NCBI GenBank assembly: GCA_963665165.1
Contig: OY761989.1
Span: forward strand, 679,976 to 743,975
Reading direction: 5' to 3'
DNA from: Arenicellales bacterium
Lineage (GTDB): Bacteria > Pseudomonadota > Gammaproteobacteria > Arenicellales > Poriferihabitantaceae
DNA length: 64,000 nucleotides
Part shown: positions 1 to 64,000 of the stretch, piece by piece
Position numbering within the stretch: position 1 is the first letter of the stretch
Layout: each line of letters opens with the position of its first letter
Translations under genes and position numbers: made by a program
Notes under the pieces: model-generated
Seen by the model: only the letters and a program-made list of their open reading frames with translations
Told to the model about the DNA's origin: nothing
The model's database searches: none

Positions 1-218
1 TGTAGTCATGGCGATAGGCGATAAATTAATTGTACGGATCAGGGGTGGTGGTTAAAATTGTATAGTAAAATGCAACGCGGCTGTGAACAAAACCGGTGTT
101 TTGAGTTTCAGTTCCGGTTATAGTTCCAGTGAATTCAGAATTGTCCCATCCAATGACCTTGCCGATATGAAGCCCGGGCTGAACCACATCGAAGGTTTGC
201 GACCAATCAAATAATGAT

Positions 219-1070
219 ATGACAGACAAGAGTAATACTCCGTTGGTGACCCGATTTGACGATGTTTACAATATGCCTGATTGCCGGGCCTATTATTACG
301 CCATGAATGCGGTACAGTACAGAAATGCCGATTTTTCGATGCAGGGTTTTGCTCCGGCGCTGAATGAATTGAGACGTATTCGTGGTATAGAGGTGCCGTG
401 TGTGATGGATTTTGCTTCCGGGTATGGTATTGGCGCACTTCTGATGCGACACCATATTACGCTGGATCAGGTGCTGGATCGATACCAGGAGCCGAAGTTT
501 GTCGATGCGACGGTGGAAGAGGTTGTCAAGTGGGATAGCCAGTGGATTGACCAGAACAAGTACGTTGATGTGCCATGCCGGATATTTGGCCTGGATGTGG
601 CTGAGCAGGCGCTCATGTATGGCAAATCCGTCGGCATTTACGACGATGTCTTCGCCATTGATTTGCAGGCCGAATCACCCGGCGAAGAGCTCAAGCAAAT
701 GATCCAGCAGTGCGACATGATCATTGAGGTGGGTTCGATGATGCACCTGCTGCAAGGGACGTTGCAGACGATATTGGATCTGGCCGGGGAGTCGCTGCCC
801 TGGATTGTCTGTTCTCCTGTCCGGGGAAATGAGTCAGAGGAATGCTGGGATATCATGGAGGAAGCCGGACTGATTGTGGAAACGATGCCGATACCCCCGT
901 TTCCTCACCGGGTTTTCGCGGATGACGAGGAGAGACAAAGAGCGATTCAACTGGTCCGGGAGAGGGGGCGTGAAACCCAGGGATTTGAAACAACCGGCTC
1001 CTACCACGCACAGTTGTATATCGCCCGGCCCGAGCATGAATGTACCCACATGTCCGATTGGCTGGGTTGA
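219..1070 (+). CDS. Uncharacterised protein with class-I SAM-methyltransferase-like motifs
   Basis: 283-aa ORF. Has a glycine-rich 'VMDFASGYGIGALL' (motif-I-like), then 'IFGLDVAEQA' and 'DMIIEVGSMMHL'. No closer family recognised. Confidence 0.35.
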   Translation: MTDKSNTPLVTRFDDVYNMPDCRAYYYAMNAVQYRNADFSMQGFAPALNELRRIRGIEVPCVMDFASGYGIGALLMRHHITLDQVLDRYQEPKFVDATVEEVVKWDSQWIDQNKYVDVPCRIFGLDVAEQALMYGKSVGIYDDVFAIDLQAESPGEELKQMIQQCDMIIEVGSMMHLLQGTLQTILDLAGESLPWIVCSPVRGNESEECWDIMEEAGLIVETMPIPPFPHRVFADDEERQRAIQLVRERGRETQGFETTGSYHAQLYIARPEHECTHMSDWLG

Positions 1071-1076
1071 TCGGCT

Positions 1077-1964
1077 TCAGGGTTGATCCGGGGTATTTCC
1101 GGGGACAGCGCCAAATCGGACATTGCGGTCCAGCGCATCGATGCCGCTCATCTCCCCGTCTCCCAGCGCAAATCCTCCGATGTTGAAATTCTGGTCAATA
1201 TGGGCCGAAGTCTGCGCCTTCGGGATGGCGATCAGATCATGCTGGTAATGCCAGCGCAGGAGTATCTGCGCCGGAGCCACCTTGTGCCGAATGGCCAGAG
1301 TCCGTATGAACGGGTCACGAAACGGGGTTTTTACAGCAGCGCCGGACTGCCATTGTGCGGCTCCGAGCGGTGACCCGCTGATAATCCGTATCCGGTTCCG
1401 GCCGCAATATGCCCTGATCTTGTTCTGGCAACAATAAGGATGGAGTTCAACCTGGTTGCAAACAGGGGAAATACGGGCAAAGTCCTGAAGGGATTCCAGG
1501 TCCGCCACCTTGAAATTCGAAACTCCGATACTCCTTACCCGATTTTCATCCACCAGTTTTTCCAGCGCCTGCCAGGTTTGCCGGTTTTTACCGGGAACCG
1601 GCCAGTGCAGTAGATACAAATCAATATATTCAAGGGCCAGCCTTTCAAGACTCGACTCAAACGCCCGCAGCGCTTTGTCGTAACCGAAATGATCTATCGG
1701 GACTTTCGATGTAATGAAAATGGAATCCCGGTCGATTCGGGACTGCCTGATCGCGGCCCCGACGCTGCGCTCGTTACCATAAACCGGTGACGTGTCAAAA
1801 TGCCGGTAACCCTGCCTGAATGCGCGGAGCAGGGTATTGACCACTTCATGGCCATCGTTGCGCCAGCCATTCAATCCCGCAGTGCCAAACCCCCGGACCG
1901 GAATGGAGAACCCGTTAGCCAGTTGTGTTTCTGAGATCAGCGCAGTTCCGGCGGTATCTTGCAA
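1077..1964 (-). CDS. Aldo/keto reductase family oxidoreductase
   Basis: ORF 1077..2111 with AKR hallmarks 'LANGFSIPVRGFGT', 'GYRHFDTSPVYGNE', 'IDLYLLHWP' and 'RIISGSPLG'. The ATG at 2111 would overlap nadE by about 175 nt. The in-frame TTG at 1964 (or CTG at 1940), just before the conserved N-terminus, is more plausible. The 5' end is uncertain. Confidence 0.8.
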   Translation of the reverse strand: MQDTAGTALISETQLANGFSIPVRGFGTAGLNGWRNDGHEVVNTLLRAFRQGYRHFDTSPVYGNERSVGAAIRQSRIDRDSIFITSKVPIDHFGYDKALRAFESSLERLALEYIDLYLLHWPVPGKNRQTWQALEKLVDENRVRSIGVSNFKVADLESLQDFARISPVCNQVELHPYCCQNKIRAYCGRNRIRIISGSPLGAAQWQSGAAVKTPFRDPFIRTLAIRHKVAPAQILLRWHYQHDLIAIPKAQTSAHIDQNFNIGGFALGDGEMSGIDALDRNVRFGAVPGNTPDQP

Positions 1965-2746
1965 ACGGGGACGGGTTCCATTTTGTGCCGGTTGGCTTCG
2001 TGCAGGCGGGTATAAATTTCCAGTACCTGGCGCTGGCGGGCGCTTGTACCCGTGGACGCCCCTTCCCGGCCGGAGCTGCCCGAATCTTCTCCGGCGCGGG
2101 CCATGGCCCATTCCAGTTCGTCGTAGCTGGCGCCCAGCTGGTCTTCGTCAGAGCGGTTATCCCCCCACAATCCGTCGGTTGGTCTGGCCGTCATGATCTC
2201 TTCGATAACGCCCAGGGTTTTTCCTAGCCGGTAGACTTCAGATTTGTCGAGGTCGGCGATCGGACTCAGGTCAACGCCTCCATCGCCGTATTTTGTGAAA
2301 AACCCGACGCCGAAATCCTCGACCCGGTTGCCGGTACCGGCTACCAGGCAGTTGTGCAGTCCGGCAAAATAATAAAGCGTGGTCATTCGTAATCGCGCGC
2401 GCGAATTCGCCAGCGCCAGGGACCGGGTTCCGGTATCTTCCGCCGTTGGCAGGGCCTGGACGAATTGATCGAATACCGGGGTGAGGTCGGTTCTGATCGA
2501 AGACACATTGGGGAAGTCGTTTTCGAGCCGGTCGATATGTTTCCTCGCTCTTGATTCCTGTGAAGACGCCTGGTGGATCGGCATTTCGAGGCATAACACC
2601 GAGTTGCCTGTCCTGGCGGCCAGGGCTGAAGTCACCGCCGAATCAATCCCCCCGGAAACACCGACTACAAACCCCCTGGTCGTCGCTGTTTCGTTGTAGT
2701 CTGCGAGCCAGGCGACGATATGATTTATGATTGCTTCGGTTTTCAT
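1937..2746 (-). CDS. nadE: NH3-dependent NAD+ synthetase
   Basis: PP-loop 'GFVVGVSGGIDSAVTSALAA' (SGGxDS). Start set at ATG 2746 ('MKTEAIINHIVAWLADY') rather than the ORF-track start at 2857. Confidence 0.85.
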   Translation of the reverse strand: MKTEAIINHIVAWLADYNETATTRGFVVGVSGGIDSAVTSALAARTGNSVLCLEMPIHQASSQESRARKHIDRLENDFPNVSSIRTDLTPVFDQFVQALPTAEDTGTRSLALANSRARLRMTTLYYFAGLHNCLVAGTGNRVEDFGVGFFTKYGDGGVDLSPIADLDKSEVYRLGKTLGVIEEIMTARPTDGLWGDNRSDEDQLGASYDELEWAMARAGEDSGSSGREGASTGTSARQRQVLEIYTRLHEANRHKMEPVPVCKIPPELR

Positions 2747-2900
2747 GGTAGCGGTTATGATACCCGACAAATCCGACATTTCAATCAGTCGCCATGATAC
2801 ACTCGCTTCGCGAAATCCGGATAGCCGGTCCCCAGGCTCCGGGCCGGTTTTTCGCATCGGACTGAATCAACAAACACAACACTTTCTCACGACTGTATCC

Positions 2901-4028
2901 ATGGCGAAGACTATCGTTAGTTCCTGGAATGATTTCGATCCATTAAAACATGTCATCGTTGGCCGGGCGGACCATACCTGTATCCCGCCCAATGAGCCTG
3001 CGACAGAAGCCAAAATACCCCAGGACAGCGATATGCGCGGCATGTGGGGCCCGCGCTCGCTCGATACGGTCGAAAAGGCCAATTTCCGGCTGGACAATCT
3101 GACCGCGTTACTGGAGAGCCGGGGCATACGCGTCGACCGGCCCACGCCCCTGCAATGGAATCAGGCCGTGCATACTCCGGATTTCACGACCGCCTCCCAA
3201 TTTGGCTGTATGCCCCCGAGAGATGTATTGCTCACGGTCGGCAAGGAAATCCTGAGCGCCCCGATGTCGTTTCGCTGCCGGTATTTCGAGTATCTGGCCT
3301 ACCACGACCTGATGCAGCAGTATTTTGATGCGGACCCCGGGTTTCGCTGGGAACAGGCGCCGCGGCCCCGCCTGGGTGACGCCTCGTACAAGCCGGGTTA
3401 CTTCGATGAAATCACGATCGAGGAAAGACTGGAGCGAACCGCCGCGCTTGATTTTGTGACCAACGAGCATGAGCCATTGTTCGATGCCGCGGATGTGTGT
3501 CGTATCGGCAGAGATTTATTCTGCCAGCATGGCCTGACTACCAACAGGCGGGGGATGCAATGGCTCCAGCGCCATTTCCCGGATCATCGCGTACATGCGG
3601 TCAACTTTCCCGGTGACCCGTATCCGATTCATATTGACGCCACTTTCGTGCCACTGCGCCCGGGGCTGATTATCAACAACCCGGTTCGCAGGTTGCCGGA
3701 AGCGCAGCGCAGGATTTTCGAAGCCAATGACTGGGAAATCGTCGATGCGGCGCCACCCGCCCATGAAGCTCCGCCGCCGCTGTGCTATTCCAGCGTGTGG
3801 CTATCCATGAACTGTCTGGTCATTGACCACAAGACGGTGGTTGTCGAGGCCAGCGAAGTCCATCAGATGGAACAAATGGACCGGCTTGGCATGGAGGTGC
3901 TGCCGATCGAGTTTCGCGATGCCTACGCCTTTGGCGGCGGACTCCATTGCGCCACTGCCGACGTGTACAGGGTGGGCAGTTGCGAGGATTATTTTCCCAA
4001 ACAGGTTAGCGGCACGTTGATTGGATAG
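2901..4028 (+). CDS. Amidinotransferase of the glycine amidinotransferase (AGAT/StrB1) family
   Basis: Start at ATG 2901 ('MAKTIVSSWNDFDPLKHVIVG'). The C-terminal 'AFGGGLHCATADVYR' matches the catalytic-Cys context of AGAT-type amidinotransferases as I recall it. About 375 aa. Confidence 0.8.
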   Translation: MAKTIVSSWNDFDPLKHVIVGRADHTCIPPNEPATEAKIPQDSDMRGMWGPRSLDTVEKANFRLDNLTALLESRGIRVDRPTPLQWNQAVHTPDFTTASQFGCMPPRDVLLTVGKEILSAPMSFRCRYFEYLAYHDLMQQYFDADPGFRWEQAPRPRLGDASYKPGYFDEITIEERLERTAALDFVTNEHEPLFDAADVCRIGRDLFCQHGLTTNRRGMQWLQRHFPDHRVHAVNFPGDPYPIHIDATFVPLRPGLIINNPVRRLPEAQRRIFEANDWEIVDAAPPAHEAPPPLCYSSVWLSMNCLVIDHKTVVVEASEVHQMEQMDRLGMEVLPIEFRDAYAFGGGLHCATADVYRVGSCEDYFPKQVSGTLIG

Positions 4029-4172
4029 CTTGATCCCGTCATTTGCGTTTTCTCCATCGGCGGCGGACGCGCCCTGGGCAGTGGGAGCGTTCGTGTCGCC
4101 GGCAACTGGCGCGTTGTGTTCCGCTTCGAGGACGGCGAAGCCGTGGATGTGGATCTGATCGACTATCACTGA
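4029..4172 (+). pseudogene. higB: 3' remnant of a HigB (RelE/ParE-superfamily) toxin gene
   Basis: The frame ending at TGA 4170-4172 reads '...VRVAGNWRVVFRFEDGEAVDVDLIDYH*', the typical HigB C-terminus. It has no start codon or N-terminal two-thirds. The frame opens right at the stop codon of the upstream amidinotransferase. Confidence 0.6.
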
Positions 4173-4191
4173 CCGAAGGGGAGTGCTGACC

Positions 4192-4527
4192 ATGAACGAC
4201 ATTGCAAGCAGGCGTGTTGGCCCGATGCCGAACCCGCCGCACTTGGGAGAGTTGATTCGCGAGAGCATGGACGAAGTGGGCTGGAACGTGACTGCGACGG
4301 CGGCGCGTCTCGGCTGCGAGTGCGGCACGCTGTCTCGCCTTTTGAACGGCAAGGCGGGCGTGTCGGCGAACATGGCGCTGGCACTGGAAGATGTCGGCTG
4401 GGGAACGGCCGATCACTGGATGCGGATGCAGGCGAGTTACGAGCTTGCACAGGCGCGGCGTGACCGGACGGCGGCGAATGTCGCACGAGGGCGCTGCACA
4501 CATGATCCGAAGTTGCGCATGGACTGA
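4192..4527 (+). CDS. higA: HigA-family antitoxin (XRE-type HTH)
   Basis: 'PPHLGELIRESMDEVGWNVTATAARLGCECGTLSRLLNGKAGVSANMALALEDVGWGTADHWMRMQASYEL' is the HigA antidote pattern. GGGGAG lies 9 nt upstream of ATG 4192. Confidence 0.8.
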   Translation: MNDIASRRVGPMPNPPHLGELIRESMDEVGWNVTATAARLGCECGTLSRLLNGKAGVSANMALALEDVGWGTADHWMRMQASYELAQARRDRTAANVARGRCTHDPKLRMD

Positions 4528-4595
4528 TAGATTGTCGCCGTTCACGAGTGCTTGCACAGTTAGCCAAGTGCCACCAGAGTTCGATTGATACCCGG

Positions 4596-5783
4596 CTATC
4601 CGGTCACTGCGGCCAGTGCATCGGCAAACCGGTGCAGCTGCGCTTCATCCTTTAGTCCCGCGATGTTTATCCGGCCGCCTGCAACGGCATAAACGGCGTG
4701 ATCGTTACGCAGGCTGTCGACTTCCTCATCGCTTAGTACCAGCAGGGAAAACATGCCGCGGTGGTGTTCGATGAAATCCCATCGACTGGATCGGGTTTTC
4801 TCCCTGAGTACGTCGCTCAACTGTTTTCTCAGTGTCAGTATCCGTTGCCGCATGGATGTCAATTCGCTTTCCCAGTTATTTTTCAATCCGGCGTCCGACA
4901 TGATCAGAGAGACGATTGCAGCGCCATGATCGGGAGGCATCGAGTAGGAGCTTCGCGCGTTGCTGGCGATGTGATTGCGCGCGATTTCAGCGGTGAGGGG
5001 GGTCTCCCCAACCAGCAGGGAGCAGCCCACACGGTCGCGGTAAAGCCCGAAATTCTTGGAACAGGAACTGGCTACGACCATCGATTCGACCTGTTCGGCC
5101 ATGGCTCTGACGCCATAGACATCTTCTTCGAGCGAGTCGCCAAACCCCTGGTAGGCCAGGTCGAAGTAAGGAAAAAAACCGTTTTTCGCGGCAAGAGCAG
5201 CGATCTCGTCCCAGTTGCCGGGACTGAGTTCGGCGCCCGACGGATTGTGGCAGCAGGCATGAAAAACAACGATGTCGTCCTGTCCCAATGTCGTCAGTTT
5301 GCCCATCAGGGCATCGAAGTCCACCTGTTTGGTATTCCGGTCAAGGTATGGGTAGCTTTCGATGCTGAATCCGCTTTGCCTGAAAATGGGGTAATGATTG
5401 CCCCAGGTCGGGTCACTGACCCAAAAGGTCTTGTCGCCGGCAATCCGGTACAGCATATCGGACAGCATTCTGAGGGCGCCGCATCCGCCCGGAGTCTGAA
5501 CCGCGCGCACCCGGTCCATTCCCGAAAAGCCGCCAAATATCATGCGGGCGATTGTACTGTTGAACTGTTCGTCCCCGGTCAGGCCAACATAAGCCTTTGT
5601 GGTTTGCTGGTTGTGCAATCTTTCTTCTGCCTTGCGCACGGCATCCATGATCGGGGTGACACCCTGGGCATCACGAAAAACGCCGACGCCCACATCTATT
5701 TTCTGTGGGCGGGGGTCGTCCCTGAACATGCCCAGAAGTTTGAGAATGGGGTCCTGTGCAACCGGTTCGAACTGTTCAAACAT
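4596..5783 (-). CDS. Class I aspartate/aromatic-amino-acid aminotransferase (AspC/TyrB type)
   Basis: 395 aa. PLP-lysine signature 'SKNFGLYRDRVG'; 'GGCGALR'; N-terminal 'DPILKLLGMFRDDPR'. Confidence 0.9.
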   Translation of the reverse strand: MFEQFEPVAQDPILKLLGMFRDDPRPQKIDVGVGVFRDAQGVTPIMDAVRKAEERLHNQQTTKAYVGLTGDEQFNSTIARMIFGGFSGMDRVRAVQTPGGCGALRMLSDMLYRIAGDKTFWVSDPTWGNHYPIFRQSGFSIESYPYLDRNTKQVDFDALMGKLTTLGQDDIVVFHACCHNPSGAELSPGNWDEIAALAAKNGFFPYFDLAYQGFGDSLEEDVYGVRAMAEQVESMVVASSCSKNFGLYRDRVGCSLLVGETPLTAEIARNHIASNARSSYSMPPDHGAAIVSLIMSDAGLKNNWESELTSMRQRILTLRKQLSDVLREKTRSSRWDFIEHHRGMFSLLVLSDEEVDSLRNDHAVYAVAGGRINIAGLKDEAQLHRFADALAAVTG

Positions 5784-5909
5784 AATCTGGTCTTGTCAAT
5801 GTGAATTAAGAATGGACTATAACAAATTAAAGCCGCGCCTGAACGGTGAGCGAACCGATTTAGCCAAATCTTGTCCGGTCGGGACGGTCCTGATCAAGTA
5901 GAATAGGAT

Positions 5910-6878
5910 ATGAATTTCCGTTCCTTGCCCTCCGCGTCTCCGATAACCGCGGGTCAATCCGGTAAACATTCCAAAGCGCTGGTGCTTGGCGTGTCTGCCG
6001 CGCTGTTGAGCATCCTGTGTTTCAGCGCCATGGATGCCATGGTGAAGTGGCTGGGCTCGGACTACTCCGTCATCCAGATCATGTTCTTCCGTTGTACGGT
6101 GGCGTTAGTCCCGATCTCGTTTTTTCTGTATCGCGCAGGGGGCGTCCGGGTTTTGCGGACAAATCGCCCCTGGATGCATGCCCTGCGATCGCTTCTCGGG
6201 ATGTTGGCCATGACTTTCGCATTTTATGGCTTTACGGTTCTGCCGCTGGCGGATGCCTCTGCGGTTTTTTACATGGCTCCCCTGATCGGGACGGCGCTTT
6301 CCGTCCCCATTCTGGGGGAACATGTCGGCATACGACGCTGGCTGGCGATATCGATCGGTTTTGCAGGGGTATTGATCATTACCCGTCCAGGCGGAGCGGT
6401 ATTCAATTTGGGAGGCTTGTCGATGTTGATCGCGGCCTTCGTCGTCGGCGTCAACAGTACGGTCGTGAGAATGTTGAGCGCCACCGATCAGGCCATCAGC
6501 ATTACTTTCTACTTTACCCTGAGCGGCGCTGTCCTGACCACGATTCTGTGCATCTTTTCCGATTGGGTAGCACCGGGCGGATGGGATCTGGTCTTGTTGA
6601 TCTGTGTCGGGCTGATGGGCGGGATGGCGCAATACGCGCTGGCCCTGAGTTTGCGTTACGCGGCGGTCAGTATCATTGCCCCTTTCAGGTACCTGTCCAT
6701 TGTCGCAGGGGGGATATTCGGCTACCTGATCTGGTCAGAAATCCCGGACAGTCTGACGTTGCTCGGCATTGCCATCATCATCGGTTGCGGCCTGTATTCA
6801 ATGCATCGGGAAACAAAACTTGCCAGACAAAGCGATAACCGGGGTAAAATATCGGATCATGATCGAGGATACGGTTGA
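5910..6878 (+). CDS. EamA/DMT-superfamily transporter
   Basis: 322 aa and highly hydrophobic, about 10 TM segments in two EamA-like halves. Confidence 0.75.
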   Translation: MNFRSLPSASPITAGQSGKHSKALVLGVSAALLSILCFSAMDAMVKWLGSDYSVIQIMFFRCTVALVPISFFLYRAGGVRVLRTNRPWMHALRSLLGMLAMTFAFYGFTVLPLADASAVFYMAPLIGTALSVPILGEHVGIRRWLAISIGFAGVLIITRPGGAVFNLGGLSMLIAAFVVGVNSTVVRMLSATDQAISITFYFTLSGAVLTTILCIFSDWVAPGGWDLVLLICVGLMGGMAQYALALSLRYAAVSIIAPFRYLSIVAGGIFGYLIWSEIPDSLTLLGIAIIIGCGLYSMHRETKLARQSDNRGKISDHDRGYG

Positions 6879-6884
6879 ATCAAC

Positions 6885-7223
6885 ATGAATGATCCGAATA
6901 CGGTCGAATGGTCGATCCGCTCCAAACTCGAAGCCCTTGAGCCGCTCCATCTCGAAGTGTTGAACGAGAGCGGCAACCACAACGTGCCGGCTGGCTCCGA
7001 ATCCCACTTCAAGGTTGTCCTGGTATCGGATGCTTTCAGGGACAAGGCATTGCTCGCCCGGCACCGGTTGGTCAATGGACTGCTGGGCGATGAGCTGGCC
7101 GGACCCGTTCACGCCCTGTCGCTGGAGGCCCTGACGGGTGATGAGTGGTTCGACAAGGGCGGGCAATCCAGGCCCTCGCCTGAATGCCTGGGCGGTTCAA
7201 AGTCCACCTCAAGGTCCAGGTAA
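6885..7223 (+). CDS. bolA: BolA family transcriptional regulator
   Basis: 'LHLEVLNESGNHNVPAGSESHFKVVLVSDAFRDKALLARHRLVN...VHALSLEALT' closely parallels E. coli BolA. The hairpin AAGCC-TTCG-GGCTT follows the stop. Confidence 0.85.
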   Translation: MNDPNTVEWSIRSKLEALEPLHLEVLNESGNHNVPAGSESHFKVVLVSDAFRDKALLARHRLVNGLLGDELAGPVHALSLEALTGDEWFDKGGQSRPSPECLGGSKSTSRSR

Positions 7224-7752
7224 GCCTTCGGGCTTGTCGATTAAAATCCCTGATGTTCCCTGTATGGTGATCATGGTCGGCTACTACTTTAGCGGTAACA
7301 CCGGCTATTGATCGCTTTCGACAAATAGGGCATTTAAAAGGAGTCCCCGAAGCAGGCCGTTTCTTCTCCATTGCTTTTGCCTGTTTGGATTTTGGAGCCC
7401 TCTTGTCTATATCCGTTCGGCATTTTGTGCAGCTTGGTCTACGAACCGTCCCGTGTTTGTTGTTTTGGTTCCTGTCAAACCTTTCCACTGGCAACAGACA
7501 GTGACAAACATTACAAATTTTGGATTCAAACCTGTCTCCGGTTTTTTCAACATCTACAGGTTTTGTATCTTTTAATGGAACAGACCAGATTTCATCGCGT
7601 CCAATCAACCAGACAATAGCCGTATCCCCTGTCTCTTCTTTCACCAAACCAACAGAGTCAGACTTGAAGTTTCTGATTCTGCTCTCAGGGATACCATTTT
7701 CATGCTGCCTTCCTTGTCCCTTTGGACATACAACCCATTTGTGATCAGGCAT
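7072..7752 (-). pseudogene. HNH (endonuclease-VII-like) type II restriction endonuclease, 3'-truncated
   Basis: Start overlaps the methyltransferase stop (7745-7752). It has Cys pairs ('CNVCHC', 'CTKC', 'CPIC') and 'ADHDHHTGNIRDF', but the expected downstream CxxCN half of the HNH motif is missing. From about 7243 the frame runs antisense through the bolA terminator and 152 nt of bolA. Confidence 0.55.
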
Positions 7753-8527
7753 GTAACAGGTCTACAGTTAGTGAGCTTAGCCTTTCTTTTGCTATTTCTA
7801 TGTACTCTGCTGATATGTCTACCCCTATGTACTTTCGACCGGTCTGGTGTGCCATTTTGCAGGTTGTCCCGGAACCGCACATAGGGTCAAACACCAGGTC
7901 ACCGGGGTTCGTCCAGGAAAAAATATGGTCTTGTGCGAGTTTTTCCGGAAATATGGCTGGATGCTTGAATGCTATTTTATCTGATGTTGTGCCACCAAGA
8001 CCGACAGCGTAAGCCCATATATTTGTGCGTGTCTTTTCCTTCTTCAATTCTTTAAGAACTTTTCTGTTCACTGCGTCCGCGCCCTTGTTGTGAACCAGCA
8101 TTTCGTACCCGCTTCTAACCGTCTTTTCCTTTATCGGATTAAATGTTGCAGGCTTGCCCTTGCTCAACACAAACATGAATTCAAAGGCGTTTGTATAGGC
8201 ATTGCTTCGCATGAATGGCGTGTTCTTCTTCTGGTAGATCATCACATCATGCATCTGGAAACCTATCTTCTGAAAATATAAGCCTTGTCTGAAACTGGTC
8301 AGACTTCTACCTCCGTTTATCTTGTCGCCAACAACCCAAACAACCACGCCACCCTGCTTTGTTATTCGATGCAGTTGTTGCGCAATATCTTCAAAAGGGA
8401 ATGAATAGCCTTCATAGTTTCGGAGATCATCATACGGCGGGGAGGTTAAACAGAGGTCTATACAGCTACTATCCATGCTCCTCATGAACTCCACACAATC
8501 AGCCTGATATAGCTGGTTGTATTTCAT
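7745..8527 (-). CDS. Beta-class DNA methyltransferase (N4-cytosine or N6-adenine)
   Basis: Motif IV 'LTSPPYDDLRNY' lies N-terminal to motif I 'VFDPMCGSGTT'. Start set at ATG 8527 ('MKYNQLYQADCVEFM') with GGTGA 7 nt upstream. AT-rich by eye. Confidence 0.85.
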   Translation of the reverse strand: MKYNQLYQADCVEFMRSMDSSCIDLCLTSPPYDDLRNYEGYSFPFEDIAQQLHRITKQGGVVVWVVGDKINGGRSLTSFRQGLYFQKIGFQMHDVMIYQKKNTPFMRSNAYTNAFEFMFVLSKGKPATFNPIKEKTVRSGYEMLVHNKGADAVNRKVLKELKKEKTRTNIWAYAVGLGGTTSDKIAFKHPAIFPEKLAQDHIFSWTNPGDLVFDPMCGSGTTCKMAHQTGRKYIGVDISAEYIEIAKERLSSLTVDLLHA

Positions 8528-8795
8528 TATGCAGTCACCAATTTGTCTGGTTTGGTACATGGCATATTAATCCCCAACACCACACTTGTTGCAAGTGGAC
8601 ATTCCACCCCTTTAATCAGTGGATTTGATGAGATAATCTCTAGTGTATGAGCGGCTTGATGTCCCCGGAAAGGTACGGGACTGGGTGTGTCGGCGCATAC
8701 GACAGTTTCCGGTTCTCCATCAGGGCTTGTTCCATGGATCTGGACGAGCTACGGTGATAGCCGTCCTCGGCCAGGGCATTGGCCTAATTGGCCGC

Positions 8796-8978
8796 CTAAT
8801 TGCCAAGGGGATAAGGAGAGGGAGGTTGGCGCCAGGCGGGCCGCTGACCCCCGCGCTCGCCCGAAGGCATGAGATGCTGGCGAAAATGATTCTGGCGCCG
8901 AAGCGGATTGTAACCCGCGCCGATGAAAGCCGCACTACCGGCAATAAACCGCCGCTGCGAAAATGCCCATGACATCAA
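8796..8978 (-). pseudogene. Orphan 5' fragment of a Tat-secreted protein gene, paralogous to the multicopper oxidase start
   Basis: AAAGGAGG precedes the start. 'MMSWAFSQRRFIAGSAAFIGAGY' compares with the MCO 'MMSRAFSRRQFIAGSASFIGASY'. About 70 nt (8910-8979) align with 23292-23361 with about 9 mismatches. The reading frame becomes meaningless after about 25 codons. Confidence 0.4.
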
Positions 8979-9009
8979 GCCGGCCTCCTTTTAAGTCCGG
9001 ATTATGCTC

Positions 9010-10377
9010 TCAACGGCCGTCTAACCAGGCATTCAATTGTGCTTTGGAAATACCTAACCCGATAATCGCGCCTGCATGCAGGCCGCTCAGGTCTGCAAGA
9101 GTCATTGCCGTAAATTTGTCGGTCTCCGCTATTTTCCTGTCGGCGCAATATTCTTCGATGCACTTTTCGACCGCTTCTCCGTGCAAACCGTCTCGAACAA
9201 CAAGGCCCATCACTTCTTTTCGTTGTTGGCGATACTGAATGCGGAAGGCATCTATTTCACCCAATGATTGTTTTACTACGCCGTATTGTTTGCAGGAGCG
9301 AACATAAGCCCAGCAAAACAAATCCAGCATGGGCCTGATTTCATTCTTCTCGTAGATTGCCAGTAGCGCCGCAGTATAGTCATCACGAGACACGTCGGTA
9401 AAACTCAGCGGGCATAAATTTTGTTTGATAAAAGGAATATTGCAACTTAGCCGTGAAGTGCGTTTGTTGACATCCTCGAATGCTTGTAAATAAGACAAGT
9501 GAACCAGTAAAAAGAAGCTTTGTTCGAATGGGTCTTCGACCTTTCTGGATTTCAGCAAAAGGAGTTCGAATAGCTCTTTCAGTACATGGGGGTTGCCAAC
9601 AGGCTTGTACGCTGATTTTCCGATGTCGACTTCTATCGTCCGAATGTTGCCGCAGGCTTCGGGGTTCGCCAGCAAGTCTTGTGAAAGCAGATTATGCAGA
9701 TTGAATATCGTGAAGCTGTTCAGCTCGATGTCCCGCGCGTTCTCCACAAGGAATAATATGGCTTCCTTGTGGTTCATGATCATTACGGTTTCCTCGTGAA
9801 CCTTGCCTTCAGCGCTGATTCCTTCTTCCACCAGTTTTTGGGTATCCAGTCTTGAATAGGTATTGCCTTCCAGGCGGCTGGAATTATAGGAAAGATCAAT
9901 CAACAAACGCTGACAGATCTGCCGGGCGTAGGTTCCCGCGGCCAATTCCCTGTCAAACCGCTTTCCTTCCCTGAATAGTTTTGCCCGTAGTTCTTCAGGG
10001 ACATAAGCTGTCTCATCAGGAGTATAACTTTCGATAAACTCTCTTTTATAGGACACTTTTTCACGAACATAAAGAGGGGAGTCCAGGAAATCAAGGGCAT
10101 CCTGGCTTTCCTTGCTGAAAATTTCGCCTTCTTCCCGATTATCCTGTTCCATGGTTTTCCGGTAGAGATTTTTAGCGGGATAGTATCTGGCGGCCTTTCT
10201 CACTCCAATTCTTACAATCCTTCCTTCTTCTGCAAGGGTGGACAGGCGCCTTTGCAATGTTTTGTCATTTTGGGAAAATGATAGCTTTCTGGCAATCTGA
10301 CCGCGCGAAAGCCCCTCCGGATTCTTATCCAGAAGACCCATAATCTCAGCCATTTGTTTCATTATGCGCTGTACCAT
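9010..10377 (-). CDS. Fic-domain protein with N-terminal winged-helix domain and a non-canonical active-site motif
   Basis: 455 aa. N-terminal 'GLSRGQIARKLSFSQNDKTLQRRLSTLAEEGRIVRIG'. Inhibitory-helix-like 'SSRLEGN' ((S/T)xxxE(G/N)). The Fic-motif position reads 'QAFEDVNKRTSR' instead of HxFx(D/E)GNGRxxR. Confidence 0.8.
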   Translation of the reverse strand: MVQRIMKQMAEIMGLLDKNPEGLSRGQIARKLSFSQNDKTLQRRLSTLAEEGRIVRIGVRKAARYYPAKNLYRKTMEQDNREEGEIFSKESQDALDFLDSPLYVREKVSYKREFIESYTPDETAYVPEELRAKLFREGKRFDRELAAGTYARQICQRLLIDLSYNSSRLEGNTYSRLDTQKLVEEGISAEGKVHEETVMIMNHKEAILFLVENARDIELNSFTIFNLHNLLSQDLLANPEACGNIRTIEVDIGKSAYKPVGNPHVLKELFELLLLKSRKVEDPFEQSFFLLVHLSYLQAFEDVNKRTSRLSCNIPFIKQNLCPLSFTDVSRDDYTAALLAIYEKNEIRPMLDLFCWAYVRSCKQYGVVKQSLGEIDAFRIQYRQQRKEVMGLVVRDGLHGEAVEKCIEEYCADRKIAETDKFTAMTLADLSGLHAGAIIGLGISKAQLNAWLDGR

Positions 10378-10587
10378 AAATGTCTCTAAAGGTATCTCTG
10401 GATTGAAAATAGTTTATTTTTGGGACAAAATCAACCATTAAAGGACATTTAAGGGACACTGAAATGACTGCCCGGATCGGCCATCAAGCATTCACACTCT
10501 GACGCACCGGGAGCGGTCGGGGCGCCAGCTACCCGACCGGTTGGCGCGTGGCTTTTTCTTCCATCGGACCCCTTCGGGAATCGTAGA

Positions 10588-11923
10588 TCAGGCCTGCAAG
10601 GCCTGGCTGATCAATTTGGCGGTCTTGAGGCCGGATTTATGGGCGCCGGCGACTGTGGCCCAGTCGTCACGGCTCAATGCCTCGCCGGCAAACCAGATAC
10701 GCCCTGCAATATTCTTGCGAAGCTTGCGCCTTGCTTTTGCGCCGCCTGGCTCGGCGCTGGCGTAGGAGCCCTGAACCAGGGGATTGGTTGACCATTCGGC
10801 GACATCTGTTCCGAGCAGGTTGCGGTCCACCGCGCCACCGAACATCCGGCGCAATTCTTCAAGCACGAAATCCAGCGTGGCAGCCTCGCCTTCCTGGGCC
10901 AGTTGCCGGGCGAAGTCGCCACCGATGTCGCAGTAACTGATTCCGGTCCCGGAGGCATCAATGAGGGCGGCAAATCCTTTGGGTGACCCGTTCGATAGTT
11001 CGTTTACCTTGTAATAGAAATAACCGTCTTCGCCCACTCCAAAAAAATTCTCTTTGAACCGCAGCGCCACATGGGTATAGTGCCCCATGGTGAGTTGATG
11101 CATTGCCTCTTCCATATCAGGGGGCAGCGCTGGTTCGAAAGCAATGCTACCGGAAGCAAGCGCCCCCGTGGAAACGGTGACCACCACGGCCCTGGCATTC
11201 AGTGTGCCTTTGTCCGTATCGATCCGGACGCCCTGGCTACCCCACCGTATCCGTTGCGCTTTGGTGTTCAGCGTGACTGGAACGTCGCGGGCGCTATGGG
11301 CGAAGAGAGTTCCAAACCCCTCCCGGCAATAGTAATCCGTGCCATCTTCGGCGCTGTACCAATCAGCGCAGGAGAAGTGGTCGAAATCCTTGGCCATTTC
11401 GTAGGGGCCGAGCGCGAGGTGAACAGAATGGCTCCAGGCGCCGAGGTCGGGCATGACCGAAGCGGGTGATACGTCTTGTCTCCCTCGGCCCGCCCTGGTA
11501 ATGGCTCGCAAGGCATCCTCAACCGCATCGCCAAAGGCCATGATTTCCGCTTCCGTCGCCTTGCGATCACCAATCCGGAGGACCTCATCGTCGGGCGATT
11601 CGTATAGGGTGAAACCGTTCCTGATGCCGTAGTCGGCGAAAGGGTTGGCCTCACGGTAATGCAACCAGTGCGCACCGGTATCGTAAGGGGACGCCAAAGA
11701 TGTCGTGATCGGTGTGGACCCTGCCACCGATCCGGTCCGCTGCCTCAATCACGGTAACGTCGTACCCTTTCTGTCGCAATTCCCGGGCCGCGGAGATGCC
11801 GGCTGCGCCCGCGCCAATGACGACGACATCGTTTTCACTCGCTCCCGCACTGGCTGGCAAAACCACTCCAGTGGCCGCCGCCGCGCCAAGTTGCAGGAAT
11901 TTACGCCTCGAGTAGATATTCAT
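10588..11923 (-). pseudogene. Tat-exported FAD-dependent amine oxidase, split by a frameshift
   Basis: The N-terminal frame (11923..11651) has '[13 protein letters not shown]' and '[37 protein letters not shown]'. The remainder ('[10 protein letters not shown]...IWFAGEA') is in another frame (ORF 10588..11748). The frames switch near 11681-11700, at a C/G run. Confidence 0.65.
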
Positions 11924-11975
11924 GGTTTTTCTTCTGGAAGCATTCGCTGAACATTTCCCGAATTTTCAAAATACA

Positions 11976-12128
11976 ACAAATTAGCCTGATTTAACAGGCT
12001 ATTTGTTGTATCATCGCGCCCCTTGGAAATGGCCGGCCCGGCTATTGCCGAAACCACTCTCTTTAGCGCAATTTCAAATCACTTACAGCCATGAAAGACT
12101 TGACCAAGTATAGAAACATCGGGATTTT
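11976..12128. repeat. 153-bp direct repeat, copy 1 (5' UTR plus first 13 codons of the EF-G paralog)
   Basis: Identical by eye, base for base, to 15051-15203. Contains ATG 12091 '[12 protein letters not shown]' and then diverges. Confidence 0.9.
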
Positions 12129-12207
12129 GTGGAGTCTGTACGCGCAACAAAATCAGGGATATGGGAGCCAGGACTCTGTTGGGGAATTATTCCAGGAGCT
12201 TCGGACG

Positions 12208-12267
12208 TCTTCCACAGCCGTTGAAGGTACCTGATCTGGACATCTTCTGAACAAACCAGGAAAACCC
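12208..12267. repeat. 60-bp repeat, copy A (inverted relative to copy B)
   Basis: The reverse complement matches 20791-20850 at 56 of 60 positions. Confidence 0.85.
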
Positions 12268-12576
12268 GACCCGGTTGAGTATCCGCCTCACACCCCACGC
12301 ATCCGGGATGCCAAATGCTTAATTTCCAGCCCAATTGAAGGAAGACCAAAAACGCTATGTTTTCAACCTCTTGGTGGACTCGTGACCTTCCATCTCCCGT
12401 TCCACGAACCTCTACTTAGTCGCATCCTCAGGACACGACCTTAGCGGCACTTGTCCCTGACCCGCAAGGCACTCCGCCCGACAAGAGGGCAGCGCTGCTG
12501 CCTGTTCATGTCCGCTGCGATACACCAAGCTGACGGGCAAGGCACTACAAGCAGACCGGACGCCGGAGCGTCAGCT

Positions 12577-13254
12577 TCAGTAATGCTGGCCCAACTTTGC
12601 TGCTGGTGAACACTCTGCGTCGGGCCGGACAACGACGCAGGGCATGCGCAGCAGGTCCAGGTTTGTGGACCATCCGGCCCACAAAATCGCACCTCCAATC
12701 AACGACCGAACCTGTGGCTCCGGTTTACACTGTTCAGCGGGGTCTGGTAGGCGATCAGCGAATTCACGACAAGCAATCAAGGCATCCTCTGCATCTTCTG
12801 ATCCGCCTCTTTTGCTTTTGCCGGTCACGAATGCTTCCCAAAAGAATAGCGCGGACTCACTGTCCGAAAACTCCGACCAAGCCAGATGTACCGACGGAAG
12901 CGAGGTCCCCCGCTGGTTCAGTCGACACCGCAGCTCGTCAAGAATCCACGCGACTTGGGTGACGCCAGTGGCAAGCACGGCAGCCCCGGCCGCGGCCGAC
13001 CAAGCGCGATTCCCATCCACTCGACGGCCTTTCGTGAGGCACTGCGGCTTCGTCGGAACAGGCACCCAGAGCGGGCATTCGAAGCCGAGCGCCACCTTAC
13101 GCCCTTTCGCTATAGTGCAAGCAATGTCATCAACAAAGGCCACAATGCAGTTGCCCATATGGCTTTGATCTCCGACGAGGCGTGCCCATCCAAAGCGCTT
13201 CTTGGCGACAGACCCGATGTCGGCGCAATAGATCGTTAGTTCTTCACACGTCAT
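12577..13254 (-). CDS. RNase-H-fold (DUF429-like) predicted nuclease
   Basis: 'TIYCADIGSVAKKRFGWARL', 'VALGFECPLWVP' and 'EDAEDALIACREFA' resemble the D/E/D triad layout of RuvC/DUF429-type proteins. ATG 13254 overlaps the upstream stop as ATGA. Confidence 0.5.
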   Translation of the reverse strand: MTCEELTIYCADIGSVAKKRFGWARLVGDQSHMGNCIVAFVDDIACTIAKGRKVALGFECPLWVPVPTKPQCLTKGRRVDGNRAWSAAAGAAVLATGVTQVAWILDELRCRLNQRGTSLPSVHLAWSEFSDSESALFFWEAFVTGKSKRGGSEDAEDALIACREFADRLPDPAEQCKPEPQVRSLIGGAILWAGWSTNLDLLRMPCVVVRPDAECSPAAKLGQHY

Positions 13255-13757
13255 CGCGTAGCCTCCGGCGAACTGCCGTCGCCACATTTCATTTTCCGCA
13301 CGGTTCGATCATGCTGAACCAAAAACACGACTATGTTGAGTGCTGTTAAAGCGGGAGCAATATCTTCAACCAATTTTATGTGACCCTCAGTACAAGGAAG
13401 TGCGATGCCTGCCTTGTGTCTTCCATTGCTGACCACAGTAGCAGCCTCGTAAAGTGCTCTAGAAACGTGGTTCTTTCTCTGGTTTCCGTTGAAAGGTTTT
13501 CCGAAGCGATTCGTTCCACACTTGCTTGATGTCTCTCCCTTAGCTTCTATGGCGATAGAAGACTGGCCTTTCCGTGCCAAGATGTCGAAACCCCGTTGAA
13601 CAGTGCTACTGGTATTTTCAATGTTCCAGCCGCCGTCTTGCAAATGCAAAACGACGGCTTCGATGACATCGTTTTCGGTAAGCATAAGCTTTCTCTCAGA
13701 GGTCAATCCATCAGCCGATCCTATCCCATCCCGTTCGCTTAGGGTTGAACTGGGCAT
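13251..13757 (-). CDS. PD-(D/E)xK-type (restriction-endonuclease-fold) protein
   Basis: 'RGFDILARKGQSSIAIEAKGE' is a D...E-x-K core. An alternative start is ATG 13685 ('MLTENDVIEAV'). Confidence 0.55.
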   Translation of the reverse strand: MPSSTLSERDGIGSADGLTSERKLMLTENDVIEAVVLHLQDGGWNIENTSSTVQRGFDILARKGQSSIAIEAKGETSSKCGTNRFGKPFNGNQRKNHVSRALYEAATVVSNGRHKAGIALPCTEGHIKLVEDIAPALTALNIVVFLVQHDRTVRKMKCGDGSSPEATR

Positions 13758-14200
13758 AATTTGTCCTGAATCACTGCCGCCACTCGCTCCGCGGCTTGAC
13801 TCAGTGTCGCGTTGTCGAGATGGACATAGCGGTTGGTGGTGCTGGCCCGCCGGTGACCAAGCAGGCGTCCCGCAACATGAAGACTCTCCCCACGCATCCC
13901 AATGCCCGTTGACACTAAAGCCAACGATGTCGGTAGGTATCGAAAATCATCGCATCTACAATGGGTTAGCCAATACCTGCGATTCGTTCTTCCTCTTCTT
14001 CACCACGCCTCGGTTTACGCCCAAGACACGACTGTAGCTCAGCTGACACTCGATCAGTAAATTCCAAACTTGAGCTTTCCACCAACGAACGCCTGTGCGC
14101 ATGTGCATAGCCAGTTGGCTCTCGGCTTGGTATGGAACCACTAAGCCTTGCAGTCAGGCGCACAAAGCCCTTACTCGGATCGCCGCAATAAGTAAAAGAG
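13739..14200 (-). pseudogene. Tyrosine recombinase (integrase) remnant
   Basis: The C-terminal frame reads '...RCDDFRYLPTSLALVSTGIGMRGESLHVAGRLLGHRRASTTNRYVHLD' (LLGH...Y box, but the HxxR histidine is replaced). Upstream pieces lie in two other frames ('MHMRTGVR', 'RRSLVESSSLEFTD'). The N-terminal half is absent. The upper boundary is approximate. Confidence 0.6.
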
Positions 14201-14210
14201 GTATACTTTG

Positions 14211-14597
14211 TTACTGTGTCGATTCGAAATAGCATGAATTATACCATTTAAGAAGATATTGGTATTTCGGGCAAATATTCTCCGCCAATGGACAGAACGG
14301 ACCGGTCTTGTCTCGACCATCGTTGACACCATCAGCTTTCCTGTAGAGCCTAAAGCGACCAGCCGCATCTCTGGTCAAATAGCGGTTGCGGCTACCGCCG
14401 CGCTGGGGATTGTTCTTATCCCTTTGTCGATCCTCCGAGCCTACCAAATGATGCGTGATCATAACTGGCGAAATGGTCGCCGCGAACATTGTTTGTATTT
14501 TGGCGTCGATCTGCGCTTTCGACACTGTGGTTGTCGCTCGAATGTCAGGGTAAATCAGAGTCCCAACTGCAATCCAAATCTTATTCATTTTTGTCAT
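14211..14597 (-). CDS. Hypothetical protein (128 aa)
   Basis: AGGAG lies 9 nt upstream of ATG 14597. 'IWIAVGTLIYPD...HHLVGSEDRQRDKNNPQRGGSRNRYLTRDAAGRFRLYRKADG'. Family not recognised. Confidence 0.45.
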   Translation of the reverse strand: MTKMNKIWIAVGTLIYPDIRATTTVSKAQIDAKIQTMFAATISPVMITHHLVGSEDRQRDKNNPQRGGSRNRYLTRDAAGRFRLYRKADGVNDGRDKTGPFCPLAENICPKYQYLLKWYNSCYFESTQ

Positions 14598-14624
14598 GTC
14601 AACAAACTCCTGGTTTCTTACTTC

Positions 14625-14786
14625 TCACTGAAAATGTTCTGGATCTTCGAGTATATTTTTCCATTTGGTTCTGTCGCATTCGAGCGCATCAAACTTGCCT
14701 TTGATTTGTTCTGTGGCACACTCCACTGCATTCATCATATAGCCAGAGCTGGTTACCTTCGGTATCGTGCACCCGTGGGCTCGCAT
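14625..14786 (-). CDS. Small hypothetical ORF (53 aa from the ATG; the frame is open further upstream)
   Basis: 'MRAHGCTIPKVTSSGYMMNAVECATEQIKGKFDALECDRTKWKNILEDPEHFQ'. Below the 60-aa ORF-track cutoff. It ends 27 nt before the next gene. No clear RBS. Confidence 0.25.
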   Translation of the reverse strand: MRAHGCTIPKVTSSGYMMNAVECATEQIKGKFDALECDRTKWKNILEDPEHFQ

Positions 14787-15050
14787 TTGTTGAATCACTA
14801 TGAGTTGTAATATGCGATCATTTTCTTGAACAAACAGGTGAATTTGCTTGATTTGGTCCTCGGTATGTTATCTCGAACACTGCGGCTGTTGCAAATGGGC
14901 GCTCCGCTCCAGCGTATACTAATCCAGCCATTCGGTGGTGGCTTCTTCATTTTCAGGAACCGTTGGAGTCATTCAATGCTACTGATTGTTTTTGTCGTTT
15001 GCTTCTTTGCCATCCTCTTCAACAAGATAATCCTTTGTGCATGATTTTTG

Positions 15051-15203
15051 ACAAATTAGCCTGATTTAACAGGCTATTTGTTGTATCATCGCGCCCCTTG
15101 GAAATGGCCGGCCCGGCTATTGCCGAAACCACTCTCTTTAGCGCAATTTCAAATCACTTACAGCCATGAAAGACTTGACCAAGTATAGAAACATCGGGAT
15201 TTT
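15051..15203. repeat. 153-bp direct repeat, copy 2 (native 5' end of the EF-G paralog)
   Basis: Identical to 11976-12128 and continues into the intact gene. Confidence 0.9.
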
Positions 15204-17253
15204 TGCACATGTCGATGCAGGGAAAACGACTACCACGGAACGAATTTTGAGTCTGACCGGCAAGATTCATAAAATCGGTGAAGTGCACGATGGTGAAGCG
15301 ACGACAGATTTCATGGATCAGGAGCGCGAGCGCGGAATTACGATCCAGTCGGCGGCAACCAGCGCGTTCTGGGACGGGCATCGCCTGAATATTATCGATA
15401 CTCCGGGCCATGTCGATTTTACGATTGAAGTTTATCGTTCGCTGAAAGTGCTGGACGGCGGCGTCGGTGTGTTCTGCGGTTCCGGGGGGGTTGAGCCGCA
15501 ATCGGAAACAAACTGGCGGTATGCCAATGATTCCGGGGTTGCACGGATTATTTTCGTCAACAAGCTGGACCGCCTCGGTGCTGATTTTTATCGTGTGGTT
15601 GATCAGATCAGGAATATTCTGGGCGCAAAACCCCTGGTTTTGACTTTGCCTATCGGCATTGAAGATGAATTTGTCGGGGTGGTTGACCTGTTGACTCGCA
15701 AGGCCTGGGTCTGGGATGGGTCCGGTGACCCGCAGAACTATCGAATCGAGGAACCCCCGGCTGACATGGCCGGCCGGATCGAGCAATATCGCGAGGAACT
15801 GGTCGAGGCCGCCCTGGAACACGATGATGCCGCGATGGAAAAATATCTCGATGGTGAAGAACCGGACGTGGATACCGTCAAGGCGTGTATCCGCAAAGGC
15901 ACGATTGATCTTGACTTCTTCCCGACCCTTTGTGGTTCCGCGTTCAAGAACAAGGGGATTCAACCGGTATTGAATGCGGTGGTTGATTATCTGCCGAATC
16001 CTGTCGAGGTCAAGCCACAACCCGAGGTCGATCTTGAAGGAGTCGAAACCGGAAGTTATGCGATTGTCGATCCCGGCAAACCGATGCGCGCCCTGGCGTT
16101 CAAGATCATGGATGACCGGTATGGGGCATTGACGTTCCTGCGCGTCTACTCAGGAACAATCGCCAAGGGGGCGACCGTGTTGAATACCGCCACTGGCAAG
16201 ACCGAGCGAATCGGGCGGATTGTTGAAATGCACGCTGATTCCAGAGAGGATCTGACCTCGGCGCAGGCCGGGGATATTGTCGCGGCGCTGGGCATGAAAA
16301 ATGTCAAAACCGGCCATACCCTGTGTGACCCGGACAACCCCGCTACCCTGGAGCCGATGGTATTCCCCGATCCGGTGATTTTCATGTCGGTCGCGCCTAA
16401 AAACAAGGCGGCATCGGAAAAGATGGGTATCGCCCTGGGCAAGATGGTATCGGAGGATCCGTCTTTTCATGTCAGCACCGACGATGACAGCGGGGAAACC
16501 ATTTTACAGGGAATGGGTGAACTGCATCTCGATATCAAGGTGGATCTGTTGAAACGAACCCACGGAGTCGAGGTGGAAGTGGGCAAGCCCCAGGTGGCTT
16601 ACCGCGAGACCATTACGCAGAGCCTGTCGGATACGTATATCCACAAGAAGCAGACCGGCGGCGCCGGGCAGTTCGGTAAAATCGACTACAGGATCGAACC
16701 GGCGGAAGCCGGTTCCGGTTATCAGTTTGAATCGAAGGTGACCGGCGGGAATGTCCCCCGTGAATTCTGGCCGGCGATAGACAAGGGGTTCAGGGAGTGC
16801 ATGGAGACCGGGATACTGGCCGGATACCCCTGTATTGACGTCAAGGTGACCTTGCTGGATGGCGCGTACCATGCGGTGGATTCCTCCGCAGTGGCGTTCG
16901 AACTGGCGGCCAGGGCCGCTTACCGGCAGTCCATGGGGAAGGCTGGCCCCCAGTTGCTGGAGCCGATCATGAAAGTGGATGTGTTCACTCCCGAGGCCAA
17001 TGTCGGAGATGTGATCGGTGACCTCAACCGGCGCCGCGGAATGATCCGGTCCCAGGATGCCGGGGCGGTTGGCGTCCGTATCAAGGGCGACGTGCCGCTT
17101 TCCGACATGTTCGGCTACATCGGCGACCTGCGGACGCTGACTTCAGGACGCGGACAGTTCTCGATGGAGTTTTCCCACTACATGCCCTGTCCGAAAAACG
17201 TGGCTGAAGGCGTGATCAGGGAAACCCTGGAAAGAAACGCGGCCAAATCCTGA
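15166..17253 (+). CDS. fusA: Elongation factor G paralog (EF-G2-like)
   Basis: 695 aa. '[22 protein letters not shown]', 'DTPGHVDF', 'NKLDR'. It stands alone rather than inside an rpsL-rpsG-fusA-tuf operon. Confidence 0.9.
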
Positions 17254-17335
17254 CGGCTCTGCGTAACTTTCAAACGTGGGTGCCACAGGTATCGCAATTT
17301 AACGTCTCACGCTTCTTGTTCCGGGTGACCAGGTT

Positions 17336-18550
17336 ATGAACACTCTTGACAGACCTCAAACAATCCACTTCGAGAATGGCGTCAAGCATAAGCCGACGTT
17401 TTCTGCGGCAGAAATGAATCGTCGCTTGACCAGGCTTCGCGCTTGCATGGAGGCGGCCAATATAGACGCCACGCTATTCACTTCGATTCATAACGTCAAC
17501 TATTACGCCGACTTCGTTTATTGTTCCTTTGGTCGTCCGTATGGTCTGGTGGTGACGCATGACGCGCAGACCACGGTCAGCGCCAATATCGACGGTGGCC
17601 AGCCGTGGCGCCGGAGCCTGGCCGATAATATCGTTTATACGGATTGGCAACGGGACAATTTTTTTCGCGCGCTGCAAAAACTGATCCATGGCAAGGTCCG
17701 TGTTGGTATAGAGCACGACCATCTGGCCCTGGAACATCACGCAAAATTGACTGAATTTCTGCCAGATGCCGAGTTCGTCGACATTGGAGCGCCCACCATG
17801 AAGATGCGCATGGTTAAATCTCCCGAGGAGCATGCGTTGATCCGACAGGGAGCGCGTATCTCGGATATCGGTGGCGCGGCCTGTGTAGAGGCTGTTGCAG
17901 AGGGGGTGCCTGAGTATGAGGTGGCCATGCATTCAACCCGGGCGATGGTGCGTGCGATCGCGAATACCTATCCACATACCGCATTGATGGATACCTGGAC
18001 CTGGTTCCAGTCCGGCATCAACACCGATGGCGCCCATAATCCGCTTACGACCAGACGCATCGGGAAAGGGGATATCCTGAGCCTGAACTGCTTCTCAATG
18101 ATTTCAGGCTACTATCAGGCGCTCGAACGCACGCTGTTTTTACACCACGTTTCGGATCGCGCGCTGGAACTCTGGGAAATTAACTGTGAGGTGCATCGTA
18201 AAGGATTGGAGCTGGTCCGTCCGGGTATGAAATGTTGTGAGGTGGCCGCCGAACTGAACGAGATTTTTCTGCACTATGGATTATTGCAGTACCGTACCTT
18301 CGGTTATGGCCATTCTTTCGGTTCGCTGTCCCACTATTACGGGCGTGAGGCGGGGCTTGAGTTTCGGGAAGACATCGAGACCGTACTCGAGCCGGGTATG
18401 GTGGTTTCAATAGAGCCGATGATCACATTGCCGGAGGGTATGGAAGGCGCAGGTGGCTACCGTGAGCACGATATCCTGATTGTCACCGGGGATGGGGCCG
18501 AAAACATCACGCGCTTTCCGTTTGGTCCGGAGCATAATGTAATCGGTTGA
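17336..18550 (+). CDS. Creatinase (creatine amidinohydrolase, M24 family)
   Basis: Collinear with Pseudomonas putida creatinase as recalled: 'YCSFGRPYGLVVT', 'ANIDGGQPWRR', 'TWTWFQSGINTDGAHNP', 'QYRTFGYGHSFG', 'GGYREHDILIV'. Confidence 0.9.
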   Translation: MNTLDRPQTIHFENGVKHKPTFSAAEMNRRLTRLRACMEAANIDATLFTSIHNVNYYADFVYCSFGRPYGLVVTHDAQTTVSANIDGGQPWRRSLADNIVYTDWQRDNFFRALQKLIHGKVRVGIEHDHLALEHHAKLTEFLPDAEFVDIGAPTMKMRMVKSPEEHALIRQGARISDIGGAACVEAVAEGVPEYEVAMHSTRAMVRAIANTYPHTALMDTWTWFQSGINTDGAHNPLTTRRIGKGDILSLNCFSMISGYYQALERTLFLHHVSDRALELWEINCEVHRKGLELVRPGMKCCEVAAELNEIFLHYGLLQYRTFGYGHSFGSLSHYYGREAGLEFREDIETVLEPGMVVSIEPMITLPEGMEGAGGYREHDILIVTGDGAENITRFPFGPEHNVIG

Positions 18551-18586
18551 ACCTTCAGGGCTGGAAGTTTGCGACATCCTCGCGGC

Positions 18587-18963
18587 TCATTCAACCGCTT
18601 CCGTCCAATCGAACCGGGCTCCCAACGCCCGAAGCATGATGAACGTATTTTGCCGAGGGACTTTGAACTCGTCACAAACATCCGGCAGTTTCACGTCCTT
18701 TCTGGATGCCGGGGCTGGCTGTTCGTTCGTAACAACGGTAGCGCCACGCACCTGCGCGCAGGCTACGAGCCAGCCATCCGCACCTGTTGCGAATTTCGCC
18801 TTCGCATGGTCGAAGTAGTTTGGATGGCGCTGAAAACCCGCCCCTCTCCGTGATAATGAAGCAAGCTCTTCCAAAATCCGGGGCATAGATCGAACGCGTA
18901 ATACAGATTCTTTGCGGTGATGAGGACGTCGGAGTCCACAAGGTATGTTGTCTGATCCGCCAT
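18587..18963 (-). pseudogene. DUF4411 (PIN-like) protein gene with an internal deletion and frameshift
   Basis: The N-terminal frame reads 'YLVDSDVLITAKNLYYAFDLCPGFWKSLLHYHGEGRVFS'. The C-terminal frame reads 'FDHAKAKFATGADGWLVACAQVRGATVVTNE...VKLPDVCDEFKV'. About 40 aa of the usual middle region is missing. The start overlaps the upstream stop (TGATG). Confidence 0.6.
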
Positions 18964-20111
18964 CAGGAGAGCAGGATGCCCAGTCTCCCGGCGTAGTCCT
19001 GGAACGTTCCGCCCCGCAGACCAGTCAGTTCATAGGCTTCCCGAAAACCGATCTCGCCCCCCATCGCTGCTCCTATCACATGGGTCGCGAATAGCTTTCC
19101 TACACGCGCATTCTGGTTGTTGTAGAAGTCTCCTCCAGACGATGTCGCGCCGCTGCGATGTGTCTGGTTGATATAGCGTTCGTAGAATTCGAAGAAGGCG
19201 CTGCGCTCAATGAGCTTGAGGTCCATGGCTCGACGGGCGGCGACCACCGGGCTCACCTTGAACGCCCGGCCAATGGCCTCGAAGGGATGCTGTTCCCGCC
19301 TGATCTGTATCCAGCGCTCCCGCAGTTCGCGCGATGGTACGAGGATTTCCGCCGCTGCCCGATTGCACCAATTCTCCACGTCCGTACCACCGGGAAGCAG
19401 GTTCTCGAAACCGGAAATCCCCCCTTCGCCGAGCCAGATGTGTGCCAACTCGTGAGCCAGCGTGAACATTTGGGCGGATTTCGCGTCCGCGCCGTTCACG
19501 AAAATCAAGGGTGCGTAATCATCCGTGAGCGCGAACCCGCGAAACTCCGCTACGCTCAGCCGACGGTGCGTATTGTTGCCGACGATGCCGTTGATCACAG
19601 CCATCACGCCGATCCGTTCGATCATGCGGCGCAGTTCATTCACGGCATCCTGCCAGGTGTGTACTCCCGCCGCCCAACCCTCGTCCAGGCCGAGGGTACG
19701 CCGTATCTCGCGACCTACCGCACCGGGATTATCTGCAAGACGGGCGCTGGCCGCGAAGCTCAGTGGTTCCGCGTCGTTCTCGACGAGGTGCTCACGCAGC
19801 CACACTTGCCGCCGCTGCATGGCGTAGAGCGTGTCGATCAGGTTCGGGCTCGCATCGGACCTTGCGGTGTCCTTGACGGTGCGGAAGTCGGCAATCGGGA
19901 GCCGTTCGTTGGGAGGTTCCCCGAGGAACAGGTAGCCGAACGGCACATGGACGGTGCGAGCGAACGCTTCCAGTTGCTTCAAAGTCGGCTGAGTCTCCCC
20001 GTGTTCCCATTCGGGCAGCTTCTTGAATTTCACTGCAAGGACTTCCTGCTCAATGCCGGCGCGCTCGCGCGCCCAGCGAAGGAGGTCCGGGTTGACGGGG
20101 GCGCGGATCAT
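18963..20111 (-). CDS. XRE-HTH plus ImmA/IrrE-family zinc metallopeptidase
   Basis: 382 aa. N-terminal HTH ('LKQLEAFARTVHVPFGYLFL') and HExxH motif 'AHELAHIWLGE'. Confidence 0.8.
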   Translation of the reverse strand: MIRAPVNPDLLRWARERAGIEQEVLAVKFKKLPEWEHGETQPTLKQLEAFARTVHVPFGYLFLGEPPNERLPIADFRTVKDTARSDASPNLIDTLYAMQRRQVWLREHLVENDAEPLSFAASARLADNPGAVGREIRRTLGLDEGWAAGVHTWQDAVNELRRMIERIGVMAVINGIVGNNTHRRLSVAEFRGFALTDDYAPLIFVNGADAKSAQMFTLAHELAHIWLGEGGISGFENLLPGGTDVENWCNRAAAEILVPSRELRERWIQIRREQHPFEAIGRAFKVSPVVAARRAMDLKLIERSAFFEFYERYINQTHRSGATSSGGDFYNNQNARVGKLFATHVIGAAMGGEIGFREAYELTGLRGGTFQDYAGRLGILLS

Positions 20112-20157
20112 GCCACGGCCTCGAATGCCTGCTCGGCGTCTCCACTCCCGGAGGACA

Positions 20158-20715
20158 TTACATCACCGGTATGCCGAAGAGTGTGCCGTGAAAATAAGCC
20201 AGAAGCCCGGCGACGATGAAGCCACCGATGACAGCGGCGATGTCCATGGTGAACCGGGGCGCCGGTTCCGTCGGCGGGCCTTTGTCTCGCGCCACTGCGC
20301 TGACAATCTCAACCACCGCGAACAATGCGAAGCCGCCGAACAGTACCACGGAGCGTACCTCACCATTGGCGAGAAGATGGGCGAAGGCCCACAGCAGCAG
20401 CCCGAGCAGCATCGGATGCCGAACCAGGGCGCGTATGCGGGTGGGCATGTTGGCCGCCGCGAATAGCGCCAGCGAGACCGGCACCAGGATCATCGAGACT
20501 TGATGCCCCCAGGCGGGAGGAACGTAGACTGCTTCGATGGGGGAGCGCGAGAAGCCCCACACAATGGCCACCAGAGAGAGCAGTGTAATCGCGCTGAACG
20601 CGCCACGATAGGGCTTCGCTCCCAACCGTTCCACCAGGGCAGCGCGCAATCGCGGAGCGCTCGGTATCAGGTGGATTGCCAGGAACAGCGCCAGGCCGGC
20701 TACCAACAGTGACAT
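20158..20715 (-). CDS. NnrU-family membrane protein
   Basis: 185 aa, with 'LFLAIHLIPSAPRLRAALVERLGAKPYRGAFS' typical of NnrU and several TM segments. Confidence 0.7.
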   Translation of the reverse strand: MSLLVAGLALFLAIHLIPSAPRLRAALVERLGAKPYRGAFSAITLLSLVAIVWGFSRSPIEAVYVPPAWGHQVSMILVPVSLALFAAANMPTRIRALVRHPMLLGLLLWAFAHLLANGEVRSVVLFGGFALFAVVEIVSAVARDKGPPTEPAPRFTMDIAAVIGGFIVAGLLAYFHGTLFGIPVM

Positions 20716-20790
20716 GCGTGTTCTCCAGGTTCAGTTATCGACCAGCAAGTGTAGCACTTCGCCCAATATCGGAGCAACGGACTCCTAAGC

Positions 20791-20850
20791 GGGTTTTCCT
20801 GGTTTGTTCAGAAGATGTCCAGACCAGACAGCTTCAACGGCTGTGGAAGA
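20791..20850. repeat. 60-bp repeat, copy B
   Basis: Matches the reverse complement of 12208-12267 at 56 of 60 positions. Overlaps the last 14 coding nt plus the stop of the hydrolase gene. Confidence 0.85.
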
Positions 20851-21853
20851 ATTCAATTAACTCTTCGTTCAAATCAGAAATAAATTTTGTCCGGTCAAAT
20901 CCGGGTGGGTCTTTGGCAGCCGGTATATCCTCGATATCCGTCACCCGCTTGGCAAAGGGTGCGATAAACGCCGAATGATGTCCGGCACGCATAACAGCGC
21001 CATAAAGGCGATTACCTGGAATAATTCGAGCCAGTCTTTCAAAATGAAATTTTGGAACATTGACCGTGTCATCTTCAAATCCGACGACATAAACCAGATT
21101 TGCCCGGAATATATTTTCCTGAATTTGAAGTCCCTGACCGATCGGCGCAATTACAGCAATATTTCCATTTATGAATGCCAGCGGGAAATGAATTTCCGGA
21201 ATGTCACGAACCAGGTCGGGAACGTTTACGTCCCGGAGCCGTTTTAATTTCCATCTCTGGATAAAACTCAAAGCATCGCAAAAATTCGGATCCTCATTGT
21301 CAGCACAATGCCTGTCCGCCGAGGGTCCATCAATGCCGGCGCCAGCCGCCGCCAGTGCCGTGACCGAACCGAGTGAGTACCCCAGCCCGTGTATCCGTGA
21401 CAGGTCAATATTGTTGCGAAACTCGCCCAGTTGAAGCACGGCTTCGAGCGCATGTGACAGCTCTTGCATTCGCCAATTCAATGCTTTAAAAGTTTTGTCG
21501 GAGGAGCCGACCAGATGATCCGGAGTGTGCTTGGGCGCGATTACGATGAAGCCGGAATCCGCCAGCGCTTTCGCTGTGAGATGATGATTTCTCATACGTC
21601 CGGCGTTGCCATGTGACATAAGAATTGGCTGATACTTTCCCTCTTTCAGTGGCGCTTCAAACGCGAATTCAACGTCGAACGGACCTAATCGTCCGGCAGT
21701 TTCGGAACTATCCGATGGATACCAGAGGCCAATTACCAATTCATTCACTTCCAATGTACGAAAACCAGCCGCTTTCGCCGACACCGCTATGCCGAACAGC
21801 AATGACATTGCTATCAAAACCGTTAAACGTCTAAATATAAAATCCACTTGCAA
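20834..21853 (-). CDS. Secreted alpha/beta hydrolase (dienelactone-hydrolase-like)
   Basis: N-terminal signal-like 'LTVLIAMSLLFGIAVSAKA'. Nucleophile elbow 'GLGYSLGS' (GxSxG). Confidence 0.6.
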   Translation of the reverse strand: MQVDFIFRRLTVLIAMSLLFGIAVSAKAAGFRTLEVNELVIGLWYPSDSSETAGRLGPFDVEFAFEAPLKEGKYQPILMSHGNAGRMRNHHLTAKALADSGFIVIAPKHTPDHLVGSSDKTFKALNWRMQELSHALEAVLQLGEFRNNIDLSRIHGLGYSLGSVTALAAAGAGIDGPSADRHCADNEDPNFCDALSFIQRWKLKRLRDVNVPDLVRDIPEIHFPLAFINGNIAVIAPIGQGLQIQENIFRANLVYVVGFEDDTVNVPKFHFERLARIIPGNRLYGAVMRAGHHSAFIAPFAKRVTDIEDIPAAKDPPGFDRTKFISDLNEELIEFFHSR

Positions 21854-21881
21854 ACCTCCTCCAGTCGATGGCCAGACAGGA

Positions 21882-23360
21882 TCAACCCACAGTGAACTGT
21901 CCCATCATGCCGCGATCCTCATGCTCCAGGATGTGGCAGTGATACATATAGGGATATCGCTCGGTTGCCGGATGATCGAAACGCACGACAATCTCTGACC
22001 AGTCGTCGTCATCCAGCGTCACCATATCTTTCCAGCCTCGCTGGTCCGGCGGCGGCGCTGAACCTTCCATCCGCGCTATCAGGAACGAGCAGCCGTGCAC
22101 ATGAAACGGATGCGCCCCCTGGTTGGAACGAATACGCCAACGTTCCCAGACGCCGCGTTGAACCCGTTCATTAATAACGTTCATATCCATCGCCGCGCCG
22201 TTAATGGTCATATCCATCGCGGTATGGCCGCCATCCTCCATTGTGAGCACAAAGTCACGGGATCGAACTATTTCCCCGGGTTGCGGGCGGACAATGGTAG
22301 CCAGTTGCCCAGGTAGCGGCGCGGTATGCGCTGGCAGGGACTTGTCTACGACCAATGTCAGCGACGGCGGCGGAAGATCTTTCCCGGACCGGTCGAACAG
22401 GTTGAACAGGTCCAGCAAACTGCCGACAAGGCTTTCCTCGTCGTCAAATTCATCTTCGAACAGGGTCAGTAGTCCGGCGGGCTTGCCATCGGCCATATCA
22501 ACGACAATTTCACAACGCTCGCCCGGTGACATTTCCATCGTTGTTAATGGTACTGGCGCTTCCAGTAAACCGCCATCGCTGGCGATTTTGTGAAACGTAC
22601 GATTGTCGGCAAAGCCGACGATATAAAAACGTGCATTGGCGCCGTTCAGGAGCCGCAACCGGACTTTGCCGGCCGGCACGTTGGTGACCGGCGCTATTGC
22701 GCCGTTGATGATCACGGTGTCACCCAGCCAGCCGTCCTCGTCTGCGTCGTACAGTGAATAGACCAGGCGGCCTTGTGCATCGAAGGTTCGATCCTGGATG
22801 ATAATGGGCAAATCATCGACGCCATATCGGTGCGGTAGCGGCAGTGAGTCCGACTGTTCGTCATCAATGATGATCAGGCCGGCCAGTCCACGATAAGTTT
22901 GTTCGCCGGTTTTGCCGTGGGTATGGGAGTGATACCAACAGGTAGCTGCCGACTGCACGATGGATAAACCGGGTCGCCAGTCAGCGCCAGGCTCGATTGC
23001 CAGTTGCGGGCCACCATCGACCTCGCCAGGCACATGCAAGCCGTGACCGTGTACGGCCACGCTTTCGGTCAGCGTGTTTTGGTAATGCAAATTGAGTTCG
23101 CTATATTGCCGGGCCCGAATCGTTGGCCCCAGGTAATCCTGGCTGAACCCCAGGGTTGGTGTATTGACACCGGATTTGAAAGACCAGGCGCCACTTCGAA
23201 TTTGCAGTTCAACCGGTCTTCCCTGGCGACCATCGACCAGAGGCGGTATCGGTAACCGGGATGGCGCCGTTTTGCTCCAGCTGCAGGGGACGTAACTTGC
23301 ACCGATGAAAGACGCACTACCGGCAATAAACTGCCGCCTCGAAAATGCCCGTGACATCAA
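21882..23360 (-). CDS. Tat-exported multicopper oxidase (CueO-like)
   Basis: Tat signal 'SRRQFIAGSA'. Copper sites 'HGHGLHVPG', 'WYHSHTHG', 'HPFHVHG' and 'HCHILEHEDRGMM'. Confidence 0.9.
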   Translation of the reverse strand: MMSRAFSRRQFIAGSASFIGASYVPCSWSKTAPSRLPIPPLVDGRQGRPVELQIRSGAWSFKSGVNTPTLGFSQDYLGPTIRARQYSELNLHYQNTLTESVAVHGHGLHVPGEVDGGPQLAIEPGADWRPGLSIVQSAATCWYHSHTHGKTGEQTYRGLAGLIIIDDEQSDSLPLPHRYGVDDLPIIIQDRTFDAQGRLVYSLYDADEDGWLGDTVIINGAIAPVTNVPAGKVRLRLLNGANARFYIVGFADNRTFHKIASDGGLLEAPVPLTTMEMSPGERCEIVVDMADGKPAGLLTLFEDEFDDEESLVGSLLDLFNLFDRSGKDLPPPSLTLVVDKSLPAHTAPLPGQLATIVRPQPGEIVRSRDFVLTMEDGGHTAMDMTINGAAMDMNVINERVQRGVWERWRIRSNQGAHPFHVHGCSFLIARMEGSAPPPDQRGWKDMVTLDDDDWSEIVVRFDHPATERYPYMYHCHILEHEDRGMMGQFTVG

Positions 23361-23390
23361 GTGAATGCTCCTATTGATTGAATGAATTCA

Positions 23391-24587
23391 TCACCGGACA
23401 GCCTGCAAGCCATTGGCAATATCCTGCTGGATGTCTGCGACATCCTCGAGGCCGATACTCAACCGGATCAGGGAGTCGGTGATACCGGCCTGGTCGCGTT
23501 CGCGTTGCGTGATTCTGCAATGGGTGGTGCTGGCCGGGTGAGTGATCGTGGTTTTGGTGTCTCCCAGGTTTGCGGTAATTGAAATCCATTCGGTGTTGTC
23601 GATCAATCGCCATGCGTCTTCCCGCTCGCCGCGGATTTCAAAAGAGACCACCCCGCCGTACCCGGATTGCTGTTGTGAGGCCAGCTTGTGGTCCGGATGG
23701 GATTCAAGCCCCGGATAATACACCCGTTTGACCATCGGTTGCGATTCCAGCCAGGTTGCGATCCGGCTTGCGTTTGCGCTGTGTTGCCGCATGCGGATGC
23801 TCAATGTTTCGAGCGCCGTAAACAGGACCCAGGCGTTGAACGGACTCAGGGTGGCGCCGGAAGAACGCAAGACCTTGTACACGGCGTCTGCAATCTTGTC
23901 ATCATCGACCACGATGGCTCCGCCCAGGCATCTTCCCTGCCCGTCAAGATATTTGGTTGCGGAGTGAACCACGATGTCCGCCCCGAGGCTGAGCGGTTGT
24001 TGGAATACCGGGGTCAGGAATGTGTTGTCGATGGCGAGCAGCACGCCATGTTTTCGGGCAATGCCGGACAAGCGCCGGATATCGGTGGTTTCGAGCAGGG
24101 GGTTCGAGGGGGTTTCAATGAAAAACAGCCTGGTTTCCGGTTTGACGCTTTCCTCCCAGGCTGTGTAATCCTTGAGGTCAACGTACTCGGCCACAATGCC
24201 GAATCGCGAGAAAATGGTCTTGAACAGGTTGATGGTGGAACCGAACACGCTTCGGGAAACCACCACATGGTCTCCCTGGTTGAGGACAGCCAGCGCCATG
24301 GTCATAATGGCGGCCATCCCGGATGAGGCGGCTGTGCAATGCCGTCCGTTTTCGAGCGCCCGGATTCTTTCCTCGAATGTGCGGACGGACGGATTGGTGA
24401 ATCTGGAGTAGATATTCCCCGGTTCCGTTTCGATGAACCGCGCCGCCGCCTGTGCGGCGCTGTCGAATACGAAACTCGAAGTCAGGTAAACGGGATCGCT
24501 GTGTTCGCCTTCGGGGCCACGCTCCTGCCCGCAACGAACGGCCAGTGTTTCCCTGTCGTGGCCGGGTTTTCGGGTGTAATTTTTCAT
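23391..24587 (-). CDS. metZ: O-succinylhomoserine sulfhydrylase (Cys/Met-metabolism PLP enzyme)
   Basis: Start at ATG 24587 with an AGGA upstream. 'GNIYSRFTNPSVRTFEERI' and the PLP-lysine 'HSATKYLDGQG'. Confidence 0.8.
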   Translation of the reverse strand: MKNYTRKPGHDRETLAVRCGQERGPEGEHSDPVYLTSSFVFDSAAQAAARFIETEPGNIYSRFTNPSVRTFEERIRALENGRHCTAASSGMAAIMTMALAVLNQGDHVVVSRSVFGSTINLFKTIFSRFGIVAEYVDLKDYTAWEESVKPETRLFFIETPSNPLLETTDIRRLSGIARKHGVLLAIDNTFLTPVFQQPLSLGADIVVHSATKYLDGQGRCLGGAIVVDDDKIADAVYKVLRSSGATLSPFNAWVLFTALETLSIRMRQHSANASRIATWLESQPMVKRVYYPGLESHPDHKLASQQQSGYGGVVSFEIRGEREDAWRLIDNTEWISITANLGDTKTTITHPASTTHCRITQRERDQAGITDSLIRLSIGLEDVADIQQDIANGLQAVR

Positions 24588-24591
24588 GGCA

Positions 24592-25422
24592 TCATCCTGT
24601 AGAGTCGCCGATTTCAACCGGAACATCCTTGCAGTTACCCCATTCAGACCATGACCCGGCGTAGGCATGGACGTTTTTATAACCCAGGCTCTTCAGGGTA
24701 ATGCAGGTATGGGATGAGCGGCGGTGAGACTGGCAATAGGCAATGATTTCCCTTTCCGGTACAACGCCGAGGCTCTGGTACTTCATCCGCAGTGTGTGTT
24801 CATCAAGCAGTTGATAATGGCTGGCCGGGTCGGTGGCTTCTATCCAGTCCAGATTGACTGCGCCGGGGATATGTCCGCCACGGGCCGCCAGCCGCTTTTG
24901 ACCATTGAACTCCAGCGGTGATCGGGAATCAAGTAAAACCACGTCCGGATCGTCCAGTTTCTCCAGAATCTGCTCTTTCGACCGGATACCGTGACTGCCG
25001 GTCCGGGCGTTGTAAATAGCCGGTTCCGGTTGGTGAGGCTGGCGCTCCGTTGGCAGTCCGGCGGCCACCCAGGAGGCGTATCCTCCATTCAGTAACGAGA
25101 ACCTGCGATGCCCGGCCAGATCCAGTGTCCAGAGTAATCGACAGGCCGCGGCCCCCGCATTCTGGTCATAAGCGACGACATGTCGTTGCGGGGACAGCCC
25201 CAGCCAGGAAAACAGCGCTGAAAGTTTTTCTTCGCCAGGCAGCAGTCCGAGCGCCGGCGGCCGTTGTTCGACCAGACGGGCATAATCGAGTAATATCGCG
25301 TTCGGCAGGTGCCCGGCGTCATATTCCCGTCTGCTGCGTAAATCCACCAGCAGGACATCCGTTCCGGAAACCGACTGGAACAGTTGGTCCGGGTTGATGA
25401 TGATGGCGCGTGAAGCGTTCAT
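24592..25422 (-). CDS. Tandem-rhodanese thiosulfate/3-mercaptopyruvate sulfurtransferase
   Basis: 276 aa with two rhodanese domains. Active-site loop 'CQSHRRSS'. Confidence 0.85.
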   Translation of the reverse strand: MNASRAIIINPDQLFQSVSGTDVLLVDLRSRREYDAGHLPNAILLDYARLVEQRPPALGLLPGEEKLSALFSWLGLSPQRHVVAYDQNAGAAACRLLWTLDLAGHRRFSLLNGGYASWVAAGLPTERQPHQPEPAIYNARTGSHGIRSKEQILEKLDDPDVVLLDSRSPLEFNGQKRLAARGGHIPGAVNLDWIEATDPASHYQLLDEHTLRMKYQSLGVVPEREIIAYCQSHRRSSHTCITLKSLGYKNVHAYAGSWSEWGNCKDVPVEIGDSTG

Positions 25423-25754
25423 GTCGTTACCTCCGGGTGGTCATGCCGGGAAAAAAGGCTGCCCGGTTCGCGTTGCCGCGGCAGGGCGACCAGATTGGCC
25501 AGGTCAATCCCGTCGATGTGGTCTATCCTGTCCGTGCCGTCCGGCAGTGGCAGATAATGGCTGAAACCGCAAAGCGCGAGACTGTCAAGCTGGTCCGGAA
25601 GAAAATCCCCGGCGGCAATCAGGTCTCCGGGATAGCCGTCGATCCGGAGTTGCCTGCCCAGACTGAAGATCCGGCCGTCATTGAAGTGATCGGCGAAGAT
25701 GATAATACGCTTTTGCTGGCCCGGACTTTCGATCCAGTTTACTGTTTCAATCAT
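25419..25754 (-). CDS. DUF934 protein (sulfite-reductase-associated)
   Basis: 111 aa. Overlaps both neighbours by a few nt. 'DGRIFSLGRQLR...GDLIAAGDFLPDQLDSLALCGF' is typical of DUF934 found downstream of cysI. Confidence 0.7.
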   Translation of the reverse strand: MIETVNWIESPGQQKRIIIFADHFNDGRIFSLGRQLRIDGYPGDLIAAGDFLPDQLDSLALCGFSHYLPLPDGTDRIDHIDGIDLANLVALPRQREPGSLFSRHDHPEVTT

Positions 25755-27405
25755 AGACCACCTCCCTGAATGGCTCCAGTCCCACTCGATCCAGGGTATC
25801 CAGGAAGGTTTCCCCGGGACCGGACCTCAGTTTCAGGTACTGACGGATGATCCGTTCGACCGCTTCAGCAATTCTGTTGCGGTCAACAGCGGGGCCAAGA
25901 CGCTCTCCGATCCTGAGGTTCTGGTCGGCGCGTCCTCCAAGGGTGATCTGAAACCACTGCTGGCCTTTTTTATCGACTCCCAGTATGCCGATGTGCCCGA
26001 TGTGGTGGTGGCCACAGGCATTCATGCACCCGGAAATCTTGATCTGGATGTCGCCCAGCGATTTCAACTCCTGTGGATCCGTGAATCTTGCCCGGATTTC
26101 AAGCGCGACCGGAATGGATGTGGTGTTGGCCAGACTGCAGAAATCCAGGCCGGGGCAGCAGATAATGTCCTGTACGGTATCGATGTTGGTATCCGACTGG
26201 CCGGATTTCCGGAGATCATTCCACAATGAATACAGGTTTCCGGTATGGACCAGAGGCAACAGCAGATTCTGCCGGTGGGTTGTGCGTATGATGCCACTGC
26301 TGTAGCGATCCGCCAGACCGGCTATCGCGTCCATCTCATCGGCGGTCAAATCGCCCGGAGCGACATTTTGCTTTTTTAATGATATGAAAACCGAGCGAAG
26401 CCCGGCATACCGGGAGGCGATGGTGTTTTGTCGCTTCCAGTGCTCGAATTCCCTGGCCCGGACATGCCCTGAATTACCGTCATGGATTTTCCGGGTTGCC
26501 GGTATCGCTCTGGATTGCGGACTGGCAAAACGGGCCTTGATTTCGGCGACCCGGGAGTCCGTCAAGGTCAATTCTCCGTCCTTTATTTCCTGGAACCGCT
26601 CATTGACCGCTGACCGGAACGCCTCCACGCCCATACTGTTGACCAGTATTTTAATCCGTGCCTTGTATTTGTTGTCTCGGCGGCCGTTCAGGTTGTAGAC
26701 GCGCAAAACGGCCTCCAGAAAGGACAACAGGTGGCGCCAGGGCAGGAATTCGCGAAGCTGTTTGCCGACCACCGGCGTGCGCCCCAGTCCGCCGCCGGCA
26801 AAGACCTGGAATCCGGTTTCCCGCCGGTCATTCCGTACCAGCCTCAAACCGATATCGTGAGCCAGAATGGCGGCCCGGTCGGTCTCCGACCCGGTCACGG
26901 CAATCTTGAATTTACGGGGCAGGTACAGGAATTCCGGGTGCAGGGTGGCCCATTGCCGAATGATTTCGCACCACGGCCTGGGATCTTCCACTTCCGTCGC
27001 GTCAATCCCGGCCAGATGGTCGGAGGTGATATTGCGTATGCAGTTGCCACTGGTTTGAATCGCGTGCATCTGCACTGTCGCGAGATCCGCCAGCAAATCC
27101 GGAACCTGCTCCAGCTTCAGCCAGTTGAACTGTATGTTCTGCCGGGTGGTGATGTGTCCATAACCCCGGTCGTATTTTCTCGCAACCGCGGCCAGCATGC
27201 GCAGTTGTCCTGAATTCAATTCCCCGTAGGGAATCGCGATTCGCAGCATCGGCGCATATCGCTGAATGTACAGCCCGTTCATCAGGCGCAACGGGCGGAA
27301 TTGTTCTTCCGACAAATCGCCTTTCAGGTAGCGGTCTGTCTGGTCACGGAATTGGATAACGCGTTGATCAACCTGTTGTTGATCGGTTCGGGAATACTGG
27401 TACAT
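25747..27405 (-). CDS. cysI: Sulfite (nitrite/sulfite) reductase hemoprotein
   Basis: Siroheme/4Fe-4S Cys clusters 'CPGLDFCSLA' and 'SGCMNACGHHHIGHIGILG'. Start set at ATG 27405 (GGAG 9 nt upstream) rather than TTG 27432. Confidence 0.85.
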   Translation of the reverse strand: MYQYSRTDQQQVDQRVIQFRDQTDRYLKGDLSEEQFRPLRLMNGLYIQRYAPMLRIAIPYGELNSGQLRMLAAVARKYDRGYGHITTRQNIQFNWLKLEQVPDLLADLATVQMHAIQTSGNCIRNITSDHLAGIDATEVEDPRPWCEIIRQWATLHPEFLYLPRKFKIAVTGSETDRAAILAHDIGLRLVRNDRRETGFQVFAGGGLGRTPVVGKQLREFLPWRHLLSFLEAVLRVYNLNGRRDNKYKARIKILVNSMGVEAFRSAVNERFQEIKDGELTLTDSRVAEIKARFASPQSRAIPATRKIHDGNSGHVRAREFEHWKRQNTIASRYAGLRSVFISLKKQNVAPGDLTADEMDAIAGLADRYSSGIIRTTHRQNLLLPLVHTGNLYSLWNDLRKSGQSDTNIDTVQDIICCPGLDFCSLANTTSIPVALEIRARFTDPQELKSLGDIQIKISGCMNACGHHHIGHIGILGVDKKGQQWFQITLGGRADQNLRIGERLGPAVDRNRIAEAVERIIRQYLKLRSGPGETFLDTLDRVGLEPFREVVYD

Positions 27406-27501
27406 CTGAAAATGCTCCGTAATGTTGAACAAAAACCCATGGGACAGGACTCGTATTCGAGTCGGGTTTCGGGGAGCGTCAGATCAAAAGTCAGCTAAAA
27501 G

Positions 27502-27624
27502 TCAACTATCGGGAAGTAATGGGGTTTGCAGCAATACACAACCGACGCTCCCCGTTGTACAGCAACAACAGGCCAGCGCCAGCGGCATGGTATGAATGAC
27601 CGGATTGGTTGTGATTGAACTCAT
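27502..27624 (-). promoter_or_regulatory. Candidate Cys-codon-rich leader ORF upstream of cysI
   Basis: 'MSSITTNPVIHTMPLALACCCCTTGSVGCVLLQTPLLPDS*' with TGT TGT TGC TGT at 27570-27559. An 11-bp inverted repeat (27470-27480 / 27544-27554) brackets its 3' part and stop codon. A hairpin plus U-run lies before cysI. Confidence 0.35.
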
Positions 27625-27783
27625 GGGGCCGAGTATAGACATCATCCGTATTCGCGGCAAGAAATAATTCCGAAAAAAATCCTGAAAGATATGTTTTCTG
27701 CAATTTCTGGTGTAATCTATAATTCGGGAGCCAGTCGAGATTCTGGTTCGGGGTCTTTGTCTTGAAGCAGCGGGGGTAGAATC

Positions 27784-28554
27784 ATGAAAGCGGCCGTATC
27801 GAAAATAAACCTTGAAAATACAAGCGAACAGGAATGGCAGGCGCGACAGGAGCTGGCCTGTTGTTACCGGGCATTTGTCCATTATGGCTGGACGGACCTG
27901 ATTTATACTCATCTGAGCGCCCGGTCGCCAGGGGAGAGTGACCGGTACCTGATCAATCCTTATGGACTGCTGTTTCAGGAAATTACGGCAAGCAATCTGA
28001 TCAAGGTGGATTTTGATGGTCATGTCGTTGCCGGGGATTATCCGTACAATAATGCCGGCCATGCGATCCATACCGCGATATTGAAGGCGCGCCCGGAAGT
28101 CAACGTTGTGCTCCACAGCCACACTCGGGCCGGGATGGCGGTTTCCTGCATGAAAGAGGGGTTGTTGCCACTGACCCAACAGGCAAACGAGATCAGTGGC
28201 ATTGTCTGCTACCATAAATATGGCGTGGCTACGAATAACGAGGAAGAATGCAGGTTGCTCGGGGAAAGCATGGCAGACAAATGGGCGATGATCATGCATA
28301 ACCACGGTTTGCTGAGCGCCGGGCGAACGATCGGGGAGGCCTTTTATTTTCTGTACCAGCTTGAAAGCGCCTGCAAGGTCCAGGTCGATGTGATGGCGTC
28401 CGGCGCCAGCAGGATTATCCCTGATGAGGAGGTGCTCCAGTCCCTGCATGATTATGGCATGCCGCCCGATGAGGCTCCGTTCTCCGATACGCGCCTGGCG
28501 TGGGAAGCGGTGACACGATTGATGGACTGGAAGGACTCTTCTTACCGTTCGTGA
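27784..28554 (+). CDS. Class II aldolase/adducin-domain protein
   Basis: 256 aa. 'AGHAIHTAILKARPEVNVVLHSHT' and 'MHNHGLLSAGRTIGEAF' are the metal-binding His pattern of the family. Confidence 0.85.
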   Translation: MKAAVSKINLENTSEQEWQARQELACCYRAFVHYGWTDLIYTHLSARSPGESDRYLINPYGLLFQEITASNLIKVDFDGHVVAGDYPYNNAGHAIHTAILKARPEVNVVLHSHTRAGMAVSCMKEGLLPLTQQANEISGIVCYHKYGVATNNEEECRLLGESMADKWAMIMHNHGLLSAGRTIGEAFYFLYQLESACKVQVDVMASGASRIIPDEEVLQSLHDYGMPPDEAPFSDTRLAWEAVTRLMDWKDSSYRS

Positions 28555-29529
28555 ATGATCCATTCCGGTTTCCGGAACCCATGTTTGCCCGGAGGATTGA
28601 AATTGACTGCTGAAGTGTTCGAGGCCCTTTCGACCATCGACGGTTTCACGGATACGAACCCGGATTCCGTCCGTGTTGAGCGGTTGGGGGGGCTGACTAA
28701 TCGCAATTACCGGATCGATTGCGATCATGGCTCCTATGTGTTGCGTCTGGCGGGTGAGGGAACATCGGATTACATTGACCGTTCAGTGGAATTCCATAAT
28801 GCCGCGATTGCCTCCGAAGCCGGGGTCAATGCTGAAATTGTGCATTTCGATACCGCGAGCGGCGCCATGATCTGCCGCTATATCGATAACGCAGTGACAC
28901 TCGACGCGGAGAAGTTGCGCGACCGCGGCGTACTCGAAAGAACCGGAAAGGCCTTTCGAAAATTGCATGATTGCGGGCGGCCTTTCAAGGGGCAATTCGA
29001 ATTGTTCGACCAGGTTGACCAGTATCTGGCCGTGCTTGCGGACCTGAAAGCCGAATTGCCGCCGGGATATGACGAAGCGCAACGGGACGCGGAGCATGTG
29101 CGTTCCGCCTTGTCGCGCCATGTTTTGCCGAACAGGCCCTGCCACTGTGACCCGATGGTGGAAAACTGTATCGATAACGGTGAAATGGTCTATATCATTG
29201 ATTTCGAATACTCCGGCAATAACGACCCGATGTGGGACCTTGGGGATATTTCAGTCGAAGGGGGTTTTACCGATGAACAGGATCATGTTTTTCTGAACGC
29301 CTATTTCGGGCATCCTCCCGGCGTTTTCGATGTTGGCAGAATGGTGATGTACAAGGCGATGTGTGATTTTCTGTGGACTTTATGGGGAGTGGTGCAGCAT
29401 GCCAACAACAACCCGGCGGACGATTTTTGGGCTTATGCGACCGGGCGGCTTGAGCGTTGCCGGATACTCATGGCGAGTGACGATTTTACCCGGCAGCTCG
29501 AAGCGGTAAAGGCTGGTCCCGGGGCATGA
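28555..29529 (+). CDS. Choline/ethanolamine-kinase-family phosphotransferase (copy 1)
   Basis: 'LGGLTNRNYRI', Brenner motif 'HCDPMVENCI' and choline-kinase motif 'IIDFEYSGNNDPMWDLG'. The start abuts the aldolase stop (TGAATG). Confidence 0.75.
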   Translation: MIHSGFRNPCLPGGLKLTAEVFEALSTIDGFTDTNPDSVRVERLGGLTNRNYRIDCDHGSYVLRLAGEGTSDYIDRSVEFHNAAIASEAGVNAEIVHFDTASGAMICRYIDNAVTLDAEKLRDRGVLERTGKAFRKLHDCGRPFKGQFELFDQVDQYLAVLADLKAELPPGYDEAQRDAEHVRSALSRHVLPNRPCHCDPMVENCIDNGEMVYIIDFEYSGNNDPMWDLGDISVEGGFTDEQDHVFLNAYFGHPPGVFDVGRMVMYKAMCDFLWTLWGVVQHANNNPADDFWAYATGRLERCRILMASDDFTRQLEAVKAGPGA

Positions 29530-30296
29530 AAAAGGCGGGCGCCACCCGACAGGAACTGGAGGCCGATCAATATTCCCTGGAGTCGATCAGGCGGTACGAG
29601 GCGATTTTCGGCGAGGATTTTGTCAGCCCCGGTGGTCTGGATGTGGCGGTTGAATTAATAGGCAGACTCGAACTGGCGCCCGGCGCCCGGGTGCTTGACG
29701 CGGCTTGCGGACTTGGCGGCAACGCCTTTTTGATGGCCCGGGATTTCGGGTTCCGGGTGGATGGCATTGACCTGTCGGGCCACATGATTGAAATGGCGAC
29801 GCGGAAGCTGGAGGGCCATGGATTGCATGGCCAGGTTTCCCTGGCGCAGGGAGATTGTCTGGAACTGGCTGTGGACCGGCCCGGTTATGACGCGGTTTAC
29901 AGTCGCGATTCCTTTCTGCATATTCATGACAAATCCCGTTTGTTCAGCCGGCTCAAAGCCGTTTTGCACCCCGGGGGGAAGCTGCTTTTCACCGATTACT
30001 GCTGCGGCGACGAACCATGGAGTGAAACCTTTTCCTCTTACGTAAAGGGGCGGGGATATTGCCTGCATACGATTGCCGGATATGTCCGGATCATCCGTGA
30101 CGCGGGGTTCAGGGAGGTTGAGGCGGACGACATGACGGATCGATTCCTGCAGATCCTGCAACAGGAACTGGACAGGATACCCCGGTTGGACTTCAGCGCC
30201 GCCGCGAAAGAGGAGATGACACGAAGCTGGGAAAGCAAGATTGAGCGGGTCCTTTCCGGCAACCATCGCTGGAGCCTGTTTACCGCGACAACCTGA
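29526..30296 (+). CDS. SAM-dependent methyltransferase resembling phosphoethanolamine N-methyltransferase
   Basis: 'SIRRYEAIFGEDFVSPGG', 'VLDAACGLGGNAF', 'YSRDSFLHIHDK', 'GGKLLFTDYC' and C-terminal 'HRWSLFTA' parallel plant PEAMT and Plasmodium PMT motifs as recalled. ATGA overlap with the kinase. Confidence 0.7.
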   Translation: MKKAGATRQELEADQYSLESIRRYEAIFGEDFVSPGGLDVAVELIGRLELAPGARVLDAACGLGGNAFLMARDFGFRVDGIDLSGHMIEMATRKLEGHGLHGQVSLAQGDCLELAVDRPGYDAVYSRDSFLHIHDKSRLFSRLKAVLHPGGKLLFTDYCCGDEPWSETFSSYVKGRGYCLHTIAGYVRIIRDAGFREVEADDMTDRFLQILQQELDRIPRLDFSAAAKEEMTRSWESKIERVLSGNHRWSLFTATT

Positions 30297-30480
30297 TGAT
30301 GAGGCGGGGCAGGAGCAAATAACCCGCGGCCCGGTCCGGGCGGTCCTGACAGATCGGGTCCGCTCCGGTTATTTGACTTTGACCGGGTATTCAGGTGAAA
30401 TTTGAGCGAAGCATGCTCTGGTTGTGCGACATCCGGACTGCCGGTTTTTTTAATCGAATCAGAATTGGAGAAGACTCATA

Positions 30481-31434
30481 ATGCAAAAAACGAATACAAA
30501 ATTATTGCTTGCCGGATCATTGATTGCAGGATTGATGATGATTTCAGGTCCGGCCCGGTCGGTGGAATCGAATGACCCGATCAAGCTCACCCTGCATGAC
30601 TGGACCGGACAACTGGTCACCACCAACATTATGGCCGAAGTATTGAAGGACGGGGGTTACAACGTCGAGTTGGTTCAGGCGGATTACATTGCCCAGTTTG
30701 CCGGCCTGAAAACCGGTGACCTTCATGTGGCCATGGAGATGTGGGAAACCACGGGTCGGGATGCGATGGATGAAGCGACCGCAACCGGCAAGGTGGAGAA
30801 TATCGGCCCAACCGGAATGGAGGGGATTGAAGAATGGTGGTATCCGATGTATATGAAAGAACGTTGTCCCGGACTGCCGGACTGGAAAGCGTTGAATGAC
30901 TGTGCGGAGGAGTTCTCGACGCCGGAAACCGCGCCGTTAGGGCGTTATGTCGGCGGCCCGGTAACCTGGGGAGGATTTGATGATGAACGCGCTGAAGCCC
31001 TGGAGCTGGAGTATGAGGTGATTCACGCCGGTACCGATGCCGCGTTGTTTGCGGAACTGGAATCCGCCTATCAGAGAGAGGCTCCGGTTTTATTATGGGT
31101 GTACGCGCCTCATTGGGCGCCTTCCAAATATCAGGGAGAGTGGGTTGAGTTTCCTCCTTATTCAGCCGAGTGTTACAACGACCCGTCCGTGGGGGTGAAC
31201 CCGGATATGGCTTATGATTGCGGCAAGCCGCGCGGCCCCATCTGGAAAGTGGCCTGGGCCGGAGTCAAGGATAAATGGCCGGGCGCGTATAACATGATCC
31301 GGAATTTCGAGATCAGCAATGATGAAATGGGAACCATGATTGCCGCCATAGACCTGGATGGGCAGGAACTGGACGCAGTGGTTGCCGACTGGCTGGCGAA
31401 CAATCAGGCCCGCTGGAAAGCATGGCAAAAATAG
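30481..31434 (+). CDS. Glycine betaine/choline-type ABC substrate-binding protein (ProX/OpuAC family)
   Basis: Signal peptide 'LLLAGSLIAGLMMISGPARS'. Trp-rich 'LHDWTGQ', 'MEMWETTG' and 'EEWWYPMY' are typical of quaternary-amine binding boxes. Confidence 0.8.
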   Translation: MQKTNTKLLLAGSLIAGLMMISGPARSVESNDPIKLTLHDWTGQLVTTNIMAEVLKDGGYNVELVQADYIAQFAGLKTGDLHVAMEMWETTGRDAMDEATATGKVENIGPTGMEGIEEWWYPMYMKERCPGLPDWKALNDCAEEFSTPETAPLGRYVGGPVTWGGFDDERAEALELEYEVIHAGTDAALFAELESAYQREAPVLLWVYAPHWAPSKYQGEWVEFPPYSAECYNDPSVGVNPDMAYDCGKPRGPIWKVAWAGVKDKWPGAYNMIRNFEISNDEMGTMIAAIDLDGQELDAVVADWLANNQARWKAWQK

Positions 31435-31519
31435 GCTGAACCGATAACCGCACCCGTTGTGGACAGCTCGTTCTGTCTGCGGCGGGTGTTTTTCCAAAGC
31501 CTGGGTAAACGGCATCCGT

Positions 31520-33499
31520 ATGTCTGATCGTGGCCGCCGCTGGCTGGTTCGTTTCGGTTGGTTCGGTGTCGCCGGGATTGCCGCGCTCATGGTTTATCTG
31601 GGCAAGGCGAATATCCGGTGGGCGTTCAAGGTTCCTTCGGATTGGCGGCTGCCGCTGCGTAACCAGATCTCCGATTTCATGGATTGGCTGGTCAACACGG
31701 CGGATCTTGGATTATTTACATTTTACGAGTTGACCCGAAGTATCTCATGGCTGCTGGAACAGCCATTGAATTTCGCTTCGGGCGTGCTGGCCACCGGGTT
31801 GTTGTCCGGAGAAGGGTCGGCCGCCGTTCAACTGACTCCGCCCCTGTCCTGGGTCGCGGTAACGCTGCTGGCGATGGCGCTCGGCCACTATGCCAGGGGC
31901 TGGAGGCTGTCCCTGTTTGTCGGCGCCTGCTTCTGCTACCTGGTGGTTTTCGGGCAATGGGGAAGCGCCATGCTGACCTTGTCTTCGGTCCTGATTGCCG
32001 TACCCATCGGGGTTGTCGGGGGCGTACTGCTCGGCATTCTGGCGTATCGCAGCCGCTGGATGGAGAAAATCATCTCGCCCATTCTTGACCTGATGCAGAC
32101 GGTACCGGTCTTTGCCTATCTGGTGCCGGTATTGTTCCTGTTCGGATTCGGGCCGGTGGCCGCAATGATTGCGACCATTATCTATGCCATGCCGCCGATG
32201 GTCCGGGTGACGATCCTCGCCTTGCAGCAGGTGCCGGATGACCTGATCGAGGCGGGTCAGATGGCCGGCTGCAATACATTGCAGATGATGGCGAGGGTAT
32301 TGCTGCCTTCTTCGATGCCGATGCTGATGGTCGGGGTCAATCAGGTCATCATGCTGTCCCTGAATATGGTCATCATCGCCTCGATGATCGGAGCCGGAGG
32401 GCTGGGCTATGATGTGCTGTCCGCGTTGAGGAGGCTGGATATCGGGGCAGGTATTGAATCCGGCCTGGCGATTGTGGTGCTGGCCATTGCCCTGGACCGG
32501 CTGAGCCAGGCTTTCGCCACCCGCCCCGCGGGGCAGTTCAAAAGCGACAAGGGGCTGCTCGGCCGGCATCCCCATATCGTGTTTTCCGTGGGCATGCTGG
32601 TCGTGATTTCCCTGATTTCGCTGGTCGTGCACCAGATCCAGGCCTGGCCTCAATCTCTGACCATCACCACAGGGGATTTCTGGAGCAATCTGGTCAAGCA
32701 CATCAACATCAACTATTTCGACCAGATTGAAGCAGTCAAGATTTTCATATTGATGAATGTGTTGTTGCCGGTAAAACGATTTCTGCTGATATTGCCCTGG
32801 CCGATGGTGGTACTGGCTGTCGGGCTGCTCGGATTTCAACTCGGCGGTGTCCGGCTTGCCCTGATCGTGTTTTTTCTCGCGCTGTTCTGCGCATTGACCG
32901 GGTTGTGGGCCAAAACCATGGTGACGGTCTATCTGTGCGGGATTTCAGTCGTGTTTGCCGCGTTGCTGGGTATTCCGGTCGGCATTCTGGGCGCCCAGTG
33001 GCCGTTCCTTGGCAGGATCATTGAAACCATCATCGATACCTTGCAGACATTGCCGTCATTCGTTTATCTGATGCCGGTGGTGATGCTGTTCAGAGTGGGG
33101 GATTTCGCGGCGATGATTGCCGTGATTTGCTATTCGGTCGCCCCTGCGATCCGTTACACTCTCCATGGCATTCGCCAGGTCAACCCGGAACTGGTTGAAG
33201 CAGGTCTTGTCAGCGGTTGCACCCGCTGGCAGATTCTGACCAGAATCAAGCTCCGCCTGGCTTTCCCGGAAATCATGCTCGGCATCAATCAAACCGTGAT
33301 GCTGGCGCTTTCGATGCTGGTGATTACCGCGCTGGTCGGTACCCGGGAGTTGGGGCAGGAGGTCTATATCGCGCTGACCAAGGCCGATACCGGGAGAGGC
33401 ATTGTGGCGGGTTTGTGTGTAGCCTTCATTGCCATCATTACGGACCGATTGATTCATGCCGGGGTCGCGCGGTCCCGGCAACGCCTGGGCCTGGAATAG
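31520..33499 (+). CDS. Fused double ABC permease (two ProW/OpuAB-like domains)
   Basis: About 660 aa with two BPD-type transmembrane units ('EAGQMAGCNTLQMMARVLLP' and 'EAGLVSGCTRWQILTRIKL' EAA-loops). Start set at ATG 31520. Confidence 0.8.
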   Translation: MSDRGRRWLVRFGWFGVAGIAALMVYLGKANIRWAFKVPSDWRLPLRNQISDFMDWLVNTADLGLFTFYELTRSISWLLEQPLNFASGVLATGLLSGEGSAAVQLTPPLSWVAVTLLAMALGHYARGWRLSLFVGACFCYLVVFGQWGSAMLTLSSVLIAVPIGVVGGVLLGILAYRSRWMEKIISPILDLMQTVPVFAYLVPVLFLFGFGPVAAMIATIIYAMPPMVRVTILALQQVPDDLIEAGQMAGCNTLQMMARVLLPSSMPMLMVGVNQVIMLSLNMVIIASMIGAGGLGYDVLSALRRLDIGAGIESGLAIVVLAIALDRLSQAFATRPAGQFKSDKGLLGRHPHIVFSVGMLVVISLISLVVHQIQAWPQSLTITTGDFWSNLVKHININYFDQIEAVKIFILMNVLLPVKRFLLILPWPMVVLAVGLLGFQLGGVRLALIVFFLALFCALTGLWAKTMVTVYLCGISVVFAALLGIPVGILGAQWPFLGRIIETIIDTLQTLPSFVYLMPVVMLFRVGDFAAMIAVICYSVAPAIRYTLHGIRQVNPELVEAGLVSGCTRWQILTRIKLRLAFPEIMLGINQTVMLALSMLVITALVGTRELGQEVYIALTKADTGRGIVAGLCVAFIAIITDRLIHAGVARSRQRLGLE

Positions 33500-33528
33500 G
33501 CCCGGACGACTGAACCTGGAATTAACTT

Positions 33529-34434
33529 ATGAATACAGAGCAACTTGGTCAGATAAACTCGCTGCCGTGCTGGCGGGGCCGGATCCGTGTCGAACCACTC
33601 AGCGGCGGCATGACAAACCATAACTTCAAGGTCGAGGATTGCGGCAAGCAATATGTGGTGCGCCTGGGGGCCGATGTCGCGGAGCATCTCCTGTGGCGTG
33701 AGAATGAAGGCCGGGTTTCCATGACCGCGGCCAAATGCGGATTCTCACCGGCTGTTTTTTACCGGGAGCCGGGGGTGCTGGTGATTGATTTCATTGATGG
33801 CCGGGTATTTTCCGGTGAGGATGTCCGGAATCCTGAAAACCTGCGGAAACTGGTTGAGCTTCTGCAACGCTTCCATCGGCAGATGCCTCTTGAATTCGGG
33901 GGGTACACGATCCTGTTCTGGGTATTCCAGGTATTGAGGCATTATCGCAATGTGCTGGCAAGCAGGAATTCCGCATATATGGACCAGGTCCCTGAGCTGA
34001 TGGAAATCGCAAAGAATCTGGAACGGACTGTGGGACCGGTTGAAATCGTATTCGGACATAATGATTTGCTACCCGCAAATTTTATCGATGACGGGGAGAA
34101 AATCTGGTTGATTGATTTCGACTATGCCGGATTCAACAGTCCCTTGTTCGATCTTTCCAACCTGGCGTCGAACAGTGAACTGGAAGAGGAGCGGGAGCGG
34201 CGCCTGTTGACGCTTTATTTCGATCGTCCGGTCACCGCCGACCTCTGGCTTCGTTACAATGCGATGAAATGCGCTTCCCTGTTGCGGGAAACCATGTGGT
34301 CGATGGTGTCGGAAGCCTGTTCGACGATCGACTTTGATTTTGGCGGCTATACGCGTGAGAACCAGGCCCGGTTCGAGCGCGCCTGGCAGAATTATACCCG
34401 GATTTCCGGATCGTCGTCCGCGCCCGCCTTGTGA
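33529..34434 (+). CDS. Choline/ethanolamine-kinase-family phosphotransferase (copy 2)
   Basis: 'LSGGMTNHNFKV', Brenner motif 'GHNDLLPANFI' and 'LIDFDYAGFNSPLFDLSNLA'. Confidence 0.75.
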   Translation: MNTEQLGQINSLPCWRGRIRVEPLSGGMTNHNFKVEDCGKQYVVRLGADVAEHLLWRENEGRVSMTAAKCGFSPAVFYREPGVLVIDFIDGRVFSGEDVRNPENLRKLVELLQRFHRQMPLEFGGYTILFWVFQVLRHYRNVLASRNSAYMDQVPELMEIAKNLERTVGPVEIVFGHNDLLPANFIDDGEKIWLIDFDYAGFNSPLFDLSNLASNSELEEERERRLLTLYFDRPVTADLWLRYNAMKCASLLRETMWSMVSEACSTIDFDFGGYTRENQARFERAWQNYTRISGSSSAPAL

Positions 34435-35249
34435 TGTCCCGGTCCAGCCATATCTACGATATTGACCCGGCGGATTTCAATACGATGGTGGTTGAGAATT
34501 CCTTCAAGGGCCTGGTCCTGGTTTACTTCTGGTCACAGAATGCCGGTCCCTGTATGAAACTTCTTCCGGTCCTTGTCAAACTTGCCGATGAGTTTTCAGG
34601 CCGGTTCCTGCTCAACCTGCTGGATACGGATCGGCACAAGAGGTATGCCCGGGATATGGGTGTGATCAGCATTCCGACCGTCCAGTTCTATCTGAGCGGC
34701 AAGGTCGTCGAGACGCTGCATGGCGCGTTTTCCGAAGGATATGTTCGCGGCGTGATCGAAAAAACACTGGACCAGAGCGCTGCAATCCGGATCGGACCGG
34801 AAAAATCCGGATCGGACAGGCGGTTCGCCAGTACGCTGGACCGCGCGAAAAAACTTCTTCTGCAGGGAGACGCGGTCCATGCGGCCGTCTTGCTGGATTC
34901 GATTCCGCGCGAGGCGCTGGAGATTCCGGAAATCGGTCTGGTCAAAGCCCATGCCGATTTGATCCGAGCGGCGCAACTGGCGCCGGAACGGCAGGTCATC
35001 GTCCAGCGGATCGAGGAGGACCCCCGGGACTTTCCGTCGCTCTGGCAACTGGCTGCCCTGAATCTGGTGGCGGACGATTATCAGTCGGCGCTGGAGTTGT
35101 TGCTGTCCATCCAAGACCAGAGCCCCGATCCTGACATTGCAGACCGGGCGCTCAGGTCGATACTGGCTGTTTTTGCCCTGCTCGGAGAATCCCATCCTCT
35201 GGTTGAACGGTTTTCAGAAGTATTGAATCGATCCGGTTCGACCGGTTAG
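34434..35249 (+). CDS. Thioredoxin-fold plus TPR-like protein (YbbN/CnoX-like)
   Basis: Thioredoxin-like N-terminus with 'WSQNAGPCM' (SxxC in place of CxxC) and a helical C-terminal half. The start overlaps the upstream stop (TGATG). Confidence 0.65.
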   Translation: MSRSSHIYDIDPADFNTMVVENSFKGLVLVYFWSQNAGPCMKLLPVLVKLADEFSGRFLLNLLDTDRHKRYARDMGVISIPTVQFYLSGKVVETLHGAFSEGYVRGVIEKTLDQSAAIRIGPEKSGSDRRFASTLDRAKKLLLQGDAVHAAVLLDSIPREALEIPEIGLVKAHADLIRAAQLAPERQVIVQRIEEDPRDFPSLWQLAALNLVADDYQSALELLLSIQDQSPDPDIADRALRSILAVFALLGESHPLVERFSEVLNRSGSTG

Positions 35250-35251
35250 CC

Positions 35252-36166
35252 ATGATTATGCAAAATCCCACGGCCAGGGCTTATGCGCTGTTGACAATGA
35301 CTACCTTTTTCTGGGGATGCAACTCGGTGCTGGCCCGAGTCGCGGTCGGTGAGGTTTCGCCAATGCTGATTGTGAGCCTGCGCTGGCTGGGTGTGATGAT
35401 ATTGTTACACCGCAATGTTTTCGCGTGGCGGGTCATATATCAGGAATGGGGCAAACTGAAACCGCATCTCCCTGTGCTTTTCCTGATGGGGGCGCTGGGC
35501 TTGAGCGCCTTCAATGCATTGTTCTATCTGTCGGCCCATACCACCACCGCGCTGAACATAGGCATTATCCAGGGCATCGTCCCGGTGTTCCTGCTGGGCG
35601 GAGCCTGGCTTTTGTATCGCGTCCCGGTAACGTTGTTGCAGGGGTTGGGCGCCATCGTCACCATACTCGGTGTCTGCATCGTCGCGTCCGCGGGCAACCT
35701 CCAGAAACTGGCCTCGCTGTCGATCAACCAGGGCGATTACCTGTTGTTCTTCGGGTGTCTGCTTTATGCGAGTTATGCGCTGGTGCTGAGAAGGTTTGCC
35801 GGTGTGTCCGCGTTAAGCCTGTTCGCTGTGATCTCCGTTGCCGCTTTCATCGCATCGTTGCCATTGAGTCTGGCGGAACTGTACCTGGGAAATTTCCAGT
35901 GGCCGACCCGAAAGGGATGGATCGTGATGATATTGATTACCCTGTTGCCTTCTTTCCTCGCCCAGGTGTTTTTCATCCAGGGAGTGAAGGAACTGGGAGC
36001 CGGCCGGGCCGGGATATTTGTCAATCTGGTCCCGGTATTTTCCTCGATTCTCGCGGTGTCGGTTCTGGGTGAGTCATTCCAGGTCTATCACGCAGTCGCG
36101 TTGATCCTGGTGATTGGCGGCATCGGGCTGGCGGAAAGCAGGAGACACAAAGCGGTCGCGGTCTGA
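35252..36166 (+). CDS. EamA/DMT-superfamily transporter
   Basis: 304 aa, about 10 TM segments in two EamA repeats. Starts 2 nt after the upstream stop. Confidence 0.75.
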   Translation: MIMQNPTARAYALLTMTTFFWGCNSVLARVAVGEVSPMLIVSLRWLGVMILLHRNVFAWRVIYQEWGKLKPHLPVLFLMGALGLSAFNALFYLSAHTTTALNIGIIQGIVPVFLLGGAWLLYRVPVTLLQGLGAIVTILGVCIVASAGNLQKLASLSINQGDYLLFFGCLLYASYALVLRRFAGVSALSLFAVISVAAFIASLPLSLAELYLGNFQWPTRKGWIVMILITLLPSFLAQVFFIQGVKELGAGRAGIFVNLVPVFSSILAVSVLGESFQVYHAVALILVIGGIGLAESRRHKAVAV

Positions 36167-36209
36167 TCGGCGCGGTCCGATCGGAATATTACCGTTCCAG
36201 TGCGCCCGG

Positions 36210-36335
36210 TCACGGTTCGCTGAAACGTTTCGCGACCCTGCCGATGGTGGTGGGCAGTCCGATGAAGCGAAAGTTCATATAGGAAAAGGCAGCGGACAGG
36301 CTGAGTACGATGGCGATCAGGTTAATCAGTTCCAT
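36210..36335 (-). pseudogene. 5' remnant of a CPA1-type cation/proton antiporter gene
   Basis: 'MELINLIAIVLSLSAAFSYMNFRFIGLPTTIG' resembles the N-terminus of Na+/H+ antiporters. The frame then reads 'RVAKRFSEP*' and stops after 41 codons. Confidence 0.4.
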
Positions 36336-36349
36336 GCCCGGTTTCCGCT

Positions 36350-37585
36350 TTAGCCGAGCAACTGCAAAACGGCGCGCAGATAAATTCGCGCAGATGCCGT
36401 CAGTTCATCAATGGACACATATTCATCCAGCGTATGAGCCTGGTAGATCGACCCCGGACCGCACACGACCGCCGGGCAAAGAAAGTGCGGCGCGTCAGTC
36501 GCCGCCGGGAATACCCCGACATCGGCGGGCCGACCCTGTACGGCCTCGAATGCCGAAGCGATGGTCGAGACCACTTCTGATTCAACCGGTGTATCGAGGG
36601 CTGCGTTGTCGACGGTCGGTTGACCGATTTCATATCTGAAATCGGGGTTTTGGCGGGAGATGCCTTCCAGAATACCGAGGTATTCCGCGATGATCGCCTC
36701 CGGGGTTTCACCGGGCAGGAATCGCCGGTCGACTTCCAGTTCACAGTAATCAGGCACCGCGGAAGAGATCGTGCCCCCCTTGATCACTCCCGGATTGACC
36801 CGCGCATGTCCGCAGACGGGATGTCCGGGCCGGGCCGCCAGATCATCCGCGTAGCGCTCGATCCCCTTGACCACATCGGCCATCAGGCTGATCGCGTTGA
36901 CTCCCGTTTCAGGGACGCTGGAATGGCAGGCCTTGCCGAATGTCCGGATGTGCATGCACAACTGTCCCTTGTGGGTATGGCATACCTTCAGTTCAGTCGG
37001 CTCGCCGACAATCGCCAGATCCGGGAGGGGCCCGTTTTCTGAAATATCCTTCGAACCGATCATGCCGTGTTCTTCATCCACTACCCCGGCGATAAGCAGA
37101 TCGCCCGCCAGCCGGATGTCATGGTTTTGCAGGATGTGGGCCACCTCGATATAGGCCGCGAGCGCCGCCTTCATATCACACGAACCGCGGCCGTATAAAC
37201 GGCCGTCCCGGATCACCGGATCGAACGGACCCGGGTAGCCTTCAACGCCCACGGTATCAAGATGACCCGCCAGCATCACGCATTTCCTGTGTTCGCTCTT
37301 GCGCTCACGGCCGATAATCCGTCCGAACACATTGGGCCGGCCGGCCACCACTTCCCGTCTCGAGGTCTGCAAGCCGAGCGCGGCCATCCGATCCTGATAG
37401 AGGTCGGCGAATTCCAGTTCACGACAGCTTTCTGTGACGTTGCCGTCGAATGGATTGACGCTCGGCGTGGCCACCATGTCCGCGAGGCTGGTTACCAGAC
37501 GCGACTCATCGACTTCATCCACAAGCCCGGCAATGGTTTCGTCGTCGAGTTTGCGCCCGTTGGCAGGAGTCGTTTGCCGCGCCAC
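36350..37585 (-). CDS. M20-family metallopeptidase/deacylase (ArgE/DapE/ACY1 type)
   Basis: 411 aa. 'MLAGHLDTV', 'RGSCDMKAALAAY' and 'VVDEEHG' are M20 metal-ligand motifs. Confidence 0.85.
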   Translation of the reverse strand: MARQTTPANGRKLDDETIAGLVDEVDESRLVTSLADMVATPSVNPFDGNVTESCRELEFADLYQDRMAALGLQTSRREVVAGRPNVFGRIIGRERKSEHRKCVMLAGHLDTVGVEGYPGPFDPVIRDGRLYGRGSCDMKAALAAYIEVAHILQNHDIRLAGDLLIAGVVDEEHGMIGSKDISENGPLPDLAIVGEPTELKVCHTHKGQLCMHIRTFGKACHSSVPETGVNAISLMADVVKGIERYADDLAARPGHPVCGHARVNPGVIKGGTISSAVPDYCELEVDRRFLPGETPEAIIAEYLGILEGISRQNPDFRYEIGQPTVDNAALDTPVESEVVSTIASAFEAVQGRPADVGVFPAATDAPHFLCPAVVCGPGSIYQAHTLDEYVSIDELTASARIYLRAVLQLLG

Positions 37586-37750
37586 TATTGTCCCCCGGTT
37601 CCGTAATACAAGTGATAAGATTGTGACATCAAACCGCGTTCAAATCCATGTATTCCTGAGTCGGCGGCGACAATCGGAGGCAACCGGAAAGCGGTGAAAT
37701 CAAACAGGCACAGTGAAAAAACGGGAACAGAAAAGCGGGTTCGACGGAAC

Positions 37751-38323
37751 ATGACGGACAAAACAAGATGCGGGTGGTGTGGGGATGACGCGCTGTACCG
37801 GGAATATCATGACACGGAATGGGGGAAGCCACTGCATGACGAACGAAAGCTGTTCGAGTTTCTCTGTCTCGAAGGAGCGCAGGCGGGATTGAGCTGGATC
37901 ACCATCCTGAGAAAACGTGAGCGTTACATCCAGGTATTTGACGGGTTCGACCCCGAAAAAATCGCAAGATACGACGAGGGTAAAATCGGTGAACTGCTCG
38001 GTGACTCCGGCATCGTGCGCAATAAACTGAAAGTGAACGGGTTTGTGAAAAACGCCCGGGCCTGCCTGGACATGCGGGAGCGGGGCCTCTCTCTTGACGA
38101 GTATTTCTGGGAATACGTGGACGGCCAGCCGATCCGGAACAACTGGAGCGAGGCGTGGCAGGTACCAGCCAATACGCCGTTATCGGACGCGATCAGCAAG
38201 GATTTGAAAAAGCGCGGCTTCGTCTTTGTCGGCAGTACGATCTGCTATGCTTTCATGCAGGCCACCGGGATGGTCAACGATCACCTCGTCCACTGTTACC
38301 GCCACCAGCAGCTTGCCGGTTGA
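37751..38323 (+). CDS. tag: DNA-3-methyladenine glycosylase I
   Basis: 'RCGWCGDDALYREYHDTEWG', 'LEGAQAGLSWITIL' and 'GSTICYAFMQATGMVNDH' are collinear with E. coli Tag. Confidence 0.85.
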   Translation: MTDKTRCGWCGDDALYREYHDTEWGKPLHDERKLFEFLCLEGAQAGLSWITILRKRERYIQVFDGFDPEKIARYDEGKIGELLGDSGIVRNKLKVNGFVKNARACLDMRERGLSLDEYFWEYVDGQPIRNNWSEAWQVPANTPLSDAISKDLKKRGFVFVGSTICYAFMQATGMVNDHLVHCYRHQQLAG

Positions 38324-38353
38324 CTCTCCCGGATCGCCGCACCCTGTCGCGCT

Positions 38354-40273
38354 CTATCTCACCAGCAACTGGTTGACCCGTTTCACGAATTCGTTCGGGT
38401 TTTTCAATGGCGCTCCTTCCGCCAGTACGGCCTGGTCGAACAGGAGATTCGCCCACTCATCGGCAAGGTCCGCCTCGACATCGATCTGTTTGACAATCTG
38501 GTGCTCGGGATTGATTTCCAGGATCGGTTTCGCAACCGGGGCTTCCTGTCCGATCGACTGCAGGATTCGTTCCATGTTGCCGCCGAGGTCATGTTCATCC
38601 GCTACCAGGCAGCTTGGCGAATCCACCAGCCGGTCTGAAACGCGAACTTCCTTGACCTGATCCTTGAGTACCGATTTGAGCTTCTCGATCAGCGGCTTCA
38701 TGTCCTCTTCCTTCTTCTCGCTTTCCTCCTTGCTTTTCGCGGTGACCAGGTCGTCGATATCCAGACCGCCCCTGGCGATGGATTTGAGCGCTTTTCCTTC
38801 GTACTCACGCAGATGGTTGACGAACCACTCGTCGACCGGGTCGGTCAAAAGCACCACCTCGATCCCGTTTTTGCGGAACACTTCGAGATGCGGGGAGGAT
38901 TTTGCGGCGTTATGGTTCTCAGCCGAGATGTAATAGATTTCCTTTTGCTTCAAAGGCATGCGCGCAATGTAGTCATCCAGTGAGATGGTCTGCGCCTCAT
39001 CGTCCCGGTGGGTGGTTGTGAACCGGGCCAGTTTTGCCAACGTGTCCCTGTTCTGGAAATCCTCGACCACGCCTTCTTTCAGGACACGGCCGTATTCTTT
39101 CCAGAGCGCATTGTATTTTTCTTCATCCTTGCTGGCTATCTTGCCCAGTTCCGTCAGTACTTTCTTTACGGAAGCGGCGCGGATCTTGTCGATTTCCTTG
39201 TTTTGCTGCAGAAATTCACGCGAAACATTCAGCGGCAGGTCGGTCGAATCCACCAGGCCGCGCACGAACCGCAGATAATTCGGCATCAGTTTCTTCGCGT
39301 CATCGGAAATGAAGATGCGCCGGACATACAATTTGATGCCGTGGCGCTGTTCCCGATCCCATAAATCGTACGGCGCCTTCGATGGAATGTAGAACAGGGA
39401 GATGTATTCCATCCTGCCTTCAACCCGGTTATGAATCGTAAGGGCGGGGGGTTCGGGATCGTAGGTCAGGGAGGTGTAGAACGCATTATGTTCCTCTTCG
39501 GAAATGTCCTTTTTCGCCCGCGCCCATAATGCCGAGCCCTTGTTGATGGTTTCCCATTCGACGGCCTGATCCTTTACCGGTTTGCCGTCATCGTCCAGCT
39601 CCGGGCTTTTTTTCATCCGGATCGGCAGGGAAATATGATCCGAGTATTTCGAGATGATGCCGCGTACCCTGAATTCCCCGGCGTACTCCTTGCAGTCCTT
39701 TTTCAACTGGATGATGATTTCCGTTCCCCGCTGTGGCCGGTCGATGGACTCAAGCGTATATTCCCCACTGCCATCGGATACCCACTTGACTCCTTCACTA
39801 CTCTTTGTCCCGGCCTTGCGGGTCAGTAGCGTAACCTTTTTTCCGACCAGAAAACTGGAATAGAAGCCGACTCCGAACTGCCCGATCAGACTGCTGTCCG
39901 CCGATTTGTCCTTGCTCATTTTTTCGAGAAACGCCCTCGTGCCGGAGCGGGCAATGGTGCCGATATCGGCAATCACTTCATCGTGGGTCATGCCGATGCC
40001 GTTGTCGGTGACGGTTACGGTTTTCTTCTTTTCATCCGCCTCCACCCGGATACCGAGGGCGCCATCGTCTTCGAGAAGCGCATCATCGGTCAGCGATTCA
40101 AATCTCAGTTTGTCGCAGGCGTCCGAGGCGTTTGAAATCAGTTCCCGCAGGAATATCTCCTTGTCGCTGTACAGGGAATGGATCATCAGGTGCAGCAGTT
40201 GCTGCACTTCGGTTTGAAATGAATGGGTCTGGACGGCGTCATTCCGGGACGAGGTTTTTGTGCTCATGGTCAT
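38354..40273 (-). CDS. htpG: Chaperone HtpG (Hsp90)
   Basis: 639 aa. 'FQTEVQQLLHLMIHSLYSDKEIFLRELISNASDA' and 'GQFGVGFYS'. Confidence 0.95.
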   Translation of the reverse strand: MTMSTKTSSRNDAVQTHSFQTEVQQLLHLMIHSLYSDKEIFLRELISNASDACDKLRFESLTDDALLEDDGALGIRVEADEKKKTVTVTDNGIGMTHDEVIADIGTIARSGTRAFLEKMSKDKSADSSLIGQFGVGFYSSFLVGKKVTLLTRKAGTKSSEGVKWVSDGSGEYTLESIDRPQRGTEIIIQLKKDCKEYAGEFRVRGIISKYSDHISLPIRMKKSPELDDDGKPVKDQAVEWETINKGSALWARAKKDISEEEHNAFYTSLTYDPEPPALTIHNRVEGRMEYISLFYIPSKAPYDLWDREQRHGIKLYVRRIFISDDAKKLMPNYLRFVRGLVDSTDLPLNVSREFLQQNKEIDKIRAASVKKVLTELGKIASKDEEKYNALWKEYGRVLKEGVVEDFQNRDTLAKLARFTTTHRDDEAQTISLDDYIARMPLKQKEIYYISAENHNAAKSSPHLEVFRKNGIEVVLLTDPVDEWFVNHLREYEGKALKSIARGGLDIDDLVTAKSKEESEKKEEDMKPLIEKLKSVLKDQVKEVRVSDRLVDSPSCLVADEHDLGGNMERILQSIGQEAPVAKPILEINPEHQIVKQIDVEADLADEWANLLFDQAVLAEGAPLKNPNEFVKRVNQLLVR

Positions 40274-40303
40274 ACAGGTAAAGGGATTTTGATTTGACTG
40301 CTG

Positions 40304-40332
40304 AAAATGGGGGCGGGTTGTGATCTTTCAAG
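40304..40332 (-). promoter_or_regulatory. Sigma-32 (heat-shock) promoter of htpG
   Basis: The minus strand reads CTTGAAA-N-CCCCCATTTT. There are 14 nt between CTTGAA and CCCCAT, about 30 nt upstream of the htpG ATG. This matches the RpoH consensus CTTGAA-N13-15-CCCCATNT. Confidence 0.6.
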
Positions 40333-40370
40333 CGATTTTACGCGGTTCTCTTGCCTGAAGTTGATAATGA

Positions 40371-40399
40371 TTGACCTGAAGGGCCATAATTCGTATATT
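40371..40399 (+). promoter_or_regulatory. Sigma-70 promoter of the tRNA operon
   Basis: TTGACC-17 nt-TATATT followed by a GC-rich discriminator (CCGCAGG), about 30 nt upstream of tRNA-Pro. Confidence 0.5.
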
Positions 40400-40432
40400 C
40401 CGCAGGCTTTGCAGGTATGATGCAAAAGAACA

Positions 40433-40509
40433 CGGGGTATAGCGCAGTCTGGTAGCGCGCCTGCTTTGGGAGCAGGATGTCGGGAGTTCAAATCTCTCTA
40501 CCCCGACCA
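40433..40509 (+). tRNA. tRNA-Pro (anticodon UGG)
   Basis: 77-nt cloverleaf CGGGGTA...TACCCCGACCA. The anticodon loop is TTTGGGA. TTCAAAT T-loop and encoded CCA. Confidence 0.9.
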
Positions 40510-40528
40510 GTTTTCCGTTTTGTCCGTT

Positions 40529-40927
40529 GCGCCCGTAGCTCAACCGGATAGAGCAACGGCCTTTAAGCTTCATTCTGGCATTTGGCCACAGGGTTTTGTG
40601 CAGAGTGGAACCGGGAGCCTTCGGAAGGAACAAGTAACTTTCGAAGTGGAGGGCACTGTATCGGTGGAACCTTAACGCAGGCGGGTCACGAAGTTGTGTC
40701 TGTGGTCCGTCCGGCGATGGCAATACCGAGGAAACCCGATTCGATCTGTTAGAATCGGACCGGGGATCCGTAGAGACTATACGTGCCCCGCCTGAAATGG
40801 CGAAGATATAGTCCAGACTCCAAACCCGGCGGGTTGGTTGGTACACCCTCAACTCTCCGGGGCGGTGAAAACCGTAGTGGGTAAGCTAAGCCGTAGGTTA
40901 CAGGTTCGAATCCTGTCGGGCGCGCCA
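40529..40927 (+). tRNA. tRNA-Arg (anticodon UCU) interrupted by a 322-nt intron between nt 34 and 35
   Basis: Exon 1 is 40529-40563 and exon 2 is 40886-40927. They join to a 77-nt cloverleaf with acceptor GCGCCCG/CGGGCGC, anticodon arm ACGGC-CUUCUAA-GCCGU and an encoded CCA. The anticodon arm is near-identical to E. coli argU as recalled. Confidence 0.85.
40564..40885 (+). ncRNA. Group I intron (ORF-less; subgroup not determined)
   Basis: Preceded by U and ends in G. R-like GTAGAGACTATACG and S-like AAGATATAGTCC elements. P7 is GACTATA (40775-81) / TATAGTC (40807-13). P3 is GGGCAC (40651-56) / GTGCCC (40783-88). P8 is the hairpin CGCC-TGAAAT-GGCG (40789-40802). Confidence 0.8.
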
Positions 40928-40974
40928 TTTATGGCCATAACGATTTTCGTTCAGGGTGTTTTTTACAGGTTTGT

Positions 40975-41051
40975 GGTGAGCGTAGCTCAGTTGGTAGAGC
41001 CCCGGATTGTGATTCCGGTCGTCGTGGGTTCGAGTCCCATCGTTCACCCCA
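40975..41051 (+). tRNA. tRNA-His (anticodon GUG)
   Basis: Encoded G-1. GGTGAGCGTAGCTCAGTTGGTAGAGC...; anticodon loop TTGTGAT; encoded CCA. Confidence 0.9.
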
Positions 41052-41079
41052 TTTAATAGTGAAACTGCGAACAGGAACT

Positions 41080-41164
<85 letters not shown>

Positions 41165-41240
41165 TTTTTCAGCCTGTACTACAGGACGACGGCATTCGAT
41201 ACCAGGATATAGAGATAATGAAAGTTTTGAGGAACTGAAA

Positions 41241-42563
41241 ATGCAGGTTTCCGTTGAAGAGTCTGGCGCTATCGAGCGAAAACTTGCCATTTGCGTACCG
41301 TCTGACGAGATTGAATCAGAGGTATCCAAACGACTGCACGATGCTGCCAGAAAGACGCGCATTCCGGGTTTCAGGCCCGGCAAGGCGCCCTTGCGTATTA
41401 TCCGGCAACGATATGCTCCCGGGATTACCAACGAGGTCGTGATGGAGACCATCCAGTCGAGTTACGACGCCGCGCTGCAGCAGCAGGAGATTGTTCCGGC
41501 CGGGCTGCTTTCGATTGATCCTGTACCGTATGAGTCAGGCAATGACCTGGAGTTCGTCGCGACCATAGAAGTCTTTCCGTCCATTCCTTCACTGGACCTG
41601 GACGGGGTGACCATCCGTAAACCGGTAGTCGAGGTGACCGGGCAGGACGTGGACAATACGATGGAGGATATTCGCCTGCGTCATGCGGATAATTATGCCG
41701 CCAGACAGGGAAAATCGGAAAAAGGCGACAAGCTGACGGTCGATTTTGAAGGAAAAATAGAGGGTGAGAGCTTTGAAGGGGGAGCAGTACAAGGGCATTC
41801 CTTCATCCTCGGCAACCGGGAGATGCCGGAAGAGTTTGAAAACGGGCTTGTCGGTGTCGTCCGGGATGAAGTCAGCGTGATTTCCGTTTCGTATCCGGAG
41901 ATCTACAATATTCCCGTTCTGGCTGGCAAGGAGGTCGAATATACGATCACGACCAAAGCGATAGAGCAACCGGAATTGCCCGAACTCGATGATGAGTTCG
42001 CCAAAAAAATGGGGGTCGATGAGGGTGGTATGGAAAAATTGCGGGAGGAGGTGAAAAACAATCTGGCGCGTGAACTGGATGAGCGTTTGCGGGGTGTGAT
42101 TCACCAAAGGGTCATGGACGGGCTGCTGCAGAAAAACGAAATCGAAGTGCCGAAATCACTGGTCGAAAATGAAATTGACCATTCGGTGCGAAGGCTTGAA
42201 CAGTACATGGCGGCCCAGGGCCTGCCGGCGGGTGAAGTCAATCGGGATCTTTACGTGGACGAAGCGAAGAGGCGGGTTGCCCTGAGTCTGATCGTCAAGG
42301 CGATTATTGACAAGGAGGTGATTCAGGTGGACCCGGAAGCGGTCAAGGCGAGGGTGACCAGGCTGGCGGCCAGCTATGAGCAGCCGGAAGCCTTTGTAAG
42401 CCATTTCATGTCGGACCCCGAACAGGCGAAGAGGATCGAAGCGGTCATGTTCGAAGAACAGGTTGTGGAAACGATGCTGGAAACGGCGACCGTTGAAGAG
42501 GAAAAACTCTCACTTCGGGAATTCATGAACGAGCAGGATTCTGGCGCCAGAACCGGAGCCTGA
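41241..42563 (+). CDS. tig: Trigger factor
   Basis: 440 aa. 'MQVSVEESGAIERKLAICVP...GFRPGKAP' and the position upstream of clpP-clpX. Confidence 0.95.
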   Translation: MQVSVEESGAIERKLAICVPSDEIESEVSKRLHDAARKTRIPGFRPGKAPLRIIRQRYAPGITNEVVMETIQSSYDAALQQQEIVPAGLLSIDPVPYESGNDLEFVATIEVFPSIPSLDLDGVTIRKPVVEVTGQDVDNTMEDIRLRHADNYAARQGKSEKGDKLTVDFEGKIEGESFEGGAVQGHSFILGNREMPEEFENGLVGVVRDEVSVISVSYPEIYNIPVLAGKEVEYTITTKAIEQPELPELDDEFAKKMGVDEGGMEKLREEVKNNLARELDERLRGVIHQRVMDGLLQKNEIEVPKSLVENEIDHSVRRLEQYMAAQGLPAGEVNRDLYVDEAKRRVALSLIVKAIIDKEVIQVDPEAVKARVTRLAASYEQPEAFVSHFMSDPEQAKRIEAVMFEEQVVETMLETATVEEEKLSLREFMNEQDSGARTGA

Positions 42564-42604
42564 TCGGGTAGCATTGCCGGAGACCACGATGCACGGAGAC
42601 TAAA

Positions 42605-43204
42605 ATGAAAACCGAAAATATCAATTTTGTGCCCATGGTGGTGGAATCCACCGGACGCGGGGAAAGGGCTTATGATATCTATTCCCGGCTGCTCAAGGAG
42701 CGGGTCGTCTTCATGGTCGGCCCGGTGGACGACCACATGGCCAACATCATCGTCGCGCAACTGCTGTTCCTCGAGTCGGAAAACCCGGAGAAGGATATTT
42801 CCCTGTATGTGAACAGTCCGGGCGGCAACGTTTCATCGGGCCTGGCGGTGTACGACACCATGCAGTTCATACGGCCGGATGTCAGTACCGTGTGTATCGG
42901 CCAGGCCGCCAGTATGGGGGCCGTGATCCTGGCCGGAGGGGAAAAGGATAAACGCCACGCGTTGCCCCATTCCAGGGTGATGATTCATCAGCCCATGGGC
43001 GGATCCCAGGGCCAGGCGTCCGATATTGAAATTCATACCCGGGAGATCCTTGGGGTCAGAGAGCGGCTCAACCAGATTCTCTCGAATCATACCGGTAAAT
43101 CCCTGGGTACGATCAAGACCGATACGGACAGGGACAATTTCATGAGCGCCGAGGATGCCCGGAAATATGGCATTATTGATTCTGTATTAAAAAAACGGTT
43201 ATAG
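42605..43204 (+). CDS. clpP: ATP-dependent Clp protease proteolytic subunit
   Basis: '[17 protein letters not shown]', catalytic 'GQAASMGA' and 'MIHQPMGG'. Confidence 0.95.
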
Positions 43205-43249
43205 TTGGAGATTGGCGGCTACTACAATACGATAATTGACCGAATAGCG

Positions 43250-44533
43250 ATGACTGACGAAACCTCAGCTAGAAACGAGAAGCTGCTTTACTGTTCCTTT
43301 TGCGGTAAAAGCCAGCACGAAGCCAGGAAACTGATCGCCGGACCATCTGTCTTCATTTGTGACGAATGTGTCGATCTTTGCAACGGAATTATTCGCGATG
43401 AAATCACCGGCGAGGCCTCTCCCGCGGGCAATGAATCCGGATTTCCAAAACCCCGGGAAATCCACGCTATTCTTGATGACTATGTGATCGGACAGCAGGA
43501 CGCGAAGAAAATGCTGTCGGTTGCGGTTTACAACCACTACAAAAGAATTGAAAACGAAGAAGCGAATTCCGCCGTTGATATTTCCAAAAGCAATATTCTC
43601 CTGATTGGCCCGACCGGCTCAGGCAAGACGTTACTGGCCGAGACGCTGGCGAAACAGCTGAACGTCCCGTTCACGATTGCGGACGCGACCACGCTGACCG
43701 AAGCCGGTTATGTCGGCGAGGATGTTGAAAATATCATCCAGAAGTTGCTTCAGGCCTGCGATTATGAAGTTGAAAAAGCCGAGGTCGGGATCGTTTATAT
43801 TGACGAGATCGACAAGGTGTCACGCAAGGCCGAGGGGCCGTCCATTACCCGTGATGTTTCCGGGGAAGGCGTTCAACAGGCCCTGCTGAAACTGATTGAA
43901 GGCACCATTGCCGCAATTCCGCCGCATGGCGGGCGCAAACATCCCCACCAGGAATTGCTGCAGGTGGATACCCGCAATATCCTGTTCCTGTGCGGCGGCG
44001 CTTTCGCGGGTATCGAGAAGGTCATCCAGGACCGGACCGAAAAGTCCGGCATCGGGTTCGGCGCCGATATCAAGGATAAATCACCAGATCAAAGGTCCAA
44101 TGAACTGCTGCAGAAACTGGAGCCTGAAGATCTGGTCAAGTTCGGGTTGATCCCGGAGTTTGTGGGCCGGCTCCCGGTGATTGCGACGCTCGAAGAGCTG
44201 GATGAAGAATCCCTTGTGCGGATTCTGGTCGAACCCAAAAACGCCCTGACGAAGCAATATCAGACCCTGTTCAAATTTGAAGGCGTCGAGCTGGAATTCC
44301 GCGAAGACGCGCTGCGTCAGATTGCGATCAAGGCCATGGATCGTAAATCAGGCGCCAGAGGGCTGCGCTCGATCATGGAGGGCGCATTGATAGAAACGAT
44401 GTACGAGTTACCTTCGCTCGAGGGGATCAACAAGGTCGTGGTCGATTCCTCAGTGATTACCGAAGGTTCGCGGCCGCTTTATGTATACGAGAAGGAAAAG
44501 GCCAAAAAAACGGCTGCCATGCTGTCAACCTGA
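43250..44533 (+). CDS. clpX: ATP-dependent Clp protease ATP-binding subunit ClpX
   Basis: Zinc ribbon '[29 protein letters not shown]' and Walker A 'GPTGSGKT'. Start set at ATG 43250. Confidence 0.95.
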
Positions 44534-44549
44534 CCGACCCTGACTGGTC

Positions 44550-45551
44550 ATGGCCGAATCCGCTTCCCTGGAATCCAGCCCCCGGACCAAGGGGCCGTGG
44601 AACTGGCATCCGCAGTTGCCTTTGGTAATGCCGCCGATTTTCGTATGGCCTCCACAACCCGTTGAAGCGTTGAAATTTATTCTGGGCCGGGGGTTTGCGC
44701 TGTCCCAGATGATGATTTTCGTCCTGCTGGGGTTTGTCACCTGGTTCTACCTCTCTCCGGGAATCGAGGGATGGAAGACCTTTTCGACAGGCTGGGTCTT
44801 TCAGGTCTGGGCGATCAATATGGGACTCTCCGTGGTGGTCGCAGGTGGCCTGCATCTTTATTTCCATACCTGGAAATGCCAGGGCAAGGTGCAAAGATAC
44901 GAGCATCGGGAACTGGCCAGGAACAACCGGGCATTCCTGTTCAACAATCAGGTCTGGGACAATATTTTCTGGAGCTGCGCCAGCGGTGTCACGGTCTGGA
45001 CCGGTTTCCAGGTATTGCTGATGTGGGCCTATGCCAACCAGATCATCATGTGGAATACCTGGTCAGGCAATCCGTACTGGTTCGTCAGCCTGTTCCTGAT
45101 ACTGGTGGCATGGGAGTCGATGCATTTCTACTTCGTACATCGGCTGATTCACTGGCCACCGTTATACCGGATTGCCCACGCCCTGCATCACAAGAACGTC
45201 ACGATCGGGCCATGGTCGGGGCTGGCGATGCATCCGATCGAGCACCTGTTTTATTTCAGCACCGTGCTGATTCATCTGGTCATTCCTTCCCACCCGGTCC
45301 ACATGTTCTTCCATATCTACCTGACCGCCCTGTCAGCCTATACCGGGCACGTCGGGTTCGAATCCATTGTGATCAAGGGAAAATCCACGCTCGGCATCGC
45401 GAACCTGTTCCATCAACTCCATCACCGATACTTCGAATGCAACTACGGAACGCCGTATATGCCCTGGGACAAATGGCTCGGCACCATGCACGACGGCACC
45501 GAGGAAGCAACCCGCAGGATCAACCAGCGCCGGGCCAGTATGAATTCCTGA
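44550..45551 (+). CDS. Fatty acid hydroxylase/sterol desaturase superfamily membrane protein
   Basis: Histidine boxes 'HRLIHWPPLYRIAHALHHKN' and 'HQLHHRYFECNYG', with several TM segments. Confidence 0.75.
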   Translation: MAESASLESSPRTKGPWNWHPQLPLVMPPIFVWPPQPVEALKFILGRGFALSQMMIFVLLGFVTWFYLSPGIEGWKTFSTGWVFQVWAINMGLSVVVAGGLHLYFHTWKCQGKVQRYEHRELARNNRAFLFNNQVWDNIFWSCASGVTVWTGFQVLLMWAYANQIIMWNTWSGNPYWFVSLFLILVAWESMHFYFVHRLIHWPPLYRIAHALHHKNVTIGPWSGLAMHPIEHLFYFSTVLIHLVIPSHPVHMFFHIYLTALSAYTGHVGFESIVIKGKSTLGIANLFHQLHHRYFECNYGTPYMPWDKWLGTMHDGTEEATRRINQRRASMNS

Positions 45552-45558
45552 TCTTCCG

Positions 45559-46197
45559 TCAAGGCTCTGCATTATACAGCTCTCTCATCTGTGCCAGAAA
45601 CCGTGTTTGGCCGCCATAACCGGGGTGCCGCGCCTGAAAGACTTTATTTCGATCATACAAGCGGAGCGCGGTTCTCGTCGCATCGTTGCCTATTGCGATC
45701 AGGCGGTTTGGCTTCAAAAGACGAATAAGCAGATGGAGAAATTCCTCGCCGATTTTGCACTCACCGGAATTGTGGGGACGATTGCTGAAAGGGTTGTCCG
45801 GTTTGTGGGGGTGCAGCGGGAATACGTTCCAGAGAAAGACAGATGATTCGATTCGGGAAAGAACCCGCCAGATGATGGTCGCAGTTCGTTCCGTAACGGC
45901 TTCTCCTTTCGTTGGCCGTTCCATGGACAATCCCCAACGCCCGGTGTGAGCGTGAATATGCACATCGTCCGTCAAGGCCAGCCCCGTTCTTCTGCCGCCG
46001 CGATAGCCGAGGTCGCGCCCAATCCAGAGAGCGTCCACTTCCTGTTCGGTTGCCGCATCCAGTATGGATTGCAGGATATGAACTCTACAGCGCGGCGCAT
46101 TCTCCAGGTCGTGAACCGCGCAACGATTGGAATAAGGGTTAAAAGTGTTTTCCAGATCCAGGCTGCACAACGCTTCAACGTATTGCGCGGGTCCCAT
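45559..46197 (-). CDS. Uracil-DNA-glycosylase-superfamily protein (family uncertain)
   Basis: 212 aa. 'GYRGGRRTGLALT' and 'VFLWNVFPLHPH' resemble UDG-fold motifs. Weak call. Confidence 0.45.
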   Translation of the reverse strand: MGPAQYVEALCSLDLENTFNPYSNRCAVHDLENAPRCRVHILQSILDAATEQEVDALWIGRDLGYRGGRRTGLALTDDVHIHAHTGRWGLSMERPTKGEAVTERTATIIWRVLSRIESSVFLWNVFPLHPHKPDNPFSNRPHNSGECKIGEEFLHLLIRLLKPNRLIAIGNDATRTALRLYDRNKVFQARHPGYGGQTRFLAQMRELYNAEP

Positions 46198-46256
46198 GCC
46201 GGATGAGCGCCTGGTTCACATATACCGCTTGCGTTCTTCTTGCCCAGACTGAATAT

Positions 46257-46814
46257 TCAGACAAAATGAGCGCGGGGGGTCGAGAATACCCGTTCCACCA
46301 TCGGGCGGAAAAATTCCAGGGGTTTCGAGTCAAAATCCGGATCGAAGCAGTTTTGATCGTAATTCTCGCAAAAGTCGACACAGTCCTGGTACCACTTGTG
46401 TTCCCTGAAGCGGTCCCTCGCATTCCGGTCCTTGTCGAAATGATGGGCATAGTACCAGGTCTGGAACAAACCGTGATGTTTGATAATCCAGTAGATCTTT
46501 TCTGAGACATAAGGGCGCAGTATCGCGGCCGCCATTTCGCTGTGAGAGCAGGGCGCGAGGTGGTCGCCGATGTCGTGCAGCAGGGCGGCTACCACCATTT
46601 GTTCGGATTCTCCCGCGGCCAGAGCCCGGGTGGCGGACTGCAAGGAGTGCTCCAGTCTGCTGACCCTGTAGCCGGAAAAGGAATATTCGAGGTCTGCCAG
46701 CGCTGTCATCAGCCGGTCGGGCAGCGCTTTTGCGTGTTCTTTCTCGTGGTTGGCGAGGAAAGCATATTCTTCGGCGGTGCCGTCGATCATATGAACGAAG
46801 TTGACCGTGTCCAC
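46257..46814 (-). CDS. HD-domain protein of the COG4341 (PhnZ-like) type
   Basis: 'ALLHDIGDHL', 'IIKHHGLFQTWYYAHH' and 'FCENYDQNCFDPDFDSKPLEFF' match the short HD proteins I recall for this group. Confidence 0.65.
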   Translation of the reverse strand: MDTVNFVHMIDGTAEEYAFLANHEKEHAKALPDRLMTALADLEYSFSGYRVSRLEHSLQSATRALAAGESEQMVVAALLHDIGDHLAPCSHSEMAAAILRPYVSEKIYWIIKHHGLFQTWYYAHHFDKDRNARDRFREHKWYQDCVDFCENYDQNCFDPDFDSKPLEFFRPMVERVFSTPRAHFV

Positions 46815-46844
46815 GGTTCATGTCCTCCGGGTTGCAGGTTTCAT

Positions 46845-47189
46845 CTACAAAATCTCCAAAATGTTTTCCGGCGGCCGGCCAATCGCCGCCTTGCCATTGT
46901 TGACGACTATCGGGCGTTCGAGCAGTTTCGGGTGGTTGACCAGGATTCTCAGCCATTCATCCTCATCGGGAGTCCGGTTCGCCAGACCCAATTCCCGGTA
47001 CAGGGCTTCGCCCTTGCGAATGATGCCGCTGGCCGGGCATCCAAGCATATCGACAATGTCCCGGAGAGTATCGGCATCCGGTGGTTGTTCGAGATAAAGG
47101 ACGACTTCCGGGGTGATTCCGGCGTCTTCAATCAGCTTCATGGTCGCCCTTGATTTGGAACAGCGTGGATTATGGTAAATGGTCGCCAT
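46845..47189 (-). CDS. arsC: Arsenate reductase (glutaredoxin-coupled ArsC/Spx family)
   Basis: 'MATIYHNPRCSKSRATMKLIE' with the catalytic Cys, and 'LLERPIVV'. Start set at ATG 47189. Confidence 0.8.
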   Translation of the reverse strand: MATIYHNPRCSKSRATMKLIEDAGITPEVVLYLEQPPDADTLRDIVDMLGCPASGIIRKGEALYRELGLANRTPDEDEWLRILVNHPKLLERPIVVNNGKAAIGRPPENILEIL

Positions 47190-47318
47190 CAACAGCCTCA
47201 GGGAATCCCGGTGATTGGAACTAAAGTCTAACCCGGTTTCCCTGAACCTGTCCAGACGCAAAACCGGCTCCCTCTCCCTGCCAAGTCAAACACCGGGCAC
47301 GACCGGGTCGCTGTCTCA

Positions 47319-48206
47319 TCACGGTGACAGCCGGGATTCCCGATGGAATATATAGACTCCGGAGCCGGTGATTATCAGGATCCCCACCCAGGTCAACAGG
47401 TCCGGGAAATCGTTGAACAATAGAAGACCGTAAATCGTGGCCCCGATGATTTCGACGTATTGAAACGGCGCCAGCACACCGACCGGGGCGTGGCGGAATG
47501 CATACACGACGAGCAAATGGCCGACGGTGGCAATCAGGCCCAATCCACCCAGCAGCAGCCATTGGCCGGTTGTCGGGTAAACCGCCGTCAGGATATCGAA
47601 TTGACTGTATGTACCGGCTAGCAGGGCGATACTCATCACCAGACAGCCGGACACTCCGGCAAGAAACTGTAGTCGGACGGGCTCTTCATAGCGGACCAGT
47701 TTCCGGGTCAGCAGGATGTAAAAGGAGAAACACAACGCGGCGCCAACCGGGTACATTACGGCCCAGCCCACTTCGGAAAAGGTCGGGCGAATGATGATCA
47801 TCGCTCCGCAAAACCCGATGGCAATGGCAGACAGTCGCCTGATTCCGATGCGTTCACCCAGAATAACGACCGATAACAGCGTGACCAGCATCGGTTCGAT
47901 AAAGAAAATGGAAATCGCTTCTGCGATTGGCAGGTAAATCAGCCCGGTAAAAAACAATACGGTTGCGGCGGCGATCAGTCCGCCCCGTATGGCGTGAAGG
48001 TGCAGCGTGGCGGTCAGCCAGGCTCCCCTTGTCCGGATAATGAACGGGAGCAGCAGAAGAAGCTGGAAGAAAAAGCGGCTCCATGAGATCTGGCCGGGAG
48101 AGATCGACCCTGCCAGCCATTTCGCGATGGCGTCAATGCCGGGCAATAACAGCATCGCGATGATCATCATCCACATCGCCCTGGCTGATTCGTTGTTCCT
48201 GCTCAC
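47319..48206 (-). CDS. EamA/DMT-superfamily transporter
   Basis: 295 aa, about 10 TM segments. Confidence 0.75.
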   Translation of the reverse strand: MSRNNESARAMWMMIIAMLLLPGIDAIAKWLAGSISPGQISWSRFFFQLLLLLPFIIRTRGAWLTATLHLHAIRGGLIAAATVLFFTGLIYLPIAEAISIFFIEPMLVTLLSVVILGERIGIRRLSAIAIGFCGAMIIIRPTFSEVGWAVMYPVGAALCFSFYILLTRKLVRYEEPVRLQFLAGVSGCLVMSIALLAGTYSQFDILTAVYPTTGQWLLLGGLGLIATVGHLLVVYAFRHAPVGVLAPFQYVEIIGATIYGLLLFNDFPDLLTWVGILIITGSGVYIFHRESRLSP

Positions 48207-48286
48207 AATAGGTTTGCCTGATTACGTTAATTCTGGTATATCGCCGGAATTGCAACGATCAGGCCGGAATCGAACCAGAAGAAGAG

Positions 48287-49195
48287 ATGATTACAGATCG
48301 TTATTATAATCTGATGCAACGTATCGTAGCCGGTGAACGCATCCTGATCGATGGCGCCACCGGGACTGAGGTGGAACGGCGCGGCGTTGTAAAAAACAGG
48401 AAAATCTGGAACGGGGCAGGCGCCTTGAGCAATCCGGACATCGTCCGTCAGATTCACGAGGATTATCTTCGTCTGGGCGCCGGGATTGTGATTTCGAACA
48501 CGTTCGGTAATTCCAGGGGGGCGCTTGAGAATGCGGGATTGGGTCAGCAGTTCGAGTTTTTGAACCGGCGTGGAGTGGAGTTGGCTGTGGAGGCGCGGGA
48601 TCATGCCGGGACACCGGATGCCCTGGTCGCCGGAGGGATCACTCATTGGGTCTGGACGGGCGCCCCGCCGCCCCTGGATGAGCTGCATAGCGGCGTCGAG
48701 GCGCAGGCGGCCATCATGAAGCAGGCGGGCGCCGACCTGCTGATGCTCGAAATGATGGTGGATATTCCCCGCATGCTGGTGGTACTCGAGGCTGCGCAAA
48801 GCTGCGGACTGCCGGTCTGGGTCGGGCTTTCCTGCGAACCGAAAGCAGATGGAGTGATGCACTTGCTGGAAGGGGAACCCCTGGTCGAGGCATTGTCCGG
48901 GTTGCAGGACAAACAGGCGCCGTTGGTCAATGTGATGCACACGGAAGTCAAGTACATTGATGAGTGCCTGGATATAGTCCAGGAAAACTGGTCCGGGCCG
49001 GTTGGCGTATATGCCCATACCGGACGCTCGGTTGATTTGGACTGGGTTTTCGATGGCACGATTTCCCCTGAAGATTATGCGATTGCCTGTAAACGCTGGC
49101 TGGACCGCGGTGTCCAGGTGATCGGCGGGTGTTGCGGGATACGCGCCGAGCATATTTGTACGCTCAGGGAGATGATGCAGGCCGACCGGCCATAG
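48287..49195 (+). CDS. Homocysteine S-methyltransferase-family protein
   Basis: 'ILIDGATGTEVERRG', 'ISNTFGNS' and the zinc-ligand context 'VIGGCCGIRAEHI'. Confidence 0.8.
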   Translation: MITDRYYNLMQRIVAGERILIDGATGTEVERRGVVKNRKIWNGAGALSNPDIVRQIHEDYLRLGAGIVISNTFGNSRGALENAGLGQQFEFLNRRGVELAVEARDHAGTPDALVAGGITHWVWTGAPPPLDELHSGVEAQAAIMKQAGADLLMLEMMVDIPRMLVVLEAAQSCGLPVWVGLSCEPKADGVMHLLEGEPLVEALSGLQDKQAPLVNVMHTEVKYIDECLDIVQENWSGPVGVYAHTGRSVDLDWVFDGTISPEDYAIACKRWLDRGVQVIGGCCGIRAEHICTLREMMQADRP

Positions 49196-49253
49196 CCTTC
49201 CGGCATTGCCGCCGGTTATATCCAGGGCTCGCCGGAATCGGAACCGGCAGGGA

Positions 49254-51866
49254 TTATTCGCTCATTTTCGGCGCTCTTCTGCGTTGCGACCACCAGACCA
49301 GCGCCAGCAGGAAAATCGCGGGGAGGTAAAACACCTCTTTGGGTACACGGTCTTTTGCGATTCTGATGGTGCTCAATTCCACCGGATGATCCGTGTAGTA
49401 GTCGAAGGTCTTGCCGATGGTTTCAAAGAAGGGCGATCCGGGAAAGGGTTCTTCAATAATCGCGCGGCCGTCTTCCACAATGACCGTAAGTCCGGCTTTT
49501 TCCAGTCTCTCGACCGCCTCGGTCTGGTCACCCATCGGAACCAGGATGGTTGTGCTGGTGATTTCGCCGGTATCGAAATCAGGGCCGGTTACCACCATGG
49601 TCAGCGTCCCGTCCGGGGTTGCGCTATCGACCACTTCATAAACTTTGGCCGGTTGGATTTCCTCGAATGGCTGGTCTACCCTGTCCAGCCAGAAACCGGG
49701 GCGAAACAGGGTGAAGGCGACCAGCAGCAGTACCAGGGATTCCCAGACCTTGTTTCGGGTCAACAACCAGCCCTGGGTCGCCGAGGCGAACAGCATCATG
49801 GCGATGACGGCGACAACGAATACGAATACGGCCTTCAGCGGCGACACATTGATCAGCAGCAGTTCAGTGTTGAAAATAAACAGGAACGGCAGCAGGGCGG
49901 TGCGAATATCATAGGCAAACCCCTGGATCCCGGTTTTGATCGGATCTCCCTTGGAAATCGCCGCCGCCGCAAACGCCGCAAGCCCGACCGGAGGGGTGTC
50001 GTCCGCCAGGATGCCAAAATAAAATACAAACAAGTGCACGGCAATCAACGGAACCAGCAAGCCATTGGCCGCTCCCAGGGTGATGATAACCGGGGCCATC
50101 AACGAGGAGACGACGATATAGTTGGCTGTCGTAGGCAGTCCCATGCCGAGGATCAGGCTCATCACGGCGACCAGCAATAACATCACGATCAGGTATCCGC
50201 CGGACAGGAACTCTACAAATTCGCCGACGACCTGATGGGCGCCGGTCAATGATATGGTTCCGACTATAATCCCCGCCGCGCCGGTCGCCACCGAAATACT
50301 GATCATGTTGCGTGATCCTGCGATCATGCCGGAGACCCAGTCATTCTTGCCGATTTGAAATGCCGCCCGATAATTTCCGGTACCCCGGAAAAACGCTTTG
50401 ATCGGGTGTTGGGTCAGGGTCACGATGACCATCGCGATTGCCGCCCAGAATGCGGACAATCCCGGCGACAGCCGTTCGATCACGATACTCCAGATCAGGA
50501 TCACGATGGGCAGAATGAAATACAGGCCGGTGAGCGCCGTTTCTCCCGCTTTCGGCAGTTCGGTGATCGGTGCGTCCGGGGCGTCGACAACCAGGTCGGG
50601 TATTCTGGATGCGAGCTTCAGGAGAAACAGGTAAAACCCCGCGCAACCCGCCGCAACGATATAAAAGGCCGAAGCCGGCGCCACGACCTTGATCCAGCCG
50701 AGGCCGTAGTAAACCAGGATGCCAAGTAGTCCGATGCCGATGAATCCGCCCAGGAACCCCATCATTTTACGGGCGAAAGTCAGGGAGGAGGGAGGTTTGG
50801 GCAGTCCTTTCAGGTTCAGCTTCATGGCTTCGAGATGAACGATGTAAAACAGCGCGATATAGGATACCAGCGCGGGCACCAGCGCGTGTTTCAGTATTTC
50901 CTGGTAGCTGATGCCGGTAAATTCCGCGATCAGGAATGCCGCGGCCCCCATGACCGGAGGGGTCAACTGGCCGTTGGTTGAGGAGGCCACTTCGACCGCA
51001 CCCGCCTTTTCAGGGGAAAATCCTGTGCGCTTCATCAGTGGAATGGTAAACGTCCCGGTGGTGACCGTGTTGGCGATGGATGATCCGGAGTACATGCCGC
51101 TCAGGGCCGATGCGACCACGGCCGCCTTGGCCGGTCCGCCCCGCAAATGCCCGAGCAGGGCAAAGGCGATCTTTATGAAAAAATTCCCCGCCCCCGCTTT
51201 TTCCAGAATGGAGCCAAACAGCACAAACAGGAAGATCAGGGTGGCTGAAACTCCGAGCGCGACGCCAAACACGCCTTCGTTCTGCATCCAGAAATGCCAC
51301 ATCGCCTTGCCATAGGACGCTCCCTTCCATTGAATCGTTTCGGGTAACCAGTCGGAGTTGCCAAAGAAAACATAAGAGACGAACACACTGGCGACGATCA
51401 ACAACGGAAGTCCGAGAGAACGATAGACCGTGATTCCAAGAATCAGCATACCGACGGTCGATGCGACCAGGTCGCTGGTTGTCGGCAATCCGGCGCGAAC
51501 CGCAATTTCGTTTCTAAGGACCACGATATACAGACAGCAGGCCACGCCGGCAATGGCCAGAACCCAGTCATACCAGGGGATTCGGGTCGTTGAACTGGAC
51601 TTGAACAGCGGGAAGGCAAGGGTGGCCAGGAAAAAGCCGAACGCGAGGTGGATCAACCTGGCGTTCGAGTTGGTGACGATGACACTGATTCCGGTCACAT
51701 CGGTCAGCCAGAACGGGAGATTGGATGCGATATAAAGTTGAAACAGGGCCCAGACAAACGCGACCGTGGCGATCAGTTTGCCTTCCCAGCCGACCGGGTT
51801 GCGGCCTCCGGTATCAACTGCAGAAAAATCCTCCAGGCTGCCTTGGGATTCTTTGTCTTGTGCCAT
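49254..51866 (-). CDS. TAXI-type TRAP transporter fused permease (with C-terminal DUF3394-like domain)
   Basis: 870 aa, polytopic. The N-terminus 'GKLIATVAFVWALFQLYIASN' is typical of fused 4TM/12TM TRAP permeases. Confidence 0.85.
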   Translation of the reverse strand: MAQDKESQGSLEDFSAVDTGGRNPVGWEGKLIATVAFVWALFQLYIASNLPFWLTDVTGISVIVTNSNARLIHLAFGFFLATLAFPLFKSSSTTRIPWYDWVLAIAGVACCLYIVVLRNEIAVRAGLPTTSDLVASTVGMLILGITVYRSLGLPLLIVASVFVSYVFFGNSDWLPETIQWKGASYGKAMWHFWMQNEGVFGVALGVSATLIFLFVLFGSILEKAGAGNFFIKIAFALLGHLRGGPAKAAVVASALSGMYSGSSIANTVTTGTFTIPLMKRTGFSPEKAGAVEVASSTNGQLTPPVMGAAAFLIAEFTGISYQEILKHALVPALVSYIALFYIVHLEAMKLNLKGLPKPPSSLTFARKMMGFLGGFIGIGLLGILVYYGLGWIKVVAPASAFYIVAAGCAGFYLFLLKLASRIPDLVVDAPDAPITELPKAGETALTGLYFILPIVILIWSIVIERLSPGLSAFWAAIAMVIVTLTQHPIKAFFRGTGNYRAAFQIGKNDWVSGMIAGSRNMISISVATGAAGIIVGTISLTGAHQVVGEFVEFLSGGYLIVMLLLVAVMSLILGMGLPTTANYIVVSSLMAPVIITLGAANGLLVPLIAVHLFVFYFGILADDTPPVGLAAFAAAAISKGDPIKTGIQGFAYDIRTALLPFLFIFNTELLLINVSPLKAVFVFVVAVIAMMLFASATQGWLLTRNKVWESLVLLLVAFTLFRPGFWLDRVDQPFEEIQPAKVYEVVDSATPDGTLTMVVTGPDFDTGEITSTTILVPMGDQTEAVERLEKAGLTVIVEDGRAIIEEPFPGSPFFETIGKTFDYYTDHPVELSTIRIAKDRVPKEVFYLPAIFLLALVWWSQRRRAPKMSE

Positions 51867-51940
51867 CTTTTCCTCGCTGAGAATCGTTTACTTCAATATC
51901 GGGTTCAATTTCCCTGGTGATGTCCGTTTTCCCGGAGCCA

Positions 51941-51979
51941 GAAACAAAAAGCCCTCCCGAATTTCGCAGGAGGGCTTTT
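51941..51979 (-). terminator. Rho-independent terminator/attenuator between the TAXI binding-protein and permease genes
   Basis: Minus-strand hairpin GCCCUCC-11 nt-GGAGGGC (51951-57 / 51969-75) followed by UUUUUGUUU. Confidence 0.6.
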
Positions 51980-52005
51980 CGGGCTGTAACCGGTATCCGG
52001 CAGAA

Positions 52006-52977
52006 TTACATCCAGCCGCGTTCCTTGTAATACTTTTCCGCGCCCGGATGCAGCGGGGCTGAAAGGGAGTCGGAAATCATTTCCGCCTCGCTCAGGTTTC
52101 CGAATGCGGGATGCAGCTTCTTGAAGTCTTCGAAGTTTTCAAATACGGCCTTGACCACGACATAGACGACCTCGTCGGGGACATCGGCGCTGGAAACGAA
52201 GGTGGCTCCGACCCCGAAAGTCTGGATGGCATTCTCGTTATTGTACATACCCGCTGGAATCGAGGCGGTTCGATAGTACGGGTTGTCGGCCACCAGCTTG
52301 TCGATAGCCGCTCCTTCAACGTGGACCAGGTGGGCATCGCAGGTTGCCAGGGATTCCTGGGTCAGGGCGGACGGGTGGCCGACCAGCCAGAAATAGGCGT
52401 CGATCTTGCCATCGCATACCGCCTGTCCGGTTTCAGCTGACTTCATTTCCGCTGCCAGTTTGAGATCGCTGCGTTCCCAGCCGAGCGCTTCTTCAATGAC
52501 TTCCCAGGTGCCCCGGGTGCCGGAACCGGGATTGCCGATATTCAGGCGTTTGCCCTTGGCGTCGGTCAGGGTATTGATTCCGGATGCGTCGCTGGCGATG
52601 ACGGTAACCGGTTCCGGGTGGACCGAGAAGACAGCGCGCAGATTTTCGAATGCGCCCTGGTCCTCGAATTTCGAAGTGCCGTGGTAAGCGTGATATTGCC
52701 AGTCGGATTGCGCCACGCCAAATTCGAGTTCTCCGGCCCGGATGGTATTGATATTATAAATCGAGCCACCGGTCGATTCCGCCGAGCAACGAATGCCGTG
52801 TTCCTTGCGGTTCTTGTTGACCAGTCTGCAAATGGCGCCGCCGGTCGGGTAGTAAACGCCGGTCACACCGCCTGTACCGATGGAGATAAACTGTTGCTGG
52901 GCATGGGCGGTCATTGCGCTCATGCCGGTCACAGCCATTCCTGTGGCAATGATCGAAGATAGAATCGTGTTTCTCAT
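52006..52977 (-). CDS. TAXI-family TRAP transporter solute-binding protein
   Basis: Signal peptide, then 'FISIGTGGVTGVYYPTGGAICRLVN', the TAXI (TTT-like) signature. Confidence 0.85.
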   Translation of the reverse strand: MRNTILSSIIATGMAVTGMSAMTAHAQQQFISIGTGGVTGVYYPTGGAICRLVNKNRKEHGIRCSAESTGGSIYNINTIRAGELEFGVAQSDWQYHAYHGTSKFEDQGAFENLRAVFSVHPEPVTVIASDASGINTLTDAKGKRLNIGNPGSGTRGTWEVIEEALGWERSDLKLAAEMKSAETGQAVCDGKIDAYFWLVGHPSALTQESLATCDAHLVHVEGAAIDKLVADNPYYRTASIPAGMYNNENAIQTFGVGATFVSSADVPDEVVYVVVKAVFENFEDFKKLHPAFGNLSEAEMISDSLSAPLHPGAEKYYKERGWM

Positions 52978-53050
52978 GATGATGCCTCTCTATAATGAAG
53001 GTGAAGTTATCAGATCGCCCACAGGATGAATGACCTGAACCTTTTTCGAT

Positions 53051-53090
53051 ATTACCAGCCTGCCCGTATCATTACCAGCCCGCCCGTATC
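53051..53090. repeat. Tandem 2 x 20-bp direct repeat
   Basis: ATTACCAGCCTGCCCGTATC / ATTACCAGCCCGCCCGTATC (1 mismatch), between the mttB-like stop and the TAXI gene start. Confidence 0.85.
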
Positions 53091-53170
53091 CGGGTCGTGG
53101 CAATCCTGCCATACTAACATCTTTGAGCGTCATCGTATACAACCGGAATTCTCTCCGTGCCGGATCCGGT

Positions 53171-54703
53171 CTATATGTTGGAATCCGGGAAAGAGGCCTT
53201 GCGCTTTGCGATGAACTCCAGCAGCGCTTCATCAATAGCCGGGTCGAGTTCCGGGGGCTGGTAGTCGTTCAGCATCTGTTTCCAGAGTTTGTTGGCGCGG
53301 GCTGTGGCGTCGTGCGAGCCTTCCATTTCCCATTGTTCGAAGCTGTTGTTGTCGGCGACGCTGGAACGGTAGAAGGCGGTTTTGAAATTCTCCTGGGTGT
53401 GGTTGCAACCGAGGAAATGCTGGCCCGGCCCGACTTCCCGGATCGCGCTCAGCGCCTGCCCGTTTTCTGAAAGATCCGTACCTGCGGCGAATACCTGCAT
53501 CATGCCGAGTTGATCCGCGTCCATGATCAGCTTTTCATAACATGAGGACAATCCGCCTTCCAGCCAGCCAGCCGCGTGCAGGACGAAGTTCACTCCCGCC
53601 ATGATCGCGGGCAGCAGGGTGTTGGCGCTTTCATAGGCGGCCTGGGCATCGGTGACCTTGGAGCCGCACAGCGAGCCGCCGCTTCGAAACGGCACGCCCA
53701 GCCGCCGGGCCAGGGCGGCGCAGCCATTGATTACCAGCGCCGGTTCCGGGGTGCCGAAAGTAGGCGCCCCGGATTGCATCGACATCGAGCTTGAGAACGT
53801 GCCGAAGATAACCGGACAGCCGGGGCGGACCAGTTGGGTGAATGCCATCCCGGTGAGCGCCTCGGCCAGGATTTGCGCCATGGTGCCGGCGGCGGTGACC
53901 GGCGACATGGCGCCGGAAAGAATAAAGGGGGAGACGATACTGGCCTGGTTGTTCCTTGCATACACTTCCGAGGCGCCCAGCATGGTTTCATCGAAAGTCA
54001 TCGGTGAGTTTGCGTTGATCAGGTTGATGACTACGGTATTTTGATCGACGAACTCTTCCCCGAACAGGATCTTGCACATGTCCACCGTATCCTGCGCTCT
54101 TTCCGGGTGGGTTACCGACCCCATGAAGGGTTTGTCGGAATACTTGATGTGGCTGTAGACCATGTCGAAGTGCCGCTTGTTGACCGGCAGATCGGTCGGT
54201 TCGCATACGGTGCCGCCGGAATGATGCAGTGAAGGCAACATCCAGGTCAGTTTGACCAGGTTGCGGAAATCCTCGATCATCGCGTAGCGCCGTCCCTTGT
54301 CGAGGTCGCGGATGAAAGGGGGGCCGTAAACCGGCGCGAATACGGTGGATTTGCCCCCGATCATGACGTTTCTCAGGGGATTCCTCGCTTTTTGTTCAAA
54401 AGTCCGCGGCGCGGAGTCCTGGATGATCTTCCGGCACAGGCCTTTCGGGAAACGTACCCGCTGGCCCTTGATATCCGCGCCGGCTTGCCTGAACAGTTTC
54501 AACGCCGGCGGATAGTGGTATTCGATACCGATTTCCTGCAGGATGGTATCGGCGTTGTCCTCGATCAGTGACAGGCCTTCTTCGTCCAGCATTACATACT
54601 CCGGTATTTTCCGGGTAATGAAGGGAGTGATCGCGGGAGCGGTTCCCTGCCCGCGTTCCTGTCTGGCGTGTCGGCCGCCGCGTTTTCTGGATGTTCTTGG
54701 CAT
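53171..54703 (-). CDS. Trimethylamine-methyltransferase (MttB) superfamily protein, non-pyrrolysine type
   Basis: About 510 aa. Collinear MttB-family blocks ('INANSPMTFDETML', 'VSPFILSGAMSPVT', 'MDADQLGMM', 'GPGQHFLGCNHT'). No in-frame TAG. Confidence 0.8.
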   Translation of the reverse strand: MPRTSRKRGGRHARQERGQGTAPAITPFITRKIPEYVMLDEEGLSLIEDNADTILQEIGIEYHYPPALKLFRQAGADIKGQRVRFPKGLCRKIIQDSAPRTFEQKARNPLRNVMIGGKSTVFAPVYGPPFIRDLDKGRRYAMIEDFRNLVKLTWMLPSLHHSGGTVCEPTDLPVNKRHFDMVYSHIKYSDKPFMGSVTHPERAQDTVDMCKILFGEEFVDQNTVVINLINANSPMTFDETMLGASEVYARNNQASIVSPFILSGAMSPVTAAGTMAQILAEALTGMAFTQLVRPGCPVIFGTFSSSMSMQSGAPTFGTPEPALVINGCAALARRLGVPFRSGGSLCGSKVTDAQAAYESANTLLPAIMAGVNFVLHAAGWLEGGLSSCYEKLIMDADQLGMMQVFAAGTDLSENGQALSAIREVGPGQHFLGCNHTQENFKTAFYRSSVADNNSFEQWEMEGSHDATARANKLWKQMLNDYQPPELDPAIDEALLEFIAKRKASFPDSNI

Positions 54704-54925
54704 ATTGGTTACGGTTTGTTGTCCGGGCAAAGGGTATGGGGGCATAATGCCGGCGACAGGCCATACTGCGGCCTGGAATTAACTGATTGCGCCACGCGCT
54801 TTATATGTACATAATATACCATTGACGTGTCACACAAGATACGCGCATGAGGGTGAATCCGTGAATGTCCGACAAGTACTCCAGCGCCTGCATCCCAACT
54901 GAAATTCGCCTGATCTGACCCTTTC

Positions 54926-56683
54926 GTGACCGACTCCCGCAAAAATGTGGCCAGCGCCACGCTGTATCGGCGCCTGTTTTCCTATGTGCTTCCCTACAAG
55001 GGGGTGTTTGGCATGGCGCTGTTCGGCATGCTTCTGGTGGCGGCGGGGGATACCGGGTTTGCCTGGGTCCTGCAGCCGCTGATGGACCAGGGGTTTGTGG
55101 GGCGCGACCCCGATTTCATCCGGCTTATTCCGCTGTTGCTGGTGGCGATCGCTCTTGCCCGGGCGATCGGGGATTTTATCGATGTTTACTGTTCCAACTG
55201 GGTGTCGAGGAAGGTGATCCAGGATTTACGGCAGAAAATGTTCGATCAGTTGATCCATGCTCCCACGGAATATTTCGACAAACACTCGAGCGGCGGGCTG
55301 GTATCGCGGTTGACCTACGACGTGGAACAGGTCGCGCGGGCCAGCACGGATGCCTTGCGGGTTTTGTTCCGGGATATTCTGAAAGCGGGATTCCTGTTGT
55401 CCCTGCTGTTCTGGCTGAGCTGGAAATTGTCGTTGATATTTCTTGCCATCTTTCCAGTCACCTTTTTGATCTTCAAAGTCACCAGCGGGCGATTCAGGAA
55501 AATCAGTTTCATTATCCAGGAAAGCGTGGGGGACATTACCGATATTGCCAAACAGGCGTTCCAGGGCCATAAACTGGTCAAGATTTTCAATTCCCAGGAT
55601 TACGAAAAGCGAGCGTTTTTCGCGGCCAACAACCGCCACCGCCAGCAGTCCATGAAAAAAGCGGGGATCCTGGCGGCCACGGTCCCGATCGTCGTTTTCC
55701 TGATGGGCATGGGGGTGGCCCTGATGATCTGGCTGGCTTTGATTCTGGAAATCACTCCGGGGGTATTCACTTCTTACCTGGTGGCCGTAACCATGATCGT
55801 GCGTCCAGTCAGAAATCTGTCCAGGATCAACGAGGTGATACAAACCGGCCTGGCGGGCGTACAATCGGTTTTCCGGACCATCGACCTGTACAAGGAAAAG
55901 GATGAGGGCCGGACTGTCCTTGGCGATATTGACGGCAATGTGTCGTTTTCAGATGTTTCGTTCCATTATCCGGGTGACCGCTCCCGGGTTCTTGAAAATA
56001 TCGACTTTGAAATAAAAGCGGGGTCAACGGTGGCGCTGGCAGGATCGTCCGGCAGCGGAAAATCAACCATTACTTCGATGTTGATGAGATTTTACAGTCC
56101 GACCACAGGCAGTATCCGCATCGACGGCCATCCGGTACAGGATATCCGCCTGCAATCACTCCGGGAAAATATGGCGATGGTCAGCCAGGAGGTGATCCTG
56201 GTTGCAGACACAATCAGAAACAACATTGTGTATGGCGGGGCCGATGACATCGACGAAGACCGGTTGATGATGGCCATCGAGACCGCCCACATCCGGGAAT
56301 TCGCCGATGACCTCCCGGACGGGATCGATACTTTCGTCGGTGAAGAAGGCTCCCGTTTGTCCGGCGGGCAGAGGCAGCGTATCGCCATCGCGCGCGCAAT
56401 CTACAAGGACGCGCCGATCCTGATCCTGGACGAAGCCACCTCTTCCCTGGATTCCCGCTCGGAGAAACATATCCAGGACGCGATCGGACGATTGATCCGC
56501 AACCGAACGACCCTGGTCATTGCCCATCGGCTGAGCACCATCGAGAGCGCAGACCTGATCCTGGTGCTGGGCAAGGGCCGGATCCTGGAACGTGGAAATC
56601 ATGAAACGCTGTTGTCGAAAAAGGGGCATTACTATCATTTGTACAATACCCAGTATCGTCATAACACCGCACATGCTGGATAA
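54926..56683 (+). CDS. msbA: Lipid A export ABC transporter MsbA
   Basis: Six-TM domain plus NBD ('GSSGSGKST', 'LSGGQRQRIAIARA', 'ILILDEATS'). Sits upstream of lpxK. GTG start. Confidence 0.9.
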   Translation: MTDSRKNVASATLYRRLFSYVLPYKGVFGMALFGMLLVAAGDTGFAWVLQPLMDQGFVGRDPDFIRLIPLLLVAIALARAIGDFIDVYCSNWVSRKVIQDLRQKMFDQLIHAPTEYFDKHSSGGLVSRLTYDVEQVARASTDALRVLFRDILKAGFLLSLLFWLSWKLSLIFLAIFPVTFLIFKVTSGRFRKISFIIQESVGDITDIAKQAFQGHKLVKIFNSQDYEKRAFFAANNRHRQQSMKKAGILAATVPIVVFLMGMGVALMIWLALILEITPGVFTSYLVAVTMIVRPVRNLSRINEVIQTGLAGVQSVFRTIDLYKEKDEGRTVLGDIDGNVSFSDVSFHYPGDRSRVLENIDFEIKAGSTVALAGSSGSGKSTITSMLMRFYSPTTGSIRIDGHPVQDIRLQSLRENMAMVSQEVILVADTIRNNIVYGGADDIDEDRLMMAIETAHIREFADDLPDGIDTFVGEEGSRLSGGQRQRIAIARAIYKDAPILILDEATSSLDSRSEKHIQDAIGRLIRNRTTLVIAHRLSTIESADLILVLGKGRILERGNHETLLSKKGHYYHLYNTQYRHNTAHAG

Positions 56684-57683
56684 ACTGCAACGGGGATGGC
56701 GGCAGGCAGACTGGTTGAACTGCCTGCTATTCCCGTTGTCTGTTGTCTACGGACTGTTGATGCTGGCCAGGAGGCACTGTTATCGACTCGGAGTTTTCAG
56801 GAGCATCTCCCTGGCTGTCCCGGTAATCGTGGTCGGCGGGATGACGGTGGGCGGAAGCGGAAAGACACCGGTGGTGTTGTCCCTGGTCCGGTATTTCCAG
56901 GACAAGGGTTTCCGCCCGGGGGTTATCTGCAAGGGTTACAAGGGCCGTTCTCCGTTCTGGCCCAGGGAAGTGAATGATTCAACGACTGCGGCGCTGGTCG
57001 GCGATGAAGCCCAATTGATTTACGAGTTGACCGGGGTCGCGGTGGTAGCGGGTCCGGAACGAGCCAGAAACGGGGTGTACCTGATTGACAAATTCGGTTG
57101 CAATATCCTGCTCAGCGATGATGGATTCCAGCATCACGCCCTGCAACGTGACGTCGATATCGTGGCGCTGGACGGGCAGGACGGATACGGCAACGGCTGG
57201 TGCCTGCCTGCCGGGCCGTTGCGGGAATTTCGCGGACAGGTCAAGCGGGCGGACATCGTGCTGGTGAACGGGGTCAACGAGGAGTTCCGGTTTGCAGGGC
57301 CGCAAGCCAGCCGGATGTCGGTGAGGATATCGGAAGCGTGTAATCTGTCGGACGGTATCCGGAAACCGTTGTCTGAATTTACCGGCGGGCCTGTGCACGG
57401 GGTTGCGGGGGTGGGTAATCCGGTCCGGTTTTTCCGGCAACTGGAGCGACTCGGGGTCGATGTGGTCCGCCATCCTTTCCCGGACCATCATCCATTCGAG
57501 GAATCCGACCTGGATTTCGGCGATGACGCGCCCATTCTCATGACCGAAAAAGATGCGATAAAATGCCGGGATATGGCGATCAGGAACAAACTCTGGGCAA
57601 TTCCCGCGACCACTGAAATCGATCCGTGCGTATTCGACCGGATCGACCGGTTGATTTCTCCCGCAACCGGTCTTTCGAGGTGA
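56673..57683 (+). CDS. lpxK: Tetraacyldisaccharide 4'-kinase
   Basis: 'VIVVGGMTVGGSGKTP' P-loop. ATG 56673 overlaps the msbA end. Confidence 0.85.
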   Translation: MLDKLQRGWRQADWLNCLLFPLSVVYGLLMLARRHCYRLGVFRSISLAVPVIVVGGMTVGGSGKTPVVLSLVRYFQDKGFRPGVICKGYKGRSPFWPREVNDSTTAALVGDEAQLIYELTGVAVVAGPERARNGVYLIDKFGCNILLSDDGFQHHALQRDVDIVALDGQDGYGNGWCLPAGPLREFRGQVKRADIVLVNGVNEEFRFAGPQASRMSVRISEACNLSDGIRKPLSEFTGGPVHGVAGVGNPVRFFRQLERLGVDVVRHPFPDHHPFEESDLDFGDDAPILMTEKDAIKCRDMAIRNKLWAIPATTEIDPCVFDRIDRLISPATGLSR

Positions 57684-57687
57684 GCCG

Positions 57688-58449
57688 TTGTCTGTCCCTT
57701 TTTACATCATCATTCCCGCGCGTTTCCAGTCCAGCCGCCTGCCGGGCAAGCCATTGCTTGAAATTGCAGGCAAATCCATGATCCGGCATGTGGTCGAGAG
57801 ATGCCGGGAAAGCGAGGCCAGCCGTATCGTGGTAGCGACGGATGACCCGCGTATCGTTGAAGCGGTCGAGCGTTTCGGCGGTCAATCGGTGCTTACTTCC
57901 CGTCATCATCCGTCCGGCAGTGACCGCATTGCGGAGGCGTCGCAGAAACTCGGCCTGGCCGCGGACGATCTGATCGTCAATGTCCAGGGGGACGAGTTCG
58001 ATATGCCGGCGGCCCTGATCAACCAGGTTGCCAATGCGCTGGTTCCGGGGGGGGCCGCGGTCATGGCCACGGCCAGCGCCCCCCTGACCGGCGCCGCGGA
58101 AGTGTCCGACCCTTCCGTGGTCAAGGTGGTCAGTGATCGATCAGGGCATGCGATCTACTTCAGCCGGGCGCCCATTCCCTGGGTGCGTGATGAATCCGGT
58201 TCCGGGCTCGCCGGTCACGCGCAGGACCATATCCGGCGGCATCTCGGGATTTACGCGTATTCGGCGGGATATATCCGGACATTCGCGGCCAGGGGGCATT
58301 GCGAGCTTGAGGACCTGGAGAAGCTGGAGCAACTGCGCGCGATCTGGCATGGGGAAAAAATCCGCTGTGTCGAGGCGGTACAGATTCCCGGCCCGGGAAT
58401 TGACACCGAACAGGATTTGCTAAGGGCCAGGGAGGCATTCGGAACATGA
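57688..58449 (+). CDS. kdsB: 3-deoxy-manno-octulosonate cytidylyltransferase
   Basis: 'IIIPARFQSSRLPGKPL' and 'VNVQGDE'. Confidence 0.9.
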   Translation: MSVPFYIIIPARFQSSRLPGKPLLEIAGKSMIRHVVERCRESEASRIVVATDDPRIVEAVERFGGQSVLTSRHHPSGSDRIAEASQKLGLAADDLIVNVQGDEFDMPAALINQVANALVPGGAAVMATASAPLTGAAEVSDPSVVKVVSDRSGHAIYFSRAPIPWVRDESGSGLAGHAQDHIRRHLGIYAYSAGYIRTFAARGHCELEDLEKLEQLRAIWHGEKIRCVEAVQIPGPGIDTEQDLLRAREAFGT

Positions 58450-58498
58450 GGCAAAACCGCGCTTGCGGGGCATCCCGTCCATTTTCAGGCACTGCGGC

Positions 58499-59605
58499 AT
58501 GAAAGCCATGATTCTGGCGGCGGGGAAGGGATTCCGACTGCGGCCGCTTACTTACGAAATGCCCAAACCGATGATTCCGGTACTGGGGAAGCCGGTCATG
58601 GAGTACCTGGTCGAGCGGTTTGCGAGCCATAGATTCCTCGATGTGATGATTAACGTCAGCCACCAGTCGGAAGTCATTGAAACCTATTTTACGGATGGAC
58701 GGCGCTGGGGGGTGAACATCGGATATTCCTTCGAAGGATACATGGAAGGTGGCGAACTGATCCGGGAGCCGCTGGGGTCAGCGGGAGGGATCCGGCGAAT
58801 ACAGGACTTTGGCGGATACTTCGATGATACTTTCGTGGTGATCTGCGGAGACCTGATCATCGACCTGGACCTGACCGAAGCCGTTCGCAAACACTGGCAA
58901 TCCGGGGCCAAGGCCAGCATCCTGGTCAAGCCGGTGGAAAGGGAGAGGTTGTCGAATTACGGTGTTGTCGTGGCCGATGCCCTGGGGCGGGTGACTTCTT
59001 TCCAGGAAAAGCCCGCGATCAGGGAGGCCGGTTCCAATCTGGTCAATACCGGGATTTATATTTTTGAGCCGGAGATCATCGACCTGATTCCGGCTGACAC
59101 ATTTTATGATATCGGCATGGACCTGTTGCCGAACCTGATTGCGCAGGGCGTACCGTTCGGCGCAATCGATATGCCGTTCCGCTGGCTGGACATCGGGCGA
59201 TTGAGTGATTACTGGCGGGTGAATCAACAGATGATGCGTGGTTCGGTGCGCGGTATCGACATGCCGGGGACGGAGGTGATGCCGCAAGTCTGGACGGGTT
59301 TGAACGTGAACATCGACTGGGATGAAGTTTTTATCGAGGGGCCGGTTTTTATCGGCTCGAATTCCAGAATCGAGGCTGGTTGCGAAATCCAGGGGCCTGC
59401 CTGGATATCTCACGGCTGTTATCTGCAGGAGCGGGCTAAAATCCATAGAAGCATGTTGTTTCAGCACACTCTGATACGCCGCCGGGCCGTGGTTCATGAG
59501 GCCGTAGTGTTCGGACGCTATTGCGTGGACAAGGAGGGACAGCCGGTAACAGGCAGCGGCGCGGATCTGGACTGGGTGGGAGATGCGCGGGACAAGAACC
59601 GGTAA
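58499..59605 (+). CDS. Sugar-phosphate nucleotidyltransferase with C-terminal left-handed beta-helix domain
   Basis: 'MKAMILAAGKGFRLRPLTYEMPKPMIPV' (G-x-G-x-R-L). Start set at ATG 58499. Confidence 0.75.
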   Translation: MKAMILAAGKGFRLRPLTYEMPKPMIPVLGKPVMEYLVERFASHRFLDVMINVSHQSEVIETYFTDGRRWGVNIGYSFEGYMEGGELIREPLGSAGGIRRIQDFGGYFDDTFVVICGDLIIDLDLTEAVRKHWQSGAKASILVKPVERERLSNYGVVVADALGRVTSFQEKPAIREAGSNLVNTGIYIFEPEIIDLIPADTFYDIGMDLLPNLIAQGVPFGAIDMPFRWLDIGRLSDYWRVNQQMMRGSVRGIDMPGTEVMPQVWTGLNVNIDWDEVFIEGPVFIGSNSRIEAGCEIQGPAWISHGCYLQERAKIHRSMLFQHTLIRRRAVVHEAVVFGRYCVDKEGQPVTGSGADLDWVGDARDKNR

Positions 59606-59684
59606 ATCAGGCTGTGAAACACCATTCGATTTGCTATACAATCGCGGCTTCGAAAATCTGCGCCACACATATATCCCTGATCCA

Positions 59685-60029
59685 ATGCCATTTTACGAAT
59701 ATCAATGCCGTCATTGCGACCACCGGCTCGAAGTGCTTCAGAAAATATCGGATGACCCTCTCCTGTATTGCCCGCAGTGCAACGAAGCCGCTCTCAGGAA
59801 ACTGGTTTCCGCAGCGGCGTTTCGATTGAAGGGCACGGGCTGGTACGAAACGGATTTCAAGGGCAACGGTAAAAAGGAAGAAAAATCCGCTGACGGCAAG
59901 TCACCGGATTCAGGCGGGGACACGCCCGCCGACAAGTCCGGTGAACTCCCGAACAAGGCGGACGGCAAAAAATCCGACAGCGCGAACTCCACCGGCGCAA
60001 AGAGTTCCAGCGCTTCCGCAACGGCATAG
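59685..60029 (+). CDS. FmdB-family zinc-ribbon protein
   Basis: '[33 protein letters not shown]' followed by a low-complexity tail. Start set at ATG 59685. Confidence 0.75.
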
Positions 60030-60078
60030 TTTTCGCCGTCCCGAAGAACCTCCCTGTACGCTATCGACCGGCTGCGAC

Positions 60079-61854
60079 ATGCGAACCCGCCTGTGTGGAC
60101 AATTGGGTCGGTCGGATATCGGCGAGACGGTTTCAGTCGCCGGCTGGGTGCTGAACCGCCGGGATCACGGAGGGGTAATCTTTATTGATCTGAGGGACCG
60201 TTCCGGCCATGTCCAGGTCGTGGCTGATCCGGATCATCCGGCGCCTTTTGAAATTGCGGACAAGTCCCGGAACGAATTCGTGTTATCGGTTACCGGCCAG
60301 ATTCGCGCGCGGCCCGAGGGCACAGTGAATCCGGACCTGGCCACCGGGGAGATTGAAATCCTGGCCGAACGGATCGACCTGCTCAACCGCTGCGAGCCCC
60401 TGCCATTCCAGCTGGATGAAGAGGATATCGGTGAAGCGACCCGGCTGAAGTACCGGTTTGTCGATTTGCGGCGTCCGTTCATGCAGCATGCCCTGCGTAA
60501 CCGTCACCGGATCATTTCCACCCTGCGGCAATTCCTGGAGCGGCATGAGTTCGTGGAAATCGAAACGCCGGTCCTGACCCGGCCCACTCCCGAAGGAGCC
60601 CGGGATTACCTGGTGCCGAGCCGGACCCATCCGGGGGAATTCTTCTCCCTGCCCCAGTCGCCGCAGCTTTTCAAGCAACTGCTGATGGTCTCCGGGTTCG
60701 AACGTTATTTCCAGATTGCCCGTTGCTTCCGGGATGAAGATCTGCGGGCGGATCGACAGCCTGAATTCACCCAGCTCGATATCGAGGTTTCGTTCATGGA
60801 CGAGAACGGGGTCATGCAGTTGATGGAGCAATTGATCAGGCACTGTTTCAAGGTCGTACTCGATGTCGGGCTGCCGGATCCCCTACCCATCTTAAGCTAT
60901 CATGAGGCGATGTCACGTTACGGGATTGACCGGCCGGATTTGCGGATCGACCTGGAACTGACCGATCTGACCGACTTGATGAAGGAAGTCGAATTCAAGG
61001 TATTTTCCGGGCCGGCCAACGATCCCGAAGGTCGTATTGCGGCATTGCGTGTACCGGGCGGGAGCAGCCTGTCGCGGGCGCAGATTGACCAGTATACTGA
61101 ATTTGTCGGGCAGTACGGCGCCAGGGGGCTGGCCTGGATCAAGATAAACGATGCCGCGGCCGGCCGGGACGGATTGCAGTCGCCGATCCTGAAATTTCTT
61201 CCGGACGAGGCGGTGGCCGGGATCATCGGCCGTACCCGCTCCGAAACCGGCGACCTGGTTTTCTTCGGGGCGGACAAGGCATTGATCGTCAATGCCGCAC
61301 TCGGAGCGCTCCGGGTCAGGCTGGGGCATGACCTGGACCGGGTCGAGCCAGGCTGGAAGCCGGTCTGGGTCGTTGATTTTCCCTTGGTGGGATGGAACCG
61401 GGACGAGAAACGGTGGCAGGCGCTGCACCATCCGTTCACCGCGCCAAAGGATGCCGACCTGTCTGGCAAGGACCCCGGCCAGTTGCTGTCACGCGCATAC
61501 GATATGGTGCTGAATGGCGTCGAAATCGGCGGCGGCTCGATCCGCATCCATCAGTCCGGCCTGCAAAAGGAAATTCTGAATCTGCTGGGCATCGATGACC
61601 GGGAAGCCGGGGAAAAATTCGGTTTCCTGCTGGATGCGCTCAAGTACGGCGCTCCGCCTCATGGCGGCATTGCCTTTGGTATTGACCGGCTGGCGGCGAT
61701 GATGACCGGGGTCGAGTCGATTCGCGAGGTCATCGCCTTTCCGAAAACCCAGAAAGCGTCCTGCCTGTTGACGGAAGCGCCCAATCAGGCGGATGCCGGT
61801 CAGCTTGGCGAACTCGGCCTGAAGATAAAAACCCCCGGACCGGGCACCCGTTGA
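60079..61854 (+). CDS. aspS: Aspartyl-tRNA synthetase
   Basis: '[26 protein letters not shown]', '[18 protein letters not shown]' and 'GGGSIRIH'. Start set at ATG 60079. Confidence 0.95.
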
Positions 61855-61872
61855 ATCTCCGTTGAATCCGGT

Positions 61873-62970
61873 TCAGTCCCGAGTCGCGCCGAATTGCCTG
61901 GCCGTCTTCTGGGCCTGTCCAAACCGGTTTGCATAGAGACAATAGACTGGAATGGTTTGCGCCATCATGGCGCGTTTGGCCGGATTGAGCGGCGCTATGC
62001 GGCGGGCCGGTCGGCCTGCCCACATCCAGCCGCTTTCCAGTCGTTGACCGGGCAGGGTTTGGGCGCCCGCCGCGAGCAGGACATCGTCTTCAACCACGGC
62101 GCCGCGGGATAACACGGCGCTGATCCCGATCAGGGAGTTGACGCCGACCGTGCAATCGGTCAGGGACGCATTGTGGCCCACTGTCACATTTTCACCGATC
62201 ACGACATCCTCCTCGTGACAGGCAATGATGGTATTGTCCTGGATGTTGGTTCTCGCTCCGATCATGATTCGCTTGCGGCCGGCGTCCAGGCGGCAACCAT
62301 ACCAGATACTGGCATCGGCTTCGGCGCAAATCTCCCCGGCGAGTTCCGCCGTACATGCGACGAAGAGGTTGTCGCTGGCGGAAGAACCGGCGTCGGATTC
62401 GAAGGACCATTGCCGTTCTGTCCCTGGTTGACCGGCCGTGGACGGAGACGAACGGACATGGGCGTGTTCACGGTCCAGTTCTTCCGGCGAAACCGCCCGG
62501 ACCGGTTTGGCCGGACACCCGGAATACAGCCATCCGCCCTCCAGTGTGGAGCGCGGGTAGACCACCGAAGCGGGCGCCAGAATCGTGCGAGGCTCCACCA
62601 CCGAGCCGTCGAGTACCGTCGTTCCATGTCCAAGAACGCACTGGTCTCCAATCTCACAGGCATGGATCACCGCGTTTTCACCGGCGCTGACGTCATTGCC
62701 GATGATCGCGGGATACAGGTCGTGAAAAATGTGGACCGTGCCGCGGGGGCCGAGGTGGAAGTTGCGTCCGATCCGGACATGATGGCCGTCGGCGCGAATC
62801 ACGGACCGGTCGCCAAGCCAGGCGCCTTCTCCCAGAGACGCCTGCCCGAGTACCGCCGCGCGCTCACCGGCGTACACCGGCTCCGCGGCCAGTTTCGGCC
62901 AGTCCTGATCGTATGGCAGAACCACCGGCGATCTGTTTTCAGTTGGTTTCGGGTTCAGTTGTATTACCAC
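61873..62970 (-). CDS. Tandem (duplicated) gamma-carbonic-anhydrase-like left-handed beta-helix protein
   Basis: 365 aa, about twice the usual length. The two LbH halves are joined by a Ser/Gly-rich linker. The C-half 'IGARTNIQDNTII...VTVGHNASLTDC' is gamma-CA/YrdA-like. GTG start. Confidence 0.7.
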   Translation of the reverse strand: MVIQLNPKPTENRSPVVLPYDQDWPKLAAEPVYAGERAAVLGQASLGEGAWLGDRSVIRADGHHVRIGRNFHLGPRGTVHIFHDLYPAIIGNDVSAGENAVIHACEIGDQCVLGHGTTVLDGSVVEPRTILAPASVVYPRSTLEGGWLYSGCPAKPVRAVSPEELDREHAHVRSSPSTAGQPGTERQWSFESDAGSSASDNLFVACTAELAGEICAEADASIWYGCRLDAGRKRIMIGARTNIQDNTIIACHEEDVVIGENVTVGHNASLTDCTVGVNSLIGISAVLSRGAVVEDDVLLAAGAQTLPGQRLESGWMWAGRPARRIAPLNPAKRAMMAQTIPVYCLYANRFGQAQKTARQFGATRD

Positions 62971-63091
62971 GCAGTTTCAGTTTCCTGGCGTTATCTTACT
63001 TCAACTCCGGGTGATCTCCGCGCATGATTGTGAAATAAATCCGACCATCCATATCGCTGTTTTGATTTGATATTTGCCATTGTTATCTCGC

Positions 63092-63120
63092 TTGTCAACG
63101 CGATACTAATGGCGTAGTAT
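63092..63120 (+). promoter_or_regulatory. Possible sigma-70 promoter of the radical SAM gene
   Basis: TTGTCA-17 nt-TAGTAT, 34 nt upstream of ATG 63154. Confidence 0.35.
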
Positions 63121-63153
63121 TTCCGGAAACAAGGTGCACTATGAAGTTTAGCC

Positions 63154-64000
63154 ATGCCGAACGCCCTGCTGGTGTATCCCGAACATCCCCCCGCCTACTG
63201 GGGGGCGAAGTATGCCCTTGACCTCATCGGCATCAGGGCGGTCTTTCCTCCGCTGGGGCTGCTCACCATCGCGGCCATGTTTCCATCACGCTACGACCTC
63301 CGTGTCGTGGACATGAACGTGACCGCTCTTGAGGACTCTGACCTGGAATGGGCCGATCTGGTTCTTGTTTCCTCCATGATCGTGCAACGAGGCTCGCAGC
63401 CACCGGTCATCGAACGATGCAATCGGGCGGACGTTCCCGTAGTGGCTGGCGGACCTTATCCCACCTCGTACCATGAGGAGATCGAGGGAGTCGATCACTT
63501 CGTGCTCGGCGAGGCGGAGGAGACCTTCCATCAATTCCTGCGGGATCTGGAGAACGGCAACGCCAACCCCATCTACCATGAGCCGCGCAAGCCGGACATC
63601 ACCCGGACGCCGGTGCCCCGGTTCGACCTCATCAATACGAAGAATTACCATTCGATGTGCGTGCAGTTCTCACGGGGATGCCCATTCGACTGCGAATTCT
63701 GCGACATCACCAAGCTCTTTGGCCGCGTGCCGCGCACAAAGTCCCCTGAGCAGATGGTGAACGAGTTCGAGTCCCTGTATCGACTGGGCTGGCGAGGCCC
63801 CGTCTTCCTGGTGGACGACAACTTCATCGGCAACAAGCGGGATGCGATGCAGCTGTTGCCGGTACTCGGTGAGTGGCAGAAGACCCACCGCTATCCGTTC
63901 ACCTTGTTCACCGAAGCGACCGTAAATCTCGCTCGGATGGACAAGCTGATGGACGCGATGATCGAAGCCGGCTTCGATTCCGTGTTTCTGGGCATTGAAA
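63154..64000 (+). CDS. B12-binding-domain radical SAM protein (5' part; runs off the window)
   Basis: Not in the ORF track because it has no stop. Read by eye, with TGA 63142-63144 in-frame upstream. 'LLVYPEHPPAYWG...FPPLGLLTIAAM' is the B12-binding N-domain. Radical SAM motif 'SRGCPFDCEFC'. Confidence 0.8.
   Translation, partial: MPNALLVYPEHPPAYWGAKYALDLIGIRAVFPPLGLLTIAAMFPSRYDLRVVDMNVTALEDSDLEWADLVLVSSMIVQRGSQPPVIERCNRADVPVVAGGPYPTSYHEEIEGVDHFVLGEAEETFHQFLRDLENGNANPIYHEPRKPDITRTPVPRFDLINTKNYHSMCVQFSRGCPFDCEFCDITKLFGRVPRTKSPEQMVNEFESLYRLGWRGPVFLVDDNFIGNKRDAMQLLPVLGEWQKTHRYPFTLFTEATVNLARMDKLMDAMIEAGFDSVFLGIE

Follow-up and report, generated by a model that had tools for sequence, protein, structure and literature searches.

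A putative phosphocholine-forming gene block with a PMT-family methyltransferase in a sponge-associated marine bacterium

The window analysed in this work, a stretch of 64,000 nucleotides (64 kb) from an Arenicellales bacterium, carries eight + strand ORFs between positions 27784 and 36166. An ORF check found all of them exactly where a first-pass annotation of the sequence had placed them, and in a Pfam profile search each exceeded the gathering score of the family which that annotation had proposed. The features of the block are as follows.

27784..28554, + strand: class II aldolase/adducin-family protein, 256 aa (Pfam, NCBIfam, PDB)
28555..29529, + strand: kinase 1, choline/ethanolamine-kinase family, 324 aa (Pfam, PDB, ATGA overlap with the methyltransferase gene)
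29526..30296, + strand: predicted phosphobase N-methyltransferase (PMT family), stand-alone, single-domain, 256 aa (PDB, residues, AlphaFold)
30297..30480, no strand: intergenic gap of 184 nt, probable boundary of two transcription units
30481..31434, + strand: periplasmic substrate-binding protein (SBP), TmoX-like OpuAC family, 317 aa (Pfam, PDB, pocket)
31457..33499, + strand: fused double ABC permease, ChoW/ProW type, 680 aa (Pfam, NCBIfam)
33529..34434, + strand: kinase 2, divergent choline/ethanolamine-kinase family, 301 aa (Pfam; transporter-linked)
34431..35249, + strand: thioredoxin-fold and TPR protein (Trx-TPR), YbbN/CnoX-like (Pfam Thioredoxin 4e-14, TPR_20 1e-8)
35252..36166, + strand: EamA/DMT-family membrane transporter, 304 aa (two EamA domains, 5e-33, Pfam)

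Reading of the sequence bore out the co-directional arrangement and the four tight junctions claimed earlier. The aldolase stop and the kinase 1 start abut (TGA followed by ATG, 28552-28557), kinase 1 and the methyltransferase share the ATGA overlap at 29526-29529 that had been taken as a sign of their coupling, the Trx-TPR gene overlaps the kinase 2 stop in GTGATG (34431-34436), and it is separated from the EamA gene by TAG-CC-ATG (35247-35254). Compared with two relatives, the eight genes gave dN/dS values of 0.06-0.25, and this purifying selection on all of them indicates real genes rather than chance ORFs. An antisense ORF of 408 aa overlapping the aldolase (27502-28728) was taken as spurious, since the Pfam match belongs to the + strand ORF. 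The packing and junctions thus agree with the proposed eight-gene operon, but its reading as one transcription unit was not supported: the block probably consists of two adjacent units, aldolase-kinase 1-methyltransferase and SBP-permease-kinase 2-Trx-TPR-EamA, because a gap of 184 nt separates the methyltransferase and binding-protein genes and an unrelated gene is inserted there in two related loci (L003, L053). This gap contains a weak hairpin (30352-30370) and gave no Rfam match. The full eight-gene layout was found only in one family-level clade, the closest relatives within Arenicellales / Ca. Poriferihabitaceae.

Sequence, active-site residues and predicted fold all place the methyltransferase in the PMT family. 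Pfam classed the protein as a class I methyltransferase, and a PDB sequence search matched it to the MT2 domain of Arabidopsis AtPMT1/2 (E 2e-61, 40-45% identity), nematode PMT-2 (2e-43) and PfPMT (4e-38), while the best non-PMT family reached only 1.7e-16. A sarcosine/dimethylglycine N-methyltransferase was the top-ranked NCBIfam match and a betaine-type importer lies next door, as would suit an enzyme of the glycine/sarcosine/dimethylglycine type making glycine betaine as an osmolyte, but that match reached 64.5 bits where the cut-off is 550, on which the glycine/sarcosine identity was rejected. The corresponding structure, PDB 2o57, matched at 1e-10 compared with 1e-61 for the PMTs, and the protein retains the Arg, Lys and Tyr residues with which PMTs bind phosphate, so that we consider this reading extremely improbable.

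The conserved blocks quoted in the first-pass annotation were found in the window protein and in the Arabidopsis and Plasmodium PMTs. Using a PfPMT reference sequence identical to 3uj6 and a published list of active-site residues, which includes the catalytic dyad Tyr19/His132 (PMC6705855), nine of nine catalytic and phosphobase residues (Y19, Y27, D128, H132, Y160, Y175, R179, Y181 and K247) were seen to be kept, and the same nine are invariant among 14 bacterial homologues. The AlphaFold model (pLDDT 92.4) retrieved PMTs as its best 21 PDB folds in Foldseek (TM 0.83-0.93), the top 20 at TM 0.89-0.93 and an rmsd of about 1.6 A. The earlier claim of a PMT-like enzyme was therefore upheld, and we regard a phosphobase N-methyltransferase as very likely. 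The window protein differs from the homologues compared at the first Gly of the SAM motif, where it alone carries Ala. A vicinal Cys pair (DYCCG) is invariant in the bacterial PMT-family proteins; thiol-redox partner genes recur near the methyltransferase. At E<=1e-30, only 131 clusters (50% identity) were found among 1.84 billion proteins, which indicates a sharply bounded PMT-like family. JGI already labels many homologues "phosphoethanolamine N-methyltransferase", and the family assignment is thus not new in itself. A search of the full-text literature found no described bacterial PMT or PMT operon, in line with the annotation, which knew of none.

Both kinases, the second of which indeed follows the transporter genes, match the Pfam families Choline_kinase/APH, with Choline_kinase scores of 74 bits for kinase 1 (gathering score 29) and 90 bits for kinase 2. 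Pfam and PDB agreed on the proposed choline-kinase family, and thiamine, aminoglycoside and methylthioribose kinase identities were rejected for both (Pfam, NCBIfam, PDB). Kinase 1 matched 3dxq (8e-90) and LicA 4r77 (9e-39) in the PDB, and all the catalytic and choline-pocket residues listed for LicA (PMC4364537) are kept in kinase 1 and 33 orthologues; this kinase likely feeds the methyltransferase its substrate. Kinase 2 is only 26% identical to kinase 1, and its pocket differs from that of LicA by E213 to N and W251 to E (window copy and 5/5 orthologues) and by E196 to D (window copy and 4/5 orthologues). It comes after the permease in L019, L050, L064 and L066 and on alphaproteobacterial plasmids, while L049 has a kinase 2-type gene directly upstream of kinase 1, with no permease detected in the locus.

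The aldolase matches its family (Pfam Aldolase_II 4e-46; PDB 3ocr 9e-56; NCBIfam subfamily PRK07044, 281.6 bits, cut-off 207), has HxH motifs at residues 111 and 172, and gave dN/dS values of 0.11-0.14. Its gene abuts that of kinase 1, and models of MtnB and ribulose-1-phosphate aldolase match it weakly (41-52 bits), which could suggest a sugar or methylthioribose salvage pair (MtnK/MtnB- or FucK/FucA-like) with the methyltransferase as an unrelated neighbour. However, these scores are far under the cut-offs of 137-300 bits, the matches of the kinases are to choline kinases, with no MtnK model among them, and an isomerase gene is absent. Moreover, adjacency of aldolase and kinase is limited to the closest relatives, whereas the kinase-methyltransferase link is broad. 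Such a salvage pair is thus hardly credible, and of the synteny expected for an aldolase-kinase-methyltransferase triad, the pair was found broadly and the triad only in Arenicellales / Ca. Poriferihabitaceae.

The binding protein (Pfam OpuAC 5e-49) matched TmoX, a protein with a Kd for choline of 2.5 uM (PMC8918994), at 6e-73 (PDB 4xz6). It keeps an intact cage-type aromatic pocket with a signature of its own, W41, W88, G92, E117, W163, W206 and Y208 against W, W, F, E, W, F and W in TmoX, identical in 14/15 gammaproteobacterial and 2/2 alphaproteobacterial kinase-linked homologues, and its gene is the most conserved of the block (dN/dS 0.06-0.07). The permease combines two BPD_transp_1 domains (Pfam) in one protein, passes the NCBIfam choline ABC permease model (408.5 bits against 363) and probably starts at ATG 31520 rather than TTG 31457, since relatives are called at 659-661 aa. 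The families of both proteins support the betaine-type importer proposed earlier, but neither the operon nor the whole 64-kb window contains an ABC ATPase gene for it, unlike L019, L021, L033, L038 and L066, where one accompanies the permease. The order SBP-(ATPase)-permease-kinase 2 recurs in several lineages. Downstream, the Trx-TPR protein has an AGPC motif instead of CxxC, and its gene, found in L001, L002 and L005, is missing from L003/L053, while the position of the EamA gene is conserved in L001-L003, L005 and L053. The suggested resemblance of EamA to LicB was not supported, as a PDB search returned no match to LicB, another solved choline permease or any other informative structure.

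The association of kinase and methyltransferase is kept well beyond the source genome. Among 55 informative methyltransferase loci from other genomes, all MAGs and mostly marine or sponge Gammaproteobacteria, a choline-kinase-family kinase is directly beside the methyltransferase in 37 and anywhere within the locus in 40, the remaining 15 having none within about 10 kb. The pairs span Arenicellales, Granulosicoccus and other Gammaproteobacteria. In L004/L013 a phosphonate-binding ABC transporter and a PF01663 phosphodiesterase flank the pair, which may hint at N-methylation of another phosphorylated or phosphonylated amine, either 2-aminoethylphosphonate (AEP) to N-methyl-AEP or another phospho-amino-alcohol, with a product other than phosphocholine. 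The phosphate-binding residues would probably accept a phosphonate too, and N-methylated AEP is reported to be a natural class of substrates in bacteria (PMC10590968). Yet a phosphonate needs no kinase, whereas no partner is more constant than the kinase, the window block has no phosphonate genes, and every phosphobase-contacting residue of PfPMT is unchanged, which makes this reading improbable.

Other neighbours point to methylated bases. Of the methyltransferase loci, 10 contain DMGDH-like genes and 7 contain MttB, which lies directly upstream of the kinase 1-methyltransferase pair in L027 and L054 and directly upstream of the methyltransferase in L016; in L019, SBP-ATPase-permease-kinase 2-DMGDH-like faces DeoR-kinase 1-methyltransferase. 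On Roseobacter and Rhizobium plasmids, genes for DMGDH-like demethylases, FolD, PurU and ETF adjoin the importer-kinase module, with genes of gamma-glutamyl ethanolamine catabolism (PMC10132767) added in Salipiger; this company ties the module to methylated-ethanolamine chemistry. Demethylating neighbours (DMGDH-like, MttB) sit awkwardly with a purely biosynthetic reading. They are in line with an alternative that we hold to be rather unlikely, in which the block would interconvert methylation states of ethanolamine-type bases instead of providing a de novo route. In that scheme, phosphorylation would act on imported mono- or dimethylethanolamine or on products of choline breakdown, the methyltransferase would add just the final one or two methyl groups, as do plant MT2 domains and nematode PMT-2, and MttB-type and DMGDH-like enzymes would run in the opposite direction in relatives, the window clade having kept the methylating half only. 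Among solved structures, the nearest to the methyltransferase are indeed MT2-type domains, which perform only the last two methylations, kinase 1 has the full LicA choline-type pocket, and the aromatic cage fits methylated amines, its signature being common to alphaproteobacterial demethylase operons that contain the same kinases and two DMGDH-like genes without a methyltransferase. By contrast, PfPMT, with the same active-site residues, carries out all three methylations, so that these residues are compatible with phosphoethanolamine as a substrate. In addition, neither mono- nor dimethylethanolamine in free form is known to be an abundant marine metabolite, no DMGDH-like or DeoR gene was found near the window block, and methylating and demethylating one pool would constitute a futile cycle.

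On balance, we cautiously favour a phosphocholine-forming system made of two modules, for which we infer the substrates, the number of methylations and all that lies downstream of phosphocholine. In the aldolase-kinase 1-methyltransferase module, kinase 1 would phosphorylate ethanolamine and/or its N-methylated forms, and the coupled single-domain PMT would add methyl groups from SAM to the phosphobase one at a time until phosphocholine is reached, a kinase-then-PMT route as in plants, Plasmodium and nematodes. The second module, binding protein-fused permease-kinase 2 (with Trx-TPR and EamA), would import a choline-like methylated amino alcohol and phosphorylate it on entry. With one arm for synthesis and one for import and phosphorylation, synthesis and salvage would meet at the phosphobase pool. 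The scheme assigns steps to the kinases, the PMT and the importer, and none to the aldolase, Trx-TPR or EamA. Points against it, besides the demethylating neighbours, are the origin of all homologous loci from MAGs, the 15 loci without a nearby kinase, the missing ATPase gene, the Ala in the SAM motif and the lack of any recognised phosphocholine-consuming gene in the window, which also gives no preference between the osmolyte and the decoration suggested earlier. That free ethanolamine is the entry base is possible, at somewhat under even chances; the kinase 1-methyltransferase pair may start from mono- or dimethylethanolamine instead, because of the choline-type aromatic pocket of kinase 1 and the MT2-type closest solved relatives. 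Judging from sequence, many marine bacteria seem to possess this "eukaryotic" phosphocholine route in an uncharacterised form; in the source of the window, a sponge-associated marine bacterium, the methyltransferase keeps all the active-site residues of the PMTs of plants and the malaria parasite.

Compared with the plant, Plasmodium and nematode pathway (PEAMT/PMT, EC 2.1.1.103; structures 5wp4, 3uj6 and 4krh), the window methyltransferase shares the enzyme family, fold and catalytic and phosphobase-binding residues, is single-domain like PfPMT, and is predicted to be fed likewise by a choline/ethanolamine-family kinase. Unlike eukaryotic PMTs, it is encoded in a bacterial operon, translationally coupled to the kinase and with an ABC importer and another kinase as neighbours, it has the invariant DYCCG Cys pair and recurring thiol-redox neighbours, and downstream Kennedy-pathway genes were not seen in the window. 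The lic1 loci of Streptococcus pneumoniae and Haemophilus influenzae (LicA kinase, LicB permease, LicC, LicD) similarly combine uptake of a choline-type base with a LicA-family kinase, but uptake in the window relies on a TmoX-like ABC system rather than LicB. No licC, licD, pcs, betAB or phosphocholine phosphatase gene was recognised in the 64 kb, and the methyltransferase, absent from lic loci, means that exogenous choline would not be strictly required. With the marine quaternary-amine importers TmoXWV/ChoXWV, the window shares four cage positions and the Glu of the binding protein and a permease that passes the choline-permease model; it differs in its pocket (WWGEWWY against WWFEWFW in TmoX), its missing ATPase gene and the kinase after the permease. 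PmtA-type phospholipid N-methyltransferases (S-type and R-type) likewise convert an ethanolamine to a choline head group stepwise with SAM, but they form a different family (AtPmtA and PfPMT share only 17% identity; PMC12139422) acting on membrane-bound phosphatidylethanolamine, whereas the window enzyme has soluble-phosphobase binding residues and is modelled without an N-terminal amphipathic helix segment. Finally, uncharacterised plasmid operons of Ruegeria, Salipiger and Rhizobium rosettiformans, in the order DeoR-SBP-ATPase-permease-kinase-DMGDH-like(-DMGDH-like-kinase), share with the window the orthologous binding protein with the same signature, the fused permease and the kinase 2- and kinase 1-type kinases (44-51% identity); unlike the window, they have no methyltransferase and contain oxidative demethylases, ETF, FolD, PurU and an inositol-monophosphatase-family gene, and this demethylase content points to a catabolic direction.

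The 256-aa methyltransferase of the block was shown to belong to the phosphoethanolamine/phosphobase N-methyltransferase (PMT) family by its sequence, its active site and its fold, as the first-pass annotation had proposed, and its coupling to a choline-kinase-type gene is conserved. The features concerned are the following.

27784-36166, forward strand: block of eight genes, namely class II aldolase, kinase 1, methyltransferase, binding protein, permease (680 aa, two BPD_transp_1 domains in Pfam), kinase 2, Trx-TPR protein and EamA permease
29526-30296, forward strand: methyltransferase gene
27502-28728, reverse strand: 408-aa antisense ORF across the aldolase gene and the start of kinase 1

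Among all PDB sequences, the best matches to the methyltransferase were the MT2 (C-terminal) domains of Arabidopsis PMT1 and PMT2 (E about 1e-61; AtPMT 2e-61), followed by nematode PMT-2 (2e-43 for HcPMT2, and 3e-39) and the Plasmodium PMTs (about 1e-38; 4e-38 for PfPMT), the first non-PMT match appearing at 1.7e-16; the alignment spans residues 8-255 of 256. The active site was compared in an alignment of the window protein, 14 bacterial homologues and PfPMT (confirmed identical to 3uj6), using the catalytic dyad, Asp128 and the phosphobase-binding residues listed for the Plasmodium enzyme (PMC6705855). The full set was found in the window protein and was invariant in the homologues: the dyad Tyr19/His132 and Asp128 correspond to Y16, H132 and D128, Tyr27, Tyr160, Tyr175 and Tyr181 to Y24, Y158, Y172 and Y178, and the phosphate-binding Arg179 and Lys247 to R176 and K238. 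The SAM-contact acidic residues D58, D82 and D110 are also kept. Tested against the canonical xLDxGxGxGG, SAM motif I reads LDAACGLGG, with Ala replacing the first Gly (residue 60; 29700-29710); this Gly is present in 14/14 homologues (LDVGCGLGG) and in PfPMT, and the Ala occurs only in the window. The AlphaFold model (mean pLDDT 92.4) displays a Rossmann core plus lid helices, and the top 21 Foldseek matches in the PDB were all PMTs (TM 0.83-0.93, rmsd about 1.6 Å), the first 20 at TM 0.89 or above; the next structure after the PMTs was 2o57 (TM 0.81). An identity as glycine/sarcosine/dimethylglycine N-methyltransferase was rejected, the protein reaching 64.5 bits with NCBIfam NF041675, whose cut-off is 550.

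The family is sharply bounded, with 131 clusters (50% identity) at E<=1e-30 among 1.84 billion proteins. The NCBI curated library holds no model for the bacterial group, whose members are named only "methyltransferase domain-containing protein", and in the automatic annotation of JGI many members carry the name phosphoethanolamine N-methyltransferase. In a neighbour-joining tree of 111 members, which is star-like and without bootstrap support, the window clade falls with other short stand-alone proteins, separate from di-domain proteins. A metagenomic di-domain form is illustrated by P0121 (553 aa, on a 2969-bp contig), the two tandem PMT-like domains of which both match the window protein. 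A thiol-redox link recurs in this family: vicinal Cys159-Cys160 (DYCCG), beside the phosphobase-binding Tyr158, is invariant in all bacterial homologues, a glutaredoxin gene lies 3' of the methyltransferase gene in two loci (L070, 10786-11160; L071, 10786-11193), protein P0037 is a methyltransferase-glutaredoxin fusion, and the Trx-TPR protein of the window operon carries an AGPC motif.

The organization of the block was in part as first described. All eight ORFs fill the block with scores above the Pfam gathering score for their families, bearing out every family originally named, including the two choline/ethanolamine kinases and the class I methyltransferase. In a comparison with two relatives, dN/dS was 0.06-0.25 for every gene, and all eight are therefore functional genes. 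The antisense ORF was read as an artefact of high GC, since the forward ORFs that it overlaps match their families strongly and show low dN/dS. All four junctions first described are exact (TGA abutting ATG at 28552, an ATGA overlap at 29526, GTGATG at 34431 and a two-base gap at 35250), and the permease is likely to start at ATG 31520. The tight junctions of the proposed single operon thus stood, but a gap of 184 nt separates the methyltransferase and binding-protein genes, and in one relative (L003/L053, 11054-12622) an unrelated AAA-ATPase_like/PDDEXK_9 gene sits at this very place, which indicates that the two halves are separable; taken together, the gap and the insertion argue for two transcription units, probably. 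No riboswitch or other RNA leader was found for the block, and promoter and terminator scans gave counts close to the shuffled expectation.

Conservation of the gene association was evaluated by a profile scan of GTDB, with one genome per species. It yielded 63 methyltransferase loci, every one in a MAG, mostly from marine or sponge Gammaproteobacteria and in small numbers from Acidimicrobiales, Caldilineaceae and other groups; clusters 2, 14 and 15 of a first automated neighbourhood clustering (some antisense ORFs of high-GC loci) were discarded. Candidatus Poriferihabitaceae is a sponge-associated gammaproteobacterial family, and the nearest loci belong to MAGs of Arenicellales and of this family (84% and 79% methyltransferase identity). 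A kinase 1-type gene directly adjoins the methyltransferase gene in 37 of the 55 informative loci (upstream in 23, its stop codon mostly overlapping the methyltransferase start, and downstream in 14) and is found anywhere in the locus in 40, the codon overlap being repeated on independent metagenome contigs. This kinase-methyltransferase coupling is thus conserved, although the complete eight-gene order is limited to the closest relatives. On plasmids of cultured bacteria, no PMT orthologue was found, the best match being 33% identical.

The two kinases were assigned on the basis of Pfam PF01633 (74 bits for kinase 1 and 90 bits for kinase 2, gathering score 29) together with the Brenner (HxDxxxxN) and choline-kinase (IDxEY...N...D) motifs, and D176, N181 and D194, in the numbering of the choline kinase LicA, are kept in both. 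Kinase 1 matches 3dxq, a Mesorhizobium structure of the choline/ethanolamine kinase family, at 8e-90 and pneumococcal LicA at 9e-39; kinase 2, which is 26% identical to kinase 1, matches the same two structures more weakly. Alternative identities as thiamine, aminoglycoside or methylthioribose kinases were set aside, thiamine-kinase and other APH-type models scoring far below their cut-offs and no MtnK model matching either protein. The choline pocket of LicA comprises T29, D176, V178, Y197, E213, W251, W254 and Y268 (PMC4364537). It is kept in kinase 1 and its 33 orthologues, apart from a conservative V178 to M/L change, whereas kinase 2 and its five orthologues (6/6) depart from it by E213 to N and W251 to E; the amine pockets of the two kinases therefore differ.

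In the importer arm, the OpuAC-fold binding protein is closest to TmoX of Ruegeria pomeroyi (4xz6, E 6e-73), and TmoX binds TMAO but also choline (PMC8918994; for the SAR11 protein, choline Kd 2.5 uM). The pocket residues published for it, W55, W102, F106, E131, W177, F220 and W222, correspond to W, W, G, E, W, W, Y in the window protein: the cage-type pocket is present, with the three Trp W55, W102 and W177 and the hydrogen-bonding Glu E131 kept, but differs from TmoX by two aromatic substitutions (F220 to W, W222 to Y) and by F106 to G. WWGEWWY is identical in 14/15 binding proteins of methyltransferase loci and in two alphaproteobacterial homologues, and this wide identity argues for a distinct specificity group rather than a true TmoX. 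Four related loci (L019, L050, L064 and L066) show the gene order binding protein-ATPase-fused permease-kinase 2. In the window, binding protein and permease were found without the ATPase that is present in related loci: no ProV/TmoV-type ATPase was detected in the operon or in the 64 kb, and a search with the L066 ATPase homologue gave MsbA as its only, weak, match. The ATPase gene is also missing beside the counterparts of the binding-protein and permease genes (30481-33499 in the window) in L001, L002, L005 and L053. As the binding protein nevertheless has the lowest dN/dS of the block (0.06-0.07), the importer ATPase is likely encoded elsewhere.

The aldolase is less easily placed. It matches PF00596 (157.6 bits) and PRK07044 (281.6 bits, cut-off 207) and carries metal-binding His motifs (HSH at 111, HNH at 172); as MtnB it scores 41 bits with TIGR03328, for a cut-off of 137. 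Outside the closest relatives, a class II aldolase is absent or lies several kb off (L007, L027, L059). Plasmid-borne homologues, 44-46% identical, have mixed neighbours (an aminotransferase with a DMT transporter, TauD, an oxidoreductase), and no function could be deduced from such heterogeneous contexts. Immediately upstream of kinase 1-methyltransferase, L010 (2-487) and L014 (4099-5298) have a class I aldolase of the DHDPS/NAL family, non-homologous to the class II enzyme yet in the same slot, which hints at a real link between the pair and aldol chemistry. That the aldolase might provide a C2 aldehyde, for example glycolaldehyde, is speculative and finds no backing in a transaminase gene.

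The surroundings of the methyltransferase genes are enriched for methylated-amine metabolism, with DMGDH-like FAD/folate enzymes in 10 loci and MttB-family methyltransferases in 7, MttB being directly upstream of kinase 1-methyltransferase in L027 (7378-8916) and L054 (5444-6973), and of the methyltransferase in L016 (8353-9882). These three loci hold a demethylating and a methylating enzyme in one apparent operon. Other neighbours include DeoR regulators, GlpD, a zinc alcohol dehydrogenase, phosphoesterases and, in L014, carnitine-type genes. On plasmids of cultured Ruegeria, Salipiger and Rhizobium, the binding protein, the permease and both kinases have orthologues, with no methyltransferase, at the following loci.

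L073, 1-9933: plasmid locus
L074, 4961-14363: plasmid locus
L075, 4062-20876: plasmid locus
L072, 5618-9918: plasmid locus

Their operon runs DeoR-binding protein-ATPase-permease-kinase-DMGDH-like(-DMGDH-like-kinase), with ETF, FolD, PurU and an inositol-monophosphatase-family gene. In Salipiger its direct neighbours are the gamma-glutamyl ethanolamine catabolic genes described in PMC10132767. The gene content suggests a so far undescribed pathway that would degrade methylated ethanolamines through phosphorylated intermediates; a literature search on methylethanolamine catabolism turned up no account of such operons. Such contexts independently tie the kinase-transporter module to methylated ethanolamines, and they raise another explanation for the block: the system may interconvert the methylation states of phosphobases, with the methyltransferase handling perhaps only the later methylations. 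The association of the same module with DMGDH-like enzymes, and no methyltransferase, speaks for it. The MT2-type domains of PMTs perform only the last two of the three methylations.

In the window, Pfam was run on 40 further ORFs, bringing coverage to 48 of the 66 listed ORFs, including the eight block genes and most of the larger ones. Among these 48, no phosphocholine consumer (Pcs, LicC, LicD, BetA/B, PchP) was found. The following neighbours were recorded.

7072-10377, reverse strand: His-Me finger endonuclease, N6/N4 DNA methylase and Fic-domain protein
17336-18550: creatinase-like gene
40433-41161: three tRNA genes between htpG and trigger factor-clpP-clpX
49254-54745, reverse strand: very strong MttB-family gene (770 bits) beside a TAXI-type TRAP transporter (NMT1_3 binding protein and 870-aa fused DctM)

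The MttB, TRAP and creatinase-like genes indicate methylated-amine scavenging typical of sponge symbionts. The first stretch has a GC content of 0.48, down from about 0.56, and is probably a mobile or restriction-modification islet.

The most economical reading of the block remains that kinase 1 would make a phosphobase, which the coupled PMT would methylate to phosphocholine, while the importer and kinase 2 would capture a choline-like base from outside the cell; we infer the substrates, the number of methylation steps and the physiological purpose. The phosphocholine may be destined for lipid, for surface decoration, for an osmolyte or for export. A wider proposal, which we consider improbable, is an unrecognised metabolism of phosphorylated ethanolamine bases in marine Gammaproteobacteria, with a methyltransferase-free form in Roseobacters and rhizobia, linking ethanolamine and choline reversibly at the phosphobase level. 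In this scheme, imported bases would be captured as phosphobases by dedicated kinases; methylation by the bacterial PMT would take these as far as phosphocholine, and demethylation by MttB-type and DMGDH-like enzymes would run the other way, towards phosphoethanolamine. Sponge symbionts would keep the methylating branch only and be net producers of choline or phosphocholine, supplying either the host or a host-mimicking membrane or surface of their own. The plasmid loci also flag a widespread, uncharacterised transporter-kinase-demethylase operon that is genetically testable in cultured Roseobacters and rhizobia.

With regard to known systems, the block differs from lic1 in having no LicB match and no LicC or LicD family genes. 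The EamA permease, first suggested to be LicB-like, showed no similarity to LicB among PDB entries, and the only nucleotidyltransferases of the window, a KdsB-type enzyme and a 380-aa NTP_transferase-LbH protein about 22 kb off, lie in an LPS gene group. The first-pass annotation knew of no described bacterial kinase-PMT operon; in line with this, full-text literature searches turned up no paper on a stand-alone PMT in bacteria, on the coupling of its translation to that of a kinase or on its pairing with a dedicated importer. PMT enzymology is already known from eukaryotes, and the PMT name is already used in automatic KO-based annotation. The soluble phosphobase route is regarded as belonging to plants, apicomplexans and nematodes, and it even counts as a drug target specific to parasites; bacterial de novo synthesis of the choline head group is currently attributed to lipid methylation (PmtA). 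A conserved bacterial kinase-PMT operon would give a third bacterial source of choline compounds. It would identify a microbial producer of choline or phosphocholine in sponges and marine sediments, settings whose fluxes of nitrogen and methyl groups are driven by choline, glycine betaine and methylamines, and a tractable single-domain bacterial PMT for enzymology would follow.

What the first reader, a model, noticed from the sequence alone, without database searches (positions are those of the whole stretch)
40529..40927. Group I intron splitting the tRNA-Arg(UCU) gene of the Pro-Arg-His-Leu tRNA operon
The segments 40529-40563 and 40886-40927 form a canonical 77-nt tRNA only when joined. 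The acceptor is GCGCCCG/CGGGCGC, the loop is CUUCUAA, and the anticodon arm is almost identical to E. coli argU as I recall it. The split is unique: the 5' flank supplies CUU and the 3' flank supplies CUAA, which places a 322-nt insert between U34 and C35.

The insert follows a U and ends in G. It contains textbook group I core elements in the correct order:
- P3 GGGCAC / GUGCCC
- R-like GUAGAGACUAUACG
- P8 hairpin CGCC-UGAAAU-GGCG
- S-like AAGAUAUAGUCC, giving a 7-bp P7

It has no ORF. The bacterial tRNA group I introns I know of are in tRNA-Leu(UAA) and tRNA-fMet of cyanobacteria, tRNA-Arg(CCU) of alpha-proteobacteria and tRNA-Ile(CAU) of Azoarcus. I am not aware of one in tRNA-Arg(UCU) in a gammaproteobacterial-type context. 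The 34/35 position mirrors the cyanobacterial Leu(UAA) intron. If this is the only AGA decoder, splicing would be essential.
Basis: partly seen in the sequence, partly recalled or inferred. Interest (0 to 1): 0.8.

Follow-up and report, generated by a model that had tools for sequence, protein, structure and literature searches.

The report
Group I intron in tRNA-Arg(UCU)
The tRNA-Arg(UCU) gene in this window is interrupted by a 322-base self-splicing (group I) intron, but the same intron at the same site occurs in over a hundred other bacterial species and is already in the literature, so it is real but ordinary.

Summary
Joining 40529-40563 to 40886-40927 gives a perfect 77-nt tRNA-Arg(UCU). 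The insert follows a U and ends in G.

The insert is a group I ribozyme:
- The Rfam model matches only weakly (24.4 bits, gathering score 50), which is typical of this family.
- A covariance model built from 22 relatives, window excluded, hits it once at 195.9 bits (E 1.6e-54) and ends exactly at the terminal G.
- Across 95 homologous introns, the P1-P9 fold with the P3/P7 pseudoknot is 98.2% paired. Compensatory changes occur in 21 pairs.

The novelty claim fails. One degenerate core pattern found the same intron at the same site in at least 109 species representatives: Arenicellales-type Gammaproteobacteria, Bacillus cereus group, Lysinibacillus, Exiguobacterium, Chitinophagaceae and Desulfonema. 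It was also found in phage contigs.

Interrupted tRNA-Arg(UCU) genes were reported in Beggiatoaceae (Flood 2016, citing MacGregor 2013). A 2026 survey tabulates them as "Arg(TCT) 34/35".

This copy has no homing endonuclease gene. It sits at a syntenic locus (htpG | Pro-Arg-His-Leu | tig) shared with sponge-symbiont relatives.

Self-splicing and sole-AGA-decoder status remain inferred.

The parts
40361..40399 (+). Two overlapping sigma-70-like promoter matches upstream of tRNA-Pro; candidate promoter of the Pro-Arg-His-Leu tRNA cluster
   Evidence: 10 of 12 matches each. This is a consensus match only.
40433..40509 (+). tRNA-Pro(UGG), first gene of the cluster
   Evidence: 68.5 bits.
40529..40563 (+). 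5' exon of tRNA-Arg(UCU): acceptor 5' strand, D arm with A20, anticodon stem 5' strand, C32 U33 U34
   Evidence: ARAGORN with introns allowed. The exon is nearly invariant in 38 gammaproteobacterial relatives.
40564..40885 (+). Group I (IC3-type) intron, 322 nt, no ORF; follows U34 and ends in the terminal G at 40885
   Evidence: Rfam Intron_gpI 24.4 bits, model positions 1-253; family model 195.9 bits, E 1.6e-54, ending at 40885; covariation across 95 homologues.
40561..40564 (+). P1 5' strand: exon C32 U33 U34 plus intron U+1. U34 forms the U-G wobble at the 5' splice site.
   Evidence: helix 1: CG, UA and UG are invariant in 95 sequences; the fourth pair is CG in 73 and UG in 21.
40569..40609 (+). 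Lineage-specific hairpin inserted in loop L1 (about 16 bp, irregular). Absent from most family members, which have L1 of 5-12 nt.
   Evidence: same hairpin in the MFE and centroid folds. L1 longer than 20 nt occurs only in gammaproteobacterial loci, with different sequences.
40613..40617 (+). Internal guide sequence GGGAG. G40615-A40616-G40617 pair with U34-U33-C32 (P1). G40614 and G40613 can pair with C35 and U36 of the 3' exon (P10: one G-C and one G-U pair).
   Evidence: GGAG is invariant in 95 of 95 sequences. The base before it is A in 91 of 95 and G here. P10 is inferred from the sequence only.
40619..40646 (+). P2 hairpin: 9 bp (CUUCGGAAG/CUUUCGAAG) with a 10-nt loop
   Evidence: helix 2: 6 of 9 pairs show compensatory changes.
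40651..40656 (+). P3 5' strand, GGGCAC
   Evidence: helix 3: 100% paired; 3 pairs show compensatory changes.
40661..40729 (+). P4 (UCGG/CCGA) enclosing P5. P5 has a tetraloop-receptor-like internal loop (CCUUAAC...GAUGG) and a lineage-specific extension of about 35 nt.
   Evidence: helices 4-6. The extension is shared only with L014, L018, L047 and L062. It folds as an 11-bp stem in the constrained fold.
40730..40769 (+). P6 (GGA/UCC) with the P6a hairpin. In other family members this is where the homing endonuclease ORF sits; here it is empty.
   Evidence: helix 7. PD-(D/E)XK ORFs in the 624-655 nt variants.
40773..40781 (+). P7 5' strand (G-A-GACUAUA) with a bulged A; contains the presumed guanosine-binding G-C pair. 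Part of the 'R' element.
   Evidence: helix 8 (bracketed as a pseudoknot with P3). The G-binding assignment is inferred by analogy with characterised group I introns.
40783..40788 (+). P3 3' strand, GUGCCC
   Evidence: helix 3.
40789..40802 (+). P8 hairpin, CGCC-UGAAAU-GGCG
   Evidence: helix 9: 100% paired; A-U in 81 sequences and G-C in 10 at the second pair.
40807..40814 (+). P7 3' strand, UAUAGUCC ('S' element)
   Evidence: helix 8.
40817..40882 (+). P9 domain: outer stem ACUCC/G(U)GGGU, variable P9a (40825-40861), and a GCGGU-GAAA-ACCGU hairpin (40862-40875) whose GAAA loop is invariant
   Evidence: helices 10 and 11: 4 of 5 pairs of the GAAA hairpin show compensatory changes.
40886..40927 (+). 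3' exon of tRNA-Arg(UCU): C35 U36 A37 A38, anticodon stem 3' strand, variable loop, T arm, acceptor 3' strand, and encoded CCA
40976..41164 (+). tRNA-His(GUG) 40976-41051 and tRNA-Leu(UAG) 41080-41164, the downstream genes of the cluster, followed by tig at 41241

Best explanation
A functional tRNA-Arg(UCU) gene, second in a Pro-Arg-His-Leu tRNA cluster between htpG and tig, is interrupted between U34 and C35 by a 322-nt group I intron of the IC3 type. The intron has no homing endonuclease gene.

1. The cluster is transcribed from a promoter upstream of tRNA-Pro.
2. The intron folds into the P1-P9 core with the P3/P7 pseudoknot.
3. The guide sequence GAG (40615-40617) pairs with C32-U33-U34, so U34 forms the U-G wobble at the 5' splice site.
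4. A free guanosine bound in P7 attacks that site.
5. The terminal G (40885) then replaces it, and the exons are ligated. They are held together mainly by the tRNA anticodon stem and a short P10 (C35 and U36 with G40614 and G40613).
6. The product is mature tRNA-Arg(UCU), which reads AGA codons.

**Origin.** This copy is a vertically inherited, immobile member of a widespread tRNA-Arg(UCU) 34/35 intron family. Other members carry a PD-(D/E)XK homing endonuclease, and some sit in phage tRNA genes.
For: **Shown here.**
- The exons join into a canonical tRNA-Arg(UCU). It is 85.7% identical to E. coli tRNA-Arg.
- Rfam Intron_gpI aligns over its full length, weakly.
- A family covariance model built without the window scores 195.9 bits, E 1.6e-54. 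It gives a single hit, ending at the terminal G.
- In 95 homologous introns the proposed helices are 98.2% paired, against 33-41% when the partners are slid. 21 pairs and 503 cells carry double changes, and 0 of 500 shuffles reach this.
- The window matches 138 of the 140 columns that are at least 90% conserved.
- The GAAA loop in P9 and the receptor-like loop in P5 are conserved.

**Evidence that the gene is in use.**
- Exons of intron-bearing relatives keep the cloverleaf through compensatory changes, for example acceptor C6-G67 to U6-A67, and T stem ACAGG/CCUGU to AGAGG/CCUCU.
- The gene sits where intronless relatives have their tRNA-Arg(UCU), in Pro-Arg-His clusters.
- AGA occurs 117 times in 47 ORFs of the window, including htpG, tig, clpP and clpX.

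**Evidence for vertical inheritance.** The same htpG | tRNA cluster | tig synteny, with the intron, is found in about 25 gammaproteobacterial MAGs whose HtpG is 51-76% identical.

**Published context.** PMC13011429 classes most of its listed Arg(TCT) 34/35 introns as IC3.
Against: - No experiment shows that this family, or this copy, self-splices. The splicing assays in PMC13011429 were on Patescibacteria Asn and Asp introns, not on Arg(UCU).
- P1 here is weak: 4 bp, 2 of them G-U. P10 is only 2 bp. The window has G where 91 of 95 relatives have A just 5' of the guide sequence.
- A 41-nt hairpin is inserted in L1, and its effect on docking is unknown.
- The Rfam score is below the gathering threshold.
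- Whether another, uninterrupted tRNA-Arg(UCU) exists elsewhere in the genome is unknown.
Confidence: 0.88

Rival explanations
1. The gene is a pseudogene. A tRNA-Arg(UCU) was inactivated by insertion of an intron that no longer splices, and AGA is read by another copy elsewhere in the genome.
For: Only 64 kb is available, so a second copy cannot be excluded. P1 and P10 are weaker than in most relatives. The Rfam score is low.
Against: - The ribozyme core matches 138 of 140 conserved columns and scores 195.9 bits on the family model.
- The exons are intact and include the encoded CCA.
- Across intron-bearing relatives, both the exons and the intron helices evolve by compensatory changes. That requires selection on the spliced tRNA and on the ribozyme.
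- The gene occupies the syntenic slot of the normal tRNA-Arg(UCU).
- In Beggiatoaceae, the interrupted gene was the only tRNA-Arg-TCT found (PMC4853749).
Confidence: 0.05
2. The insert is some other kind of element, such as a MITE, an IS fragment or a group II intron, or it is an assembly chimera that happens to lie in the anticodon loop.
For: Default ARAGORN and Rfam at the gathering threshold report nothing here.
Against: - Full-length alignment to the group I model.
- Strong covariation for the group I fold, including the P3/P7 pseudoknot.
- The U/G boundary rule holds in all 110 extracted family members.
- The same insert at the same site in independent assemblies from several phyla rules out a chimera.
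- There is a single copy in the window, unlike a MITE.
Confidence: 0.01
3. The intron is a recent horizontal arrival by homing or reverse splicing, for example from a phage tRNA gene, rather than an old vertically inherited resident.
For: - Family members occur in distant phyla and in phage contigs.
- Some carry a PD-(D/E)XK homing endonuclease.
- Intronless alleles with an identical anticodon arm are common.
- The correlation between intron and host divergence is only moderate (rho 0.39, p 0.05).
Against: - This copy has no endonuclease gene or visible remnant of one.
- Its nearest intron relatives are those of its nearest host relatives. L014 is 87.5% identical in the intron core and 76% in HtpG.
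- It shares clade-specific features with them: the L1 and P5 extensions and the GGAG-GGCAC P3 type.
- The Bacillota and Bacteroidota introns are the most distant, at 65-69%.
Confidence: 0.06

Closest known systems
tRNA-Arg(UCU) 34/35 group I introns. Listed as 'Arg (TCT) 34/35', mostly IC3, in Table S5 of Nakagawa et al. 2026 (PMC13011429). Interrupted tRNA-Arg-TCT genes were also reported in Beggiatoaceae by Flood et al. 2016 (PMC4853749), citing MacGregor et al. 2013.
   Same: - Same host gene, same insertion site (CUU | ... G | CUAA) and same guide sequence (GGAG).
- The same conserved core blocks: CCGUAGAGACUAUACGUG...CCUGAAAUGG.GAAGAUAUAGUCCAGAC and ...GAAA...GUAGUGGUAAG.
- The family covariance model scores 195.9 bits.
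   Different: - This copy comes from an unsampled Arenicellales-like gammaproteobacterium. The best match is Ca. Spongiihabitans, at 77.6% DNA identity over the locus.
- It has lineage-specific extensions in L1, P5 and P9.
- It has G instead of A just before the guide sequence.
- It has no endonuclease ORF and no remnants of one, unlike many Bacillota copies.
[quoted passage not shown] Anabaena), and the Lys(UUU) 34/35 introns of Actinomycetota listed in PMC13011429
   Same: - Same insertion position (34/35).
- Same 5' exon context CUU.
- Same general IC3 layout, with a GAAA loop in P9.
- Similar R and S core elements (sequences; PMC13011429 section 8).
   Different: - A different tRNA.
- The P4-P6 domain sequence differs: UAUCGGUGAAACCUUAAC...GGCAAUACCGAGGAAAC here, against CAAAxUCGGGGAAACC...GGCAAUCCCGAGCCAAGCC.
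- Self-splicing of the Leu intron is known to me from the older literature. The Arg(UCU) family has no assay that I could find.
Azoarcus tRNA-Ile(CAU) and alphaproteobacterial tRNA-Arg(CCU) group I introns (IC3)
   Same: Small IC3 ribozymes in bacterial tRNA anticodon loops. The short P1 relies on the tRNA anticodon stem to align the exons.
   Different: They are inserted at 36/37, not 34/35 (PMC13011429 section 8). The guide sequence and host tRNA differ. They were not compared at sequence level here.
PD-(D/E)XK homing-endonuclease-bearing tRNA introns (the tRNA-fMet intron of Cyanobacteriota; Arg(UCU) introns of Bacteroidota and Campylobacterota in PMC13011429)
   Same: The 624-655 nt members of the same Arg(UCU) family encode PF11645 endonucleases (E 3.7e-36).
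   Different: The window copy has no such ORF, so it has no evident means of DNA-level mobility.

Membership tests
Group I intron | 5' splice site follows a U that forms a U-G wobble in P1 with an internal guide sequence | tested here: met
   U34 (40563) pairs with G40615. The pair is UG in 95 of 95 family members, with flanking UA and CG pairs invariant (helix 1).
Group I intron | Intron ends in G (the terminal, omega G) | tested here: met
   G at 40885. All 110 extracted family members end in G. The family model alignment ends there.
Group I intron | Conserved core helices P3-P8, including the P3/P7 pseudoknot, supported by covariation | tested here: met
   98.2% of cells are paired and 21 pairs show compensatory changes. 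Slid controls give 33-41%.
Group I intron | Match to the Rfam Intron_gpI covariance model (RF00028) at the gathering score | tested here: not met
   24.4 bits against a gathering score of 50 (E 4.5e-4 in a 601-nt search). Among 8 relatives, only one reaches the gathering score (50.6 bits) and one other scores 27 bits. The failure therefore reflects the model: its 12 seed sequences include none from bacteria (Williams 2020).
Group I intron | Guanosine-dependent self-splicing | not testable with these tools
   Needs an in vitro GTP-dependent splicing assay or RT-PCR across the junction.
tRNA-Arg(UCU) 34/35 intron family (IC3-type) | Inserted between U34 and C35 of a tRNA-Arg(UCU) | tested here: met
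   The same CTT | ... G | CTAA architecture is found in 109 genome loci.
tRNA-Arg(UCU) 34/35 intron family (IC3-type) | Sequence and structure homology to other members | tested here: met
   Model R1, built from 22 members without the window, scores 195.9 bits, E 1.6e-54, over model positions 1-233. The window agrees at 138 of 140 conserved columns.
tRNA-Arg(UCU) 34/35 intron family (IC3-type) | IC3 subgroup assignment | not tested
   Taken from the subgroup column of Table S5 in PMC13011429: IC3 for most Arg(TCT) 34/35 rows and IB3 for two. No subgroup classifier was run here. The P2, the GAAA loop in L9 and the receptor-like P5 are consistent with IC3.
tRNA-Arg (isoacceptor UCU) | Canonical cloverleaf, anticodon UCU, and the arginine identity elements A20 and C35 (from my knowledge of E. 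coli tRNA-Arg identity) | tested here: met
   ARAGORN cloverleaf of the joined exons. The D loop AACCGGAUA places A at position 20, and C35 and U36 are present. The sequence is 85.7% identical to annotated E. coli tRNA-Arg.
Mobile (homing) group I intron | Intron-encoded homing endonuclease | tested here: not met
   The longest ORF in the intron is 56 aa with no Pfam match. Long relatives encode PF11645.

The most novel reading that the evidence does not exclude
In this sponge-symbiont-related gammaproteobacterial clade, the intron-split gene may be the only AGA decoder. In that case the clade-specific peripheral additions (L1 hairpin, extended P5 and P9) could make splicing conditional, for example on GTP level, temperature or a protein partner. 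AGA decoding, and with it translation of AGA-containing genes, would then be tuned at the level of tRNA maturation.
Probability: 0.05. Interest if true: 0.5.

Novelty: new member of a known kind. Interest (0 to 1): 0.17.

Why it matters
The practical value is in annotation. Default tRNA finders and Rfam at its gathering score miss this gene, so the genome would wrongly appear to lack an AGA-reading tRNA. ARAGORN with introns allowed often misplaces the boundary by one base and reports a false tRNA-Ser(GCU).

Biologically, this adds one more host lineage to a widespread and already catalogued intron family. It also gives a clean example of long vertical retention of an endonuclease-free group I intron at a syntenic tRNA locus. 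It does not open a new question.

Tried and rejected
- **Rfam at the gathering threshold** found no intron. A permissive local search was needed.
- **Exact-protein lookup of Tig**, to identify the source contig, found nothing. The source species is not among the GTDB representatives: the best DNA match is 77.6%.
- **ARAGORN labels for relatives** (Ser(gct), SeC(tca), Leu(caa), Stop and others) were rejected as boundary artefacts. Re-extraction using the rule that the exon ends in U and the intron ends in G gave tRNA-Arg(UCU) in 109 loci.
- **The first constrained fold** mishandled P3/P7, because they form a pseudoknot. I switched to bracket types that allow pseudoknots.
- **A fixed-spacing core pattern** used the wrong spacer length and missed even the true site. 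It was replaced.
- **The intron-versus-HtpG divergence correlation** was only moderate (rho 0.39, p 0.05), so vertical inheritance rests mainly on synteny and shared clade-specific features.
- **The Pseudomonadota rows of Table S5** in PMC13011429 are truncated in the held copy. I could not check whether Arenicellales genomes are already listed there.
- **The TAAGCT repeat** at both intron ends (40564-69 and 40882-87) was considered as a possible target-site duplication and rejected. Relatives begin with CAAG, UGAG and other sequences, and group I homing makes no such duplications.
- **The 174-aa minus-strand ORF 40328-40852** was rejected as spurious, because it runs antisense through tRNA-Pro and the intron.

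Full report
**1. Observation.** The region reads as described. Default ARAGORN and Rfam at the gathering threshold find only tRNA-Pro (40433-40509), tRNA-His (40976-41051) and tRNA-Leu (41080-41164). Joining 40529-40563 to 40886-40927 gives a 77-nt sequence that ARAGORN folds as a canonical tRNA-Arg(tct) with encoded CCA. With introns allowed, ARAGORN reports tRNA-Arg(tct) with a 322-nt intron after nucleotide 35, between U34 and C35. The spliced sequence is 85.7% identical over its full length to annotated E. coli tRNA-Arg genes. The insert follows a U and ends in G at 40885.

**2. Is it a group I intron?** A permissive Rfam search of 40400-41000 aligns Intron_gpI over its full length (model 1-253, window 40586-40839), but at only 24.4 bits against a gathering score of 50 (E 4.5e-4 for that 601-nt search). 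This weakness belongs to the whole family. Among eight relatives searched together, only one reaches the gathering score (50.6 bits) and one other scores 27 bits. Williams 2020 notes that none of the 12 Rfam seed sequences are bacterial.

I therefore tested the fold directly.
- I aligned 95 distinct homologous introns (A1).
- I projected a P1-P9 structure from the window onto that alignment, with P7 in separate brackets because P3 and P7 form a pseudoknot.
- 98.2% of cells form standard pairs, against 33-41% when the partners are slid by 1-3 columns.
- 21 of 53 pairs carry changes on both sides (503 cells), and no shuffle out of 500 reaches any of the five measures.
- Compensatory changes are concentrated in P2, P3, P5, P8, P9 and the GAAA-capped P9 hairpin.
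- P4, P6 and most of P7 are invariant, so they neither support nor contradict the fold.

A covariance model built from 22 short relatives, with the window excluded (A2 and R1), finds one hit in the 64 kb window: 40605-40885, 195.9 bits, E 1.6e-54, covering model positions 1-233 and ending at the terminal G. The window agrees with the family at 138 of the 140 columns that are at least 90% conserved.

**3. Anatomy.**
- **P1** is C32-U33-U34-U(+1) paired with G40614-G-A-G40617. U34 pairs with G40615 as the splice-site wobble.
Most relatives have UAGGAG, which allows a 3-bp P10 (CUA/UAG); the window has CCGGGAG. As in other tRNA introns, the anticodon stem presumably does most of the exon alignment. 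That is inference.
- **L1** holds a 41-nt hairpin (40569-40609). Long L1 inserts occur only in the gammaproteobacterial members, and their sequences differ.
- **P5** carries a receptor-like internal loop, CCUUAAC...GAUGG. The P9 hairpin carries an invariant GAAA loop. Together these suggest the L9-P5 tertiary contact that I recall from the Azoarcus-type IC3 introns. That is a recollection and was not tested.
- **P5 and P9** are extended here relative to the 209-240 nt minimal forms.
- There is no ORF of note. The longest is 56 aa, with no Pfam match.

**4. Relatives.** In 109 of these loci I could extract the same architecture: a tRNA-Arg exon ending CTT, an intron ending in G, and a 3' exon starting CTAA.

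ARAGORN labelled many of them Ser(gct), SeC or Leu. These are boundary artefacts. Shifting the boundary by one base turns CUU|...G|CUAA into CU|...|GCUAA.

The hosts include about 40 Gammaproteobacteria (Arenicellales, Ca. Spongiihabitans, Poriferihabitaceae, Acidiferrobacterales). They also include the Bacillus cereus group, Lysinibacillus, Exiguobacterium, Sporosarcina, the Thermoactinomyces group, Chitinophagaceae and Desulfonema.

The nearest locus is Ca. Spongiihabitans (L014). It is 77.6% identical in DNA over the tRNA cluster and 87.5% in the intron core, with HtpG at 76% and Tig at 54%. It has the same htpG | Pro-Arg(intron)-His-Leu | tig order. About 25 further gammaproteobacterial MAGs, with HtpG 51-75% identical, share the htpG-adjacent intron-bearing cluster. 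This points to long vertical inheritance in that clade.

Intronless tRNA-Arg(UCU) genes with the identical anticodon arm are abundant in metagenomes. At least 70 of the 120 returned loci lie in Pro-Arg-His clusters. The intron is therefore present in some lineages and absent in others.

**5. Is the gene used?** Three lines of evidence suggest it is.
- Among intron-bearing gammaproteobacterial genes the exons are almost invariant. Where they differ, they keep the cloverleaf by compensatory changes in the acceptor and T stems.
- AGA occurs 117 times in 47 long ORFs of the window (6.9 per 1000 codons), including htpG, tig, clpP and clpX.
- Two promoter-like sites lie upstream of tRNA-Pro, and there are none inside the intron on the + strand.

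These argue against a pseudogene. They do not prove splicing, and they do not show that this is the only AGA decoder, because only 64 kb is available.

**6. Mobility of the family.** Family members of 624-655 nt encode a PD-(D/E)XK endonuclease (PF11645, E 3.7e-36) in the P6 region. This agrees with PMC13011429. Two IMG/VR contigs carry endonuclease-bearing copies in tRNA-Arg(UCU). A 484-kb uncultured phage (LR756508.1) has compact introns in both its tRNA-Lys(UUU) and its tRNA-Arg(UCU) genes. The window copy has no endonuclease, so it has no evident means of DNA-level mobility.

**7. Comparison with what is known.** The literature has since moved on.
- Flood et al. [quoted passage not shown] MacGregor et al. 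[quoted passage not shown]
- Williams 2020 raised the number of classes to 21.
- Nakagawa et al. 2026 list 'Arg (TCT) 34/35' introns, mostly IC3, in Bacillota, Bacteroidota and Desulfobacterota. They also report endonuclease-bearing ones in Bacteroidota and Campylobacterota. The printed sequences share the core blocks of the window intron.

The kind is therefore known, including in Gammaproteobacteria. What is new is only this host lineage and its peripheral extensions.

**8. Verdict.** This is a real group I intron in a functional-looking tRNA-Arg(UCU), and a new member of a known and widespread family. Self-splicing and essentiality are inferred, not shown. Interest is low.

Noticed in passing
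L006, L024, L026, L029, L035 and about 40 other genome loci: With introns allowed, ARAGORN often reports these split tRNA-Arg(UCU) genes as tRNA-Ser(gct), SeC(tca), Leu(caa), Gln, Glu, Pro or 'Stop'. It shifts the intron boundary by one or a few bases. Applying the rule that the exon ends in U and the intron ends in G restores Arg(UCU) in 109 loci.
   Followed up: yes
L242 (LR756508.1, 484-kb uncultured phage), locus positions 1066-1334 and 1465-1716: A huge phage carries adjacent tRNA-Lys(UUU) and tRNA-Arg(UCU) genes. Phage tRNA arrays may spread these introns between hosts.
   Followed up: partly
L240 (IMG/VR 194-kb contig) and L241 (44-kb contig): Viral contigs carry tRNA-Arg(UCU) split by introns of about 635 nt. 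The ORF looks intact in L240. In L241 it looks disrupted.
   Followed up: partly
A1 columns about 320-480; for example L010, L008 and L052 (Bacillus cereus group, 284-288 nt introns): Endonuclease-free Bacillota introns keep short stretches in P6 that resemble the start of the PD-(D/E)XK ORF (GAGATTnAGGnGnTTTnAAnG...). They look like deletion remnants of a lost homing endonuclease gene. The gammaproteobacterial copies, including the window, show no such remnant.
   Followed up: no
L031 (JBLHGU010000200.1, labelled Parasphingorhabdus sp. MAG): This contig is labelled as an alphaproteobacterium. However, it has the gammaproteobacterial htpG | Pro-Arg(intron)-His-Lys-Leu | tig arrangement, with HtpG 60% identical to the window's. 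It is probably mis-binned.
   Followed up: no
window 40564-40569 and 40882-40887: The hexamer TAAGCT occurs at both intron boundaries: the first six intron bases, and the last four intron bases plus the first two of the 3' exon. Relatives start with CAAG, UGAGCU and other sequences, so this is probably chance rather than a target duplication. As a side effect, the 5' exon plus the intron start (GGC CUUUAA GCU) could form a 3-bp mimic of the anticodon stem.
   Followed up: partly
window 40328-40852, minus strand: A 174-aa ORF with a TTG start runs antisense through tRNA-Pro, the 5' exon and most of the intron. It is almost certainly spurious, but an automatic gene caller could annotate it as a hypothetical protein.
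   Followed up: partly
L015 / L110 (Sporosarcina soli NZ_JBHSNO010000008.1): These two overlapping 8-kb loci show two separate intron-bearing tRNA-Arg(UCU) genes a few kb apart in one genome. Some hosts therefore carry more than one split copy.
   Followed up: no
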